A stretch of DNA of 64,000 nucleotides from Ilumatobacteraceae bacterium. GTDB lineage: Bacteria > Actinomycetota > Acidimicrobiia > Acidimicrobiales > Ilumatobacteraceae. A program made the position numbers and the translations under genes. Location of the stretch: positions 168,212 to 232,211 of the forward strand of contig JBAOHQ010000007.1 of the NCBI GenBank assembly GCA_037045185.1. Reading direction: 5' to 3'. Below, one piece after another: positions 1 through 64,000 of this stretch. Each line of letters begins with the position of its first letter. Position 1 is the first letter of the stretch. The notes under the pieces were generated by a model, which saw nothing but the letters and a program-made list of their open reading frames with translations, did not search any database and was not told the origin of the DNA.

Positions 1-342
1 GTCGAGCTCCCGGGCGCCACCGTGCTGGGCGTCGGCATCGACCCGCGCCACGACCAGTACCCGATCCAGCGGGTCGAGCCGCTGCCCATCCGGCTGACGG
101 ACCGCTGGATCTCGCTGGTGGTCACCTTCGTGCCCACCGACTGTGCGGCGCCCGTGGTCGACGTCGGTCGTGGATCCGTCCGGCTCACCCTCGACGTCGA
201 CAACGGCCCGCTGCCGTCCATCACCCGTACCCTGTCGTACGCCATGCCGTCGGTGGTGGAGGTGCTGGGCGCCGGGGCTGGACCCGATCCCTCCGGGCTG
301 GGGCCCATCGCCGCAGCCTGTGCGCTGGTCACCGGTTCGTAG
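1..342 (+). CDS. C-terminal part of a hypothetical protein (gene starts upstream of window)
   Basis: Frame 1 is open from nt 1 to TAG at 340-342. Strong G/C third-position bias. No family recognised. Confidence 0.4.
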   Translation, partial: VELPGATVLGVGIDPRHDQYPIQRVEPLPIRLTDRWISLVVTFVPTDCAAPVVDVGRGSVRLTLDVDNGPLPSITRTLSYAMPSVVEVLGAGAGPDPSGLGPIAAACALVTGS

Positions 343-351
343 GAGGTGTCG

Positions 352-1807
352 CTACTCCGGGATCCAGGTGCCGTGGAAGCCGTAGGGCACTCGCTGGGGG
401 AGGCGGACACGGGCCACCGGCCCGGCCGCCACGTCGGTGGCGTCGAGCACCGCGAAATCCGTCGACAGCGGTGGTGGCGTCGTGGACGAAACCGAGCAGG
501 AATCCCTCGTCCTCGCCGGGATCGGTGGGAACGAACAGCCACTCGCCCGTGTGCGAGGACGGCCCCGGGTCCCACACGGTGCGCCTCCCGGTGGCGAAGT
601 CGTACTTGATCACCCCGCCGAGATCGACCGTCGTGACGCTGGGCCGGTTCTCCACCAGATACCCGTAGCGATGCTTGCGGCCCACCAGGCGCGGGTCGCG
701 GGTGGGCAGCTCGCCCGGGCGGTCCTCGTCGAGCACCTCGTCGGTGACAGTGGAAGTGGCCGGGTCTACGGTCCAGCGGCGAAGGCTGAGCTGCCCGCCG
801 AGGATTTGCGGTCCGTCGAACATCGAGCTCAGCCGGCACACGTCGACTACCACGCGCCCGCCGTCCTCGTAGGCGTTGACCCCGTGGAAGACGTAGCACG
901 GGTCGATGTCGAACCAGCGGGCCTGGCCACCGCCGAGCGGCACCAAACCCAGGCGTGCGCCGGCATCGGGCCGCCACTGGTAGGGAAACGCGCCGACCGA
1001 CGGGTCGTTGATGAATGCTGTCGCGGCCGCCAGGTCGAACACGACCGGGAGGTCCCAGAACACCGCGTACTGCTCGGTGATGGCGAAATCGTGGATCATC
1101 GTGCTGGCCGGGATGGGCACCTCCTGGAGGTGTGACAGGGCACCGTCGGACTCGACGACGTAGTACGTGAGGTACGGCGGGACGAAGCCGTAGCCGAAGA
1201 CGTGCATCCGCCCGGTGGCCGGATCGATCTTCGGGTGGGCGGTGAACGACGTGGTCAGCCTGCCGCCGAAGTCGAGCGGGCCGATCGTGTCCAGCGTGGC
1301 CGGATCGAGGTGATAGGGCAGGCCCACTTCGCCGCTGGTGAGCAGCCGGCCACCGTGCCAGACGGCCGACACGTTGGACTGATTGCTGGCCCCTCCGGGT
1401 GGTCCCTGGCCGAAGTCGGCGCCGGCGTCGAACATGGCCGTGCGCACGTAGCGGTTGCGGTACCAGCGGGCCCGCCCGGCTTCCAGGCGTAGCCCGTGAA
1501 CCATGCCGTCTCCGAAGAACCAGTGCTGCGAGTTGGCCCGCACCGGGTTCGACCCGTTGCGCACGTAGGTGCCGGTGAGTTCGGGCGGCAGGGCCCCGAT
1601 CACGGGAAGGTCAAGCACTTCGACCTCGTCGGTGACCGGGGCGAAGTTGTCGCGCAGCCACCACGGCGCCTGTGCGGGTACCACCGGCGCCGGGACGGTC
1701 CGCGCCCCAGACCGGCCGGCCCGAAGCAGCGGTGCCGCACCGGCGCCGAGAGCCGCCCACCTGGCGAGATCACGACGGCTGATCCGGGACGATTCGTGCC
1801 CGTTCAC
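352..1807 (-). CDS. Carotenoid oxygenase / carotenoid-cleavage dioxygenase (RPE65 family) with Tat-type signal; frame broken near 463-475 as sequenced
   Basis: N-terminal SRRDLARWAALGAGAA twin-arginine signal followed by a CCD-like body. After FVHDATTAV the tracked ORF 329..1861 runs into R/G/P junk. Another frame gives the canonical C-terminus STDFAVLDATDVAAGPVARVRLPQRVPYGFHGTWIPE, ending at TAG 352-354. Probable GTG start at 1807 overlaps the kup stop (GTGA). Confidence 0.8.
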
Positions 1808-3696
1808 AGTTCGACTCTGCTCCCCACCTCGATCACCCGGTTCGGTGGGAGTTCGAACCAACTGCCCACGTCGGCCGTGTTGCGGTGCAGCAGGGTGAAC
1901 AGTGACTCGCGCCAGCGGGCCATCCCCGGCAGGCTGGTGGCTCGCACCGATTCCCGCCCGAGGAAGTACGTGGCCGAGGTGGGATCGACGGCGCAGTGCA
2001 TTCGTAGATCATCGGCCACTGGAGTGGGCTCCATGAACCCGTAGCGCAGCACGACCTCGCGGAACCCACCGGGATGGTCCACCGCCGACTCGCGCTGGGC
2101 AGCGGGCACCGTCGGCGTGTGCGCAGTCTCGACGCAGACCACGTAGACCTTGCGGGGCAACGCGCCGGTGGCTTTCACCGTGTCGATCAGGCTGGTGGGT
2201 ACCAGGTGGCGGCGCGAGTACAGGAAGACGGCAGTGCCCTCGGTGCGTACGACGCCCGTGGATCCGTCGATGGACCGGGCGTACTGGGCGACGGTGACGC
2301 GCCCGGCGCTGGACCGCTCGTACACCAGGCGCTTGCCCGTCTTCCAGGTGGTGAAGACGGCGAAGACCACGGCCCCGACCACCAGCGGGAACCAGCCGCC
2401 CTCGGGGATCTTGAACAGGTTGGCCCCGAGGAAGGCGCCCTCGATGGCCAGCAGGACACCGGTCATGCTGAACACCAGAGCCTTGGGCCAGTGCCACCGG
2501 CGGCTGACGAAGACGGCGAACAGCAGCGTGGTGGCGAACATGGTGCCGGTGACCGACAGCCCGTATGCGGCGGCCAACGCCGAGGATGATCGGAACGCCA
2601 GGACCAGCCCGACGCACGCTGCCATGAGCAGCCAGTTGACGACCGGGATGTAGATCTGCCCGGCCGCGGCGTGCGAGGTGTTGATGGTCCGGCTGCGTGG
2701 CAGGTACCCCAGCTTGGTGCCCTGCAGGACGATGGAGAACACCCCGGAGATCAGCGCCTGGGAGGCGATGATCGTGGCCAGCGTGGCCAGGATGATGACC
2801 GGGACACGCACGGCCGAGGGCGACATCAGGAAGAACGGACTGTGCACTGCTTCCTGATCGCGCAGCAGCAGCGCCCCGATGCCCAAGTAGCACAGCAACA
2901 GCGCCGGCATCACCACGCCGAACCAACTGAACCGGATCGGCCGTCGCCCGAAGTGACCCATGTCGGCGTACAGCGCCTCACCGCCGGTGACGACGAGGAA
3001 CAGCGCACCCATCGACAGGAACCCCTTGAACCCGTTGTTCACGAAGTACTGCACGGCGTGGTGCGGGCTGATCGCCTGGAGGATCTCCGGGTTGCGGGCC
3101 AGGCTGGCCGAGCCGAACACCGCCATCACACCGAACCACACCAGCATCACCGGCCCGAAGATCTTGCCGACCCGTTCCGTGCCCCAGCGCTGCATGGCGA
3201 ACAGCCCGACCAGGATGGCGACCGAGATCGGCACCACCCAGTCGGCGAATCCAGGGTTGATCAGTTCGGTTCCCTCGATGGCGCTGAGCACGCTGATCGA
3301 CGGCGTGATCATCCCGTCACCCACCAGCAAAGCGGTGCCGAACAGGCCGAGGAGCACCAGCCCTGGAGTCCGCCGGGCACCGGCCGGTTCGTCGGAGATC
3401 AGCGCGGTGAGCGCCAGGATGCCGCCTTCGCCCTCGTTGTCGGCGCGCATCACGAGCACGACGTACTTGATGGCGACGATGAGCACGAGCGTCCACACCA
3501 CGATGGAGATCGCCCCCAGCACGTTCTCCTTCGTGGGCGCCAGGTTGTGGTGCTTGTTGACGAAGGTCTCGTGGATGGAATACAGCGGGCTGGTGCCGAT
3601 GTCGCCGTACACCACGCCGAGCGCGCCCAGCGACGTGGCCAGCAACGGCCCGCGGCGGTGGACGTGGCCATGGCTGCTTGGCGGGCGGGTGGTCAT
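1804..3696 (-). CDS. kup: KUP/HAK/KT family potassium transporter
   Basis: LGALGVVYGDIGTSPLY N-terminal signature, many transmembrane segments, and a Kup-type C-terminal cytoplasmic domain. Start taken at MTTRPP (3696). Confidence 0.9.
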   Translation of the reverse strand: MTTRPPSSHGHVHRRGPLLATSLGALGVVYGDIGTSPLYSIHETFVNKHHNLAPTKENVLGAISIVVWTLVLIVAIKYVVLVMRADNEGEGGILALTALISDEPAGARRTPGLVLLGLFGTALLVGDGMITPSISVLSAIEGTELINPGFADWVVPISVAILVGLFAMQRWGTERVGKIFGPVMLVWFGVMAVFGSASLARNPEILQAISPHHAVQYFVNNGFKGFLSMGALFLVVTGGEALYADMGHFGRRPIRFSWFGVVMPALLLCYLGIGALLLRDQEAVHSPFFLMSPSAVRVPVIILATLATIIASQALISGVFSIVLQGTKLGYLPRSRTINTSHAAAGQIYIPVVNWLLMAACVGLVLAFRSSSALAAAYGLSVTGTMFATTLLFAVFVSRRWHWPKALVFSMTGVLLAIEGAFLGANLFKIPEGGWFPLVVGAVVFAVFTTWKTGKRLVYERSSAGRVTVAQYARSIDGSTGVVRTEGTAVFLYSRRHLVPTSLIDTVKATGALPRKVYVVCVETAHTPTVPAAQRESAVDHPGGFREVVLRYGFMEPTPVADDLRMHCAVDPTSATYFLGRESVRATSLPGMARWRESLFTLLHRNTADVGSWFELPPNRVIEVGSRVEL

Positions 3697-3771
3697 GGGC
3701 GGCCAACGTAGCAAGGGCGATCGGGCCTGTGGGCCGGGCAGCGAGATCACTTAATCTGGTACGTTAAATCC

Positions 3772-4956
3772 ATGGCTGGCACAGAGTTGTTTGCCCCCGC
3801 ACGCCTCGGTCCCATCGAGTTGCGCAACCGCCTGGTGAAGGCGGCAACGTTCGAGGGGATGAGCCCGAAGAACGTGGTGTCCAAGCGGCTCATCGAGTTT
3901 CACCGGCGCATGGCCGCCGGCGGTGTGTCGATGACGACGGTGTCCTACATCGCCGTGTCCCGCGAGGGCATGGGCGCTCCCGCCGAGATCTACATCCACG
4001 ACGCCGCGGCGGAGGGGTTGGCCACCATCGCCTCGGCGGTTCACGCCGAGGGCGCCCGGATCTCCGCCCAACTCGGCCACGCCGGCGCGGTGGGCGAGGT
4101 GGAAGGCAAGCGGGTGCTCGGGCCGTCGGCGCGCCGGACCCGGATGGGCTTCAAGGTGGGCGAGATCACCCCGACCGAGATCGATCAGGTGGTCGCCGAC
4201 TTCGCCGCCGGTGGGCGGATGCTGCGCGACGCCGGCTTCGACTGCGTGGAGTTGCACTTCGGCCATCACTACCTGCTCTCGTCGTTCCTCAGCCCGAAGT
4301 GGAACCGGCGCACCGATCAGTACGGGGGCTCGCTGGAGAACCGGGCCAGGTTGCTGATCCGGGTGCTCGAGGCGGTTCGGGAGGCCGTCGGACCGGACAT
4401 GGCCGTGACCGCCAAGATGAACATGCGTGACGCGGTCCGCGGCGGGCTGGAGGTCGACGAGTCGGTGCGCTTCGCCCAGCTGTTCGAGGCCTCGGGAACG
4501 CTCGATGCCATCGAGCTCACCGGTGGTGGATCGCAGCAGAACCAGATGTACATGTTCCGCGGCGACGTGCCGCGCAAGGAGTTCCAGCAGATCCTGCCCA
4601 CCAAGGCGATGAAGCTCGGGTTCAAGCTCTTCGGCCGCTGGCTGCTCCCCGGCTACCCGTACGAGGAGGCCTACTTCCTGCCGATGGCCAAGCAGTTCCG
4701 TGCCGCGCTGACCATGCCGCTGATCTACCTCGGCGGGGTCAACCGCGTCGACACCGCCCAGCGGGCGCTCGACGCCGGGTTCGACTTCGTGGCGATGGGC
4801 CGGGCCCTGGTGCGCGAACCTGATCTGATCAACCGCATGCGCGACGGCGCGGCCAAGGAGGGAACGTGCATCCATTGCAACAAGTGCATGCTGTCGATCT
4901 ACACCGGCACCCGCTGCACCATCGATCACCCGGAGCCGCTCAGGCTCGGAGCGTGA
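3772..4956 (+). CDS. NADH:flavin oxidoreductase (Old Yellow Enzyme / 2,4-dienoyl-CoA reductase-like, FMN domain)
   Basis: N-terminus LFAPARLGPIELRNRLVKAAT and an OYE-like TIM barrel, with HFGHHYLLSSFLSP and ENRARL motifs. Confidence 0.85.
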   Translation: MAGTELFAPARLGPIELRNRLVKAATFEGMSPKNVVSKRLIEFHRRMAAGGVSMTTVSYIAVSREGMGAPAEIYIHDAAAEGLATIASAVHAEGARISAQLGHAGAVGEVEGKRVLGPSARRTRMGFKVGEITPTEIDQVVADFAAGGRMLRDAGFDCVELHFGHHYLLSSFLSPKWNRRTDQYGGSLENRARLLIRVLEAVREAVGPDMAVTAKMNMRDAVRGGLEVDESVRFAQLFEASGTLDAIELTGGGSQQNQMYMFRGDVPRKEFQQILPTKAMKLGFKLFGRWLLPGYPYEEAYFLPMAKQFRAALTMPLIYLGGVNRVDTAQRALDAGFDFVAMGRALVREPDLINRMRDGAAKEGTCIHCNKCMLSIYTGTRCTIDHPEPLRLGA

Positions 4957-4960
4957 TCCG

Positions 4961-5971
4961 GTGAAGCTGGCTCTGACCTTCGGCTACTGGGGTGCCCAAC
5001 CACCGGCCAACGTCGTCCAGGTCGCCCAGGAGGCCGAGCGTGTCGGGTTCGACAGCATCTGGGTGGCCGAATCGTGGGGCAACGACGCCTTCACCTACCT
5101 GGCCTGGGTCGCCGCGCACACGCACCGGGTGCGCCTCGGCACCGGTGTGGTGCAGATCGCCGCACGCACGCCGTCGGCCACGGCGATGGCGGCGATGACC
5201 CTCGACCACCTGTCGGGCGGGCGGTTGATCCTCGGCCTCGGCGTGTCCGGTCCGCAGGTGGTGGAGGGCTGGTACGGCCGGCCGTCTGACAAGCCGCTGG
5301 CGCGCACTCGTGAGTACGTCGAGATCATCCGCCGGGCGCTGCGCCGGGAGGGTCCGCTGACCAACGACGGCCCGCTGTACCCGCTGCCGTACCGTGGCGA
5401 GGGCAGCGTCGGGTTGGGCAAGCCGTTGAAGATCATGACCCATCCACTGCGCAGCGAGATCCCGATCTTCCTCGGCGCCGAGGGCCCCAAGAACGTCACC
5501 CAGACCGCGGAGATCGCCGACGGGTGGTTGCCGCTGTACTACAGCCCGTACCGCCAGGAGGTGTACGCCGATCAACTCGCCGGGGCCAAGCCCGGCTTCG
5601 AGATCACCGCGCTGGCGATGATGTCCATCACCGACGACGTGGCCGCGGGGCTGTGGCCGGTGCGGGCGATGCTCGGGTTCTACATCGGCGGGATGGGCGC
5701 CAAGGGCCAGAACTACCACACCAAGCTGATGGCCAGGATGGGCTACGAGGAGGAGGCACACCGGGTCCAGGACCTGTTCTTCGCCGGTCGGCGAGACGAA
5801 GCCATCGCCGCCGTACCCGAAGCCTTCGCCGACGAGATCTCCCTCGTCGGCCCGCCGGCGCGAATTCGCGAGAAGCTCGAGGTGTGGCGGTCGAGCCCGG
5901 TGACGAGCCTGATGGTGTCCGCCCAGAACCCTGCCGATCTCGGTCCGATCGCCGATCTGGTGCTCCGGTAG
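4961..5971 (+). CDS. LLM-class F420-dependent oxidoreductase (luciferase-like monooxygenase family)
   Basis: GFDSIWVAESWGNDAFT and LGLGVSGPQVVEGWYG blocks typical of F420-dependent LLM proteins. GTG start 4 nt after the upstream stop. Confidence 0.85.
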   Translation: MKLALTFGYWGAQPPANVVQVAQEAERVGFDSIWVAESWGNDAFTYLAWVAAHTHRVRLGTGVVQIAARTPSATAMAAMTLDHLSGGRLILGLGVSGPQVVEGWYGRPSDKPLARTREYVEIIRRALRREGPLTNDGPLYPLPYRGEGSVGLGKPLKIMTHPLRSEIPIFLGAEGPKNVTQTAEIADGWLPLYYSPYRQEVYADQLAGAKPGFEITALAMMSITDDVAAGLWPVRAMLGFYIGGMGAKGQNYHTKLMARMGYEEEAHRVQDLFFAGRRDEAIAAVPEAFADEISLVGPPARIREKLEVWRSSPVTSLMVSAQNPADLGPIADLVLR

Positions 5972-5980
5972 CGTTCGGCC

Positions 5981-6469
5981 ATGAGCCAGCAGCCATCCGA
6001 TCAGTACGTCGAGCAGCAGTGGGAGACCCCGTCGCACGAGGAGATCCCGGTCATCACCAAGATGCACGTGGCCGGGATGGAGGCCACCTCCGCCGACGAG
6101 GCCTGGGTGGTTGCCGGCATGCACCACGTGGTGATCCACACGATCGGGCGCAAGAGCGGCAACGAGCACAAGGTGTCGCTGCCCATCTGGCGTGACGCCG
6201 ATGGGCACCGCATCGTGGTGGCCTCCTTCGCCGGGCACGAGAACCACCCCAGCTGGTTCGTCAACCTGCGTGACACGTCGGTCAACCCGGAGGTCAAGGT
6301 GCGCTCGCAGCACGGGCTGTACTGGTCGAAGCCGGAGATCCTCGAGGGTGACGACTACACCACCACCTGGGCCGGCCTCACCGCCGACCGGGCCTGGTAC
6401 GACGACTACCAGGCCCGCACGGACCGCCGGATCCCCCTCGTCCGCCTCCCCGAAACCCGCCCCGCCTGA
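5981..6469 (+). CDS. Nitroreductase/Ddn-like deazaflavin (F420H2)-dependent oxidoreductase
   Basis: HTIGRKSGNEHKVSLPIW and AGHENHPSWFVNL motifs of the DDN/PNPOx-like family. Confidence 0.8.
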   Translation: MSQQPSDQYVEQQWETPSHEEIPVITKMHVAGMEATSADEAWVVAGMHHVVIHTIGRKSGNEHKVSLPIWRDADGHRIVVASFAGHENHPSWFVNLRDTSVNPEVKVRSQHGLYWSKPEILEGDDYTTTWAGLTADRAWYDDYQARTDRRIPLVRLPETRPA

Positions 6470-6519
6470 CCTTTGTTCACCTGATCTCCAGTGGGGCTGG
6501 AGTGTGAGTGAACAAAGGG
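6470..6519. repeat. 50-nt double-stem hairpin element, copy 1
   Basis: CCTTTGTTCAC-CTGAT-CTCCAG-TGGGG-CTGGAG-TGTGA-GTGAACAAAGG. Outer 11-bp stem and inner 6-bp stem. Starts 1 nt after the stop of the Ddn-like gene. Confidence 0.8.
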
Positions 6520-6576
6520 CGCCGCGGGGTGGCCGTCCCCGTCCGGGCCGCACCGTGCCCTCCGGCCTGGGCGAAC

Positions 6577-6627
6577 CCGTTTGTTCACGTGATCTCCAGT
6601 GGGGCTGGAGTGTGAGTGAACAAAGGG
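6577..6627. repeat. 50-nt double-stem hairpin element, copy 2
   Basis: Core 6580-6627 is 47/48 identical to 6472-6519, offset 108 nt. The only core difference is CACCTG versus CACGTG. Confidence 0.8.
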
Positions 6628-6666
6628 TGCCGTGGCGGGTGGGTGGCGCCCGGCCATACTTCGAGG

Positions 6667-7851
6667 ATGGTGCGATTTGCCTCGTTCATTGCCGCGCTCG
6701 CCGTGACGACGGTGCCCCCGCCCGGGTCGGCGCCCGAGGTGCCCGAAGCGTCCGTGACCGTGCCGGCCGGCCAGGCGGCGGCGATCGTCCGGTTCCTCGG
6801 TGAGCAGGCGGCGTCCGCGGCGACGAGCTCAGCCGGGACACCGACGGTGGTGCAGCACTACCTCGCCCAGCAGTTGGGCGCCGCGGCGGGTCCGCCGTTC
6901 CTGTTCGCCGAGGGTGACGATCGGTTCTTCTTCCGCTTCGACGGTGGCATCAACGTGGTGGGCATCGTCCCCGGCACGGATCTGCAGGACCAGTGGGTGG
7001 TCGTCGGGGCGCGCTACGACCGGCTCGGGGCGTGCCGGCCGGCACGGGATGCGGCCCGGGTGTGCAACAGCGCCGCCGACAACGCCGCCGTGGCCGCGGT
7101 GCTGCAGGTCGCCAGGGCGGTTGCGGCCGAGCCGAACCGCCGGCGAAGCCTGCTGATCGCCCTGTGGGACACCGCCGGCGACGGGAACCTCGGCTTCGAC
7201 AGCTACATGGCGAACCGGCTGTTCCGGCTCGACGCCACGGCCGCGTATGTCAACCTCGACGTGCTGGGCTCGGCGATGTCGCCCGCACTGGCCACCTTGA
7301 CGATGATGGTGGGGGCCGAGACGGGCGGGAAGCGGCTGGTCGAGGCCGCCACCGCCGCGGTGTCGTCCACGACACTGGACGTCCGCTCGTTGAGCCTGCG
7401 GGCCGGGCTCGGCCCGGCGGTGCCCCGCCAGTACCTGAATGCCGGAGTGCCCACCGTGACCCTGACCGACGGTCGCTCGGGGTGCTACCACTCGGTGAAC
7501 GACACGGCGGCTGGGATCGACTCGGCGAAGCTCGATGAGCAGAGCGCCATCGCCGCTCGGCTCACGCTGGAGTTGCTGAACGCCGACAAGAAGCCGGTCC
7601 TCAATCCCGGCGCACCGCAGGCCACCTTCGCTGACGCCTCGGCGATCCACGACATGCTCACTGCGGCCACGCCCGACCTGACCGTCACCCCGGAGCTGCA
7701 GGCCTACGATGACGCGCTGGCAGGCAGCATCGCGGCCGGGGCCGACCGGTTCGACGCCGCCGCGTCGGACTCAGTGTTGGCCGGGGTGCCCCTCGTCGTC
7801 GAAGCCGTGCGGTCGACGGGCTGCCCGATCGGCGGCTCCACGGTGGGTTGA
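6667..7851 (+). CDS. Secreted M28-like peptidase-fold protein (metal and catalytic residues appear substituted)
   Basis: Signal-like MVRFASFIAALAVTTVPPP. M28-like blocks VVGARYDRLG, SAADNAAVAAVL, LIALWDTAGDGNLGFDS and CYHSVND. The usual His (GAHxD) and Glu-Glu positions read Tyr and Gly-Asp. Confidence 0.55.
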   Translation: MVRFASFIAALAVTTVPPPGSAPEVPEASVTVPAGQAAAIVRFLGEQAASAATSSAGTPTVVQHYLAQQLGAAAGPPFLFAEGDDRFFFRFDGGINVVGIVPGTDLQDQWVVVGARYDRLGACRPARDAARVCNSAADNAAVAAVLQVARAVAAEPNRRRSLLIALWDTAGDGNLGFDSYMANRLFRLDATAAYVNLDVLGSAMSPALATLTMMVGAETGGKRLVEAATAAVSSTTLDVRSLSLRAGLGPAVPRQYLNAGVPTVTLTDGRSGCYHSVNDTAAGIDSAKLDEQSAIAARLTLELLNADKKPVLNPGAPQATFADASAIHDMLTAATPDLTVTPELQAYDDALAGSIAAGADRFDAAASDSVLAGVPLVVEAVRSTGCPIGGSTVG

Positions 7852-7872
7852 CGGCGCTGGCGTACCACGAGT

Positions 7873-8853
7873 TCAGTCGGCGAAGCGGCCGCCCAACGCC
7901 AGGCGGACTTGGTGATCCAACTGTCTGCCCAACTCGGCCAGGCGTTGTGCATTCGTGTCAAGAACGTCGTTCTGGACCCTTGTGAACACGTGCTGGTACC
8001 TGGCCGGGTATCCAACAGCTGCCCGGCAGTCGAAGTCGGCGAGCGCTGTCCTGATCTCGTCGGCCCCCACCTCGGGTCCGGGAAAGGAAACCTCCTTCAG
8101 GTCGAACCGGCGCTCGTACGAATACCCAGCCCGACCCATGCACAGCGACCAGTCACGATCGAGCGATCGGTACTCGTCGTCGCTCTCGAGGCGACTCAGC
8201 ACCGCAGAGTCGAGATCCGTCAACGCTCCGACGGCGGGCGAAACGAGATCGCCTCGCCCATACACCGTCTCAACGGTGACCTGTGCGCACCCACCTCGCC
8301 CAGCGTCGTCACCTCCGAGCGCTGTCAAGAACCCGGGGTCCTGCAGCGAACGTTCATTGGGGTCGGTGGGCGCGGGTCCTCCTGGCGCCGCTGATCGAAG
8401 GCCGGTGGACTGGAGCTCCGATCGTGTCCGCTGCTCGAAGGGCTCGTCGTCGAAAATCTCGTCGGGCAGCGCGACGGCCTGGTAGTTGGGAAACCCGCGA
8501 GCGGCCATGCATGTGGCAACGGCCGCCTGCCACAGGTCGTTCAGGCGCCGGATTTCGGTGTCGCTGAGGCCGTACAACTCGGAGAACGTGGGCACGTGGA
8601 TGAGCTGGCCGGCGTGCTCGCGATCGGTGCTCGTCGGCGACGACCATTCGACGGTCTGAGGGCTGGGTTCCTTCCTCCCGCCGTCCTGTGGGCGTGCGCA
8701 CGCCGCGAGCACGGCCGGGATACAGGAGATGGACGCCAGACATGCCCGGCTCGGCCAGCGCGATGCGCGGCGGCTCACCCTGTGCAGCTCTGACCTATCG
8801 CCCGCGGCCTGAGCGGGCGACCCGAGGTCGCCCACGTGTGACGTCCCGGTCAT
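7873..8853 (-). CDS. Hypothetical lipoprotein
   Basis: Lipobox-like ISCIPAVLAAC followed by a hydrophilic mature region. Start uncertain: ATG at 8853 or GTG at 8778. Confidence 0.55.
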   Translation of the reverse strand: MTGTSHVGDLGSPAQAAGDRSELHRVSRRASRWPSRACLASISCIPAVLAACARPQDGGRKEPSPQTVEWSSPTSTDREHAGQLIHVPTFSELYGLSDTEIRRLNDLWQAAVATCMAARGFPNYQAVALPDEIFDDEPFEQRTRSELQSTGLRSAAPGGPAPTDPNERSLQDPGFLTALGGDDAGRGGCAQVTVETVYGRGDLVSPAVGALTDLDSAVLSRLESDDEYRSLDRDWSLCMGRAGYSYERRFDLKEVSFPGPEVGADEIRTALADFDCRAAVGYPARYQHVFTRVQNDVLDTNAQRLAELGRQLDHQVRLALGGRFAD

Positions 8854-8899
8854 GGTTGCTGGAAGTGAGTTCCTTCCGCATGACCGGAGTCTCCGTCGG

Positions 8900-9679
8900 T
8901 CAGCCGAGCGGGCGGGGGGCGGAGTGCGGTTGGACGGCGGCTTCGGTGCCGCCGTCGACGAACCAGGTCTGACCCACCACATAGCTCGACTGGCTACTGA
9001 GCAGGAACGTGATCACGTTGGCCAGCTCCTCGGCGGTGCCCTGGCGGCCCGCCGGCATGGGGATCGCGGCGAGCTGATCGTCCATCCCGGGGATGTCGGA
9101 TAGCGAGCGGGTCATGTTCGTGTCGATCACGCCGGGGGCGACGGCGTTGACCCGGATGCCCTGGCCGATCCAGCGTTGGGTGACGGCGTTGCGGCGCACC
9201 CAGTGGGCCAGCGCCAGCTTGCCGGCCGGGTAGGCCAGCCATCCGGAGTCCGTCATCTCGTCCACCGCGGCCTGCTCGTCACCGGCCAGGAACAGCTCGG
9301 CGTGGGCCATCGTCAGGCCCGGGGTGATCCCGGCGGCGATGCTGGAGATCAGCACCACCGAGGCCGCGCCCGTTGCGGCCAGCGCATCGTGGAGACCCTC
9401 CGCCATCGCCAGTGCCCCGAAGTAGTTGATGCGCACCGTCGGTTCCGGCCCGATCATCCCGTTGATGCCGGCGATGGAACCGAGCCCGTCGAGCCGCCCA
9501 CCGCAGCGGCTGATGGTCTCGGCAACCGCGATCCGCCGGCCCTCCTCGGTGCCCAGGTCGGCGTCGATGTCCGAACCGCGCAGGTCGACACCGATCACCC
9601 GGTGGCCGGTGGCTTCCAGCAGTCGGCGGGTGGCAGCGCCCATTCCATTGGCCGCACCGGTCACGCAGAACGTTCCCAT
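8900..9679 (-). CDS. SDR family oxidoreductase
   Basis: TGAANGMGAAT Rossmann motif, YPAGKLA (YxxxK) and NAVAPGVIDT. Confidence 0.85.
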   Translation of the reverse strand: MGTFCVTGAANGMGAATRRLLEATGHRVIGVDLRGSDIDADLGTEEGRRIAVAETISRCGGRLDGLGSIAGINGMIGPEPTVRINYFGALAMAEGLHDALAATGAASVVLISSIAAGITPGLTMAHAELFLAGDEQAAVDEMTDSGWLAYPAGKLALAHWVRRNAVTQRWIGQGIRVNAVAPGVIDTNMTRSLSDIPGMDDQLAAIPMPAGRQGTAEELANVITFLLSSQSSYVVGQTWFVDGGTEAAVQPHSAPRPLG

Positions 9680-9694
9680 GAGTGGATCCTCTCG

Positions 9695-10849
9695 TTACTC
9701 GCCCTGCAGATGCAGGGGGAAGGCCAGCTGGTCGCAATCGAGCGTATCCCGGCCCACCCAGGTCATTCTGGCCTGGAACTGCGGGTCGTCGGGCAGCGTC
9801 GCCGGTGTGTTGACCGGGGCGATGGTGGTGTTGTGCGTGTTGGCGAACTCGAGCCACTGGGCCGAGGACCGGCTGCGGAAGATGTCACGCAGTTCGCCCT
9901 GGAGCTCGCGGTTGCCGCGGGCGTGATCGGCGTACTTGCTGCCGGGCCACCTGTCGAACAGATCCATCCGCCCGATGCCCTCGCAGAAGTTCTTCCAGAA
10001 CGCCTGCTCGCTGGCCATGAACAGGACGTGCCCGTCGGCCGACTCGTAGAGCTGGTAGCGCACGCCTTCGCGCATTCCCTTCAGCCCGGCGGGGCGGCGC
10101 TCGAAGTTGTCGCTCGGATTCCCGGTGACCTCGCTCTGCGGGCGGGTGTAGGCCCGTTCGCTCTCGATCCGGTACCAGTCGAAGTACGCCGAGGCGTCGG
10201 ACTGGGCGATCTCGAAGCACGCCGGCTGGCCCGTGCTGCGGGCCCGCACCAGCGCGGCGCAGATCGCCAGGGCGGCGAATGCCGGGCCGGCGGTGATGCC
10301 GATGTTGGGGAAGTCGGGCGTGGTGCAGAACCCCAGCTCGTCGATCTCCGGCTTCACCGATCCAGACCAGGTGTCGTAGGCAACCCCGTGCGAGGGCAGG
10401 TTGCGGTAGGGACCGGTGGCGCCATAGCCGCTGATCGAGCAGACCACGATCTTCGAGTTGAGCTCCTTGAGGCGATCGAAGCCGAAGCCGATCTTGTCCA
10501 GGAAGCCCGGCCGCATCCCCTCGATGACCACGTCGGCGCCGGCCACCAGGTCGGCGAAGGCGTCCTTGCCCTCGTCGGTCTTCAGGTCCAGCGTCAGGAA
10601 CGTCTTGCCGCGGTTGAGATGCAGGTGCATCAGCGACAGCGGGCCCTCGTCACGGGTGTTGATGATCGGCCAGGTCATCTGGCGCACGTAGTCGCCGGCC
10701 GGGCTCTCGATCTTGGTCACGTCGGCGCCGAGGTCGACCAGGAACCCGGCAACGGCGCCCGGCCCGAGGATCGACAGATCCAGCACCTTGACCCCCTCGA
10801 GCAGGCGGACGGGGGAGCGGAAGTCGGTGACCGCCATCAGCCGGGCCAC
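9695..10849 (-). CDS. CaiB/BaiF family III CoA-transferase
   Basis: LEGVKVLDLSILGPGAVAGFLVDLGADVTKIE N-terminus typical of family III CoA-transferases. Confidence 0.85.
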   Translation of the reverse strand: MARLMAVTDFRSPVRLLEGVKVLDLSILGPGAVAGFLVDLGADVTKIESPAGDYVRQMTWPIINTRDEGPLSLMHLHLNRGKTFLTLDLKTDEGKDAFADLVAGADVVIEGMRPGFLDKIGFGFDRLKELNSKIVVCSISGYGATGPYRNLPSHGVAYDTWSGSVKPEIDELGFCTTPDFPNIGITAGPAFAALAICAALVRARSTGQPACFEIAQSDASAYFDWYRIESERAYTRPQSEVTGNPSDNFERRPAGLKGMREGVRYQLYESADGHVLFMASEQAFWKNFCEGIGRMDLFDRWPGSKYADHARGNRELQGELRDIFRSRSSAQWLEFANTHNTTIAPVNTPATLPDDPQFQARMTWVGRDTLDCDQLAFPLHLQGE

Positions 10850-12297
10850 ACGATCGACTGCATCTCGGTGTAGCAGTGCAGGCCGAAGTCCCCGCCGTCA
10901 CGGCCGACACCGGACATCTTGAACCCGCCGAACGGCGTCTCGTGGTTGCGCTGGGCGGTGTTGATGCCCACGTTGCCGCTGCGCATCTGCCGGGCCGCCC
11001 GGTAGGCCCGGTCGGTGTCCTCGCTGAACACGTAGTCGTACAGGCCGAAGTCGGTGCCGTTGGCGATGGCGATGCCTTCGTCGTCGTCGTCGAAGGGCAT
11101 GGCCACGATGACCGGCCCGAAGATCTCCTCCTGCACCGGCGTCATCCCCGGGCGGCAGTCGGCCAGCAGGGTGGGACCCACGTAGTACCCGCAGTCCATG
11201 TGGCTGGGGCGCCGGCCGTCGACGAGCACGGTGGCGCCCTCGTCGCTGCCGGTCTGGATGTACCCCTCGATGCGGGCGCGCTGGGCGTCGCTGATCACCG
11301 GGCCGACGATGGTGTCCATCGACGTCGGGTCTCCCACCTTCAGCGTCGGGGCCGCGCCGGCCAGGGCCGACACGAGTTGGTCGTACTTGCTGCGGTGGAC
11401 GATGGCCCGGGTGGGCGCCGTGCAGATCTGGCCGCTGTGGAAGCCCCACACGCTGGCCAGCGCCGACACCGCCTTGCCCACGTCGGCGTCCTCCAGCACC
11501 AGCGCCGCGCCCTTGCCGCCCAGTTCCAGCAGCAGGCGCTTCATCGTCGCCCCAGCGGCCTGGTAGATCTTCGTGCCCACCAGGGTGGAACCGGTGAAGC
11601 TCACCATGTCCACGGAGCGGCTGGTGGTCAGCGCCGCGGCCGGGTCCGGCGACTGGCTGGTGATCAGGTTGACCACGCCGTCGGGGAAGCCGGCCTCCTG
11701 CATGATCTCGGCCAGGACGATGACGGCCAGCGGGTCCTGGGCGGCCGGCTTCATCACCACGGTGCAGCCCGCGGCCAACGCCGGGGCGATCTTGCCGGCC
11801 ATGTTGACCACGGGGAAGTTGTACGGCGAGATGGCCGCCACGACCCCGACCGGCTGGCGGTGGACCACGCCGCCGATCAAGCCACCGGCGGCCAGCGGGG
11901 TGGCGGCCGTGGCATACGGGGGCAGGCTGATCAGGAAGTCCTTGTCGAGTGCCCTGGCGTAGCGCTCGAAGCGATCGATGGCGACGGGGACCTGCATGCG
12001 CGAGCCCACCATCGCGGTAGCCCCGGTCTCGCTGATGATCAGCGGGACCAGGTCGGCCTGGCGCTCGGCGAGCAGCCGGCCGGCGGTGCGCAGCATCTCG
12101 GCCCGGCGGGCGACGGGGGTGCGGCTCCACGCAGGGAAGGCCTCCGCCGCGGCGTGCGCGGCGGATTCGGCCTGGGCGACGGAGGCCTCCGGGGCCTCGC
12201 CGACGGGCTGCTCGGTGGCGGGGTTGGTGATCGTGTAGGTGCCGTTGTCCCCGTCGACCCACTCGCCGCCGATCAGCATCCGATAACTGCGTGACAT
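10837..12297 (-). CDS. NAD(P)-dependent aldehyde dehydrogenase
   Basis: ALDH blocks FTGSTLVGTKI, LELGGKGAALVL and the catalytic-Cys context SGQICTAPTR. 486 aa. Confidence 0.9.
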   Translation of the reverse strand: MSRSYRMLIGGEWVDGDNGTYTITNPATEQPVGEAPEASVAQAESAAHAAAEAFPAWSRTPVARRAEMLRTAGRLLAERQADLVPLIISETGATAMVGSRMQVPVAIDRFERYARALDKDFLISLPPYATAATPLAAGGLIGGVVHRQPVGVVAAISPYNFPVVNMAGKIAPALAAGCTVVMKPAAQDPLAVIVLAEIMQEAGFPDGVVNLITSQSPDPAAALTTSRSVDMVSFTGSTLVGTKIYQAAGATMKRLLLELGGKGAALVLEDADVGKAVSALASVWGFHSGQICTAPTRAIVHRSKYDQLVSALAGAAPTLKVGDPTSMDTIVGPVISDAQRARIEGYIQTGSDEGATVLVDGRRPSHMDCGYYVGPTLLADCRPGMTPVQEEIFGPVIVAMPFDDDDEGIAIANGTDFGLYDYVFSEDTDRAYRAARQMRSGNVGINTAQRNHETPFGGFKMSGVGRDGGDFGLHCYTEMQSIVWPG

Positions 12298-12311
12298 GGT
12301 TTGTAGAGTAC

Positions 12312-12330
12312 ATCTGACGCCCCGTCAGAT
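12312..12330. promoter_or_regulatory. Operator-like palindrome ATCTGA-N7-TCAGAT in the divergent promoter between the ALDH and amidohydrolase genes
   Basis: ATCTGACG-CCC-CGTCAGAT followed by TTT. Lies 15 nt from the ALDH start. The same half-sites recur at 20542-20560. Confidence 0.5.
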
Positions 12331-12369
12331 TTTCAGTGAGCGCCGTATGGCGAGGAGGAGGGTGCGCAG

Positions 12370-14100
12370 ATGCTCGACGAACTGATCACCGGTGGAGCAG
12401 TCATCGACGGCACGGGATCGCCGGCGCGCCCGGCGGACGTGGCCGTGAGGGACGGCCGGATCGTTGCCATCGCTGAGCCCGGCTCGATCACCGAGCCCGC
12501 CGCCATCACCACCGACGCCACCGGGTGTTACGTGACGCCCGGGTTCGTCGACCCGCACACCCACTACGACGCCCAACTGCTATGGGACCCGTTCGCCACA
12601 CCGTCCAGCAACCACGGTGTCACCACGGTGATCGCCGGCAACTGCGGGTTCACCCTGGCCCCGTTGACCCCCGGCGACGCCGACTACCTACGGCGGATGA
12701 TGGCCAAGGTGGAGGGGATGCCCCTGCCGGCGCTGGAGAACGGCACCGACTGGGCGTGGGAGAGCGTCGACGACTACTTCGACCGGCTGCGCGGCAGCAT
12801 CGCCGTGAATGCCGGGTTCCTGGTGGGGCATTGCGCCATCCGTCGCTACGTCATGGGCGGTGAGGCCATCGGCAACGCCGCCGACGCCGACACCGTCTCG
12901 GCGATGCGTGCCGAGCTGGCCAAGGCCATCGGCGCCGGCGCGCTGGGGTTCAGCTTCACGAACTCCACCTCGCACAGCGACGGTGACGGCGAACCGGTGG
13001 CCAGCCGATGGGCAACCCCCGATGAGTTGATCGCCCTGGCCGAGGAGGTCGGCCTGCACGAGGGCACCACGCTGGAGGGCATCGTCCCGGGGTGCCTCGA
13101 CCGCTTCGCCGACGACGAGATCGAGTTGCTGGCGCAGATGAGCGCCGCGGCCAACCGGCCGATGAACTGGAACGTGCTCACCGTGGACTCCCGCGAACCG
13201 GATCGAGTTCCCCGCCAGCTGCAGGCCTTCGACCGGGCGGCCGAGGTGGGCGGCAAGGTCATCGCCCTGACGTTGCCGGTCCAGGCGCCGATGAACATGA
13301 GCCTGCTGAACTTCTGCGGGCTGTGGCTGCTCCCGGAGTGGGGCCAGATCCTCGGCGTGCCGGTGCCCGAGCGCATCGAGCGCCTCCGCGATCCCGAGAC
13401 CCGCCTGCGCCTGCTGGAGAACAGCAAGTCCCAGGCCGCCGGCGTGTTCCGTCGCCTGGCGGACTGGGGTGACTACCGCGTCGGGGACACGTACTCGGCC
13501 GCCAACGCCGGGCTCAGCGGGCGGTTCGTCAAGGACATCGCCGCGGAGCGGGGGATGAGTCAGTTCGGCACCTTCCTGGAGATCTCCATCGCTGATGACC
13601 TGCGCACCATCTGGTGGCCGACACCGCAGGACGAGGACACCGAGTCGTGGCGGATGCGCGCCGAGCTGTGGAACGACCCGCGGGCGATGCTCGGCGGCTC
13701 CGACGCCGGGGCGCACCTCGACCGGATGTGCGGTGCGCCGTATCCCACCCGGTTCCTGGCCGACTGCCTCCGTGGCCGCAAGCTGGTCACCGTGGAGCAG
13801 GCGGTGCGGATGATGACCACCGTCCCGGCGTCGCTGTTCGGGCTGCGGGATCGTGGCGAACTCCGCGAGGGTGCCTTCGCCGACGTCGTCGTGTTCGACC
13901 CGGACACCGTGGACAGCCAGCCTGCGGCGCTCGTGGCCGACTTGCCTGGCGGTTCGGCGCGCCTGACCGCCGGATCGATCGGTGTGCGCCGGGTGCTGGT
14001 CAACGGTCAGCCGATCATCGTCGACGGCCAGGCAACCGGCCGCACGCCCGGCACCCTGCTGAAATCGGGGACCGACACCTTCACCGTCACCGCCCGCTGA
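12370..14100 (+). CDS. Amidohydrolase family protein (N-acyl-D-amino-acid deacylase-like)
   Basis: GGAVIDGTG...DVAVRDGRIVAI and TPGFVDPHTHYD metal-binding motif. 576 aa. SD GGAGGAGGG upstream. Confidence 0.85.
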   Translation: MLDELITGGAVIDGTGSPARPADVAVRDGRIVAIAEPGSITEPAAITTDATGCYVTPGFVDPHTHYDAQLLWDPFATPSSNHGVTTVIAGNCGFTLAPLTPGDADYLRRMMAKVEGMPLPALENGTDWAWESVDDYFDRLRGSIAVNAGFLVGHCAIRRYVMGGEAIGNAADADTVSAMRAELAKAIGAGALGFSFTNSTSHSDGDGEPVASRWATPDELIALAEEVGLHEGTTLEGIVPGCLDRFADDEIELLAQMSAAANRPMNWNVLTVDSREPDRVPRQLQAFDRAAEVGGKVIALTLPVQAPMNMSLLNFCGLWLLPEWGQILGVPVPERIERLRDPETRLRLLENSKSQAAGVFRRLADWGDYRVGDTYSAANAGLSGRFVKDIAAERGMSQFGTFLEISIADDLRTIWWPTPQDEDTESWRMRAELWNDPRAMLGGSDAGAHLDRMCGAPYPTRFLADCLRGRKLVTVEQAVRMMTTVPASLFGLRDRGELREGAFADVVVFDPDTVDSQPAALVADLPGGSARLTAGSIGVRRVLVNGQPIIVDGQATGRTPGTLLKSGTDTFTVTAR

Positions 14101-14162
14101 CCCGCACCCCCGCGTGGGCGGCCGCCTCACTGCGCTGGCACGTCCATCGCTAGCCTCGGCGG

Positions 14163-14918
14163 ATGCCATTGCAGCGCCTGTTCGATCTCACCGGTCGCGT
14201 CGCCTTCGTGACCGGCGCCGGGCAGGGCATGGGTGCCGGGGTGTCCGAGGCGTTGGCCGCCCACGGCGCGTTCGTCGGTGTCAACGACCTGTTCGCTGAT
14301 CGCGCCGAGCGGGTGGCCGGATCCATCGTCGACCAGGGTGGGCGAGCGGTTCCCGCCCAGGGTGACGTCCGCGACCGGGCCTCGATCGCCGCAGCCCTGG
14401 CGCGCACGGCCGAGGCTGCCGGTGGGCCGGTGGACATCCTCGTGCACAACGCCGGGATCCCGGCGGACGGGTTCCCCGTCGCCACGTTCCGTGATCACGA
14501 CGAGTCGGTCTGGAACACGTGGATGGACATCAACTACACGGGGTTGTTGAACTGCGCCAAGGAGGTCCTCGAACCGATGGTCGAGCGTGGCCATGGGCGG
14601 ATCATCTTCGTGTCCTCCGAGGCCGGTCGCCAGGGGTTGGGGATGGGTGTGTCGCTGTACGGCGCGTCGAAGGCGGCCGGGGTGATGTTCTGCCGGCACC
14701 TGTCCCAGGAGGTCGCCCGCAACGGGATCACGGTGAATGCGTTGGCGTTGGGGCGGATGAGCGCGCAGATCATCACCGACCAGAAGTTGGTCATGCCGGT
14801 GGGTCGCCTAGGCTTGCCGTCCGACGTCGCGGCAGCGTGCGTCTATCTGGCCAGTGACGAGGCGAGCTTCGTCACCGGGCAGACGTTGGGCGTGAACGGC
14901 GGGGGCTACACGTCCTAA
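14163..14918 (+). CDS. SDR family oxidoreductase (FabG-like)
   Basis: VTGAGQGMGAG, HNAGI and YGASKAA motifs. Confidence 0.85.
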   Translation: MPLQRLFDLTGRVAFVTGAGQGMGAGVSEALAAHGAFVGVNDLFADRAERVAGSIVDQGGRAVPAQGDVRDRASIAAALARTAEAAGGPVDILVHNAGIPADGFPVATFRDHDESVWNTWMDINYTGLLNCAKEVLEPMVERGHGRIIFVSSEAGRQGLGMGVSLYGASKAAGVMFCRHLSQEVARNGITVNALALGRMSAQIITDQKLVMPVGRLGLPSDVAAACVYLASDEASFVTGQTLGVNGGGYTS

Positions 14919-14933
14919 CCGAAAGGGCATCGG

Positions 14934-16088
14934 ATGAAACGTCGACACACCGCAGGTCTGGCAGGTGCGCTGTTGACGGTCGCCGCGGTCTCCCCGCCGC
15001 TGTCCAGTGCAGGTGCCAGCGCCAGCGCCGCGGTGGCACCGGCGCTGGTGAAGAAGTGCGTCCCCCGCTCGAAGACGGCCGCGGCGCTCGGTGACTTCTT
15101 CGTCGCCAACAACGCCGCCGGGTTGTCCGGCGAGGACTACCCACGGGCCTACGACCTGCCCGGGAGCAACACGCTGTGGACGTTCCAGGACGCCTACCGC
15201 GGGTCGGACGCCAACCTGCGGAACGACGGCTTCGGCCACAACCTCGGGCTCATCCAGCGCGGTGACTGCTTCTCCGGGCCGCTGAAGGCGCCCAGCGTGA
15301 ACCGTTCGTGGATCGGTGCCAGCACCGAACTGGTGCAGACCCGCTGGCTGTGGCCGCTCGACGGGGCCATGGGGGTGGACGGGAACTTCCACCTCTTCCT
15401 GGCACGGATGTACAACCCGAATCACACCGGCGCCGCCGAGGGCGCGCTGCCACGCGAGACGTGGGAGGCCGTCATCCGGCCCTCCGATCTGCGGATCCTG
15501 TCGCTGGGCCGGGCCAAGATCTTCGGCACCCGCCTGTACGGGTACTCGATCGTCGAAGACGACGACTTCTCCTACCTGTACGGCTACTGCCATCGGCAGT
15601 TCGATCCCGAGTACCTGCTAGGCGCCAACCCGTGCGAGAACAACGTGTACGTCGCCAGGGTCGCCCGTGGCAGGTTCCGCGGCTCGTACCAGTTCTGGGA
15701 CGGTGACTCGTGGAACAGCGACGGGTCGAAGGCCCGCCCGGTGATGAACGGCGGCCCGGCCAGGCACATCAACCCGCCGTCGGTCCGGCGTTTCGGCGAC
15801 GTGTACGTCAACGCCTCCAAGGAGGGTGACTGGTGGGGGTCCCACCTGTACATCGACGTCGCCCGCCGCCCGCAGGGGCCCTGGACCGAGGTCCGGGCGA
15901 TCCCGTTGCCAGCCGATCACGGCTCGGAGACCACCTATGGCGCGTGGATCATGCCGTGGCTCGACCCGTCCAACGGCAAGATGGTGATCGGTCACTCGAA
16001 CTTCGTGTGGACGCCGTCCCGGGCGTTGCGTGACGGCAGGCTCTACCGGGTGTCGTTCCTCAACGTGGCGATCCCTGACGCTCCCTGA
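14934..16088 (+). CDS. Secreted hypothetical protein
   Basis: Signal peptide MKRRHTAGLAGALLTVAAVSPPLSSAGASASA. Good codon bias. No family assigned with confidence. Confidence 0.6.
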   Translation: MKRRHTAGLAGALLTVAAVSPPLSSAGASASAAVAPALVKKCVPRSKTAAALGDFFVANNAAGLSGEDYPRAYDLPGSNTLWTFQDAYRGSDANLRNDGFGHNLGLIQRGDCFSGPLKAPSVNRSWIGASTELVQTRWLWPLDGAMGVDGNFHLFLARMYNPNHTGAAEGALPRETWEAVIRPSDLRILSLGRAKIFGTRLYGYSIVEDDDFSYLYGYCHRQFDPEYLLGANPCENNVYVARVARGRFRGSYQFWDGDSWNSDGSKARPVMNGGPARHINPPSVRRFGDVYVNASKEGDWWGSHLYIDVARRPQGPWTEVRAIPLPADHGSETTYGAWIMPWLDPSNGKMVIGHSNFVWTPSRALRDGRLYRVSFLNVAIPDAP

Positions 16089-16247
16089 CCGCCCGTGGCA
16101 CAGGGCTCAGCGTGCGGGCTGGTGAAGCCGACGAGTGACGTCGGCCACCGGAACGTCAACCGTGTAGCACCCACGGCGTAGCGTCCGAATCGCCGGCTTC
16201 CCCCAGCGAATCGTCCGAACTCGTCGCACGAGGGTGAGGAGAGAACT

Positions 16248-16817
16248 GTGTCGAATCAACCTGAACTGCCGTTCAACGCGGCCCCAACGGAGTCCCCCGG
16301 CGCCATGCCCTTCCCCACTACTCTCAATGCGATGCCCGGTCGCTCCAGCTCACCGCTTCGCGCAGCGGAGTTCTTCGCCGGAATCGGCCTCGTTCGGATG
16401 GCGCTCCAACGTGTGGGGATCGGTGTCGTTTGGGCCAACGACATCGAGCCGATCAAGGAGCGCATCTACTCGGAGAACTTCGGAGGCGCCGACTTTCGGC
16501 TCGGAGACGTCCGGCAGGTGGGAGGGCCGGATCTCCCGGACGTTGACGTCGCAACGGCTTCGTTCCCCTGCACCGATCTTTCTCTCGCCGGATGGCGGCG
16601 AGGGCTTGCCGGCTCTGGATCGGGGATGTTCTGGGAGTTCGCTCGAATTCTCCGGGAGATGGGCGCCCGCCGCCCGCAGGCCATCCTTCTCGAGACAACC
16701 GAGCGGCTCAAGACGAGCGGCTGGACTGTCATCCGCGTCTGGGAGCATGAGGATCCGGAGTTGGCGGCACGGAGGATCCAAGAAGCGATCAGCAGGGCGA
16801 GATCTGAGAAACCCTGA
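16248..16817 (+). pseudogene. Remnant of a dcm-vsr module: the N-terminal third of a C5 cytosine methyltransferase fused in frame to the C-terminal tail of a Vsr endonuclease
   Basis: MTase motif I FFAGIGL, motif IV FPCTDLSLAG and the start of motif VI, ILLE. At about 16695 this is followed directly by RLKTSGWTVIRVWEHE, which resembles the E. coli Vsr C-terminus RLQELGWRVLIVWECA. The target-recognition domain and motifs VIII-X are missing. Confidence 0.7.
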
Positions 16818-16859
16818 CGTCCGGCGGCGACGGTGGCCGGGGGTCTGCCGGACCGGCCG

Positions 16860-18500
16860 TCACAGCGGGCGGAGTGAGCCGGCGGATGCCGCTTCGGCGG
16901 CCAGCGTCTCCCGGTCGGCGTCGGTCAACGGCCGGTAGGTCAGCTCGCGGCCTGGTCGCCACCACACCGGGTCGTCGCAGCGCCATGCCTGTGAGCGCAG
17001 CGGTTGCTTGTTCACCTTGTTGTTCGCCGTCAGCGGGATGTCGGCGGTGATCCGCACGTAGCGCGGCGCCCACTTGGTGCCGAGGTCCGGTTGGTCGGCG
17101 AGGAACCGGCCGAAGGCGACCGGATCGAAGTCCTCACCGGGGCGCAGCTCCAGGGCGGCCATCACCTGGTCACCGGTGCGTGTGTCGGGCACCGGGTACA
17201 CGGCCACCATCACGGCGCCGGCGAAGCGGTGCAGGATGGTCTCCACCGGCGCGGCGGCGAAGTTCTCGCTGTCGACGCGCAACCAGTCGGCACTGCGGCC
17301 GGCGAAGTAGAAGAACCCGGCCTCGTCGCGGTAGGCCAGATCACCACTCCAGTACCAGCCGTTGCGCAGCCGGGCGGCCGTGGCCTCGGGGTTGTCGTAG
17401 TAGCCCTCGAACGTGCCGAGCCCGGCCCGGTTGACCAGCTCACCGATGGACTCGGGGTTCTCGATCGCCCCATGACGATCGAAGCGCACGGGCGGGCACT
17501 CCTCGCCCGAGTCGGGGCTGGCGACGATGACGTCGCTGTGCGCCGACACCTCGGGCCTGCCCAGCGCGGCGGGTGGGGTGTCGGGTGTGCGGGTGATGAC
17601 GATGACCGACTCGCTGGATCCGTAGTTCTCCAGCAGCTCGCAGCCGAACCGGTCACGGAACAGCTCGCGATCGTGCAGCGATGCCTCGGTGCCGAACCCC
17701 AGCACGAGGCGGTTGTCACGATCGTGCTCGGTGGGCGGCTGCGCCAGGACGTAGGCGATGCTCCGCCCGACATAGGTGAAGAAGGTGCACCCGTGCCGGC
17801 GGACATCGTCCAGGAACCCGCTGGCCGAGAACTTCCGTCGCAGCACGACGGTTCCGCCGGCGGCCAGCGTCGGTGACCAGCAGGCCATCAACGCGTTGCC
17901 GTGGAACAGCGGCATCGGGCAATACGACACGGTGTCGCGGGTCAGGCCCCACATCGCCACGCAGCGCAACCCGGCGCCAGCCAGGCGGGCCGTGGAGCAC
18001 ACCACCGCCTTCGGCGCGCTGGTCGAGCCGGAGGTGAACAGCAACAGCAGCGGGTGCGCCGGTCCAGGCAGGGCGCTGGGGACCCCGGCGGTCCGGTAGT
18101 CGGCCAACTCGTCGCCGTAGCCGGCCTCGTCGACGAGCAGCGTGTCGACGTCGTCAGCGAGCAGCGCGGCATCGGCGGTGGTGGTGACGACGAACTGACA
18201 CTTGGTGTGGGCGATATCCCTGGCCAGTTCCGCGCCGCGGCGGGTGGGGTTGACCCCCACCACAGTGGCCCCGGCGATGGCCGCCGCGCCGATCCAGTAC
18301 AGGAAGTCAGGGACGTTCTCCAGCAGCACACCGACGTTCGGATCGGCACCGGGGTCCAGGCGGTCGCCGAGGTACGCAGCACGGGTCAGGCATTCCCCGG
18401 CGAACTGCCGGTAGGTGATCACGTCGTCCTCGAAGCGGACGGCCGCGCCGTCGTCGTCGGCCCACCGCAGGACGAGATCGGCGAAGGTCGGGCGGGTCAC
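16860..18500 (-). CDS. AMP-dependent acyl-CoA synthetase/ligase
   Basis: AMP-binding motif LLLFTSGSTSAPKAV, later GWYWSGDLAYRDEAGFFYFAGR. 546 aa. Confidence 0.9.
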   Translation of the reverse strand: MTRPTFADLVLRWADDDGAAVRFEDDVITYRQFAGECLTRAAYLGDRLDPGADPNVGVLLENVPDFLYWIGAAAIAGATVVGVNPTRRGAELARDIAHTKCQFVVTTTADAALLADDVDTLLVDEAGYGDELADYRTAGVPSALPGPAHPLLLLFTSGSTSAPKAVVCSTARLAGAGLRCVAMWGLTRDTVSYCPMPLFHGNALMACWSPTLAAGGTVVLRRKFSASGFLDDVRRHGCTFFTYVGRSIAYVLAQPPTEHDRDNRLVLGFGTEASLHDRELFRDRFGCELLENYGSSESVIVITRTPDTPPAALGRPEVSAHSDVIVASPDSGEECPPVRFDRHGAIENPESIGELVNRAGLGTFEGYYDNPEATAARLRNGWYWSGDLAYRDEAGFFYFAGRSADWLRVDSENFAAAPVETILHRFAGAVMVAVYPVPDTRTGDQVMAALELRPGEDFDPVAFGRFLADQPDLGTKWAPRYVRITADIPLTANNKVNKQPLRSQAWRCDDPVWWRPGRELTYRPLTDADRETLAAEAASAGSLRPL

Positions 18501-19303
18501 CCGGGGTCGATGAAGTTCGGGGCGTGCACGTACGAGCCGTTGGCGATCGAGTGGTCGTGAAGGATGCGCACCACCGCTTCCCCGATGGGCGCCGGCGGGA
18601 TGCCACGGGAGGCGACGAACGCCAGCGCCTCGGTAGCCAGGACGCGCTCGGTGGCCACGAACCCCGGGTTGATGTTGACGGCCACGATGCCCTCGTCGCC
18701 GTACTCGACGGCCAGCATGTCGGCGATGCGGTGAAACCCGGCCTTGGTTGCGGCGTAGGTCAGCGCCCAGCCGCCGTGGCCGGCCGGCGCGGTCGGTGTG
18801 GCCTGACCGGCATGGCTGGTGATGTTCAGGAACGTGCCGCGGCGACCGTGACGGGGCTCGCTGCCCAGCATGTGGCGCACCGCCACCCTGGTGAGCAGCA
18901 GTTGGGCGGTCAGGTTGCCGGTGACCCGCTTCACCACGTCCGCGGGGTCCACGTCACCGAAGCGGCACTCGTTGCCCGGACCGGCGTAGATGGCGTTGTT
19001 GACCACCACGTCCACCCTCCCTCCGAGCCCGGCGACGGCCTGCTCCCAGGCGTCGGGGATGGTCTCCAGCCTGAGCAGATCCAGCACCACCGGCACGGCG
19101 CGGCCGCCGTGGTCGGCGATCAGCGCCGCGGTGGTGTCGAGGCTGCCCTCGATGGCCTGGCCCGTGTTCGGGTTGACCCCGGTGCCCTCGTGGACGGTGC
19201 GGGCGGTGATGGCGACGTCGAACCCGTCACGTGCCAGGGCGACGGCGACTGCCTTGCCGATGCCCCGGCTGGCGCCGGTGACCAGGGCCGTCGGGCGGCT
19301 CAT
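18497..19303 (-). CDS. SDR family oxidoreductase
   Basis: Start taken at MSRPTALVTGASRGIGKAV. YAATKAG motif. The longer tracked ORF N-terminus is R/G-rich junk. Confidence 0.85.
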   Translation of the reverse strand: MSRPTALVTGASRGIGKAVAVALARDGFDVAITARTVHEGTGVNPNTGQAIEGSLDTTAALIADHGGRAVPVVLDLLRLETIPDAWEQAVAGLGGRVDVVVNNAIYAGPGNECRFGDVDPADVVKRVTGNLTAQLLLTRVAVRHMLGSEPRHGRRGTFLNITSHAGQATPTAPAGHGGWALTYAATKAGFHRIADMLAVEYGDEGIVAVNINPGFVATERVLATEALAFVASRGIPPAPIGEAVVRILHDHSIANGSYVHAPNFIDPG

Positions 19304-19314
19304 GGCGGGCAGGG

Positions 19315-20541
19315 TCAGGGCTTCCAGCGACCCGTCGCCGGGTCGAGGCGCAGCATGCGGATGGCGTTGCCGCGGGCGATCTTGTCGATCAGCACGGGAT
19401 CCATCCCCTCCACCTGCTCGGCGAAGATCTTCTGGGTGTCGGGCCACGTCGAGTCGGTGTGCGGGTAGTCGGTCTCGAACGTCACGTTGTCCTCACCGAT
19501 GGTGTCCAGACTGGCCAGGCCGTGCTTGTCACGGTAGAAGCAGCCGTAGATCTGGCGGTGCCAGTACGTGCTGGGCGGCTCGGGCACCAGGTCACGCACG
19601 CCGCCCCACGCCCGGTGCTGCTCCCACACGTCGTCGGCGCGTTCGAGGATGTATGGCACCCAGCCGATCTGACCCTCGCTGTAGGCCAGGGTCAGCGTGG
19701 GGTAGCGGACCAGGACGCCGCTGAACAGGAAGTCGCTGAGCGAGCTCATCGCGTTGCCGAAGCTCAGCGTGGCGGCGACGGCCGGCGGGGCGTCGGGCGA
19801 CGTCGCCGGCATCTGGCTGGACGAGCCGATGTGCATGCACACCGTGGTGCCCAACTCGGCGCAGGTCTGGAAGAACGGCTCCCATGCGCCGCTGTGCAGC
19901 GTGGGCAGGCCGAGCTTGGCGGGGATCTCGCTGAACGCCACGGCGGTGACACCGCGGGCCGCGTTGCGGCGCAATTCGGCGACGGCCAGGTCCATGTCCC
20001 ACAGCGGGATGATCTGCAACGGGATCAGCCGCCCGTCGCCCTGCCCGGCCCACTCCTCGACCATCCAGTCGTTGTAGGCCCGGACGCAGGCCAACCCGAG
20101 GTCCTTGTCCTTGGCCTCGGCGAAGGTCTGCCCGCAGAACCTGGGGAAGGTGGGGAAGGCCAGCGAACCCTCGACTCCGTCGATGTCCATGTCCGCCAGC
20201 CGCTCGATCGGGTCGTAGCAGCCCGGGCGCATCTCGTCGTAGGTGATGGGCGAGGCCGTCATCTCGTCACGATCGAAGCCCACCGAGGCCACGTGGCGCT
20301 TGTGCGGGACGATCAGATCGCCGTAGATCCAGCAGTCCGCCTTGGGAGCGTCGTCGTCCCAGTCGAACTCGTACGTCGTGCCACCGCGATAGCTCATCCC
20401 GGCCAGGCCGCGACGCTCGACGTAGGGCTTGTCGGGGTGGTCCTGGAACTTCTTCGGCAGCCACCGATCGAACAGATGAGGAGGTTCGACGACGTGGTCG
20501 TCGACACTGATGATCTTCGGCAAGTCCTTGATCTCGCTCAT
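19315..20541 (-). CDS. Amidohydrolase-2 family protein (ACMSD-like metal-dependent hydrolase/decarboxylase)
   Basis: MSEIKDLPKIISVDDHVVEPP N-terminus and conserved HxH-type fold blocks. The ATG at 20541 abuts the operator palindrome with no SD. Confidence 0.8.
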   Translation of the reverse strand: MSEIKDLPKIISVDDHVVEPPHLFDRWLPKKFQDHPDKPYVERRGLAGMSYRGGTTYEFDWDDDAPKADCWIYGDLIVPHKRHVASVGFDRDEMTASPITYDEMRPGCYDPIERLADMDIDGVEGSLAFPTFPRFCGQTFAEAKDKDLGLACVRAYNDWMVEEWAGQGDGRLIPLQIIPLWDMDLAVAELRRNAARGVTAVAFSEIPAKLGLPTLHSGAWEPFFQTCAELGTTVCMHIGSSSQMPATSPDAPPAVAATLSFGNAMSSLSDFLFSGVLVRYPTLTLAYSEGQIGWVPYILERADDVWEQHRAWGGVRDLVPEPPSTYWHRQIYGCFYRDKHGLASLDTIGEDNVTFETDYPHTDSTWPDTQKIFAEQVEGMDPVLIDKIARGNAIRMLRLDPATGRWKP

Positions 20542-20560
20542 ATCTGAAAAGGTATCAGAT
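20542..20560. promoter_or_regulatory. Operator-like palindrome ATCTGA-N7-TCAGAT (second copy)
   Basis: ATCTGA-AAAGGTA-TCAGAT followed by TTT, in the divergent promoter between the amidohydrolase (-) and SDR (+) genes. Confidence 0.5.
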
Positions 20561-20633
20561 TTGTTTCGTTGCTCGACGGGCCGGAGACTGGGGTGCATCT
20601 CTAGGATCTGGGTCCACGGCTGAAGGGAGCACG

Positions 20634-21524
20634 ATGGGAATGTTGGACGGCAGGGTCGCCATTGTCACCGGCGGCGGCAGGGGGGTCGGGCGGTGCCACG
20701 CCGAGGCTCTCGCCGCAGCAGGCGCTGCCGTCGTGGTCAGCGACCTCGGCGAGGGAGCACCCGACACCGTCGCCGACATCGCCGCCCGTGGCGGGAAGGC
20801 CTCGCCGTTCGTCGGCAGCGTGACCTCGTGGGAGGCGGCCGAAGCCCTCGTCCGGACGGCCATCGACACCTACGGCGACATCGACATCGTCGTCAACAAC
20901 GCCGGGTTCATCCGTGACGCACCGATGTTTGCCATGGAGGAGGGAACCTTCGACGCCGTCACCGAGGTGCACCTGAAGGGCCACTTCGCCGTGTCCCGGT
21001 TCGCCTGCGCCCACTGGCGGGCCGTTGCCAAGGCGGCGGGTGACGGCGCCGCGCTCCGGCCGCGGCGAATCGTCAACACCACCAGCGAGTCCGGTCTATT
21101 CGGAGGGCCGGCGCAGATCAACTACGGCGCGGCCAAGGGCGGCATCGTCTCGATGACACTGATCGAGGCCAGGGAGATGGGTCGCTACAACGTGACCGCC
21201 AACTGCATCGCGCCGCGCGCCAGGACCCCGATGACCGAGTTCATCCCGAAATTCGCCAAGCCGGCCGAGGGATTCGACCGGTACGACCCGGCCAACGTCA
21301 GCCCCACGGTCGTGTGGCTGGCCAGTGACCTGGCATCGGGCGTGAACGGCCAGGTGTTCATCGTCCTCGGTGACCAGATCCACCGCGTGCAGCCGGCCAC
21401 CATCGCCAACTCGATCGCCAACGGCGGCCATCCGTGGACGGCGGAGCAGATCGCCGAGCGGATGGCCGACCTGTTCGGCCCCGAGGGTCCTGGCGTCCCC
21501 GCCTGGGCCGGGCCACCGATGTGA
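20634..21524 (+). CDS. SDR family oxidoreductase
   Basis: VTGGGRGVGR, NNAGF and YGAAKGG motifs. SD AAGGGAG upstream. Confidence 0.85.
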   Translation: MGMLDGRVAIVTGGGRGVGRCHAEALAAAGAAVVVSDLGEGAPDTVADIAARGGKASPFVGSVTSWEAAEALVRTAIDTYGDIDIVVNNAGFIRDAPMFAMEEGTFDAVTEVHLKGHFAVSRFACAHWRAVAKAAGDGAALRPRRIVNTTSESGLFGGPAQINYGAAKGGIVSMTLIEAREMGRYNVTANCIAPRARTPMTEFIPKFAKPAEGFDRYDPANVSPTVVWLASDLASGVNGQVFIVLGDQIHRVQPATIANSIANGGHPWTAEQIAERMADLFGPEGPGVPAWAGPPM

Positions 21525-21534
21525 GCACCCGCCG

Positions 21535-22975
21535 ATGACACGGGGTGACTGGGAGCCGCTGCTGGACGATCTCGCCGCCCGCCGCCGGGCGGCGCTGGAG
21601 ATGGGCGGGCCGGACAAGCTGGCCAAGCACCGCGCCTCGGGCAAGCTCACCGCCAGGGAGCGCATCGCCGTGCTGTGCGATCGGGGCACGTTCGTGGAGA
21701 TCGGCGCGCTGGCGGGGTCACTACCGGCCGACGCCTTCGTCGCCGGATCGGGGCTGGTCGAGGGCCGGCCGGTCCTGGTGGGCGCCGAGGATTTCACCGT
21801 CGCCGGGGGATCCATCGGCGCGGCCAACACCGCCAAGCGCAACCGTGTGGCCGCGCTGGCCGCGGCGCAACGATGCCCGCTGGTGATGATGCTGGAGGGC
21901 GCCGGGCACCGCCCGCCGATGCCGGACGACCCGCCGTCGACCGCACGCCCCACCGACCTGCAACCGCTCGCCGAACTGCGCGGCATCGTCCCCCAGGCAA
22001 CGGCCGTGCTCGGCCCGTCAGCAGGTCACGGGGCCCTCGCCGCCCCGATGGCCGACTTCTCGGTGATGACCGAGCGGGCCGCCATCTTCGCCGCCGGACC
22101 CCCGCTGGTGAAGGCCTCGCTGGGCGAGGACGTCGACGCCGCCACCCTCGGCGGTCCTGCGGTGGCCCTGGCCAGCGGGTTGATCCACAACGTGGCGCCC
22201 GACGACGCCACGGCGCTGGCGATGATCCGCCAGTGGTTGTCGTACCTCCCGCCGGCGGCGGGTGATCCGCTGCCGCTCGGGCCCGCAGAGGGGCGCCGCG
22301 TCATCGACGACCTCATCGACCTGGTGCCGCGAAACCCGCGCCAGGCCTACGACATGGTCGACGTCATCACCCGGGTGGTCGACCACGACACCTGGTTCGA
22401 GATCCAACCGCGCTTCGGCCCGTCGCTGCTCACCGGCTTGGCCCGCCTCGGCGGACGCACCGTGGCGATCATCGCCAATCAACCCAGGAGCCACGCCGGC
22501 GCGATCACGGCCGACGCGGCCATGAAGGCCGCTGACTTCATCACCAACCTGGAGCCCTTCGCCGTCCCGCTGGTGTTCCTCACCGACAACCCGGGAGTCC
22601 TCGCTGGGACGGCCAGCGAGCAGGCAGGCATCCTGCCGCGCCGCGGCGCGGATGTACGCCGCCCAGCACCGCTCACGGTCGGCCAAGCTGCAGGTCACGT
22701 TGCGCAAGGCCTACGGCTTCGGCAGCTCGGTGATGGCGATGAACCCGTTCGACGGCCAGACCCTGAGCGTGGCGTTCCCCGGCGTCACCTTCGGCGGGAT
22801 GCCGGCGCGTGGCGCCGACGCGGCGATGCGCGCCACCGCGGAGGATGCGGCGGCGATGGTGCAGGCCGAACTGGCCTCGGGGTACCGCTCGGCGCACGGG
22901 TTGTCGATCGACGACCTGATCGACCCGCGCCACACCCGCAACGTGCTGCTCGACGCCCTGCGCCTCGTGCGCTGA
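21535..22975 (+). CDS. Acyl-CoA carboxylase carboxyltransferase (beta) subunit; frame broken near 22636 as sequenced
   Basis: MTRGDWEPLLDDL...HRASGKLTARERIAVLCD N-terminus. After EQAGIL the protein continues in another frame (tracked ORF 22652..22975) as RAAARMYAAQHRSRSAKLQVTLRKAYGFGS...DDLIDPRHTR. The tracked 894-aa ORF 21370..24054 is a read-through artefact. Confidence 0.8.
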
Positions 22976-22989
22976 CGGCGCCGGTTCGT

Positions 22990-24680
22990 TCAGTCTGGCG
23001 TGCTGGCGGGTGCTGGCGGCGGTGGGGGTGGGGCCAGCTCCCGGCGGGCCGGGGGATCGCCCAGCTTGACGCGGGCAACACGGTGGGTGGCCCGCTTGGG
23101 CCCGGGAAAGACCATCGCCGAACTGATCGCCCGCCGGCTGCGGCGCTCGGCCGCCCGGTCCTCCCAGTCGGCGCCCACCTGGTTGAGCTGCCAGTCGACC
23201 GAGTTCAACATCCGCACCCTGCTGATCAGCGCCAGCCCGGCCTCGACCTCGTCGTAGGGGCGGACCCGGCGCAGGCTGAGGACGGCCTTGGCCAGGATGG
23301 GCATCAAGTCGAACAGCAAGAAGAAGTACCGCCAGGCGGCGATCTGCGGGCCGAGCGGCGTGCTGGGGATCAGCCATGTCCGCAGGCTGCACCACGCCGT
23401 GTCCAGCCACCCGCCGGTGCACACCGTGCCCGACGAGATACTCAGCTCACCGGTGCTCGAACCCTGCGCCGCGGCACCGCGCAGGACGTCGTTCTCCTCG
23501 CGCACGGCCGGGGTGGGGTCGACGGCGAGCTCCTCGAGCGCCTGGATCTGCAACAGGACCGAGGGCTTGACGTCGGCGGCGATCTCGTCGAGGCGGTCTC
23601 GCTGCGACGCCTGCAGGGACTCGATCGCCTTGTGCAGGGCGTCGATGGCCGGCTGGTTGGCGGCCTGCGCCGCGGCGGCCTGCGCCTGGAACCCCTTCAG
23701 CAGGTTCTGGTCGTCGATCACCCGGGCGTTGACCGCGTCGAGTTGCACCTGCAACTTGGCCTGGGCGTCCTTGTACGAGCGGCACCGCTCCAGGCACTTG
23801 TTCTGCCCGGACGTGGTGAACGACGTCCCGTCGGACAGTTCGCGAGTGATCTGCCGCCCGTTCTTTTCGGCCTGCCACAGTTCCTCGTAGGCGTTGATGT
23901 CCGACTGGATCGCAGCCTGGGTCTTCAGTTCGCCGGCCAGACGGTCGGTGACCTTCTGGGCCTCTCCGCTGGAGCCGCCGGACTCGAGCGCGTCGATCTC
24001 GGCCTGCTTGCGCTCGATCTCACCCTTGTAGAAGGCGTTGAGCGCCGTCTGTGACGAGGACCTGGTCACGTCGAGGATCGCTCGGGCGCGACGATCGATG
24101 TCGTCCTTGAAGCGCACCAGCAGGACACCCTCGGCGATGATGAAGCTGAGGCACAGGGCAATGGCCACGCGGGGGATCAGCCGGAAGGCGACACCGAGGA
24201 TGGTGCGGATCCGGCCGCGCTTGCGCTGATCGACGATCTCGGCGAAGCGCTTGGCCATGTCGCCGCCTCCCGCCGCCGGGTCCCACAGCGACTGGCCGAT
24301 GACGTCGGGCAGCCGTACCGGGTTGAGCGGCAGGGCCACCAGCGCCCGGTCCACCACCAGCACGGCGAGGCCGAGGATCAGCCCGATGCCCAGCGCTGCG
24401 CTGGCGCCGATGGTGCCCTCCAGCGCCCAGGTGGTGGCGGCGAAGGCCAGCACCCCGGTAGCCAGCACCAGCGAGCCGAGCAGTTGGTACTTCTTCTCCT
24501 CGGTGGGCATCCCGTCGAGGATGCGCGGGTCGGCGCCGCTGAGCTTGACGAGGAACGAGGCGAACGGGCCACGCTGGCGCGGGGCGACCAGGGGCTCGAT
24601 GTCCAGCCGGTCGCGCAGCAGCCCGTCGAGGTCTGCCTCGGGATCCAGGTCCCAGAACGGATCGCGTCGCTCACGGGTCA
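22990..24680 (-). CDS. DUF4407-like membrane protein with a long coiled-coil
   Basis: Start at MTRERRDPFW. Transmembrane segments (LLGSLVLATGVLAFAATTWAL, GIGLILGLAVLVVD, IALCLSFIIAEGVLLV). Q/A/E/K-rich coiled-coil. C-terminal transmembrane segment and a poly-Pro tail. Confidence 0.65.
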
Positions 24681-24803
24681 TAGCGAGTGCCGCGCAACCT
24701 ACAGCAGCAGGAGGCCGATGTCCCGGCGCGCCCCGGGCATTTCTGGCTCTCCGACCCGTCGGAGCCGTTCGGCGGCGGCGGGGGCCCCGGGTACATTGCC
24801 CGG

Positions 24804-27554
24804 ATGCAGCGGATGGTCGGCCGTGTGGGCGAGCGCGAGCTACTGCACCGGTCACTGGAGGCGGCCCGCGGCGGAGCCGGATCACTTGTCCACGTGTCCG
24901 GCGTCGCCGGGATGGGCAAGAGCGCCTTGCTGGCCGAACTGCGCGCCAGCGGTCTGGAGCGCGGCCTCGAGGTACGCGGTGTGGCCGCCGAGGAGACCGA
25001 CCGGCTGCGGCCGTGGGCCGTCGCATGTCGCTTGCTGGGCACTGAGGTGACCACCGCCGACCCGTTCGGCCAGCTACTCGCGGCGGCCGAGGGTCTCGCT
25101 CCGCTGGTCCTGACCGTCGACGATCTGCACCTGGCCGACGACGATTCGGTCGACGCGCTGATGTTCCTGGCCCGGCGGGCGGCCGACCTCCCCGTGCTGG
25201 TGGTCACGGCCTCCCGGCCGTCGAGGGCTGACGGGAGTGCCGATCGGATGGCGATCCTCAGCCAGCGCATCGGTGCCCACGTGGAACTCGGCCCGCTGTC
25301 TGACGAGGAGGTCCACGCGCTGGCCGCGGCCGAGTGGGGCGGCGAACCGGGGCCCGCCCTGCGGGCGATGTTGGATGGCGTCGCCGGGAACCCGTTTCTT
25401 GCTGTCGAGCTGATCGCCGACCTGAACGGCGCGCAGTCGATCCGGGTGACCGACGCCGTCGTGGAACTCGACGGCCCCAGCCCGCTCGGCATCGGGTTGG
25501 CAGAGCGTCTGTTCCGGCGGGTGTTGGGCGACGTGGCTGGCCCCGGAGGCCAGCTTCCCGTGCGCGCCGCGGCTGTCCTGCCAGCAGGCTTTCGGTGCGA
25601 GGACCTGGCCGCCGTGTGCCAACGACCGGTGACCGAGATCTTCGACGTCGTCCTGGGCCTGACGGGCGCGGGGATCCTGGTGGACGAGGGCGGCGGGTTG
25701 CGGTTCCGCCATGCCCTGCTGCGCGAGGCGGTCAACCTGGTCACGCCGGCGGCCGTCCGCGACGCCCTGCGCCGCCGCGCCCTGGATGTGCTGTGCGCCG
25801 ACGACACCGCCGTGCTGCGCGCCGCGGCCTGCCTGATCGACGGCTTCGACCCGGCGAACCCGGCTGAGGTGCGCTGGGCGCTGGACCTCGGAGACCGGCT
25901 GTGGCCGGGTGAGCCCGCCGCCGCCGCTGCGGTGCTGCGTGCCGGGTTGCGCGGTGTGCGCCACGATGACCCGCAAGCCGAACCCGCGGCGCGACGCCTG
26001 GCCTGGGCGTCGATCGCCGCCGGTCACCCAGACGAGGCCGTCGCCCTGGCCGGCGTGTTCGCCCCGGCGAGCCGCCATCGCGCCGAGTGGCTGCACGCAG
26101 AGGGGTTCGGTCGCTCGCTGTCCGGGGAGAACGCGCCGGTGGTGGGGCGATACGCGGGCGTGTCTCCCGCCGAGATCGTCGCCGAGCTGCGCGCCGACGA
26201 TCCGTATCTCGTGGACGCCATCGCCGAGCTGGCCAACGGCCGGGTCAGTGCCGCCGATCTCGCCGGAGGGGCGGCCTTGATCGAATGGGTCGAAGCCAAC
26301 GCACCGCAGCGCTCGCCGTCCAGCGAGGCCACGATCCTGGCGGCGCGCGCCAGGCTCGCCGGCCTGGGAGGTCGCTTCACCGAGTCCATCGGACTGGCGA
26401 CGCGTTCGCTGGCGACGATCGCCCACGCTCCCACGCTGACCGCGACCGCTGGATCGCCGGCGCTGTCCATCGCCCTGGCCAAGGATCTCAGCGGCGACAG
26501 CGACGGGGCGCTGGCCATTCTGCGGGCGACCGATCTGCCCGGCGTCGTCGCTCGCTGGACGGCGCCGCTGCTGCAGTTCGCCACGTCGATCGTGCTCTAC
26601 CGCCGGGGTGACTGGGACGATGCCCTGGCCGAGGTCGATGCCGGGCTTCTCGCCGGCGAGGAGATCGGTTTGCGACTCGGTGTGTTCTGGCCGTACGCGG
26701 TGGCCAGCCTGGTCCACCTCGGCCGTGGCGACACCGTCGCTGCCCAGGAATGGATCGATCGCGTCGCGGCAACCGGTGTCGAGCACGGCATCGGCGGCGA
26801 GTGGCTGGCCTACGCCGGCGCCATGGTGCAGGCGGTGCGCGGCGACACCGTCGGGGCGGCGGCGACGCTGGCAGTCGTCTGCGAGGGGGCCGTGGCGCTC
26901 GGCGCTCCAGCGCTGCTGCTCGGGTTCGGTCCGGACGCGGTGACCATGGCCCTCGCCACCGGCCAGACCGGCACAGCCCGACGCTGCCGCGACAGCCTGG
27001 CGGGCCTGCTCGGCGCCAGTGGGTCGCCGGTGGCCGCAGCCGCGCTCGGCTGGGTGGACGGTCTGCTGGGCGAGGACCCGCGGCACGTCGCCGAGTCGGC
27101 AGCGGCCTACAGCGACCTCGGGCGCTGGCCGGAGGCGGGCAGCTGCGCCCACTCCGGCGCACGCCTGGCACTCAGGGTGGGTGACGACGCTCTGTGCCGC
27201 CAGCTGGCCAGCTCGGCGTTTGCGGCCTACGACCGACTCGGCGCGGCCGGCCACCACGCCAGATTGCGGGCCGAGCTGCGTGACCGCGGGATGCGCCTCC
27301 AGCCGCGCCGCAGCCCCTCCCGGCCGTCGTTCGGCTGGGACAGCCTGACCCCGTCGGAGCGGGCCATCGTCGAGCTGGTCGGCGACGGATGCTCCAACGG
27401 CGAGATCGCGGCGCGGATGTTCGTCGGCCGGCGGACTGTCGAGTCCCATCTGGCCAGGGTGTACGCCAAGCTCGACGTGCGCGGTCGAGCACACCTGATC
27501 GCCGCGTGCCTGGCGCGCCGTGACCACGATGGCGGGCGTCAGCCCGGCGCATAG
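24804..27554 (+). CDS. LAL-type regulator: N-terminal AAA/STAND-like ATPase, helical repeat region and C-terminal LuxR HTH
   Basis: Walker A GVAGMGKSALL, Walker B LVLTVDDLHLADD, and LuxR HTH LTPSERAIVELVGDGCSNGEIAARMFVGRRTVESHLARVYAKL. Confidence 0.85.
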   Translation: MQRMVGRVGERELLHRSLEAARGGAGSLVHVSGVAGMGKSALLAELRASGLERGLEVRGVAAEETDRLRPWAVACRLLGTEVTTADPFGQLLAAAEGLAPLVLTVDDLHLADDDSVDALMFLARRAADLPVLVVTASRPSRADGSADRMAILSQRIGAHVELGPLSDEEVHALAAAEWGGEPGPALRAMLDGVAGNPFLAVELIADLNGAQSIRVTDAVVELDGPSPLGIGLAERLFRRVLGDVAGPGGQLPVRAAAVLPAGFRCEDLAAVCQRPVTEIFDVVLGLTGAGILVDEGGGLRFRHALLREAVNLVTPAAVRDALRRRALDVLCADDTAVLRAAACLIDGFDPANPAEVRWALDLGDRLWPGEPAAAAAVLRAGLRGVRHDDPQAEPAARRLAWASIAAGHPDEAVALAGVFAPASRHRAEWLHAEGFGRSLSGENAPVVGRYAGVSPAEIVAELRADDPYLVDAIAELANGRVSAADLAGGAALIEWVEANAPQRSPSSEATILAARARLAGLGGRFTESIGLATRSLATIAHAPTLTATAGSPALSIALAKDLSGDSDGALAILRATDLPGVVARWTAPLLQFATSIVLYRRGDWDDALAEVDAGLLAGEEIGLRLGVFWPYAVASLVHLGRGDTVAAQEWIDRVAATGVEHGIGGEWLAYAGAMVQAVRGDTVGAAATLAVVCEGAVALGAPALLLGFGPDAVTMALATGQTGTARRCRDSLAGLLGASGSPVAAAALGWVDGLLGEDPRHVAESAAAYSDLGRWPEAGSCAHSGARLALRVGDDALCRQLASSAFAAYDRLGAAGHHARLRAELRDRGMRLQPRRSPSRPSFGWDSLTPSERAIVELVGDGCSNGEIAARMFVGRRTVESHLARVYAKLDVRGRAHLIAACLARRDHDGGRQPGA

Positions 27555-27587
27555 GAGCGCCGGTGGCCGGCGGCGCCGGCGGGCGTT

Positions 27588-27607
27588 CTTGCGTAACCCT
27601 ACGCAAG
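27588..27607. promoter_or_regulatory. Perfect 8-4-8 palindrome CTTGCGTA-ACCC-TACGCAAG between the LAL regulator and cluster gene A
   Basis: 20 bp, the size and symmetry of LuxR-type boxes. Lies 59 nt upstream of the gene A ATG. Half-site TGCGTA recurs at 27625-27630. Could also be a terminator stem. Confidence 0.35.
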
Positions 27608-27665
27608 ACGGCCATCTCCCGATCTGCGTACCGTTTCGTCATGACTCGCCGGCCAGTGGTCCGCC

Positions 27666-30600
27666 ATGGCTGACGCCTGCCGCCCGGTGGAGACCTGGCC
27701 GGTCGTGCTGCTCGGCCCGATGGTGCGCAGGGTCACGCCCGACGCCGTCTCGGTGTTCATCGCCACGTCCGTGGCCGCCACGGCGCAGCTGGCGGTCCGC
27801 CCTGGGCGCCTGCTGGCCACCCAGCTCGGCGACGGCGACTTCGCCCCAAACCCGGTGGTCACTCTCGACCGCCTGGGCGACCGGCTGTGGGTGGGGCTGG
27901 TCCAGGCCCGGCTGCCCGGTGACTCGGCCCGCGGCCAGGTGTACAGCTACGACGTCCGAATCACCGAGGGCGCAACCCGCCGCGGGCTTCGCGAGCTCGG
28001 TGAGCTGGGCGACGGGTTCAGCGCCGACGACATCCAGGACAGCATCCCGCTCGGCTACACCGCCGGGTTCCTGCCGTCGTTCGTGGTCGTCCCCGGCGAC
28101 ATCACCGATCTGCGCCTGGCGCAGGCGTCGTGCCGCAAACCGCACGGCGGCGTGGAGGACGAGCCGGACGCGCTGACGATCCTCGACGAGGTCATCGCCC
28201 TGTCGCTCGGGGTGTCCCCGACCATGCCCGCCGAAGAGCTCGTCGTTGGGCAGGAGAGCGTCACCCTGCCCGAGGCGCCGCCGCCGTCGAACCGCCAGCG
28301 CCCCCACCAGCTGCTTCTGACCGGCGACCAGATCTACGCCGACGACGTGGCCACCGCGCTGGGTGTGGCCATCACCGAGGCCGCTGGGTTGCTGCTCGGC
28401 TGGGAGGAGCACACCCCCGGGGTCAACCTGGCGACCAGCTTCATGACCGCCCCCGGCTGGCGCTCGCGGTTCCTCGACCAGGCCGGGTTCGTCGAGGCCC
28501 CCGACGTCGGGTCGGTCGACTACGCCGCCAACCACCTGCTGACCTTCGCCGAGTGGTGCGCGATGTACGTGTTCGCCTGGTCGGACGCCCTGTGGAAGCG
28601 CACCGCGGACGGTCTCGGGGTGGAGCTTCCCGAGCCCGGCGAGCGGCTGTTCGTCAGCGAGGGGGTCAAGCTGCTGGACTACCTCGCATTGCTCGGCCAG
28701 AACGTCGTCCCGCCGACGATGACCAGGTGGGTCGAGTTGGCCGGAAAACTCGACGAGTTCCCCAAATACGTCAGCGACACGTGGTGGGAGACGCGTGATC
28801 CGGCGATGGCCTTCGGCGCGACCGTCCGGCGGGTTCGCCGGTTGCTGGCCAACGTCAGCACGCTGACGATGTTCGACGACCATGACGTCACCGACGACTG
28901 GTACCTCAACGGCGACACCGCCGAGGCGATGCTGGCCCAGGACAAGGACGTGGCGACCGACGGGGAGATCTCCGTCGTCGGGCCGCGGCTCATCCGCAAC
29001 GCACTGTCGGCCTACGCCATCTTCCAGCACTGGGGCAACGTGCCCGACGACTTCGGGATGGGCGAGGTGGGCGAACCGCGCGACGGCGACCGCCTCGGCG
29101 CCCGGCTGCTGGCCGCCTGGGTGACCGGCGACATCGACCCGGACACCGGCCATGTCGACGTCCCGACGCTGGGGTTCGAGGGCGGTTTCGACGGGGCCCT
29201 CGACCTGACCCACGAGGCCGACGTGTTGCTCGGGTTGACGCCGTTCCCGTCACCGGTGCCACCGCTTGGCACGGCGCGCCACGAGTTCGAGCGGATGCGC
29301 TGGGATTACTCGATCGACTTCGGGTGCTACCGGCTGGTGGCCCTGGACACGAGGACCTGGCGGGACTACCCGAGCGCGCCGACGCCGTTCGAGTGGGCCG
29401 GCGCGCCGGGGGTGGAGCCCTCGCCACTCGACACCGCCAGCCGGGACTACGTCGAGCAACTGGCCGCCGCGTGGGATGCCGCCGCGGCACTGGGCTCGGC
29501 GGACAACGTCGAGACCTTCGCTACCCTGCTGCGCGCCGTCCAGGCAGCAGCGGCGGAGACCGTGACCACCGACCTGACCGGGTATCTGGCCGACGTGGCC
29601 GATCTCACTGAAGCGCTGATCTCGGCAACCTGGCCGCCCAGCAGCGTCGACGCGGCCGCTACCGAGTTGGCTCGCTACCGCGCCGGTGGCGGTCTCTCCG
29701 CCGGGCGGGCCACGCAGTTGTGGCAGGCGTCGGTCCTGCTTGACAACCTCAGCCAGATCCCGGTCTCCGTGGACCTCGAACCACTCTCTCACGCCCTCGA
29801 CCATCTCGGTCGGTACCTGCAGACCGAGGCCAGTGGAACCTCGGCACAGATGGCGCCCGTGGTCGCCGGATTGTCGGCGACGCTGAACGACGACCTGATC
29901 CACGTGCTGTCGGGCACCCCGCAGATGGAGGCGATCGTCCGCCAGGCGGTGAACGAGGTCGGTCCCCCGCTGGCCGAGGCGATCGTCGCCCTGGTCCCCG
30001 ACGAATGGCAGCGCAAGTTCTTCCGTGACGGCACCGGGCAGCTGGGTGCCGGGCTGATCAGCCGCGACGCCCTGGCGTTCCAGCTCACCGACGCGGTGGT
30101 GGCCGACGACCCGAACCTGGCACCGGGCGCCCAGCCGCCGACCGTGATCGTCTCCCCGGCGCCGGTCTTCGGCAACACGCTCGTCGAGATCGTCCAGCGC
30201 CTGCAGGTCGTCAAGGTCACCCTCCAGGGCGGGGCGGGCGCGGTGGAGTGGGAGTACGAGGCCTGGGCGGCGAACGCACCCGCGCTGGCCGAGCTGTTCG
30301 GCGCGGCCCAGGCCCTGTCCCGCTGCGTGGTCCTGTCCGGCGACGTGCACTACGCCAACTCGTCGGTCAACGACGTGACGATGCTGCTCGACGGCGTCAG
30401 CACCCGCTACGTCCAACTGACCTCGTCGGCGGCGCGCAACGCCGACTGGAAGACGACCAAGTTCGGGTTGCTCGACGACATGCTGTGGGAGGACAGCGGG
30501 GCGTTCCACCTCAGCCAGATGGCTCTCCGGGCGGTGGAGGGCAACCCGCAGCCCGACGGGCCGAGCCTGATCGGCTGGGCCGAGGAGATCGGCGCCGAGT

Positions 30601-31274
30601 GGGCCGAGGAGACCTTCTCGGTCGAGCACTTCGCCGAGTGGCTGGACGGAAAGCTGGAACGCCTACCGCTGACCCCGCTGGAACTCGCCCGCTGGCAGGT
30701 GATGGCGCCGCTGAACACGGCCAAGTCCTACCTGGCCGAGTCCGTGTACAGCGCCTTCGAGCTGGTCAAGCTGGCCAGGGAGTTGAGTGACGACCCCAAG
30801 GAGGTGATCTTCGGCGACTACCTGACGGCGCGCGACGTGATCCGTCAACAGTTGATCGATCTGTACAAGGACATCGGCGTCGACCATGCCTACGGCTTCG
30901 CCGTCAAGCGGACCATGCTGCGCGACCTGCGGCCCGACCGTGTCGACCAGTACCCGGCCAGGCGGCGCTTTGCCAAGTACGACCGGCAGACGTCGAACAT
31001 CCGCGCCTACGCCGACATCCAGGAGGTCCAGACCGTCGGCCACAACAACGTCGGCCTGGTCAGCTTCACCGGGAGCGGCGGCGTGGTCGACGGCGTCCGT
31101 CACGAGCTGCTGTGGTTCATCGTCCCCGAACCGGAGGCCAAGCTCTCCTCGCCCGGGCTGGTCGTCGGTGCGCCCGTGCGTGACGACTGGATGGGCACGG
31201 TGCACGAGTGCGGCTGGACCAGCGCCGCGCACCGGTACTACCCCCCGCCCACGACCGGACTGGGGAACAGCTGA
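27666..31274 (+). CDS. Cluster gene A: giant PhoD-like metallophosphoesterase (1202 aa)
   Basis: Single intact ORF. PhoD-type order of motifs: LRLAQASCRKPHG, LLLTGDQIYADD, TMFDDHDVTDDW and VVLSGDVHYANSS, with very long insertions and a C-terminal extension. Confidence 0.75.
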   Translation: MADACRPVETWPVVLLGPMVRRVTPDAVSVFIATSVAATAQLAVRPGRLLATQLGDGDFAPNPVVTLDRLGDRLWVGLVQARLPGDSARGQVYSYDVRITEGATRRGLRELGELGDGFSADDIQDSIPLGYTAGFLPSFVVVPGDITDLRLAQASCRKPHGGVEDEPDALTILDEVIALSLGVSPTMPAEELVVGQESVTLPEAPPPSNRQRPHQLLLTGDQIYADDVATALGVAITEAAGLLLGWEEHTPGVNLATSFMTAPGWRSRFLDQAGFVEAPDVGSVDYAANHLLTFAEWCAMYVFAWSDALWKRTADGLGVELPEPGERLFVSEGVKLLDYLALLGQNVVPPTMTRWVELAGKLDEFPKYVSDTWWETRDPAMAFGATVRRVRRLLANVSTLTMFDDHDVTDDWYLNGDTAEAMLAQDKDVATDGEISVVGPRLIRNALSAYAIFQHWGNVPDDFGMGEVGEPRDGDRLGARLLAAWVTGDIDPDTGHVDVPTLGFEGGFDGALDLTHEADVLLGLTPFPSPVPPLGTARHEFERMRWDYSIDFGCYRLVALDTRTWRDYPSAPTPFEWAGAPGVEPSPLDTASRDYVEQLAAAWDAAAALGSADNVETFATLLRAVQAAAAETVTTDLTGYLADVADLTEALISATWPPSSVDAAATELARYRAGGGLSAGRATQLWQASVLLDNLSQIPVSVDLEPLSHALDHLGRYLQTEASGTSAQMAPVVAGLSATLNDDLIHVLSGTPQMEAIVRQAVNEVGPPLAEAIVALVPDEWQRKFFRDGTGQLGAGLISRDALAFQLTDAVVADDPNLAPGAQPPTVIVSPAPVFGNTLVEIVQRLQVVKVTLQGGAGAVEWEYEAWAANAPALAELFGAAQALSRCVVLSGDVHYANSSVNDVTMLLDGVSTRYVQLTSSAARNADWKTTKFGLLDDMLWEDSGAFHLSQMALRAVEGNPQPDGPSLIGWAEEIGAEWAEETFSVEHFAEWLDGKLERLPLTPLELARWQVMAPLNTAKSYLAESVYSAFELVKLARELSDDPKEVIFGDYLTARDVIRQQLIDLYKDIGVDHAYGFAVKRTMLRDLRPDRVDQYPARRRFAKYDRQTSNIRAYADIQEVQTVGHNNVGLVSFTGSGGVVDGVRHELLWFIVPEPEAKLSSPGLVVGAPVRDDWMGTVHECGWTSAAHRYYPPPTTGLGNS

Positions 31275-34200
31275 TGGCCGATCTCGGACGCTCGATCGCC
31301 GCCGAGGTCCAGCGGTTCCTCCGGCCGCTCACCGACCTGGCCTATGCCCGTGACCCGGCCGCCGCTACCCGGCGGCTGCTGCGCCGGGCCGGATGGACGG
31401 TGCCGGTGACGCTTGACCCGGTGCCGCTGCTCGACGCCGTCGCCGAGCTGCAGTCCGCCGTCACGGCGCTGCTCGACGATCCCGTTCCTGACTCGCTGGG
31501 CGAGGTGGCCACCTGGCTGCAGACGGTTCTGGACCTGGTCGAGCAGGCGCGAACGATCGGCGAGACCATCGGCCAGGCCGTGGGTCCGCCAGGGGCCAGC
31601 GCCGCCCCGCTTGGCGAACTGGCCGCCGATGTGACGGGCCTGCTCCTGGTGCAGTGGGCCGGGAACCGTCGCCCGCTGCTCGATCTTGCGGCGCTGACCG
31701 GCGTGTACCAGATCGTCGACTCGCCCGCGGTCAGCGAGGGCGGGTGGGCACGTCCGAGCGGGCGAAGGGCGGTGTTCCACCCGGAGGCGGTGTTGACCTT
31801 CGCCGGTGATCCCCTCGGATCGCTCACCGCTCGGTTCGCCCCGGACGGATGGGCAACCTCGGAGGGCGCGGCGTTGAGCGGCGTGCTGGTCCAGGGTGCG
31901 CTCGGCCCGTTCGTGACCCGCCACGGCGGACGGTGGGCCGTGGACCCGGCGATGCTCCGCCAGTCCGGCGGGCCCGGCCAGGCGGGTTGGACCGCGGCGA
32001 TCGCCCTGCCGGCGCCGGTCAACCCGCCGGGCGGCGATGCGGTGGTGACCGCCGAGGTCACCTTCGTGTCCGCCGCCGACACCGACTCCACCGGGATCAG
32101 CGGGCCGGCGGTCGAGATCCGCCCGAGCGGCTCGTTCGGCGGAACGATCGCCGGGAGTCCATGGACGGTGACGACGACGTTCGACGTGCAGACGGCATCC
32201 GGCCCGGCGAGCCCGACCGACTCGATCGTCGTGACCCCCGACGGTGTCCGCGGTCCTGGCGGGTTGGCGGCCCTGGCGGACGTGACCGTGGGCCGGACCG
32301 CCGACCTGGTGATCGGCTCCGCGGCCACCGGGCTGACGCTCGGTGACGTCAGCCTGCGGCTGTTCGCCTCGATCGACGGCGACGGGGCCGACGCCGGGTT
32401 CGCCGTCCTGGCCAGCAGGAGCCGGCTGGGGATCAGCACCGCCGACTTCGGCAGCGTGGTCTCCTCGATCGTGTCGTTCGACCTGGCCGCCGACTTCGAT
32501 GCCGGCGTGGAGTGGTCCCGCCGCGGCGGCCTGCGTCTCAGCGGGTCGGCCGATCTGTCGATGCCGCTCGTGTCCCAGTTGGTGCTCGGTCCGCTCACGG
32601 TCAGCAACGTGGTCCTCGAAGCTCACGATCGCCGACACCCTCGGTGTGCTCGTCGCCGGTGACGTGGCGCTGACCATCGGACCCGTCGCCCTCGTCCTCC
32701 AGCACGTCGGCGTCGGGGTCGACGCGGAACCGCGGCGGACGGCGAACGCCCCGTTCGCCATCGGCCTCGCCGCCCAACCACCCACCGGCGCCGGCCTCGC
32801 CGTCGACGCCGGTGTCGTCAGCGGCGGGGGGTTCCTGGAGATCATCAGCGCAACCGGCAGCTACGAGGGGGTCGTCGACCTCCAGGCGTTGGGGGTGGGG
32901 ATCTCGGCGGTGGTCATCGTCGACACGGAGGTGCCGGGCAGCGACGGATGGTCGATGTTCCTGGCGCTGTTCCTCAGCCTGCCGTCGATCCAGCTCGGCT
33001 TCGGCTTCACCCTCACGGGCGTCGGCGGAGTGGCCGGGGTCAACCGCACGCTCGACCCCGAAGCGCTCGGCGCAGCCGTGCGCACCGGGGCCTTGGACGC
33101 CGCCCTGTTCCCTGACGACCCGATTGCCGAAGCCCCCGCCATCATCGACACGTTCGCGCAGATCTTCCCGCCGGCGCCGGGTCAGGTGGTGTTCGGGCCG
33201 GTGGTCCGCATCGGCTGGGGCACCCCGTCGCTGGTCGAGGCCGTGCTCGGGATCGTCATCGCCCTCCCCGATCCCGTGCTGCTTGCCGTCGTCGGATCGG
33301 TCACCGCCGTCCTGCCCACGGCCGACCTCGACCTGGTGTCGATCCACCTCGACGTGGGCGGGGTCATCGACGTGACTGCTGGGACGCTCTCGGTCAGCGC
33401 CGCGCTGCACGACTCGAGCATCGTCGGATTCGCACTGTCCGGCGGGATGGAGCTGCGCGCCGACTTCGGCGCCAAGCCCAGCTTCCTTTTGGCCCTCGGC
33501 GGGTTCCACCCGGGGTTCAAGGACGTCCCCCCGGGTTCCCCGACGTCGCCCGGTTGCAGCTGGCGCTGACCTCCAACCCGCTGTTCAACGTCAGCTGCCG
33601 CTCGTACCTGGCCATCGTCGCCAACACCGTCCAGTTCGGGGCGGCCCTCGACGTCAGCGCCGAGATCAGCGGCTTCCGGATCGCCGGCGGGGCGTCGTTC
33701 GACGCCCTCGTCGAGTTCGGTCCGTTCCACCTGACCACCCAGGTCGGCATGTACATCTCGGTGTCCGCGGTCGGCATCGATCTTGCCGGGGTGTGGCTCG
33801 ACCTGGAGGTACGCGGGCCGAACCGCTGGGTGTTCGACGGCCTGGCGCGGTTCACCGTGCTGGGTTTCGAGGAACAGATCGAGGTTCACGAAGAGATCGG
33901 CTCGGCTCGCCAGGAGCCCCCGGTACCCGCTGTCGACCCCCGGCCGGCGATCCTCGCCGCACTGGAGCTGGCCGAGGCGTGGACCGTCGTGGGGGCGCTT
34001 GGCGGTTCGGGCGTCACGGTGGCGGCGAGCGGCTCGGCGATCGCCGCAGCACCCGACGCCGGTCTGGCGGTCGGCCAGCGGGTGGCGCCGCTTGGCATCG
34101 AGCTGACCCACATCGGGGAGTCACCGATCGGGGACTACCGCACCTTCACGATCGAAGCCCGGCCGGCCTCGCTGCCGGTCACCGGCGAGACGACCGACTG

Positions 34201-34631
34201 GTTCGCCCCCGCCCAGTTCCTCGACATCGATGCCACTGCCGCCCTCGGCGGGCCGTCGTTCGAACGGTTGGCCAACGGGGTGACGCTCGGCGGTGCCGTC
34301 CCGACCGCCGGTGCCGCGCTGGCGTCGACGCTGGCCTACGAGCAGATCCTGCGTGACCCGTCGATGGGGATCGACAGCCTGACGCTCGACGACACCCACG
34401 ACCCGACCGGCGACGACCGGCTGTTGATCGGGATGTCGTTCGGTGGATCCCTGGCCGGTGGCCCCTACACGATGGCATCGGGCGACGTACCGGCGATGAC
34501 GGACATCCAGTACGCCGTGGTCGACGCCACGACCGGCGCCACCCTGGCCACCGCGACGAGCTGGAGCGCGGCGCACGCGACGCGCCGCGCCCTCCGAGGC
34601 GATCGTGCCGACGTGGGAGCTGGCCAGATGA
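31274..34631 (+). CDS. Cluster gene B: giant DUF6603-like protein (about 1118 aa); at least 2 frame breaks as sequenced
   Basis: ATG overlaps the gene A stop (TGATG). The coding path runs through tracked ORFs 31208..32662, 32343..33569 and 33554..36163. Breaks at about 32621 (VVLE|LTIADTLGV) and in the C6 run 33527-33532 (GGFHPGFKDVPPG|FPDVARLQLALTSNP). The 3' end is assumed at the ATGA junction 34628-34631 and is uncertain. Confidence 0.6.
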
Positions 34632-37426
34632 GCAGCGCACCGATCGTTGCCCCGCTGTTCATCCCATGGCTGCGAACCGGGCTGGCCAGCAGCATCACCG
34701 TCGAGGCCGTCGACGGCCTGGCGCCCGGGGAGACGGCGACGGTCACCGCCTCGGTGCGGTTGCGCAGCAGCGGACCCACCGCCGACGAGGTCGACGTGGT
34801 CCACGGGCCGCCGATCGAGCTGCTCGGTCCGGCGGCGGTCGTCGCGCTGGACGCTGCGCAGGTGGTGCGCGTCGACCCGGCGCCCGGTTCGTCGGACATG
34901 GAGACGAACCTGTTCGCCGCCGTGGAACTGGCCGGAGCCGATCTCCCGTGGCGGTTCACCCCGGCCGCGGTGGCAGCGGGGGACGACCGGCTGCAGCCGT
35001 GGCTGGTGCTGGTGGTGGTTCCCGCCCGGCCCGGCGTGGTGCTGGGCGGCGGTGACTCCGGCCGCCAGACCCTGACCGTCGACTCGCCGGACACCGAACT
35101 GGCCAACCTGGCCGACTCGTGGGCCTGGGCCCACGTGCAGGGCGACATCGATCTCGCCGATCCGTCACCGGCGGGTGTCGCCGCGGCGTACGCCGCCACG
35201 CCTGAGCGCTTCCGTGCCCGGCTGTTGTGCCCGCGCCGGCTGACACCGAACACGTCGTGGATCGCCGCCCTGGTTCCCAGCTTCGAGGCCGGCCGCGCCG
35301 CTGGGCTGGGAGTCCCACCGCGCCCCGGCCGCACCCTGGCCTGGCTGGCAGGGGACCGGGACCTGACGTTGCCCGTGTACTACTCGTGGCGCTTCAGCAC
35401 CTCGGCGGCCGGGGACTTCGAGTCGCTCGTCCGGCGGTTGACCCCGCGGGAACTCCCCCGCGGAGGTCGGCCGCCGGACCATCGACCTGTCGAGCTCCCG
35501 GAGGGGGCCTTCCCGCCGACCCGGCTGCGGCCACCACCTTCGTGGGTGCGCTGGTCTCCCCGCAGCGTCCACCCCGGGAGCCACCCAACGCTGGTCTGCG
35601 CCGGATCGAGGCCGAGCTTCCCGGGGTTGCTCAACGCCACGATCACCGCCGGCGTGACGACCGTGCCCTACGAGTGGAGCACCGCTGATCCCGTGGTCGG
35701 ACCGCACCGCTACGTGGCCACTCAGGCGGCCGAGTCGGTCGTGCCGGCGGTGGGAGACGAGCCGGTGTGGTTCGGTGAGCTCAACGTCCGAGCCGCACCA
35801 CCGTGCCGGCGCCGGGTTGGGGGCGCGGCATCGTCCGCCAGGACCAGGAGGCCCTGCTCGCCGCTGCGTGGACGCAGTGCCAGTCACTGCGGCCGGTCAA
35901 CGACCTGCTGCGCACGGCCCGCGTGGCCTGGGGAGGCCGCCGCGCCGCTGGCCACCCGGGTGAGCGCGCGCTGGCCGACGAGGACCTGGTGCAGCTGGCG
36001 GCACCCGCTGCCGACCGGCTGCGCCTGGCCGGGGGGACCCTGCGCCAGACCAGTGGCTTGCTGGGCGTGCCGGGTGGGCTGCTGTCGGGCGCGTTCCGGC
36101 GGATCTGCGCCAGCACCCCCAGCCTGGTGGCCAGGAGAGCGACGGGGGAGAGGCGAGTCCTGACAGCGTCGGTCACCGCGCAGTGCCTGGCCGACCCGCC
36201 GGCGTTCGTCTCCTGGACCACCTCCCTGGACGTCTCCGGCGCCGACGTCTACCAGCCGGCCACCACCCAGGCGCCGGACCTGGCGGTCGGTGGCGTTCAT
36301 CGGCCGACGACCGGCGTCCGCCGCCAGGTGGCGCGCCCGACCCGGCCCGAGGTCGCCGCCCGGGTTTCGACCAGCGGTCCGATCGGCGGCGGTCCCATCG
36401 GCGGCGGCCCCGTGGTGGTCGGGATCCCGACGTCGACGGTTCCGCTGGCCACCCAGGTTCGTGCGGCGCTGGATCCGCAGGCCACCGTCGTCGCCATGGT
36501 GGAGACGCGCATCACCGGCCTGGATCCGGCACGGGCACATCCCGTACCGCAGCGGCTGACGGCCGCGCCACGGTTCTCCACACCGATGTACGCCCGCCTG
36601 GCGCGCCTCGACCCCGAGTACGTCCTCCCCGGCGTCAGCGACATCCCGGCGGACACGGTGGGGGTTCTGGCGATCAACGACGCGTTCGTCGAGGCGTACC
36701 TGGCCGGGCTGAACGACGAGATCGGCCGCGAGTTCCTGTGGCGTGAGTACCCGACGCCGCTCGACGCCACGTGGTTCGACCGCTTCTGGGACACCGTGGA
36801 CGGTTCGGCCGACATCACCGAGATCGCCTCGTGGACGCGTGGTTCGCGCCTCGGCCGTCACCGACCGCACGGCGCCCCGGCAACCGGCCTGGTCCTGCTG
36901 GTCACCGGGACCCTGCTGCGCCGCTACCCCGACACCAAGATCACCCTGGTGGAGGCGACCTGGACCGCGGAGGGCCGGCGTGAGGATCGCACGGCCGGCG
37001 CCGATGTCCGCCTGCCCACGTTCACCGGCGCCTTGGGCGCCGGGGTCCGCTTCTTCGGCTTCGACATCGAGATCGACCGTGCTCGTCGGCTCGGCGGAAC
37101 GCAGCGAACACCCCGGGTACTTCTTCGCCTTCGAGGAGCAGCCCGATGAACCGCGGTTCGGCCTCGACCAGCCGGCCAGGCCCCAGCGTGGAACGATCCC
37201 GGGCTCGTGGAGCGAGCTGTCCTGGGCCCACCTGGTCCCGACGCGCACCGGCGAGGTCCCGACGTTCGTCGACCTGGCCGCGGCGACCACCCTGACCGGT
37301 GTCAGCCGCAGCGGGCACGGGGGACGCGATCGGTGGGCCGACAACGCAGCGGCGATGGCCAGGATCACCCTGCAGACCCCGGTGCGGATGCTGGTCCACG
37401 CCGACTCGATGCTGGCGGAGGGTTGA
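34628..37426 (+). CDS. Cluster gene C: large uncharacterised protein (about 930 aa); about 6 frame breaks as sequenced
   Basis: Starts MSSAPIVAPLFIPWLRTG. Conserved-looking blocks DLPWRFTP, QPWLVLVVV, SWAWAHVQ, RLLCPRRL and PGYFFAFEEQPDEPRFGLD. Frame changes at about 35455-59, 35503-07, 35623-26, 35789, 35819-26 and 37078. Confidence 0.6.
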
Positions 37427-37427
37427 C

Positions 37428-40400
37428 ATGACCAGGACCGGACCCCGCCCCCCTGACCGCCCGGACCGGCGCGGTGAGCGCCCCGACCGCCCTGACCGCC
37501 CTGATCGCCGGCCTGATCGTCCGGACCGGCCGGACCGTCCGGACCGGCCAGACCGGCCGGCGATCCCGCCGGTGACCGGCGGCGAGTTGCCGACGGTCGA
37601 CGTCGCCCTGCTGGGCACGCCCTTCGCCGATCTCGTCGACGACTCGCCGCTGTTGCTGATGCCGGTGCGGGTCGAGACCCGCTACCGGCTCGACCGCGAT
37701 CCGGCGCAGTTGCTGGTGCGCATCTACCCCGACCAGATCCACATCCGTCACGGCATCGCCCCGCCGACCGACGCTGAGCGAGTCGCCGTCCACGAGTTCT
37801 GGAACGACGTCCACGCCGGCGGTGAGGCGGCACGCGCCCGCGGCGTGGCAGCGGTTGTCGGCGCGCACCGGCCACCGGCGCGCGGCCCAGCTGGCCCAGC
37901 GCCACCGCCCGACGCGCCTCGTCGACGGTGGGTTGGAGTTTCCGCCCCCGCAGGCGCCACCAGCAGGTGACGCCGAGACCCACGCCGCGCTGCTCCCCGG
38001 GCAATGGGTCGTGACCGGCTACGACGACGACGGGACTCGACTGTTCCGGGTCGGTAGCCGCCCGGTGAGCCGGGCCTTGCGCACCGGCCCGTCGGCCAGC
38101 GCCCCCACCTGGGACGTCGGCGGAACCGGCGTGGTGGTCGACGAGGCGCTGGCCTGGATGGTCGACTTCGATCGGGCCGTCAGCGAGGGGATGGCGGTGG
38201 CCATCACGCTCACCGGCGCCGCGGCGGGCGCGGCGACGGGCGTCGCCACGCTCGTGGTGGTCGGTGTCGACGCCACGCTGTCGCCGGACGAGGGGGCTGC
38301 GCAGTTGACCGACCTGCTGGCCGCCCACCGGGACACCGACGGTCTGGCCTTCGTTCCCCAGGGGACCCCGACCAACAGCACCGACGTCGCGGTGACCACC
38401 TGGTCGTCCACCCCCGCGGTGGCGGTGCCCGGGCTGCGTCTGGTCCCACCGGAGCTGCCCGGCCCGGTCGGCGGTCCCGGCATCCCGGGTGGTGTGCCCC
38501 CGCTGCCTGTCGTGGACAACGCCACCCGCCTGGCGCGCCTGCTCGGCCTTGGCTCGGGCACCCCGTGGCGAAGCCTGAGCGGCGGCGCCGTCGACGAGTT
38601 CGGCGACGCCCAAGCGATGCGCATCGCGCTGTTCGAGACCACCATGGGCGTGTGGGCCAGGCGCCTGCTGGAACTCGACGGGCAACCGGGCATCGAGGCC
38701 GCGGCGGTGGACGAGCTGCGCCGGTGGTTCGTCGATCACGTCGTCGGTGGGGCCCCGGTGCCCACCATCCGCGTGGCCGACCAGCCGTATGGGATCCTTC
38801 CGGTCCGCCCACCGGTCGACGACCCCGACGAGAGCACCACGCCGGGGCGCGTCGAGCACCTCGTCCGCCTCCTGCAGCCGTGGTGGGAGGCGGCAGCCGG
38901 TCGGGTGCCGTCGATCGATCACGGCGACACGGACAGCTCCACCGACGCACCGGTCGAGACCGCCCTGGCCACGATCCTGGCCACCCAGCCGCATCCGGCG
39001 AGGTGGCTGTCCCGCCGGTTGGAGGACTTCGACGACCTCGACGGCGTCGAACGCCTGCTGACCCCGCAGTCGTTCTACGAGGTGGCTCTGCAGGCGCTCA
39101 GTTCGGCGACGAACCCGGCGTTCGGGCCGCCGATCTCGTATGTCGCCGACCTCTACGCCTCGCTGAACGGCGACGGCCAGAACTACGAGATCGAGGACCA
39201 GGTGGCGCTGTGGAGCCAGATGCACCGTGAGTTCCCGGACTGGCTGGCCGACCGCGGTCTCACGGATGAGGATGGCGCGGGCCTGGGATTCATCAGCGGG
39301 GTCCGCGGCGTGGTCGAGGCCTACGAGAGCCGCCAATACCCGCTGCCGCTGCTCGACATGGCACGGCGCGGGGTCGCCCTCGGCCGGCGAGTGGTCGGCC
39401 CGGACGGTCCCACGGTGGAGACGCCACCGAACAACGAACTGATCCAGGCGATGATGTACGGGTCCGTCGTCGAGTGGGGAGCGGCCGGGCTGGTCGAGGG
39501 TGCCGGGGCGTCGGCGGCCGAGTACCTGGCGGACCTCCGCGACGCCTTCGCCCAGCGCGACGCCGCCCGCACGCCCAGGTCACGGCTGGCCGCGGAGTTC
39601 CTGGCCGCCCCGCCGCTGCTGTACCAACTCCTCTCCGCCACCGCGGCGACGGTCCCCGCCGATGCGGCCATCGAGGGCGAGTACACCGGCGCCCTCGAGC
39701 GGCTGGCGGCACTGCACCCCGACCAGCTGGCCTGGCAGCTGGGCGAGACGCTCGGTCTCGGTACGCACCGGCTGGACGCCTGGAACACCTCGCTGGCCGC
39801 CCACCGCCTCGACCACCTGCGCGACACCGGCGACGGCGGCGTGCAGATCGGGGGATACGCCGTCCTCACCGACCTGGTGCCTGCCGCAGGTGGCTCGCCG
39901 AGCCAGGGGTACGTCCACGCACCGTCGATGGCTCAGGCGGCGACCGCGGCGATGCTGCGCGCCGGGTTCCTGGCCCACGGCGACGCCGAGTCCAGCTCGG
40001 CCTACGCCATCGACCTGTCGTCGCGGCGGGTCCGTGACGCCCGCTGGCTGCTCGACGGGATCTCGTCCCGCCAGCCACTGGGCGAGCTGCTCGGCTGCCG
40101 CTTCGAACGTGAGCTGCACGACGCCGGGCAGGACCTCTTGATCCGCCCGGTGCGCCAGGCGGTGCTGGCGGCACAGGGCAGGTCACGGGCGTCGCTCGAC
40201 CGGCCCGTCGACGGCGTGGAGCTGCTCGACCTGACCCGCTCCGGCGCGGTGGTCCTCGAGCCCGGTGCCGCCGCCGCGCTCGCCGCGGTGGAGGCATCGT
40301 TCGACGCGGCGAACGACCTGGCGATCGCCGAAGGTGTCCACCAGGTGGCGGCAGGCAACTACGCCAGGGCCTCGGCGATCCTGGACACCGTTGCCACCGG

Positions 40401-41805
40401 TACGGCTCGGCCGCCGCGGCCCGAGGTGGTGGAGACACGGCGCTCCGGTTCGTCGATCGAGCACCGCCTCGTCGTCCTCCTGGCCGCCGACGCCCCGGCG
40501 GATGGGCGGTGGCCGAGCGCTCCGCGGATCGGGTGACGCCACACGTGGCGCGATGGGCCGCCGGTCTGCTGCCCGACCCGCAGGACGTCGGGTTCACCGT
40601 GGTCGACGGCGGGAAGCGCACCGGCCGGCGATTGGTCGAGCTCGGCCTCGGCGTGCTCGACGCGGTGTTCCTGGTGAGCGACGACCCGGGACAGGCCGGC
40701 GGGGCGCTGGCGACGCTGATCCGCTGCATCAGCGGCGTCCCGGTAGCGGCCACCATCGACCTCACCGACCGGGGCTCGGCGCCGTACTCGCTGGCCGAGT
40801 TCGCCGTGGCTTGTGTCGAACTGCGCCGCATCCTGGACACCTCCCGCCCCGCCGACGCTCGTGACCTGCGCCACGCCCACGACAGCGGGTGAGCCCGACA
40901 CCGATGCCGCGGCGATCACCACGGCGGTCGACTTGGCAGTCGGGGCGTTCGGCGCGGCGACCGACACGCTGGCCGCAGCGCTCATCACCGGCGACCGGAC
41001 CGCGCTCGTGGCGGCAGCGGCAGGCCTTGCCCGCTACGGGCTGGGGTGCTCCGGCGACCCCGGCGACGTGGCGGTGGCTCGGGCGCTGCTCGACCGGTCC
41101 ACGGCGACCCAGCAGCGGATCATCGAGACCACCACCGATGCCGAGCGGGTCACGGTGCTGTTCTCCCACGCGGTGCCGTTGACGCCCAGCTTCACCCTCG
41201 ATGCCGTCGTTGCCGACGCCGTCGCCGTTCCCGATCAAGCCCTGGCGGACGCGGACACCGTGGAGCGATGGTTGGACGAGATGGGCCGGGTCCGCCCGGC
41301 GGTGGGCAGGCTGACCCACGTCGGCCTGCTGGCTGACACGTTCGGGTGTACCGGGTGGCGGGCCGTCGCCGGTCAGACGCCCCGCCTCGATGGTGAGGGG
41401 TGGGCTGCGGTAGCGCGACCGGCCGACCCTGGAACCAGGTTGTCGTGCACCTACCTGGTGGCCGACACGATCCCCGGGCGCGGCAGCAGGGCGTGTGGGC
41501 TGGTCGTCGACCGCTGGGTCGAGGCGATCCCCGACCCGCTGCAGACCACCGGTGTCGCCGTGCACTTCGACGCTCCCAGCAACCAGGCGCCCCAGACGTG
41601 CCTGCTGGCGGTGCTGCCGGCGAAGGCCTCGTGGGACATCGACGTCGTCCACGACCTGGTGCTGGACACGATGGCCTGGGCGAGACGACGCGCGGTGGTG
41701 GCCGAGGATCTGGTGGTGCCAGGCCGGTCGATCCCGAGCACCTTCGTGCCCGGATCGATCGTCGCCTGGCCGGACGAGGCGGTCGCCGCGGAAGGTGGTG
41801 GCTGA
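37428..41805 (+). CDS. Cluster gene D: giant uncharacterised protein (about 1458 aa) with an N-terminal (PDR)n repeat; 3 frame breaks as sequenced
   Basis: ATG 1 nt after the gene C stop. Blocks LLLMPVRVETRY and LLVRIYPDQIHI. The coding path runs through tracked ORFs 37299..37970, 37822..40536, 40509..40892 and 40813..41805, with breaks at about 37839, 40513 and 40869. Confidence 0.6.
37452..37556 (+). repeat. Imperfect 9-nt coding tandem repeat (CCN GAY CGN = Pro-Asp-Arg, 11 units)
   Basis: PPDRPDRRGERPDRPDRPDRRPDRPDRPDRPDRPDRP, read directly from the nucleotide repeat CCGGACCGG/CCTGACCGC. Confidence 0.85.
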
Positions 41806-43478
41806 TGGCCTGGTGGACTCGCCTCGAGGGCATGGGCCGCAGCGACGCGCTCACGCCCGGGTTGGAGGCCCGCGTCGCCGACCCGTTGTGGATGCTTGCT
41901 CGCCAATGGCAGATCGGCGAGCTTCGTGGTGACGACGCCGCCCGACCTGTCGGCATGACGGTCTCGACTCGGTCGGCGTCGATCAGCGAGGTCAGCGGAC
42001 CGGCCGGGTCGCTGGCCGCCGACGCCGCCGTGCCGATGGAGTACGTGGTCGAGCGCCGACCGCGCCCCTCGTCGGGTCACGCCGCGACGCACGACGCAGT
42101 GCGCCTCGGCCACCGCTTGGTGCGGATGCTGGCCAACGCCGGCTTCGCCGGGGCGCGCCCGGCGCTGGCCGAGGCGTTCCCCAGCGCGCCTCCCGACGAC
42201 GGCATGACCCTCACCGGGCTCGCCGCGGCGACGGAGGCGCTGCTCGTCAGGCTGGGCATCGACGGCGCAGCAGTGCTCGATGCGCCGGACACGGCGGTGC
42301 GCGCCGTCCTGGCCGCCGCGGTGGCGCGGGCGGATCTGCCCGCGGCGATGACGGTGGTGGGCGAATGGCGGGCGTGGTGCCTGTCGATCGGCGCCGGGCG
42401 GACCCTGGAGGCGTGGGACGACGAGCAGCTGGCGTACCGGTTCAGCGCCTCCACGGAGCCGCGCCGTGAGGGCATCACCCTGCGTGCGCCATCCCACGAC
42501 GGTGGGCTGCTCGACTGGTTCAGCTTCGACCTGCGCGGCGCGGCCGGTCAGCGGGAGCCCTCCGGTCCCGTCACCACGGTGTCGATGCTGCCCACCCCGG
42601 TGCGCTTCCGCGGGCAACCCGCCGAGCGATGGTGGGAGTTCGAGGACGCGGCAACCAACCTCGCCGACATCGACGCCGGCCCGGCGGATCTGGCCAGGAT
42701 GCTCGTGGCCGAGTACGCCGTCGCCTACTCGGCGGACTGGTTCGTGCTCCCGGTGCGCGTCCCCGTCGGCACGCTGACCGAGGTGGTCGAGATGCGCGTC
42801 GTCGACAACTTCGGTGACGTGACAGAGGTTCGCTCGGTTGCCGACGTCGATCGCCGAGCCGGCGGGGAGCGGGTATGGCGGATGTTCGAGCTCACTGGCG
42901 ATGAGGTCTCCGGCGCCCACCGGTCGCCGTGGTTGTTCGTGCCGTCGACGGTGCACGGCGACCTCACGGGCGACGCGCTGGAGCAGGTGGGCCTGGTGCG
43001 CGACGAGGGCGCCAATCTGGTCTGGGCGGTCGAGCGCCTCGTGGAAGGCCCGGCCGGGCGGGCCCTCAACCGCCGGCTGCTGGCCGGCGCGCCGTCCCCG
43101 GCGACCGTGGAGCTGGGCCACGTGGAGCAGTCCTCGGCGTGGACGTATCACCTGGAGTCCGGGGTGCCACCCGCGTTCTGGATCCCGTTCGTGCCCGAAC
43201 GGATCAGCGAGGGCAGCGCCGAGGTCCGCCTTCGCCGGGCGCGCCTGTCACAGTGGTCCCTCGTGGCCGATGCCGGGCCGCGCAGCGAGCTGCTCGACCC
43301 GAGCGGGCCACGCTGGATCCGTGAGGAGCAGGTGCCGGCCAGCGGTGTGCAGGTCGAGCGGCGCTGGCGTTATGCGCGTGGTCACGATGGCACCGGCCAC
43401 CTGTGGCAGCAGTTCAGCGTCACCCCGGCCAGCGGCCAGCGCTCCAGCGGCCTGCGCTGGGACCTGCTGGACGGCTGA
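41805..43478 (+). CDS. Cluster gene E: uncharacterised protein (557 aa)
   Basis: Intact ORF. ATG overlaps the gene D stop (TGATG). Blocks DPLWMLARQWQIGELRGDD and ERWWEFEDAATNLADIDAGPADLARMLVAEYAVAYSADWFVLPV. Confidence 0.75.
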   Translation: MAWWTRLEGMGRSDALTPGLEARVADPLWMLARQWQIGELRGDDAARPVGMTVSTRSASISEVSGPAGSLAADAAVPMEYVVERRPRPSSGHAATHDAVRLGHRLVRMLANAGFAGARPALAEAFPSAPPDDGMTLTGLAAATEALLVRLGIDGAAVLDAPDTAVRAVLAAAVARADLPAAMTVVGEWRAWCLSIGAGRTLEAWDDEQLAYRFSASTEPRREGITLRAPSHDGGLLDWFSFDLRGAAGQREPSGPVTTVSMLPTPVRFRGQPAERWWEFEDAATNLADIDAGPADLARMLVAEYAVAYSADWFVLPVRVPVGTLTEVVEMRVVDNFGDVTEVRSVADVDRRAGGERVWRMFELTGDEVSGAHRSPWLFVPSTVHGDLTGDALEQVGLVRDEGANLVWAVERLVEGPAGRALNRRLLAGAPSPATVELGHVEQSSAWTYHLESGVPPAFWIPFVPERISEGSAEVRLRRARLSQWSLVADAGPRSELLDPSGPRWIREEQVPASGVQVERRWRYARGHDGTGHLWQQFSVTPASGQRSSGLRWDLLDG

Positions 43479-43481
43479 GGG

Positions 43482-44000
43482 TCAGCCTGTCAGCGCCGCG
43501 ACGATCTGGTCGAAGACCTGATCGGCGTAGGCGCGCATCTCCTCGTCGGTGCGGTCCTGCACCGGATGCGCGGTGAACACCCTGGCCACACCCGGCATGC
43601 CGAGGGACGCGGCCTGGGCCTCGGCCCCGTCGACGAAGGGCGCCGAGGCGACGCACACCGTCGGCACGCCGCGGGACTCCAGATCAACGGTGTCGTGCAC
43701 ACTGCACGACGTGCAACTGCCTCAATCGGCGAGCGCCTCGATCACCATCGTGCAGGTCGTGGCGATCTCATGGCGAAGATCGACCGGGGCCGGCTTGGTG
43801 AAGGTGGGCTTGCGGAACCGGCGGGTGGTGACGCCCAGCTGCCCGAGCCGTTCCTCGATCCGGTCGAGGAAGACGTCACCACGCAGCTTGGAGATGTCCA
43901 GCAGGCCGACGACCTGGCCGTCCAGCGTGGCCGGGCGGGGCGTGATCGAACGCTCGGCGGGGCGGCGCTCGCCGGTGGGATCCAAGACGATGCGGCTCAT
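43482..44000 (-). CDS. UGSC family selenoprotein (in-frame UGA = selenocysteine)
   Basis: Tracked ORFs 43722..44000 and 43482..43700 are in the same frame, separated only by TGA (43722-43724). The read-through sequence is EALAD-U-GSCTSCSVHDTVDL, which is the family-defining UGSC motif. Confidence 0.8.
43692..43710 (-). promoter_or_regulatory. SECIS-like hairpin 11 nt downstream of the UGA codon
   Basis: mRNA GUCGUGCA-GUG-UGCACGAC, a perfect 8-bp stem with a G/U-containing apical loop. Confidence 0.6.
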
Positions 44001-44022
44001 GGCAACTCCTTCGCGTCGGGTC

Positions 44023-45459
44023 TCATGATGTCACGACCGTGGTGACGGGTTCGGATCCCATCGCGCCGCCGGCCCAGCCGCCGATGATGGCCGAGAACAG
44101 CCCGGCGTCGCCCCCGGCATGGACGATGAGCAGCCCGTCGGGCCGGAACTTCGGCAGCGACGGGGCCTCGGCGAGGAACTCGGGCATGCCGTCGGCGATG
44201 CCGTCGACGCCGGGCATCCACGCCGCGCCCGGCTTGGCGCAACGGGCGATCAGTTCGCCGTGCGCACGCGCCCGGTCCCAACCAGCATCGGCGAAGATCC
44301 TGGCGTGCTCGGGCCCGACCACGAGCATGGCGTCGAACGCCATCGCCATCTTCGGTGTGTGCACATGCAACAGCTCGCTGGCGAAGACGGCGATCAGCTG
44401 CTCGGGCGTGCGCGCCTTCTGATCCACGACGCAGCGCGGTCCCTCGCCGGCGAACACCGTCACTGCGTTGGCGCCCGGGTCGACGCCGCGGCTGACCGCC
44501 AGCGAGCTGAACGGTGAGTCGTGCTCCCGCTCGGCGAAGCACAAGCCGATCTTGCCGGGGTTGCCGTGGGTGGCCCGGTCGATGCCGCCGACGCCCGGCC
44601 GCCCGCCACCCACGTTGCGGACCACCAGCTGCACGGCCCGCCCGATGGTCATGTTCGCCCGGGTCCCCTGGCCCAGCGCGTTCGACGCGCCGTTCAGACC
44701 GATGGCCGCAGTGCCCGGCCCGTTGCACACCACGACCGGACCGACCGGCATGGTGGTGCACAGGACGCCGTGCATGTTGAACTGCTCGTTGCAGACGGCC
44801 TCCACGGCGGCCAGCACCCACGGGAAGTACTCGGGCAGGCAGCCGGCCATCACCGCGTTGATCGCCACCTTCTCCACCGTCACCGCCACGAGGTCGGGGG
44901 CCACGACGGCCACCACCTCGCCCGGGTCACGGGTGGTGCCGGTGAGCATCCGCAGCACCCGCTCGGGTGTGGGCGGGACCACGGGCAGGCCGTCGCTGAT
45001 CCCGCGGGCGAACATCGCCTCGAACTCGTCCTCGGCGTCGGCGATCTCGATCCGCCGGGAGCGCAGCACGTCGCCGCTGAACCTGGCGCGCAACTCGTCG
45101 GCCAGATCGGGGTCCACGCTGAGCGACCCGCACCCGGGCCGCATCACCGGCAGGTCTCCGCCGAGGTCGGCGATCCCGGTGATCCGCTGCCAGTCGGCGC
45201 GCAGCCAGCCCTCGGTGCGCTCCACCTCGGCGCCGTCGACGACGCGCAGCAACGTGGGGACCGTCTCGATGTCGTAGTGCCAGCTCACCGCGAGATCCTC
45301 GTCGTGGATCGCCGTCACCGTGGCCGGGAACGCCGGATCGTCCTGGGTGTAGACCGTCGCGGCGAACCGGGCCAGCAGCGGCTCGACCATCTGGCAGGTG
45401 GCGCACTCCCGCTTGACGACGACGACCAGCCCGTCGGCCAGCGCCGGCCGGCCGCTCAT
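44023..45459 (-). CDS. Thioredoxin-like (CxxC) domain fused to an uncharacterised conserved domain
   Basis: Start at MSGRPALADGLVVVVKRECATCQ (CATC redox motif), then GISDGLPVVPPTPERVLRML. The stop of the upstream hydrolase gene overlaps this start (ATGA). The tracked 787-aa ORF N-terminus is an out-of-frame overlap. Confidence 0.65.
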   Translation of the reverse strand: MSGRPALADGLVVVVKRECATCQMVEPLLARFAATVYTQDDPAFPATVTAIHDEDLAVSWHYDIETVPTLLRVVDGAEVERTEGWLRADWQRITGIADLGGDLPVMRPGCGSLSVDPDLADELRARFSGDVLRSRRIEIADAEDEFEAMFARGISDGLPVVPPTPERVLRMLTGTTRDPGEVVAVVAPDLVAVTVEKVAINAVMAGCLPEYFPWVLAAVEAVCNEQFNMHGVLCTTMPVGPVVVCNGPGTAAIGLNGASNALGQGTRANMTIGRAVQLVVRNVGGGRPGVGGIDRATHGNPGKIGLCFAEREHDSPFSSLAVSRGVDPGANAVTVFAGEGPRCVVDQKARTPEQLIAVFASELLHVHTPKMAMAFDAMLVVGPEHARIFADAGWDRARAHGELIARCAKPGAAWMPGVDGIADGMPEFLAEAPSLPKFRPDGLLIVHAGGDAGLFSAIIGGWAGGAMGSEPVTTVVTS

Positions 45460-46328
45460 CGGAGATGCTCGAGGACGAGGGCGTTCACGGCCGCCGGCTG
45501 TTCGACCTGCAGGAAGTGACCGGCGCGGTCGACGACTTCCCAGCGCACGTTGGGCGGCGAACTGGCCCGGGCGGCATCGACGATCTCGACGCCCATGCAC
45601 CCGTCGGTGCGCCCGTGGATGTACAGCATCGGTTGGGTGGGGATGGCGAAGCAGGCTGCCTGCACGTCGGCCAGGCCGGGGTCCACGTAGCCGGCGCCCA
45701 GCGTGGCCCGGTAGTAGCCGAGCGCGGCGGCCAGGTGGGCCGGGTCGCCCAGCGCGTCCTTGACCCGGGCCGCGTCGGCGGCGCCGTCGTAGCCGGGTGA
45801 CCAGTCCGACCACAGCATGTCGATGAACGCCAGGTCGTTGGCCGGCACGATCATGTCGGCCAGCGGGCTCTGGAAGAAGAACATGTACCAGCTGCGCTTG
45901 AGCTGGCCGAGGTCCCCGAGCAGTGCTGCCCCGGCTGCCGGGCCAGGTGGCACCGCCATGGTCACGATGCGGCGCCAGCGGTCCGGGGCGTGCACCGCCG
46001 CCCCGGTGGCGGCCATCGCCCCCCAGTCGTGACCGATGACGACCGCGTCGTCGCCACCACCGAGGGCCTCGTGCAGGGCGATGGCGTCCATCGCCAGGAC
46101 GCCGGTCTGGTAGCGCCCGTCGGCCGGCACCGCACTGGGTGCGTAGCCACGCTGGAAGGGCGCCACCGCCCGGAATCCGCCGTCCGCAAGGTCGTCGAGC
46201 AGGAAGCGCCACGAATGGGCGGTGTCGGGAAAGCCGTGCAGGCACAGGGCCAGCGGGCCGCTGCCCTGCTCCAGGTAGGCCAGCTCGGTGTCGTTGACGA
46301 CGACGGATCGCAGCGTTGGCGCGGACAT
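45456..46328 (-). CDS. Alpha/beta hydrolase (epoxide-hydrolase/haloalkane-dehalogenase-like)
   Basis: LCLHGFPDTAHSWR, the nucleophile elbow IGHDWGA, and a C-terminal AGHFLQVEQP. Confidence 0.85.
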   Translation of the reverse strand: MSAPTLRSVVVNDTELAYLEQGSGPLALCLHGFPDTAHSWRFLLDDLADGGFRAVAPFQRGYAPSAVPADGRYQTGVLAMDAIALHEALGGGDDAVVIGHDWGAMAATGAAVHAPDRWRRIVTMAVPPGPAAGAALLGDLGQLKRSWYMFFFQSPLADMIVPANDLAFIDMLWSDWSPGYDGAADAARVKDALGDPAHLAAALGYYRATLGAGYVDPGLADVQAACFAIPTQPMLYIHGRTDGCMGVEIVDAARASSPPNVRWEVVDRAGHFLQVEQPAAVNALVLEHLR

Positions 46329-46445
46329 GGTGCCGAACGTAGCGGGCGGCCGTCCTCGCCGAGGTACCGGGTGCGACGAACGTCACGCCGGCGGCACTGC
46401 GACTCGCCAGCCGGATCGTCCTAACGTGATCGGGGAGGGGGACCC

Positions 46446-47285
46446 GTGATCGGACTCACGTTCTACGGCGTTCGTGGCTCGACACCGTGCCACGGCGAGC
46501 ACACGGCGCGCTATGGCGGCAACACGTCGTGCATCCACGTCGACATTCCCGGAGAACCGCCCCTGCTGTTCGACCTCGGCACGGGCCTGCGATACTTCGG
46601 GCTGCGCCAACCCAATGACGGCTCGTTCCGCGGCAACTGCCTGCTGACCCACCTCCACTGGGACCACACACAGGGGCTGCCGTTCTTCACCCCGCTGCTC
46701 CGCCTCGGCGCCGAACTCGACGTGTACGGGCCGGTGCAGGAGGACGGTCGCTCGGTCGAGGACGTGTTCAGCGAGACCGTCACCCCGCCCATGTTCCCCA
46801 TCCCGATCACCGCGCTGCCCGGCACCGTGCGCTTTCACGACACCGAGGACGCCGACTTCTTCCTCGGCCAGGTTCGCGTCCGCAGCCGGATCGTCCCCCA
46901 CGTCGGCCCCACCCTCGGCTACCGGATCTCGTGGCAGGGACGCACGATTGCCTACCTGCCCGATCACCAGCAGCCCTACGACGGATCGCTGGGCATCACC
47001 CCGGGAGCGTTGGAGCTGGCCTCCGGCGCGGACCTGTTGATCCACGACTCGCAGTACACACCCGAGGAGTTCGCCGTGAAGAACACCTGGGGGCACTGCA
47101 CGGTGGAGTTCGCCCTGGAGGTGGCCATCCGGGCCAAGGTGTCCAACCTGGTGCTCTTCCATCACGACCCCACCCGCCACGACGAGGCGATGGACGCCCA
47201 GCATCACGCAACCGTCCGTGAGGCGGCCCGCCACGGAATCACCGTGATCACGGCCTCAGAAGGCCTGCACCTGACGATTCCTTGA
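46446..47285 (+). CDS. MBL-fold metallo-hydrolase
   Basis: LLTHLHWDHTQGLPFF (HxHxDH) motif. 279 aa. Confidence 0.85.
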   Translation: MIGLTFYGVRGSTPCHGEHTARYGGNTSCIHVDIPGEPPLLFDLGTGLRYFGLRQPNDGSFRGNCLLTHLHWDHTQGLPFFTPLLRLGAELDVYGPVQEDGRSVEDVFSETVTPPMFPIPITALPGTVRFHDTEDADFFLGQVRVRSRIVPHVGPTLGYRISWQGRTIAYLPDHQQPYDGSLGITPGALELASGADLLIHDSQYTPEEFAVKNTWGHCTVEFALEVAIRAKVSNLVLFHHDPTRHDEAMDAQHHATVREAARHGITVITASEGLHLTIP

Positions 47286-47312
47286 AACCGGGCGGCGGTA
47301 CGCTCGGGCCTC

Positions 47313-47687
47313 GTGGTCGCCCGGATCGCCTCGTTTGTGCTCGGTGCCGTGTTCCTGCTGTCGGCCGCTACCAAGCTGGCTGACCTGCGTCGGTGGAACA
47401 CCCAGTCGGCCGCCCTGGGGGTTCCGGTGCACCTGGCGATGCCGGTGCCCTTCGTGGAGATCACGCTGGCGGCCCTGCTGGTCGCCCGGGTGGCGCCGCG
47501 GGTCGTGCCGTGGCTGGCCATCGTGGTGCTGGTCGGCTTCACCGCCTTCCTCGTCCGCAGGATCCGTCAGGGGCAGCGCCCACCGTGCGCCTGCTTCGGG
47601 GCGTTCAGCAGCAAGCCGATCGGCTGGGGTCACGTGGCGCGCAACGCGCTGTTCATCGCCGTCGGCGTGGTGGCCGCGCTGGCCTGA
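47313..47687 (+). CDS. MauE/DoxX-family membrane protein
   Basis: Four predicted transmembrane segments. N-terminus FVLGAVFLLSAATKLADL. CxC near the third transmembrane segment. Confidence 0.6.
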   Translation: MVARIASFVLGAVFLLSAATKLADLRRWNTQSAALGVPVHLAMPVPFVEITLAALLVARVAPRVVPWLAIVVLVGFTAFLVRRIRQGQRPPCACFGAFSSKPIGWGHVARNALFIAVGVVAALA

Positions 47688-47693
47688 GGACCG

Positions 47694-49709
47694 CTACGCC
47701 AGCGTGGTCAGCAGGAACGTGAGCACCCGGGCCTCGTCACGCCAGGCGTCGTAGCGCCCGCTCGGGCCGCCGTGCCCTGCCCCCATCTCGCAGCGGAACA
47801 GCAGCGGCGGGTGGTTCGTGCGGATGGCTCGCAGCTTGGCCACCCATTTGGCCGGCTCGTGGTAACCCACCCGCGGATCGTTGAGCCCGGCGGTCACGTA
47901 CATCGCCGGGTAGTCGTGGCCGGTGGTGTTGTCGTAGGGCGAGTAGCCGGCGATGTAGCTGGCGAAGGGCTCGTGGCGCGGGTCGCCCCATTCCTCCCAC
48001 TCCGTGACGGTCAGCGGCAGGCTCGGATCGCTCATCGTCGTCACCACGTCGACGAAGGGGACCTCGGCCACCGCCGCAGCCCACAGATCCGGCCGCATCG
48101 TGACGCAGGCGCCGACGAGCAGGCCGCCCGCCGACCCACCGCGCACCGCCAGCTTGCCGGGCCGCGCCGTGCCCCGCTGGACGAGGTGCTCGGTGGCGGC
48201 AAGGGTGTCGGTGAAGGTGTTGCGCTTGTTCAGCAGCTTGCCGTCGAGGTACCACTGGCGGCCCAGCTCCCCGCCACCGCGCGGGTGGACGATGGCGAAC
48301 ACCATGCCCCGATCCAGCAGTGACAGCCGGGCCACGCTGTACCACGGGGCCAGGCTGGACTCGTAGCTGCCGTACCCGTACAGCACGGTGGGCGCCGGCA
48401 GCGAGGTGCGTACGTGGCGGACGAGGTCCACCGGGACCCGGACCCCGTCAGAGGTCGTCGCCCACGTGCGCTCGGCCACGTACGCCGAGCGGTCGACCCC
48501 CGGGACCGGGGTCTGCTTCAGCAGCGTTCGTTCGTCGGTGCGCAGATCGTGTTCGTACACCGACGCCGGCGTGGTCATCGACTGGTAGCTGTAGCGCAGC
48601 ACGTGGGTGTCGTACTCGGGGTTCACGTCCACCTCGACGTCGTGCGGTTCTCCGCCGAGGTCGAGCACCCGGTCGGTCCCATCACGGCCGACGATCCGCA
48701 ACTGCGGTTGAGCGTGGCGCCACTCGTGGATGACGAGGTGATCGGCGAAGGGCTCGGCTGCGGCGATGCGCCGCCCGGGCTCACCGGGGACCAGCGGCGT
48801 CCACGCGCCCGGATCGTCGAGCGGAGCGCTCATCACGGCGAAGTCCGGTTCGTCGGCATTGGTCAACACGACGAAGCGATCGCCCCAATGGTCCACCGAG
48901 TACTCCACGCCGTCCTGGCGGGCGCGCACCAGCGTCGGTTGCGTCGTTGGCTCGCCGGCGTGGAGCACGTGGCACTCGCTGGAGGTCTTGCTGTGACTGT
49001 CGATCAGGATCCAGTCACCACTGCGGGACAGGTCAAGGCCGAGGAAGAACCGCTCGTCGGGTTCCTCCAGGACCAGCTCGTCGTCCGACTGCGGGGTGCC
49101 CAGGCGATGGCGCCACACGCGGTACGGGCGCTGCTGCTCGTCGTCGGTCACGTAGAACAGCCAGCGGTCGTCACTGGACCATGCCGTGCCGGCCCAGGTG
49201 GTGCCGCGCAACTCGTCGGCGAGGTCGGCGCCGGTGGTCAGGTCACGGACGCGCAACGTGTAGTGCTCACTGCCGTCGGTGTCGCTGCTCCAGGCCAGCA
49301 GGTCCTGGGCGTGGCTCGGGTCGAACGCGGCGACGGCGAAGTAGTCGTGGCCCGCGGCCTCGACGTTCTCGTCCAGCAGGACGGACTCGTCGGCGCTGTC
49401 CCGTGACCGGCCGCGGCAGTGGATCGCGTAGCTGGCCCCCTCCTCGGTCCTGGTGAGGTACCACCACCCGTCACGCCGGGCGGGTGGGGACTGGTCGGTC
49501 TCCTGGACGCGGGAGCGGATCTCCTCGAAGACCTCGGTCACCAGGTTGCCGTGGGTGTCGAGCCAGGCATCGGCGTAGCGGTTCTCGGCCTCCAGGTAGG
49601 CAATGGTGTCGGGGTCGTCGCGGTCACGGAGCCAGGCCCACGGGTCATCCACCTCGCCGTCCGGGCGATGCCAGACGTGGGGGACTTGCTTGACGGTTGG
49701 CTCGAGCAT
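47694..49709 (-). CDS. ptrB: Oligopeptidase B / S9A prolyl oligopeptidase family serine protease
   Basis: Start at MLEPTVKQVP. DPWAWLRDRDDPDTIAYLEAENRY N-terminus. Catalytic GGSAGGLLVG. C-terminal GHGG. Confidence 0.85.
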   Translation of the reverse strand: MLEPTVKQVPHVWHRPDGEVDDPWAWLRDRDDPDTIAYLEAENRYADAWLDTHGNLVTEVFEEIRSRVQETDQSPPARRDGWWYLTRTEEGASYAIHCRGRSRDSADESVLLDENVEAAGHDYFAVAAFDPSHAQDLLAWSSDTDGSEHYTLRVRDLTTGADLADELRGTTWAGTAWSSDDRWLFYVTDDEQQRPYRVWRHRLGTPQSDDELVLEEPDERFFLGLDLSRSGDWILIDSHSKTSSECHVLHAGEPTTQPTLVRARQDGVEYSVDHWGDRFVVLTNADEPDFAVMSAPLDDPGAWTPLVPGEPGRRIAAAEPFADHLVIHEWRHAQPQLRIVGRDGTDRVLDLGGEPHDVEVDVNPEYDTHVLRYSYQSMTTPASVYEHDLRTDERTLLKQTPVPGVDRSAYVAERTWATTSDGVRVPVDLVRHVRTSLPAPTVLYGYGSYESSLAPWYSVARLSLLDRGMVFAIVHPRGGGELGRQWYLDGKLLNKRNTFTDTLAATEHLVQRGTARPGKLAVRGGSAGGLLVGACVTMRPDLWAAAVAEVPFVDVVTTMSDPSLPLTVTEWEEWGDPRHEPFASYIAGYSPYDNTTGHDYPAMYVTAGLNDPRVGYHEPAKWVAKLRAIRTNHPPLLFRCEMGAGHGGPSGRYDAWRDEARVLTFLLTTLA

Positions 49710-49741
49710 CGTGTCAGGGTACGACGGTAGGGTGCCCCCCG

Positions 49742-50011
49742 ATGCGCGTATGGATCGACCAGGACCTGTGCACCGGCGACGGGTTGTGCATCGACCATGC
49801 TCCCGACGTGTTCGTCCAACTGGAGGACGGGATCGCCTACGTCGCCCAGGACGGCGTGGCGCTGAACGACCCGGGCGGGTCACGGTCGCTGGCCACGGTG
49901 GCGGCGCGCAGGTACCAGGCGGTCGTCGATGCGGCGATGGCCTGCCCCGGCGAGTGCATCTTCATCGAGATGGACCTCCCTGCCGCCGTGCCCCGCTCAC
50001 CAGCAGCCTGA
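49742..50011 (+). CDS. Small ferredoxin (single Fe-S cluster type)
   Basis: MRVWIDQDLCTGDGLCIDHAPDVF ... ACPGECI pattern. Confidence 0.75.
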   Translation: MRVWIDQDLCTGDGLCIDHAPDVFVQLEDGIAYVAQDGVALNDPGGSRSLATVAARRYQAVVDAAMACPGECIFIEMDLPAAVPRSPAA

Positions 50012-50044
50012 GCCGTCCCTGTCGCGTTGGCGCAGCGAATTGTT

Positions 50045-50064
50045 ACTATGGCGGTAGTGGAAAT
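50045..50064 (+). promoter_or_regulatory. suf-associated 20-nt motif, copy upstream of sufB
   Basis: ACTATGGCGGTAGTGGAAAT, 13 nt upstream of the sufB GTG. Related to reverse-complement copies at 55410-55429 and 62266-62285. Confidence 0.45.
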
Positions 50065-50076
50065 TCGGGAGGCTGC

Positions 50077-52353
50077 GTGAGCTTTGATCTGGACCTCAGC
50101 AAGTACAACCTCGGCTGGAGCGACACCGATGTCGAGTACGCGTTCGCGCCGGCCAAGGGCCTGAACAACGGCGTCGTCGACCAGATCAGCTGGTGGAAGG
50201 GCGAGCCGGCGTGGATGAGCAAGTTCCGCCAGCGGTCGCTGCAGCTGTTCGAGCGCAAGCCGATGGCGCCGTGGTTCGCCGTGAACATGCCCGACATCGA
50301 CTTCCAGGACATCTACTACTACCTGAAGCCGGCCACCGAGCAGGTCGACGAGTGGGACGATCTGCCCGAGCAGATGAAGGCCACCTACGAAAAGCTCGGC
50401 ATCCCCGAGGCGGAGCGCAAGTACCTGGCCGGCGTCACCGCGCAGTACGAGTCCGAGGTGGTCTTCCACCGCAACCGTGAGGACCTCGAGCAGCAGGGGA
50501 TCCTGTTCTGCGACATGGACACCGCCCTGCGTGAGTACCCCGACGTCGTCAAGCAGTACTTCGGCACCGTCATCCCGCCGGGCGACAACAAGTTCGCCGC
50601 GCTGAACTCGGCGGTGTGGTCCGGTGGCTCGTTCATCTACGTGCCGCCGGGTGTGGAGTGCGAGATGCCCCTGCAGGCCTACTTCCGGATCAACTCGGAG
50701 AACGCCGGGCAGTTCGAGCGAACCCTGATCATCGCCGACGAGGGCGCCAAGGTGCACTACATCGAGGGCTGCTCGGCCCCGGTGTACACCAACGACTCAC
50801 TCCACTCGGCCGTGGTCGAGATCGTCGTCAAGCCTCACGCCCGGGTCACCTACACCACCATCCAGAACTGGTCGCCGAACGTGTACAACCTGGTCACCAA
50901 ACGGGCCAGGGTGGAAGAGGCCGGCCACATGGAATGGATCGACGGCAACATCGGCTGCCTGGCCGAGGGCGCCACGGTCACCACACCCAGCGGGGTGAAG
51001 CCCATCGAGCTGGTGCTCCCGGGCGACGAGGTCCTCTCCTTCGACGAGGGGTCGGGCGAGCTGGTGTTCCGACGGGTCACCGCCAAGCGGTTCTCCGGCG
51101 TCCAGCCGGTGCGCACCGTCACGGTGGGCTGGCGGTCGTTGACCGTGACCGACAACCATCCCTTCCTGTCCTACGTCGACGACGCCCAGGCGCAGGCGGC
51201 CCGCCGCCTCGGCTACGTGCGCGCCGATCACCTCGAGGTGGCGCTGGTGCCGCGCACCAGCATCGACTACGGCCACCCGTTCAAGTTGGAGTACCCGCTC
51301 GACACCACCGAGGTCACCACCGACGATCTGATGCGGCTGTTCGGGCGGTACCTCGGTGACGGCTCGCCGGAGGACGATCGAGTCATCGGGCTGCACCTCG
51401 GCGCGCTGACCACGCGCATCCCCGACTGGGTCTACGACACCCCCGAGTCGCAGCGGCTGGAGTTCGTCGCCGGGCTGCTCGACCGTGCCGGGACCGCGTT
51501 GACCGGCTGCCCTGGGCTGTCGTTCACGTCGGCGAGCACCGAACTGGTCGCCGATCTCGCTCGCCTGCTGGACACCCTGGGAGTGCTCGGCCAGCGTGCC
51601 GACGCGCAGCGCATCGAGTTCCCGGCCGATCCGCGCCTGGTCGCCCGCCTGTCCCCGGCGCTGCAGGGCCGCGTCGCCGAGCCGCCGCCCGGGCGCTCCA
51701 GCCAGACGCGCCCCGACACGCTCGAGGCCCGGCCGGTCAGCGTCAGCGATCACATCGGCCACCGGCGCACGTGGGACATCGAGGTCGAGGGGACGGCGAA
51801 CTTCGTGTCCCAGGGCTTCGTCGTGCACAACTCCAAGCTGACGATGAAGTACCCGTCGGTCTATCTGGTTGGCCCCAAGGCAACCGGCGAGGTGCTGTCG
51901 GTGGCCTACGCCGGGCCCGGGCAGCACCAAGACGCCGGGGCCAAGATGGTGCACGCCGCGCCGGAGACCACCTCGAAGATCGTGTCCAAGTCGATCAGCA
52001 AGGACGGCGGGATCACCACCTACCGCGGCCTCGTCCGCGTCGACGAGGGCGCGACGGGGTGCAAGAGCCACGTCCAGTGCGATGCGCTGATCCTCGACGA
52101 GCACAGCGAGAGCCGCACCCTGCCGTACATGGAGGTGGGTGAGCGCGACGCCCAGATCGGCCACGAGGCCACCGTGTCCAAGATCGCCGACGAGCAGCTC
52201 TTCTACCTGATGAGCCGCGGCCTGTCCCAGGAGCAGGCCATGGGCATGGTGGTCAACGGGTTCATCGAGCCGATCACCCGCACGCTGCCGATGGAGTACG
52301 CGGTGGAGTGGAGCCGGCTGATCGAGCTGCAGATGGAAGGCTCAGTCGGCTGA
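50077..52353 (+). CDS. sufB: Fe-S cluster assembly protein SufB, interrupted by an intein
   Basis: GTG start after GGGAGG. SufB blocks throughout, for example FAALNSAVWSGGSFIYVPPGV and KISKDGGITTYRGLV. The extein sequence is continuous when 50956-51831 is removed (GNIG|SKLTMKYPS). Confidence 0.9.
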   Translation: MSFDLDLSKYNLGWSDTDVEYAFAPAKGLNNGVVDQISWWKGEPAWMSKFRQRSLQLFERKPMAPWFAVNMPDIDFQDIYYYLKPATEQVDEWDDLPEQMKATYEKLGIPEAERKYLAGVTAQYESEVVFHRNREDLEQQGILFCDMDTALREYPDVVKQYFGTVIPPGDNKFAALNSAVWSGGSFIYVPPGVECEMPLQAYFRINSENAGQFERTLIIADEGAKVHYIEGCSAPVYTNDSLHSAVVEIVVKPHARVTYTTIQNWSPNVYNLVTKRARVEEAGHMEWIDGNIGCLAEGATVTTPSGVKPIELVLPGDEVLSFDEGSGELVFRRVTAKRFSGVQPVRTVTVGWRSLTVTDNHPFLSYVDDAQAQAARRLGYVRADHLEVALVPRTSIDYGHPFKLEYPLDTTEVTTDDLMRLFGRYLGDGSPEDDRVIGLHLGALTTRIPDWVYDTPESQRLEFVAGLLDRAGTALTGCPGLSFTSASTELVADLARLLDTLGVLGQRADAQRIEFPADPRLVARLSPALQGRVAEPPPGRSSQTRPDTLEARPVSVSDHIGHRRTWDIEVEGTANFVSQGFVVHNSKLTMKYPSVYLVGPKATGEVLSVAYAGPGQHQDAGAKMVHAAPETTSKIVSKSISKDGGITTYRGLVRVDEGATGCKSHVQCDALILDEHSESRTLPYMEVGERDAQIGHEATVSKIADEQLFYLMSRGLSQEQAMGMVVNGFIEPITRTLPMEYAVEWSRLIELQMEGSVG
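50956..51831 (+). mobile_element. SufB intein (292 aa) with a LAGLIDADG-type endonuclease remnant
   Basis: Begins CLAEGATV (Cys1). Block B TVTDNHPF. LAGLIDADG-like LFGRYLGDGS and FVAGLLDRAGT. Ends FVVHN, followed by Ser+1. Confidence 0.85.
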
Positions 52354-52355
52354 CG

Positions 52356-53039
52356 GTGGGCTCGGCACCGCTGTCCCGAACGGCGGCCCAGGGTGGTGCT
52401 CCCGGCTGGCGGTATCTGGTCGGTCGCCTGCACCTGTCCGTGCGCTTCGCCGGGTTTGCCGAGGCGCTGGCCTTCGTCGCCCGTGTCGGCGCGCTGGCCG
52501 ACGAGCACGATCACCACCCCGAGATCGACGTCCGCTTCAGCAGGGTCCACCTGGCCATGTCGAGCCACGATGTCGGTGGGATCACGAGCCGGGATCTGCG
52601 CCTGGCCGAGGCCGTGAGCGCAGTGGTCGACGAGACCGGCGGGGTGGTCGACCACGGGCGGTTGACCGCGGCGGAGATCGCCATCGACACCCTCGACTTC
52701 CGTCGGATCAAGCCGTTCTGGAGGGCCATCCTCGGCTACGTCGACGACGGCGAGGAGGCGATCCGTGACCCCGACCTGATCGGGCCCGCCGTGTGGTTCC
52801 AGCAGCTCGATCGGCCGAACCCGATCCGCAACCGCCTGCACCTCGACGTGATCGTCGCCCACGACGAGGCCGCACACCGGATCGACGCTGCGTTGGCCGC
52901 CGGCGGCAGGCTGGTCTCCGACGCCAGTGCGCCGCGGTTCTGGATCCTGGCCGACGCCGACGGCAACGAGGCGTGCGTGTGCACCTGGCTGGGCCGCGAC
53001 GAGCTCGACGCCGCACGGGCCAGCGAGCCCACGACCTAG
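52356..53039 (+). CDS. Pterin-4a-carbinolamine dehydratase domain fused to a VOC/glyoxalase-like domain
   Basis: ADEHDHHPEIDVRFSRVHL (PCD signature), then FWRAILGY...WFQQLDRPNPIRNRLHLDV (glyoxalase-like). GTG start 2 nt after the sufB stop. Confidence 0.65.
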   Translation: MGSAPLSRTAAQGGAPGWRYLVGRLHLSVRFAGFAEALAFVARVGALADEHDHHPEIDVRFSRVHLAMSSHDVGGITSRDLRLAEAVSAVVDETGGVVDHGRLTAAEIAIDTLDFRRIKPFWRAILGYVDDGEEAIRDPDLIGPAVWFQQLDRPNPIRNRLHLDVIVAHDEAAHRIDAALAAGGRLVSDASAPRFWILADADGNEACVCTWLGRDELDAARASEPTT

Positions 53040-53048
53040 CCTGGCGCG

Positions 53049-54086
53049 GTGTCCGGGTCGGTGATCGTCGCTGATGACCGCACCGGTGCGCTGGAGACCG
53101 CCGGGGCCCTCGCCCAGCGTGACGGGTCGATCGTGCCCGTCCGGTTCCGGACGCTTCCCGACCCTGTCGACGCCCAGGTGGTCGTGGATCTGGGCAGTCG
53201 CCACCTGCCGCCGACCTCGGCCGCCGAGGCCGTCGCCGGGCTCGGCCTGGGACGCCACGCCGGGTGGGTGGGGCACAAGGTGGACTCGCTGTTGCGGGGC
53301 AACGTCGCCGCGGAGATCTCGGGCTTGCGCGCCTCGACCGGGCGACGCGTGCTGCTGGTCCCGGCATCGCCCGGATTGGGTCGTACCTGCGTCGGTGGTG
53401 TTGTCCGCGCCGATGGCATCCCCGTCGCCGACCTGGCCGACGCTCGCTCGCCGGCAACCACCAGCCGCCCGTCCGAGTTGCTCGGCGCCGCCGAGGTCGA
53501 CGCGCCGCGGTTGAGCAGGTGGCTCGGCGGCAGCGATCCGGTTGCCGTCTGTGACGCCGAGACCGAGGACGACCTGATCGGGATCGCCGCGGTGATGGCC
53601 GGCCACCCCCACGTGATCATCGCCGGCCCCGCCGCCGTCATCGCCGCCACCTGCCCCCCGTGGTCACCGAACATCTCGCCCACCGAGAGATTCGGTGACC
53701 ACGTGATGGGTGGGAGGGTGGTCGTGGTGGTGGGGAGCGTGCATCCCAGCGCGCTGGCCCAGGCCGACGCGCTGGAGCGAGCCACGACCGCTCGGGTGTT
53801 CCGCACCGATCTGGGTGCCGGGTCCACCCCCGACGAGGTGCTGGCCGACCTGGCTGCCCGGGCGGCGACGGCCCTGGCCGAGGCCCGGACCATCGTGATC
53901 GTCGGTGGGGACACCGCGGCGGCGGTGCTGGGTGACGCAACGGTGGAGGTGTGTGGTCTCGTGGCGACGGGCATGCCCTGGTTCCGCGCCTCCCGGTTCC
54001 ACGGGGCGACGGTGATCACCAAACCAGGCAGCTTCGGCGGTCCGAACCTGCTGGTGGACGTCCTCTCGGGCAGGATTGGGCGATGA
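53049..54086 (+). CDS. Four-carbon acid sugar kinase family protein (DUF1537)
   Basis: N-terminus VIVADDRTGALETAGAL. ATGA overlap with the downstream pdxA-like gene, which is the usual partner. Confidence 0.7.
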   Translation: MSGSVIVADDRTGALETAGALAQRDGSIVPVRFRTLPDPVDAQVVVDLGSRHLPPTSAAEAVAGLGLGRHAGWVGHKVDSLLRGNVAAEISGLRASTGRRVLLVPASPGLGRTCVGGVVRADGIPVADLADARSPATTSRPSELLGAAEVDAPRLSRWLGGSDPVAVCDAETEDDLIGIAAVMAGHPHVIIAGPAAVIAATCPPWSPNISPTERFGDHVMGGRVVVVVGSVHPSALAQADALERATTARVFRTDLGAGSTPDEVLADLAARAATALAEARTIVIVGGDTAAAVLGDATVEVCGLVATGMPWFRASRFHGATVITKPGSFGGPNLLVDVLSGRIGR

Positions 54087-55024
54087 CGCCGATGGCCATC
54101 ACGATGGGCGATGCGGCCGGGGTGGGACCCGAGATCGTGCTGCGCTGCGCGGCCGCCGGTGAGTTGGGCGACGATGTGGTCATCTACGGCGACGAGGCCA
54201 TCCTGCGCCGCGGCGCGGATCACCTCGGAATCCAGCTGGACTGGGCCCGCCTGGCGGTTCACGACGCCGGCCTGTTGACCGCCGGTGACTTTGCCCCGGG
54301 CGTCTTGTCGGGGCGTGCCGGGGCCGCGGCACGTACCTACGTGGAGCGGGCGACACGTGATGCCCTGGCCGGCCGTGTGGCTGGGGTGGTGACCATGCCG
54401 ATGAACAAGGAGGCGACACAGCTGTCCGATCCGAGCTTCGTCGGCCACACCGAGTTCATCGCCGCGCTGTGCGGCGCCGAGCGGGTGACGATGATGCTGG
54501 TGGCCGGGGACCTCGCCGTCACCCACGTCAGCACGCACTGCTCGCTGCGTCAGGCCATCGAGCGGGTCACCACCGAGCGGGTGCTGGAGGTCATCCGCCT
54601 CACCGACCAGACGTTGCGGCGGTTCCTCGATCGGCCGCGAGTGGCCGTGTGCGGGCTCAACCCGCATGCGGGGGAGCACGGCCTGTTCGGCACGGAGGAC
54701 GCCGAGTTCATCGCGCCGGCCATTGCCGCGGCCCGTGCGGAGGGGATCGACGCCAGCGGACCCCACCCGGCCGACACCGTGTTCTTCCAGGCGGTGCACC
54801 GTCACCGCCATGACGCCATCGTGTGCATGTATCACGACCAGGGCCACGGGCCAACCAAGCTGCTGGCCTTCGACACCGGCGTGAATGTCAGCGTCGGCCT
54901 GCCGATCATCCGGACCTCGGTCGACCACGGGACGGCGTTCGACATCGCCTGGCAGGGGGTGGCCTTCACCGACTCGTTGCACCACGCCCTGTCGTACGCC
55001 TGGCGCCTCGCCGGGCGGAGGTGA
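54083..55024 (+). CDS. PdxA-family dehydrogenase (4-hydroxythreonine-4-phosphate / 4-phospho-threonate dehydrogenase-like)
   Basis: ITMGDAAGVGPEI, GHTEF, NPHAGEHG and HDQGH motifs. Confidence 0.85.
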   Translation: MTPMAITMGDAAGVGPEIVLRCAAAGELGDDVVIYGDEAILRRGADHLGIQLDWARLAVHDAGLLTAGDFAPGVLSGRAGAAARTYVERATRDALAGRVAGVVTMPMNKEATQLSDPSFVGHTEFIAALCGAERVTMMLVAGDLAVTHVSTHCSLRQAIERVTTERVLEVIRLTDQTLRRFLDRPRVAVCGLNPHAGEHGLFGTEDAEFIAPAIAAARAEGIDASGPHPADTVFFQAVHRHRHDAIVCMYHDQGHGPTKLLAFDTGVNVSVGLPIIRTSVDHGTAFDIAWQGVAFTDSLHHALSYAWRLAGRR

Positions 55025-55039
55025 TGGCACACTTGACCG

Positions 55040-55390
55040 ATGGCGATGCGTGAAGGGTGCCGTCACTACGAGAGCCGCACGTACGGCAACGGCGAGACGG
55101 TCCGCAAGTGCAACCTGGACCTGGCCCCTGACGCCCCGTGGCGCTGCCCGGAGCACTGCCCGCGCTTCGAGGTCCGCCTCGACGCCGGGTGGACCTACGG
55201 ATCCATGGTCAACCAGGCGGCGCCGCCCGAACCGCCCGGTCTCGACGATGGATCGGCGGCCGCCGTGTTGGACGAGGCCGAGGACATCATCAACGCCATC
55301 GGGGCGACGGTGCTGGCCGACGTGCACGCCGAGCAGAGGAACCAGCAATCCCGGCAGAAGGGCTGGCGCCGGCTGTTCCGACGGTCGTGA
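55040..55390 (+). CDS. Small Cys-rich hypothetical protein
   Basis: CRHY...KCNL...RCPEHCPRF four-Cys N-terminal module. Good codon bias. Confidence 0.55.
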   Translation: MAMREGCRHYESRTYGNGETVRKCNLDLAPDAPWRCPEHCPRFEVRLDAGWTYGSMVNQAAPPEPPGLDDGSAAAVLDEAEDIINAIGATVLADVHAEQRNQQSRQKGWRRLFRRS

Positions 55391-55409
55391 AGCGGCCGCG
55401 GACCAGGGC

Positions 55410-55429
55410 ATTTCTCCTATCCGCGTAGT
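55410..55429 (-). promoter_or_regulatory. suf-associated 20-nt motif, copy upstream of sufD (inverted orientation)
   Basis: Plus strand ATTTCTCCTATCCGCGTAGT, reverse complement ACTACGCGGATAGGAGAAAT. 19/20 identical to the copy at 62266-62285. Confidence 0.45.
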
Positions 55430-55442
55430 AGAATTCGGTACC

Positions 55443-56588
55443 GTGCTCACCCCGACCGATGAGGCCAGAACGCTGCCCACGGCTGACGAAGAGGTGTGGC
55501 GATACAGCCGCATCGCCGAACTCGACCTGGCCCGGTTCACCCCGCTGGCCGCATCCACCCTGGTCACGGCCCCCTCGCCAACCGTCAGTGACGCAACGAG
55601 CGGTCCCGGAGTTCCGTCACTGACGATTCACCATGGAGGGTCCCGAATCGTCGGTGACGAAACCGGTGGCGCCGAGGTTCCGTCACTGACGGTTCACGAT
55701 GTGTTCGACGAGCTGAACGAGGCCCATGCCGATCCCGTCGTGATCGCCGTGCGCGCCGGGCGGACCGTCGCCGAGCCGATCACCGTCGCCCACCGGATCA
55801 CCGCCCCAGGCAGCTCGGCCTTCCCCCGCCTGGTGATCCACGCCGGGCCCGACAGCGACGTGACCGTCATCGAGACCTTCGAGTCCGCCGACGACATCGA
55901 GGCCCTCGTGGTTCCCCGGGTGCAGATCCGCGCCGCCCAGTCGGCGCGCGTCCAATACCTGGCGGTCAACCTGCTCGGCCGGCGAACCTGGCAGATCGGC
56001 CATCAGGAGGCCGTGGGGGAGCGGGACTCCACCATCCAACTGGCCACCGTCGCCCTGGGCGGCGACTACGCCCGGGTACGCACCGACGCCAGGTCGGTGG
56101 GCCAAGGCGCCACCACCAAGCAGGTCGCCGTGTACTACGCCGACGGCACGCAGATGCATGACTTCCGCACCCTGCAGGACCACGTGGCGCCGAAGACCAA
56201 CAGCGACCTGCTGTTCAAGGGCGCCGTCCAGGACACCGCCAAGAGCGTGTACACCGGGCTGATCCGCATCGGCCAGGACGCCAAGGGCACGGTGGCGTTC
56301 CAGACCAATCGCAACCTGACGCTCAGCGAGGGTGCCTGGGCCGAGAGCGTCCCGAACCTGGACATCGCCACCAACGACGTGAAGTGCAGCCACGCCTCCT
56401 CGGTCGGTCCGATCGACGACGAGCAGCGCTACTACCTGGAGAGCCGCGGGATCCCGCCCGAAGTGGCCGAGCGTCTCGTGGTGCTCGGCTTCTTCGACGA
56501 GGTGCTCGCCCAACTGCCTGTCAGCGCCGAGTTCCGCGCCGCGCTGCACCGGCGCGTGGCCGACAAGCTGGATCGGAGGCAGCCGTGA
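55443..56588 (+). CDS. sufD: Fe-S cluster assembly protein SufD
   Basis: GTG start. EEVWRYSRI, SDLLFKGAV...KSVYTGLIRI and CSHASSVGPIDDEQRYYLESRGI blocks. Confidence 0.85.
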   Translation: MLTPTDEARTLPTADEEVWRYSRIAELDLARFTPLAASTLVTAPSPTVSDATSGPGVPSLTIHHGGSRIVGDETGGAEVPSLTVHDVFDELNEAHADPVVIAVRAGRTVAEPITVAHRITAPGSSAFPRLVIHAGPDSDVTVIETFESADDIEALVVPRVQIRAAQSARVQYLAVNLLGRRTWQIGHQEAVGERDSTIQLATVALGGDYARVRTDARSVGQGATTKQVAVYYADGTQMHDFRTLQDHVAPKTNSDLLFKGAVQDTAKSVYTGLIRIGQDAKGTVAFQTNRNLTLSEGAWAESVPNLDIATNDVKCSHASSVGPIDDEQRYYLESRGIPPEVAERLVVLGFFDEVLAQLPVSAEFRAALHRRVADKLDRRQP

Positions 56589-57398
56589 GCACCCTGGCCA
56601 TCCGCCACCTCACCGCATCGGTGGCCGATCGGCAGATCCTCAACGGCATCGACCTCACGGTCAACTCCGGCGAGGTCCACGCCGTGATGGGCCCGAACGG
56701 CGCCGGCAAGAGCACGCTCTCTGCGGTGCTGATGGGCAAATCCGGGTACACGGTGCTGGGTGGTGAGGTGACCCTCGACGGGGCCGACCTGCTGGCCTTG
56801 CCCACCTGGCAACGCGCCCAGGCCGGCCTGCACCTCGTGATGCAGTACCCCACCGAGGTTCCCGGCGTCAGCATCGAGGCCGCCTTGCGCGAAGCCGGCG
56901 CTGGCCCGTGGCATCACCACCTCGACCCGCCTTCGTCGTCGCCTGGAGGACGAGGCGGAGCGGATCGGCTATGGCGTCGACCTGTTGGACCGCTCGTTGA
57001 ACGTCGACCTGTCCGGCGGTGAGAAGAAGCGCAACGAGACCCTGCAGCTTGCGGTGATGCAGCCGAAGTTCGCCATCCTCGACGAACTGGACTCCGGCCT
57101 GGACATCGATGCCCTGCGTGACTGCAGCCGCCGGGTGGAGGACCTGACCAACGAGACCGGGCTCGGCGTGGTCGCCATCACCCACTACAACCGCCTGCTG
57201 GAAGAGCTCCGACCGGACTACGTCCACATCCTCATCAAGGGGCGCATCGTGGCCAGTGGCGGTCCCGAGCTGGCCGACCAACTGGAACGCGACGGCTATG
57301 GCGCCTTCACCGACGACGCCGACATCGAACCGGCCGTGGCGCCGAAGGCGGTGCAGCGGCCGTCGAGCCTGGACGAGTTCTTCGGCGGGATGGTCTGA
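56585..57398 (+). CDS. sufC: SufC-type ABC ATPase (paralog 1); frame broken near 56900 as sequenced
   Basis: GTGA overlap with sufD. Walker A GPNGAGKST. After VPGVSIEAALREAG the protein continues in another frame as LARGITTSTRLRRRLEDEAERIGYGVDLLDRSLNVDLSGGEKKRNE...ILDELDSGLDIDAL. Confidence 0.75.
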
Positions 57399-57401
57399 CG
57401 T

Positions 57402-58289
57402 TCAGCGCACGCCAGCGGGCGTCGAGCTGTACGACAGCAGGCGCTCGATGCGCTCCTCGGTGGAGGGGTGCGTGCTGAACATCCTGGCCATGCCGGCGCC
57501 GCTGCCGCGACGCAGTTCGTTCAGCGGGTTGTGGATGTACGCCTGAGCCTGGGCCGGGGCGACGGCCATCGGTCGCTGCGCAGCAAGTCCCTCGATCCGC
57601 TGCAGGGCGTTGGCCAGCGGACGGCCGGTGCCGAGCAGCTCGGCTGCGCCTCGGTCGGCCTCGAACTCACGGGACCGGGAGATCGCCATCTGCATCAACC
57701 CGGCGGCGATCGGCGCCACCATCGCCGCCAGCATCACCACCAGCGGGTTCGGTCGATCCTCGTCCTCCCGACCGCCGCCGAACATCCCGGCGAACATCGC
57801 CATGTTGGCGATGGCCGAGATCGCAGTGGCCACAGCCGCGGCGACCGAGCCGATCAGGATGTCGCGGTGCTTGACGTGCATCAGTTCGTGGGCCATCACC
57901 GCTTCCACCTCGTCGGCCGGCATCGAGCGCAACAGACCCTGGGTGGCGCACACCACGGCGTTGTTCGGGTTGCGCCCGGTGGCGAAGGCGTTGGGCTGGT
58001 CGGCCGGTGAGATCGCCACGGTGGGCATCGGCAGATCGGCGCGCTGGGCGAGCCGGCGGATCATGGCGTAGAACTCGGGCGCCTGGGCTTCGGTGACGAC
58101 CTGGGCCCCTGCCGAGCGCAGTGCCAGCTTGTCGCTGAACCAGTAGGAGGCGCCGACGGTGACCAGCGCCAGGACGAGGCCGATCATCAGGTAGGTCGGG
58201 TTGCCGCCGCCGATCAAGGCGGACAGGCCGACGATCAGCCCGCCGAGCCCGGCGAGCAGGACAGCGGTCTTGAAGGTGTTCTTGAACAT
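57402..58289 (-). CDS. htpX: Zinc metalloprotease HtpX
   Basis: Start at MFKNTFK. Transmembrane segments. HELMHVKHRD (HExxH). Confidence 0.9.
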   Translation of the reverse strand: MFKNTFKTAVLLAGLGGLIVGLSALIGGGNPTYLMIGLVLALVTVGASYWFSDKLALRSAGAQVVTEAQAPEFYAMIRRLAQRADLPMPTVAISPADQPNAFATGRNPNNAVVCATQGLLRSMPADEVEAVMAHELMHVKHRDILIGSVAAAVATAISAIANMAMFAGMFGGGREDEDRPNPLVVMLAAMVAPIAAGLMQMAISRSREFEADRGAAELLGTGRPLANALQRIEGLAAQRPMAVAPAQAQAYIHNPLNELRRGSGAGMARMFSTHPSTEERIERLLSYSSTPAGVR

Positions 58290-58356
58290 CGTGCGACCTG
58301 CAACCCCGGTCACCGCGGCGTTGTTCCCCCTGTGCCACCCGCCACGGTTCGCGTCC

Positions 58357-59260
58357 TCAGGACGGCAGCACGCCCCCTGCGCCGACCCACGCGCCGATGG
58401 CCCGCTCGGCCTCGGCCGGGTTGTACACGTCCTCCTCGTAGCTCCACCGCCCGCCGCCGGCGTAGTGCAGGATGACGTTGACGTCGAAGCCGTAGTAGCC
58501 GTCGACCCCGTCCGGCGCCGGCAACACGTTGGGGATCACCGCGCAGACCCGGTTGCCGTCGATCATCACCGACTTGCAGCGGGAACTCCATCGTCGGGAA
58601 CGGCTTCATCACGCCGGTGATCCACGCTCGGATCTCGTCCTGGCCGGTGAACGTCCCGAAGTGGTGCTCGCGGTACCGGGCGTCGGTGGTGAACTGGTCG
58701 GCCCACTCGTTCCAGTCCCCGGTGGCGACGGCGCGGTTGGCGCGTTCACGGTAGGCGTGGAACTCGGACTCGACCTCGTCACGGGAGTGAGCTGGGGTGG
58801 GAGGGTCCGGCGCCCAGCCGTCGATCCCGCCGAGGCCGTGCTGGACCGGCAGGTGGCGGCGTCCTCCGTCGGTGATCCACTCACCCATCACACGCTCGGC
58901 GTCGGCCGGGTTGTAGAAGTCGGCCTGGGCGCTGAACAGCCCGTCGCCGCCGTAGGTGAGGATGGACGTGTTGACGAAGCCGTAGCGCTTCCCGGTGCCC
59001 GGGTCGGGCAGGTTGTTCCACACGTACATCGCCACCCGGTCGCCGTCGATCAGCGTCCACTCGGTGTCGAAGGACATGGTCGGGAACTGGCCCATCGTCG
59101 AGCGGATCCACTGGCGGATCTCGTCGCGCCCGTGGAACACGCCGAGGTGGTGTTCCTCGTAGACGGCGTCCTCGGTGAACATCTCCACCCAGCTGTCCCA
59201 GTCCAGACCGTACGCGCCGCGACGGAGGTACTCGGCCAGTGCGGCGTCGATCTCGCTCAT
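58357..59260 (-). CDS. Tandem SnoaL-like (NTF2-fold) two-domain protein; frame broken near 58579 as sequenced
   Basis: Domain 1 ...GQFPTMSFDTEWTLIDGDRV...YNPADAERVMGEWI. Domain 2 ...MKPFPTMEFP, then a shift to CKSVMIDGNRV...YNPAEAERAIGAWV (tracked ORF 58357..58569). Confidence 0.7.
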
Positions 59261-59295
59261 GATGGCGGACCCTACCCCGCTACCGTTGGCCGGCG

Positions 59296-59775
59296 ATGAG
59301 TGAGCTGCACCGGAATGTCCAACGCGTCGTCGAGGCCGGCCGGGCCATCGGTGTGGAGGTGGCCCCGGTCCATTTCCCCGAGGGCGCCAAGACCGCGGCG
59401 GATGCGGCGGCGGCCATCGGGGTCCAGGTCGGCCAGATCGTCAAGAGCTTGATCTTCGGCGTCGACGGCGACATCGTGCTGGCCTACGTCAGCGGCGCCA
59501 ACCAGCTCAGCGAGCCCAAGCTGGCCGCCGCGGCCGGCGGGCGCCGCTGCGAGCGAGTCGACGCCGATACGGTCCGGGCCGCCACCGGCTACCCGATCGG
59601 CGGCGTGCCACCGTTCGGGCACTCGACCCATCTGCGGGTGTTCATCGATCCCGACCTGCTGCAGTACGACGAGGTGTGGGCCGCCGCGGGCACGTGGCAC
59701 GACGTGTTCGGTATCGAGCCGCACCGTCTCGTCGAGGCCAGCGGCGGCCTGGTCACCGACCTCAAGCGGGCCTGA
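59296..59775 (+). CDS. YbaK/EbsC-family aminoacyl-tRNA deacylase domain protein
   Basis: QIVKSLIF and YPIGGVPPFGH motifs. Confidence 0.8.
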   Translation: MSELHRNVQRVVEAGRAIGVEVAPVHFPEGAKTAADAAAAIGVQVGQIVKSLIFGVDGDIVLAYVSGANQLSEPKLAAAAGGRRCERVDADTVRAATGYPIGGVPPFGHSTHLRVFIDPDLLQYDEVWAAAGTWHDVFGIEPHRLVEASGGLVTDLKRA

Positions 59776-59788
59776 CCCACAGAACGGC

Positions 59789-60238
59789 TCAGGTTTGGCG
59801 GAGGGCGTCGAGGAGGGTGTTCCACGACAGCGTTGCGCACTTGATGCGCACCGGGAACTTGGCGACGCCTTCCAGCGCGGCGAGGTCGCCGAGGCTGATG
59901 TCGGCGTCGGTGGGCTGCGCCGGGTTCTGCGGGTCGTCGTCCACCGACATCATCCCCTTGAACCGGCGGGTGATGGCCTTCACCTGATCCACCGGCTTGC
60001 CCTTCACGGCCTGGGTCATCATCGACGCCGAGCTCTGCGAGATGCTGCACCCCTGGCCGCCGACCTTGACGTCGGTGACGATCCCGTCGTCCACCTGCAG
60101 GTACACCTCGATCTCGTCGCCGCACAGCGGGTTGTGGCCCACCGCATGGGCGGCCGGCGGGGGCAGCTCGCCGCGGTTGCGCGGGGAGCGGTAGTGGTCG
60201 AGGATGATCTCGCGGTACAGGTCGTCGAGGCCGGGCAT
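59789..60238 (-). CDS. sufU: SUF system Fe-S scaffold/sulfur acceptor SufU (NifU-like N-terminal domain)
   Basis: LYREIILDHYRSPRNRG, NPLCGDE, GQGCSISQSSASMM and CATLSW. SD AGGAG upstream of the ATG at 60238. Confidence 0.9.
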   Translation of the reverse strand: MPGLDDLYREIILDHYRSPRNRGELPPPAAHAVGHNPLCGDEIEVYLQVDDGIVTDVKVGGQGCSISQSSASMMTQAVKGKPVDQVKAITRRFKGMMSVDDDPQNPAQPTDADISLGDLAALEGVAKFPVRIKCATLSWNTLLDALRQT

Positions 60239-60248
60239 TCGTGCTCCT

Positions 60249-61481
60249 TCAGCAGGCAAAGATATCGCTGACGCTGGCCAGGGCATCGGCCAGCGCGTCG
60301 ACGTCGGACTCGTCGTTGTACAGGTAGCAGCTGGCCCGGGCCGTGGCGGCCACGCCCATCAGGCGCATCAGCGGCTTGGCGCAGTGGTGCCCGGCGCGGA
60401 CGCACACGTTGTGCTGGTCGAGGACCTGCGACAGGTCGTGGGGGTGCACGTCACGGAAGGCGAAGCTGAACGTGGCGCCGCGCACCTCCACGTTCGTGGG
60501 CCCGTGGATGGTGATGTCGTCGCCGAAGCGCTCGGTCAGCGTGTCCAGCGTGTAGCGGGTCATCGCCGCCTCATGGGCGCGGACGTTGTCCATGCCGATG
60601 CCCTCGAGGAACTCGATCGCCGCGGTCAGCCCGGCGGCTTCGATGATCGGCGGCGTCCCTGCTTCGAACTTGGCCGGCGGTGGCGCGCAGGTGAACCCGT
60701 CGAGGCGGACGTCGGCGATCATGTTCCCGCCGCCCAGGAACGGCGGCATGGCCTCCAGCAGTTCCTGGCGGCCCCACAGCACGCCGATCCCGGACGGCCC
60801 ACACATCTTGTGGCTGCTGAACGCGGCGAAGTCGGCGTCCCAGGCGCGCACGTCGGTCACGTTGTGCGGCACGTACTGGCAGGCGTCGACCACGGCGATC
60901 GCACCGGCCTGGTGGGCGCGCCGGCACAGCTCGGCCACCGGGGTGATGGCGCCCAGCACGTTGCTCATCGCCGTGAAGCCGAACATCGCCACCCCGTCGA
61001 GCAGGGCGTCGAGGTTGGTGAGGTCAAGCTGGCCGTCGCTGGTCAGCGGCACCCAGCGGATCGTGATGCCCCGCTCGGCGGCCAGCATGTGCCACGGCAC
61101 GACGTTGGCATGGTGCTCCATGTGGGTCAGCAGGATCACGTCGCCGTCGTGCAGGTTGGCGCGCCCCCAGCTGTGGGCGACGAGGTTCAGCGCCTCGGTG
61201 GCGTTCTTGGTGAACACCACCTCGCTGGCCAGCGGGGCGTTGATGAACCGGCGGGTCGCCTCGCGGGCGCCCTCGTAGGCATCGGTGGCCTCGACGGCGA
61301 GTTCGTAGGCGCTGCGGTTGATCGGGGCGTAGGAGGTGGAGGCGAAGCGGGTCATCGCCTCGAGGACCGACCGCGGCTTCTGCGACGTGTTCGCCGAGTC
61401 GAGGTAGACGATGGGGCGGTCGTTGATCGTGCGCTGGAGGATGGGGAACTGGGCCCGGATCGCGGCGACGTCGAGGGTCAC
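60249..61481 (-). CDS. sufS: Cysteine desulfurase SufS
   Basis: GTG start with GTGA overlap onto the sufC stop. IVYLDSANTSQKP, SSHKMCGPSGIG (PLP Lys) and RAGHHCAKPL (active-site Cys). Confidence 0.9.
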   Translation of the reverse strand: MTLDVAAIRAQFPILQRTINDRPIVYLDSANTSQKPRSVLEAMTRFASTSYAPINRSAYELAVEATDAYEGAREATRRFINAPLASEVVFTKNATEALNLVAHSWGRANLHDGDVILLTHMEHHANVVPWHMLAAERGITIRWVPLTSDGQLDLTNLDALLDGVAMFGFTAMSNVLGAITPVAELCRRAHQAGAIAVVDACQYVPHNVTDVRAWDADFAAFSSHKMCGPSGIGVLWGRQELLEAMPPFLGGGNMIADVRLDGFTCAPPPAKFEAGTPPIIEAAGLTAAIEFLEGIGMDNVRAHEAAMTRYTLDTLTERFGDDITIHGPTNVEVRGATFSFAFRDVHPHDLSQVLDQHNVCVRAGHHCAKPLMRLMGVAATARASCYLYNDESDVDALADALASVSDIFAC

Positions 61482-62266
61482 CGGAACGCCTCGTACCCGG
61501 CGCGCTCCAGCTGGGTGGCCAGTTCCATGCCGCCGCTGGCCACGATCCGGCCGTCCACCAGGATGTGCACCCTGTCCGGCTGAACCTCGTCGAGCAGCCG
61601 CTGGTAGTGGGTGATCAGCACCACGCCCATCTGCGGGCGGTCGGCGCGGATCTCGCGGATGCCCTGGGCGACCACCCGCAGGGCGTCGATGTCCAGCCCG
61701 GAGTCGGTCTCGTCGAGGATCGCCACGTCGGGCTCGAGGATGGCCATCTGCATGATCTCGTTGCGCTTCTTCTCCCCGCCGCTGAATCCTTCGTTGAGGT
61801 AGCGATCGACGAAGGAGGAGTCCATGCCCAGGCGCTTCATCCACTCCATCGTCGCCAGTCGAAGCTCGAGCACGCTGAGGTCGATCCCCTTGCGGGCGCT
61901 GAGCGCCTGGCGCAGGAACTGGATCACCGAGACCCCGGGGATCTCCTGGGGGTACTGGAAGGCCAGGAACATGCCGGCCTTGGCGCGCAGGTCCGTCGGC
62001 CACCCGGTGATGTCGTCGCCGTGCAGGAAGATCTGCCCGCTGGTCACCTCGTACTCCGGCGAGGCCAGCAGCGTGGAGGCCAGCGTGCTCTTGCCCGAAC
62101 CGTTCGGTCCCATGATGGCGTGGACCTCGCCAGCGTTCACCGTGAGCGACAGCCCACGGAGGATCTCGGCGCTGCGCTCACTGTCGTCGGCCGCCGGCTT
62201 GGCGTGCAGGTCGTCGATGCGGAACAGCGGCTCACTCACGCCGGCCAGTCTATTTCCGTCGATCAA
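61478..62266 (-). CDS. sufC: Fe-S cluster assembly ATPase SufC (paralog 2, intact)
   Basis: GPNGSGKST, FSGGEKKRNEI and ILDETDSGLDIDAL. Start is either TTG at 62266 or GTG at 62239. Confidence 0.9.
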   Translation of the reverse strand: MIDGNRLAGVSEPLFRIDDLHAKPAADDSERSAEILRGLSLTVNAGEVHAIMGPNGSGKSTLASTLLASPEYEVTSGQIFLHGDDITGWPTDLRAKAGMFLAFQYPQEIPGVSVIQFLRQALSARKGIDLSVLELRLATMEWMKRLGMDSSFVDRYLNEGFSGGEKKRNEIMQMAILEPDVAILDETDSGLDIDALRVVAQGIREIRADRPQMGVVLITHYQRLLDEVQPDRVHILVDGRIVASGGMELATQLERAGYEAFR

Positions 62267-62285
62267 TTTCTCCTATCGGCGTAGT
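62266..62285 (-). promoter_or_regulatory. suf-associated 20-nt motif, copy upstream of the minus-strand sufC-sufS-sufU operon
   Basis: Reverse complement ACTACGCCGATAGGAGAAAT, in the same orientation relative to sufC as the sufB copy is to sufB. Confidence 0.45.
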
Positions 62286-62306
62286 GCAAACCCGGCCGGG
62301 ACCCGG

Positions 62307-64000
62307 TCAGCCGACGGCCTCCGCCACCAGCGGGTCGAGGTCGACGCCCTCGCCGTGGTGGATCAGCGTGGTGAGATCGTCCAGCATCGCCGGCTCCCAG
62401 AACCGGCGCAGGTGGGCGCCGACGGTATCCACCGCCAGCGAGTGCGGCAGGTGGTGGTGCTGGCGGGCGATCTGGTTGGCCATCCGCGTGAGCGAGCGCT
62501 GGTGTGGGGACCCGTGGGTCACCCCGTCGCGGCCGTCCTCGGCCACCGCGGCCGACGAACCGGGGGACACCTGCACCGCGGTCACCTTGTACTCGGGGCA
62601 ATTGGTGGCCCAGTCGCTGTGCTCGGTGGTGACCACGTTGGCGCCGCTGATCGGGTAGTGGAACGTCGTGTAGACCACGCCCTGGGGCATCCGCTCGCTG
62701 ATGGCGGCGCGCAGCATCGTCGCCCCCACCCGGCTGGTGACGGTGACCAGTTCGCCGTCGACGACGCCCCGCTCGGCGGCGTCGGCCGGGTGGATCTCGA
62801 GGATGTCCTCGGGGTGCCAGGTGGTGTTCGGCGTGCGCCGGGTCTGCGCGCCCACGTTGTACTGGCTGAGGATCCGCCCCGTGGTGAGCAACAGCGGGAA
62901 CCGCCGCGTTGCCCGCTCCTCGCTGGCCACGTACGGGGTCTCGACGAACCGCCCGAGGCCTCTGGCGAACGAGACCGTGTGCATGATCGGGCTGCCAGTG
63001 GGGAAGGTCTCGTTGCACGGCCACTGCACACTGCCCTCACGGTCGAGGCGCTCGAAGCTGACACCGGCGAAGGTGGGTGTCAGCGCGGCGATCTCGTCCA
63101 TGATCTCGGCCGCGGACTCGTACGACATCGGCGAACCCAGCGCGGTGGCCACGTCGCACACGACCTGCCACTCGTCCTTGCCGGGGACCGCGCTCATCAC
63201 CGGTCGGACGCGGTTGATGCGCCGCTCGGCGTTGGTGAACGTGCCGTCCTTCTCCAGGAACGAGGTCCCCGGCAGGAAGATGTGGGCATATCGCGCCGTC
63301 TCGTTGAGGAACAGATCCTGGACGATCAGCACGTCCAGCGAGCTGAGCGCGGCGACGACGTGCTGGGTGTTGGGGTCGCTCTGGGCGATGTCCTCGCCCT
63401 GGACGAACAGCCCCTTGAACCGGCCCTCGATGGCGAAGTCGAACATGTTCGGGATGCGCAGACCCGGCTCGGCTGGCAGGCTGACGCCCCAGGCAGCTTC
63501 GAACAGCGCGCGGGTGGCGGGATCGCTCACGTGGCGGTAGCCGCTGAACTCATGGGGGAACGAGCCCATGTCGCACGAGCCCTGCACGTTGTTCTGGCCG
63601 CGCAGCGGGTTGACGCCCACACCGTCACGGCCGATGTTGCCCGTGGCCATCGCCAGGTTGGCCATGCCGATGACCATCGTGGAGCCCTGGCTGTGTTCGG
63701 TGACACCCAGGCCGTAGTAGATCGCCGCGTTGCCGCCCGTGGCGTACAGCCGCGCCGCGGCGCGGACCTCGCCGGCCGGGACACCGCTGAACTGCTCGGT
63801 GGCTTCGGGGCTGTTCTCCGGCCTGGCGACGAAGTCGGCCCAGGCCTGGAACGTGTCGGCCTCGCAGCGGCGGTCGACGAACTCGTCGTTGACCAAGCCT
63901 TCCGTGACGATGACGTGGGCCAGGGCGTTGATCACGGCCACGTTGGTGCCCGGCGCCAACTGCAGGTGGTGGTCTGCTTCGACGCGTGTGCTGCGCACCA
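62307..64000 (-). CDS. Formate dehydrogenase alpha / molybdopterin oxidoreductase (5' end outside window) with a fused FdsD-like C-terminal tail
   Basis: MopB and molybdopterin-dinucleotide-binding blocks (YGLGVTEHSQGS, NCPEYKVTAVQV), followed by about 85 extra aa containing MANQIARQ...HLRRFWEPAML (delta-subunit signature). Confidence 0.8.
   Translation of the reverse strand, partial: VRSTRVEADHHLQLAPGTNVAVINALAHVIVTEGLVNDEFVDRRCEADTFQAWADFVARPENSPEATEQFSGVPAGEVRAAARLYATGGNAAIYYGLGVTEHSQGSTMVIGMANLAMATGNIGRDGVGVNPLRGQNNVQGSCDMGSFPHEFSGYRHVSDPATRALFEAAWGVSLPAEPGLRIPNMFDFAIEGRFKGLFVQGEDIAQSDPNTQHVVAALSSLDVLIVQDLFLNETARYAHIFLPGTSFLEKDGTFTNAERRINRVRPVMSAVPGKDEWQVVCDVATALGSPMSYESAAEIMDEIAALTPTFAGVSFERLDREGSVQWPCNETFPTGSPIMHTVSFARGLGRFVETPYVASEERATRRFPLLLTTGRILSQYNVGAQTRRTPNTTWHPEDILEIHPADAAERGVVDGELVTVTSRVGATMLRAAISERMPQGVVYTTFHYPISGANVVTTEHSDWATNCPEYKVTAVQVSPGSSAAVAEDGRDGVTHGSPHQRSLTRMANQIARQHHHLPHSLAVDTVGAHLRRFWEPAMLDDLTTLIHHGEGVDLDPLVAEAVG

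Follow-up and report, generated by a model that had tools for sequence, protein, structure and literature searches.

A UGA codon within a UGSC-family gene of an Ilumatobacteraceae bacterium is very probably decoded as selenocysteine

Introduction

Does a TGA in the middle of an otherwise open frame end a protein, or is it decoded as selenocysteine (Sec)? The question is raised by a locus in a stretch of 64,000 nt from an Ilumatobacteraceae bacterium (GCA_037045185.1, contig JBAOHQ010000007.1, positions 168,212 to 232,211), which we refer to as the window. A preliminary description of the window proposed that two neighboring ORFs on its minus strand are in fact a single selenoprotein gene of the UGSC family, with a TGA inside the frame and a SECIS-like hairpin just behind it.

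The family itself has been described since at least 2008, and the window gene is a canonical, routine member of it. In the GOS metagenomes the "UGSC-containing protein" ranked with the most abundant selenoprotein families; 255 of its sequences had Sec and 21 had Cys, and aquatic samples of non-marine origin had it most often (Zhang & Gladyshev 2008, PMC2398784). In a 2026 review UGSC still appears under NF041046, and what these selenoproteins do is called largely uncharacterised (PMC13188914). Here we examined the reading frame, the relatives, the RNA hairpin, the predicted fold and the genomic neighbors of the window gene.

Results

A 172-codon frame with a single interruption

The ORFs 44000..43722 (92 aa, beginning with ATG) and 43700..43482 (72 aa, beginning with GTG) lie on the minus strand in a common frame, and coordinates and translation agree with the earlier statement that a TGA is all that separates them. 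The full frame, 44000..43482, starts with the ATG at 44000-43998 and ends with a terminal TGA at 43484-43482; its sole interruption is the TGA at 43724-43722, after which 79 sense codons follow up to the terminal stop. Straight translation across the TGA reads ...TTCTMVIEALAD*GSCTSCSVHDTVDLESRG..., and read-through yields a product of 172 aa, ...VIEALAD-U-GSCTSCSVHDTVDLESRG..., in which the peptide across the UGA is ...IEALAD-U-GSCTSCSVHDTVDLESR and the motif is D-U-G-S-C-T-S-C. The best explanation of the data presented below is that the frame is very probably one gene, encoding a 172-residue UGSC selenoprotein whose UGA is decoded as Sec. The coordinates of the locus are collected in Table 1. 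The Shine-Dalgarno sequence of the gene falls inside the 22-nt gap behind the stop of the upstream gene.

Table 1. Features of the UGSC locus, in window coordinates
Feature	Position	Strand	Details and basis
Complete UGSC-family selenoprotein CDS	43482..44000	-	172 codons including Sec; NF041046 and PF24696 matches
In-frame UGA read as Sec, U of the UGSC motif (very probable)	43722..43724	-	TGA in 81/81 sequences; Cys in homologs
SECIS hairpin (putative)	43692..43710	-	Codon entropy, pair table, energy, published criteria
Shine-Dalgarno AAGGAG	44006..44011	-	5 nt 5' of the ATG; from the sequence directly
nbrA (label used here), thioredoxin-fusion gene	44023..45459	-	478 aa; synteny, fusions

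Standard gene callers were expected to split such a gene, and public assemblies of the same organism indeed call a 92-aa protein together with a second one of 61 or 72 aa. The downstream ORF is intact, and called as UGSC-family, in the same-organism contigs read (L084-L094), and an identical 92-aa product occurs in 229 indexed blocks of the public collection.

A plus-strand ORF (gene E of the preliminary description) converges on the UGSC gene. Its stop ends at 43478, and 3 nt separate the two stops, as had been pointed out. A terminator scan at these convergent gene ends (43478/43482) found none. The ORF closes a run of very large plus-strand genes (window ~24684-43478) that includes a LuxR-type regulator and, according to the gene calls of same-organism contigs, a DUF6603 protein; most genes of the run are without a Pfam match. 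The block looks lineage-specific, since tblastn with its last gene gave no match in any of 80 related loci.

Both halves match one family with Sec and Cys members

For searches with family models we replaced U by C in the window protein. The full read-through product matches the NCBIfam equivalog model NF041046, "UGSC family (seleno)protein"; the score is 165.4 bits (cut-off 125), and the alignment runs through the TGA from model position 2 to position 147 of 147. Taken singly, the N-terminal ORF covers positions 2-68 and the C-terminal ORF positions 77-147, each with a score below the cut-off. The match to Pfam PF24696 (UGSC) reaches 171.2 bits against a cut-off of 25. These results bear out the proposed family identity, with its U-G-S-C signature, as well as the proposal that both halves belong to one family. 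The full-length domain and the U-G-S-C column are common to the window protein and to UGSC as defined in PMC2398784, NF041046 and PF24696, and nothing essential differs.

A search of 1.84 billion cluster representatives returned 1404 UGSC family clusters, of which the best 150 were inspected. Full-length proteins with Cys at the U site account for 75 of these 150, and thus the alignment suggested in the preliminary description does recover Cys homologs. The Cys forms carry C-G-x-C, with Cys also at +3, in 69 cases and C-G-T-S in 6. A further 36 of the best 150 end exactly at ...ALAD; these are Sec forms cut by gene callers. The truncated and the Cys homologs make up the classic Sec/Cys pair. 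Sec forms dominate among the close relatives of the window protein, as they do in the GOS UGSC family (255 Sec versus 21 Cys, PMC2398784). The record titles of the relatives include lake, river and groundwater samples, which fits the abundance of UGSC in non-marine aquatic samples (PMC2398784).

The Cys at +6 (U-x-x-C-x-x-C) is specific to the subfamily of the window protein; in most relatives of the Cys type the position is W, Y or A. In a few database translations (P0001, P0002, P0005 and P0020) the U site is occupied by W, R or G; each comes from a single short metagenomic contig. In another contig (L096, position 1229, protein P0004) a Cys-type gene, with TGT at the site, still carries the identical hairpin; the gene probably changed from Sec to Cys recently or is a sequence variant.

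Conservation of the UGA and occurrence of the Sec machinery

A scan of one genome per species gave 80 related loci, nearly all from MAGs titled as uncultured Actinomycetota/Acidimicrobiia and many of them labelled Ilumatobacteraceae, with protein identities of 64-72%. TGA stands at the U column in 81/81 sequences (the window and the 80 related loci). In 80/80 related loci an open frame of 79-87 codons follows the TGA, with no downstream stops or frameshifts. Homologs therefore do not end at this position, neither the 80 loci nor the 75 full-length Cys forms among the best 150 clusters.

We searched the window for selA, selB and selD (tblastn with E. coli SelA, SelB and SelD) and for tRNA-Sec (ARAGORN). 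None was found in the 64 kb, nor was a tRNA of any kind. A metagenome contig that is 99.7% identical and reaches 6.3 kb past the window's right end (L102) likewise has no sel genes or tRNA-Sec in the added 6.3 kb, and the same two programs found none in the same-organism contigs L084-L094 and L097-L101. The absence says little, because about 70 kb is a small fraction of the genome. In six related MAGs (L019, L035, L048, L071, L072 and L076), selD, selA, selB and a tRNA-Sec with anticodon TCA lie directly upstream of nbrA and the UGSC gene. The Sec trait is present in the clade. The sel block occupies about 3.6-8.5 kb in each of the six loci, with selD on the opposite strand, and stands where the window has its hydrolase, lactamase and MauE genes.

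Just one further candidate selenoprotein is encoded nearby, an FdsA-type formate dehydrogenase alpha subunit at 62307-64000 on the minus strand, which runs over the right edge of the window and continues in L102 (1-6260). Its Sec/Cys position lies ~230 nt outside the window and is of the Cys form (CARV-C-HSP, L102).

Could the UGSC gene be a pseudogene, or a relic left after loss of the Sec machinery, from which only the N-terminal 92 residues are made, if anything? The lack of Sec machinery in about 70 kb of the organism's DNA and its Cys-type formate dehydrogenase would agree with this, the former with little weight given the fraction of the genome covered. Against it stand the TGA, the frame and the hairpin, all kept in 80/80 related species-level genomes, the intact downstream UGSC ORF in L084-L094 and the recurrence of the exact 92-aa product in 229 blocks of the public collection. 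We consider a relic quite improbable and favor a functional selenoprotein gene.

One more TGA of the window, at 47283-47285 on the plus strand, has coding signal on both sides, with the genes in the same frame; it is the only other one. It lies at the junction of a beta-lactamase-fold gene and a MauE gene. We rejected it as a second selenoprotein because the two genes belong to different families and are called separately in same-organism contigs.

Codon substitution patterns indicate translation through the UGA

Among the related UGSC loci, mean pairwise divergence at codon positions one, two and three amounts to 0.225/0.156/0.513 in the part ahead of the UGA, and to 0.229/0.161/0.509 in the part past the hairpin. 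The patterns are alike, and therefore both halves are under the same protein-coding selection. Codons +1..+3 (Gly-Ser-Cys) lie ahead of any possible restart codon and show synonymous variation only (AGT/AGC/TCG and TGC/TGT), which rules out termination with a restart at the GTG.

These data bear on the alternative that the UGA is a true stop and that two separate polypeptides, of 92 aa and of 72 aa from a restart at GTG 43700, are made and then assemble. Such a split would account for the fact that the gene callers of public assemblies yield exactly these two ORFs, and a GTG does stand 8 codons after the TGA. However, the G-S-C-T-S-C-S codons between TGA and GTG are invariant or changed only synonymously in the 81 sequences, indicating that this stretch is translated, and the two parts never drift out of frame. 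The Cys-type homologs, moreover, are single chains, and the split would cut what is modeled as one compact domain at its putative active site. The GTG itself belongs to the loop and 3' arm of the hairpin, and no ribosome-binding site was noted 5' of it. Two polypeptides are thus highly improbable, and a single chain read through the UGA is the preferred reading.

UGA is not generally reassigned, since TGA terminates 36 of the 43 predicted genes in the window. The codons that flank the UGA (GAT at 43725-43727 and GGC at 43719-43721, minus strand) each keep their synonymous site in 80 of the 81 sequences, a sign that Sec insertion may need a particular sequence context in addition to the hairpin.

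A conserved hairpin with SECIS geometry follows the UGA

The hairpin GUCGUGCA-GUG-UGCACGAC that had been proposed 11 nt after the TGA is present. Its 5' arm (43710-43703, GUCGUGCA) and 3' arm (43699-43692, UGCACGAC) form a perfect 8-bp stem closed by a GUG loop (43702-43700), with an energy of -10.9 kcal/mol on its own; the spacer from the TGA is GGCAGTTGCAC, and the loop begins 19 nt after the UGA. Published ranges for bacterial SECIS elements are an upper stem of 4-16 bp, a loop of 3-9 nt beginning with G-U, a UGA-to-loop distance of 16-37 nt and an MFE of <= -7.5 kcal/mol (PMC13188914). With 8 bp, 3 nt (GUG), 19 nt and -10.9 kcal/mol the window hairpin lies within these ranges on 4/4 counts. 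Together with the constraint on its codons at the RNA level, this upholds the claim that form and position are those of a SECIS. Across all 81 sequences the energy ranges from -8.2 to -11.2 kcal/mol.

The E. coli fdhF type of element and the bSECISearch consensus are likewise stem-loops within the coding region just after the UGA; compared with them, the window hairpin is without the bulged U and has a very small loop. Its 11-nt spacer equals the spacing reported for the minimal E. coli element.

The constraint is apparent from codon usage. Conditional on the amino acid, codon entropy in the alignment of 81 genes averages 0.04 bits at codons +4..+10 and 1.22 bits elsewhere. These codons, ACG TCG TGC AGT GTG CAC GAC, are exactly the hairpin, and all six zero-entropy columns of the gene sit within them. 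At the level of base pairs, 6/8 pairs are invariant in the 81 sequences, and the loop is GUG in 81/81. At pair 2, 77 sequences have U-A and the other 4 an A-A mismatch. Pair 4 reads G-C in 77, G-U in 3 (by CAC>CAT) and A-U in 1, the last being a compensatory double change in L072 (TCG>ACA and CAC>CAT). Covariation rests on this single double change because the stem shows very little sequence variation.

Perfect 8-bp hairpins with loops of 3-8 nt number 31 in the window versus ~21 in shuffles, and the fold of the 66-nt region has a z-score of +0.54, so the single sequence is no more stable than shuffles. The UGSC hairpin is nonetheless the only 8-bp hairpin of the window, on both strands, that starts 9-13 nt after a TGA. 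That it is more than chance is indicated by comparative conservation, not by the single-sequence fold. A distant Cys-type homolog (L095, with TGT) is without the hairpin; the Cys-type gene of L096, which does carry it, is a closer relative.

An alternative hairpin overlaps it at 43697-43720 (minus strand), in which GCAGYUGYAC pairs with GUGCAGUGUGC and the spacer is used. In some relatives the alternative is about as stable as the SECIS hairpin, or stabler, and its 5' arm shows only synonymous changes, C/U opposite G, so that pairing is kept. Its energy is more variable (-5.9 to -11.3 kcal/mol), its loop is only 11 nt from the UGA, and it leaves the constraint on CAC and GAC unexplained. We favor the hairpin 43710-43692. 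Rfam is without a usable bacterial SECIS model for scoring it; a scan of the whole window at the gathering threshold and of 43600-43800 at E <= 10 returned two snoRNA models (E 4.8 and 8.6), which are noise.

Reading of the UGA by a standard tRNA (for example a near-cognate Trp or Cys tRNA), with the hairpin as a generic read-through stimulator or DNA motif, draws on the W, R or G of the four translations mentioned above and on the stem being a DNA palindrome that contains GTGCAC, but it is exceedingly improbable in view of the classic pairing of Sec with Cys at the site in homologs, the SECIS geometry with G-U at the first two loop positions and 19-nt spacing, the sel genes and tRNA-Sec that adjoin the gene in six relatives, the absence of the hairpin from the Cys-type gene of L095 and the origin of the deviating calls in single short metagenomic contigs.

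The UGSC domain is predicted to have a flavodoxin-like fold

We made an AlphaFold2 model on the Cys homolog P0004, which is 61% identical to the window protein. In the model (pLDDT 91.5) five beta-alpha units are packed into one compact alpha/beta domain. Strand 3 and the N-terminus of helix 3 flank the U site; of the two Cys residues that follow, the one at +3 falls in the first turn of helix 3 and the one at +6 in the next turn. Foldseek against the PDB with this model returned lumazine synthase, the FprA flavodoxin domain, the MttC Rossmann domain and DJ-1/YhbO, at TM <= 0.49, and no thioredoxin-fold proteins among the top 50. A PDB sequence search with the UGSC protein gave no match. The fold is thus predicted to be flavodoxin-like, not thioredoxin-like. 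In 2008 a thioredoxin-like fold was guessed for the UGSC-containing protein (PMC2398784); the guess is not supported, since neither the model nor the Foldseek search shows a thioredoxin fold.

Like the thioredoxin-fold UxxC/CxxU selenoproteins (Trx-, Prx- and SelW-like), UGSC places UxxC at a helix N-terminus after a beta strand and has Cys homologs; it differs from them in its predicted topology of five beta-alpha units. In the model, the geometry of U-G-S-C-T-S-C would fit a redox-active selenol/thiol pair.

We presumed a possible UxxCxxC similarity of UGSC to GrdB/PrdB. The Pfam model GRDB (PF07355) gave no match at E <= 10 for four UGSC proteins, and the relationship was rejected as unsupported; the scan of neighboring genes also revealed no grd or prd genes. 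The UxxC motif is common to UGSC and the GrdB/PrdB reductase selenoproteins (PMC9312934).

A conserved thioredoxin-fusion gene precedes UGSC

The gene immediately upstream, which we label nbrA, ends 22 nt before the UGSC start; its start and the stop of the alpha/beta-hydrolase gene that precedes it overlap by 4 nt. The N-terminus of its product is a thioredoxin domain with CATC, and the CxxC is invariant. The remaining core of ~335 aa has many invariant Cys and Gly residues, and searches of Pfam, NCBIfam and PDB sequences gave no match for it. The protein collection contains more than 8000 nbrA homologs, with identities of about 70% within Acidimicrobiia.

The gene stands immediately upstream of UGSC in 77/80 related loci. 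In L095 it is upstream of the distant Cys-type UGSC gene, with a 4-nt overlap, and the other neighbors differ. In other organisms, 8 representative proteins have the nbrA core fused to an N-terminal Cys-type UGSC domain; nbrA residues 143-416 align with residues 210-482 of one such fusion (P0418) with 39% identity (E 6e-55). As synteny persists while the flanks change, and as fusions exist, a functional partnership of UGSC and nbrA is likely on genomic grounds. An "Unknown_1" domain was reported fused to UGSC in 2008 (PMC2398784), and the nbrA core is probably that domain.

Two further readings were rejected. P0363 (651 aa), considered as an nbrA-UGSC fusion, is instead a frameshift-scrambled read-through. 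A relationship of the nbrA core to class I fumarate hydratase had a Foldseek E of 5e-4 but a TM of 0.2, and hhalign against E. coli FumA gave a probability of 0.2%.

Discussion

The mechanism that we propose is the following. UGA 43724-43722 would be decoded as Sec in translation of the 172-residue protein, with the hairpin 11 nt past it acting as a bacterial SECIS. By analogy with the general bacterial mechanism, the hairpin would bring SelB, loaded with Sec-tRNA(Sec), to the ribosome. In the finished protein the selenol/thiol pair of U-G-S-C-T-S-C may cycle through a selenenylsulfide. The UGSC gene is the last in an operon with nbrA.

For annotation this means one 172-residue selenoprotein where public assemblies of the same organism record two hypothetical ORFs. 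The value of the result is mainly corrective, and knowledge of Sec decoding is unchanged by it. Beyond the known family it adds the nbrA partner and the predicted flavodoxin-like fold, both of them modest additions. The conserved operon and the natural fusions of UGSC with the nbrA core point to a specific, assayable partner for the UGSC family.

The fusions in other organisms argue that UGSC is most likely a redox partner or electron-delivery module of the nbrA core, a role that motif, fold and synteny also suggest. Whether UGSC and nbrA together make an undescribed two-part selenium-dependent redox enzyme is, in our estimate, an evenly balanced question. In such an enzyme the nbrA core may be served either by a Sec-type UGSC and the fused thioredoxin or by a fused Cys-type UGSC. 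Given that the pair lies beside the sel genes in some Acidimicrobiia, UGSC may be a principal client of the Sec-insertion machinery there.

A connection with Fe-S clusters may be hinted at by P0483 (657 aa), a three-part fusion of a weakly matching NifU-like N-terminus (E 0.008), a Cys-type UGSC domain and the nbrA core. The window also holds two sets of suf Fe-S assembly genes: one on the minus strand at 59789-62266 (SufC 61478-62266, SufS 60249-61481 and SufU 59789-60238), and a second, of SufB/D-like genes, on the plus strand at ~49600-56600.
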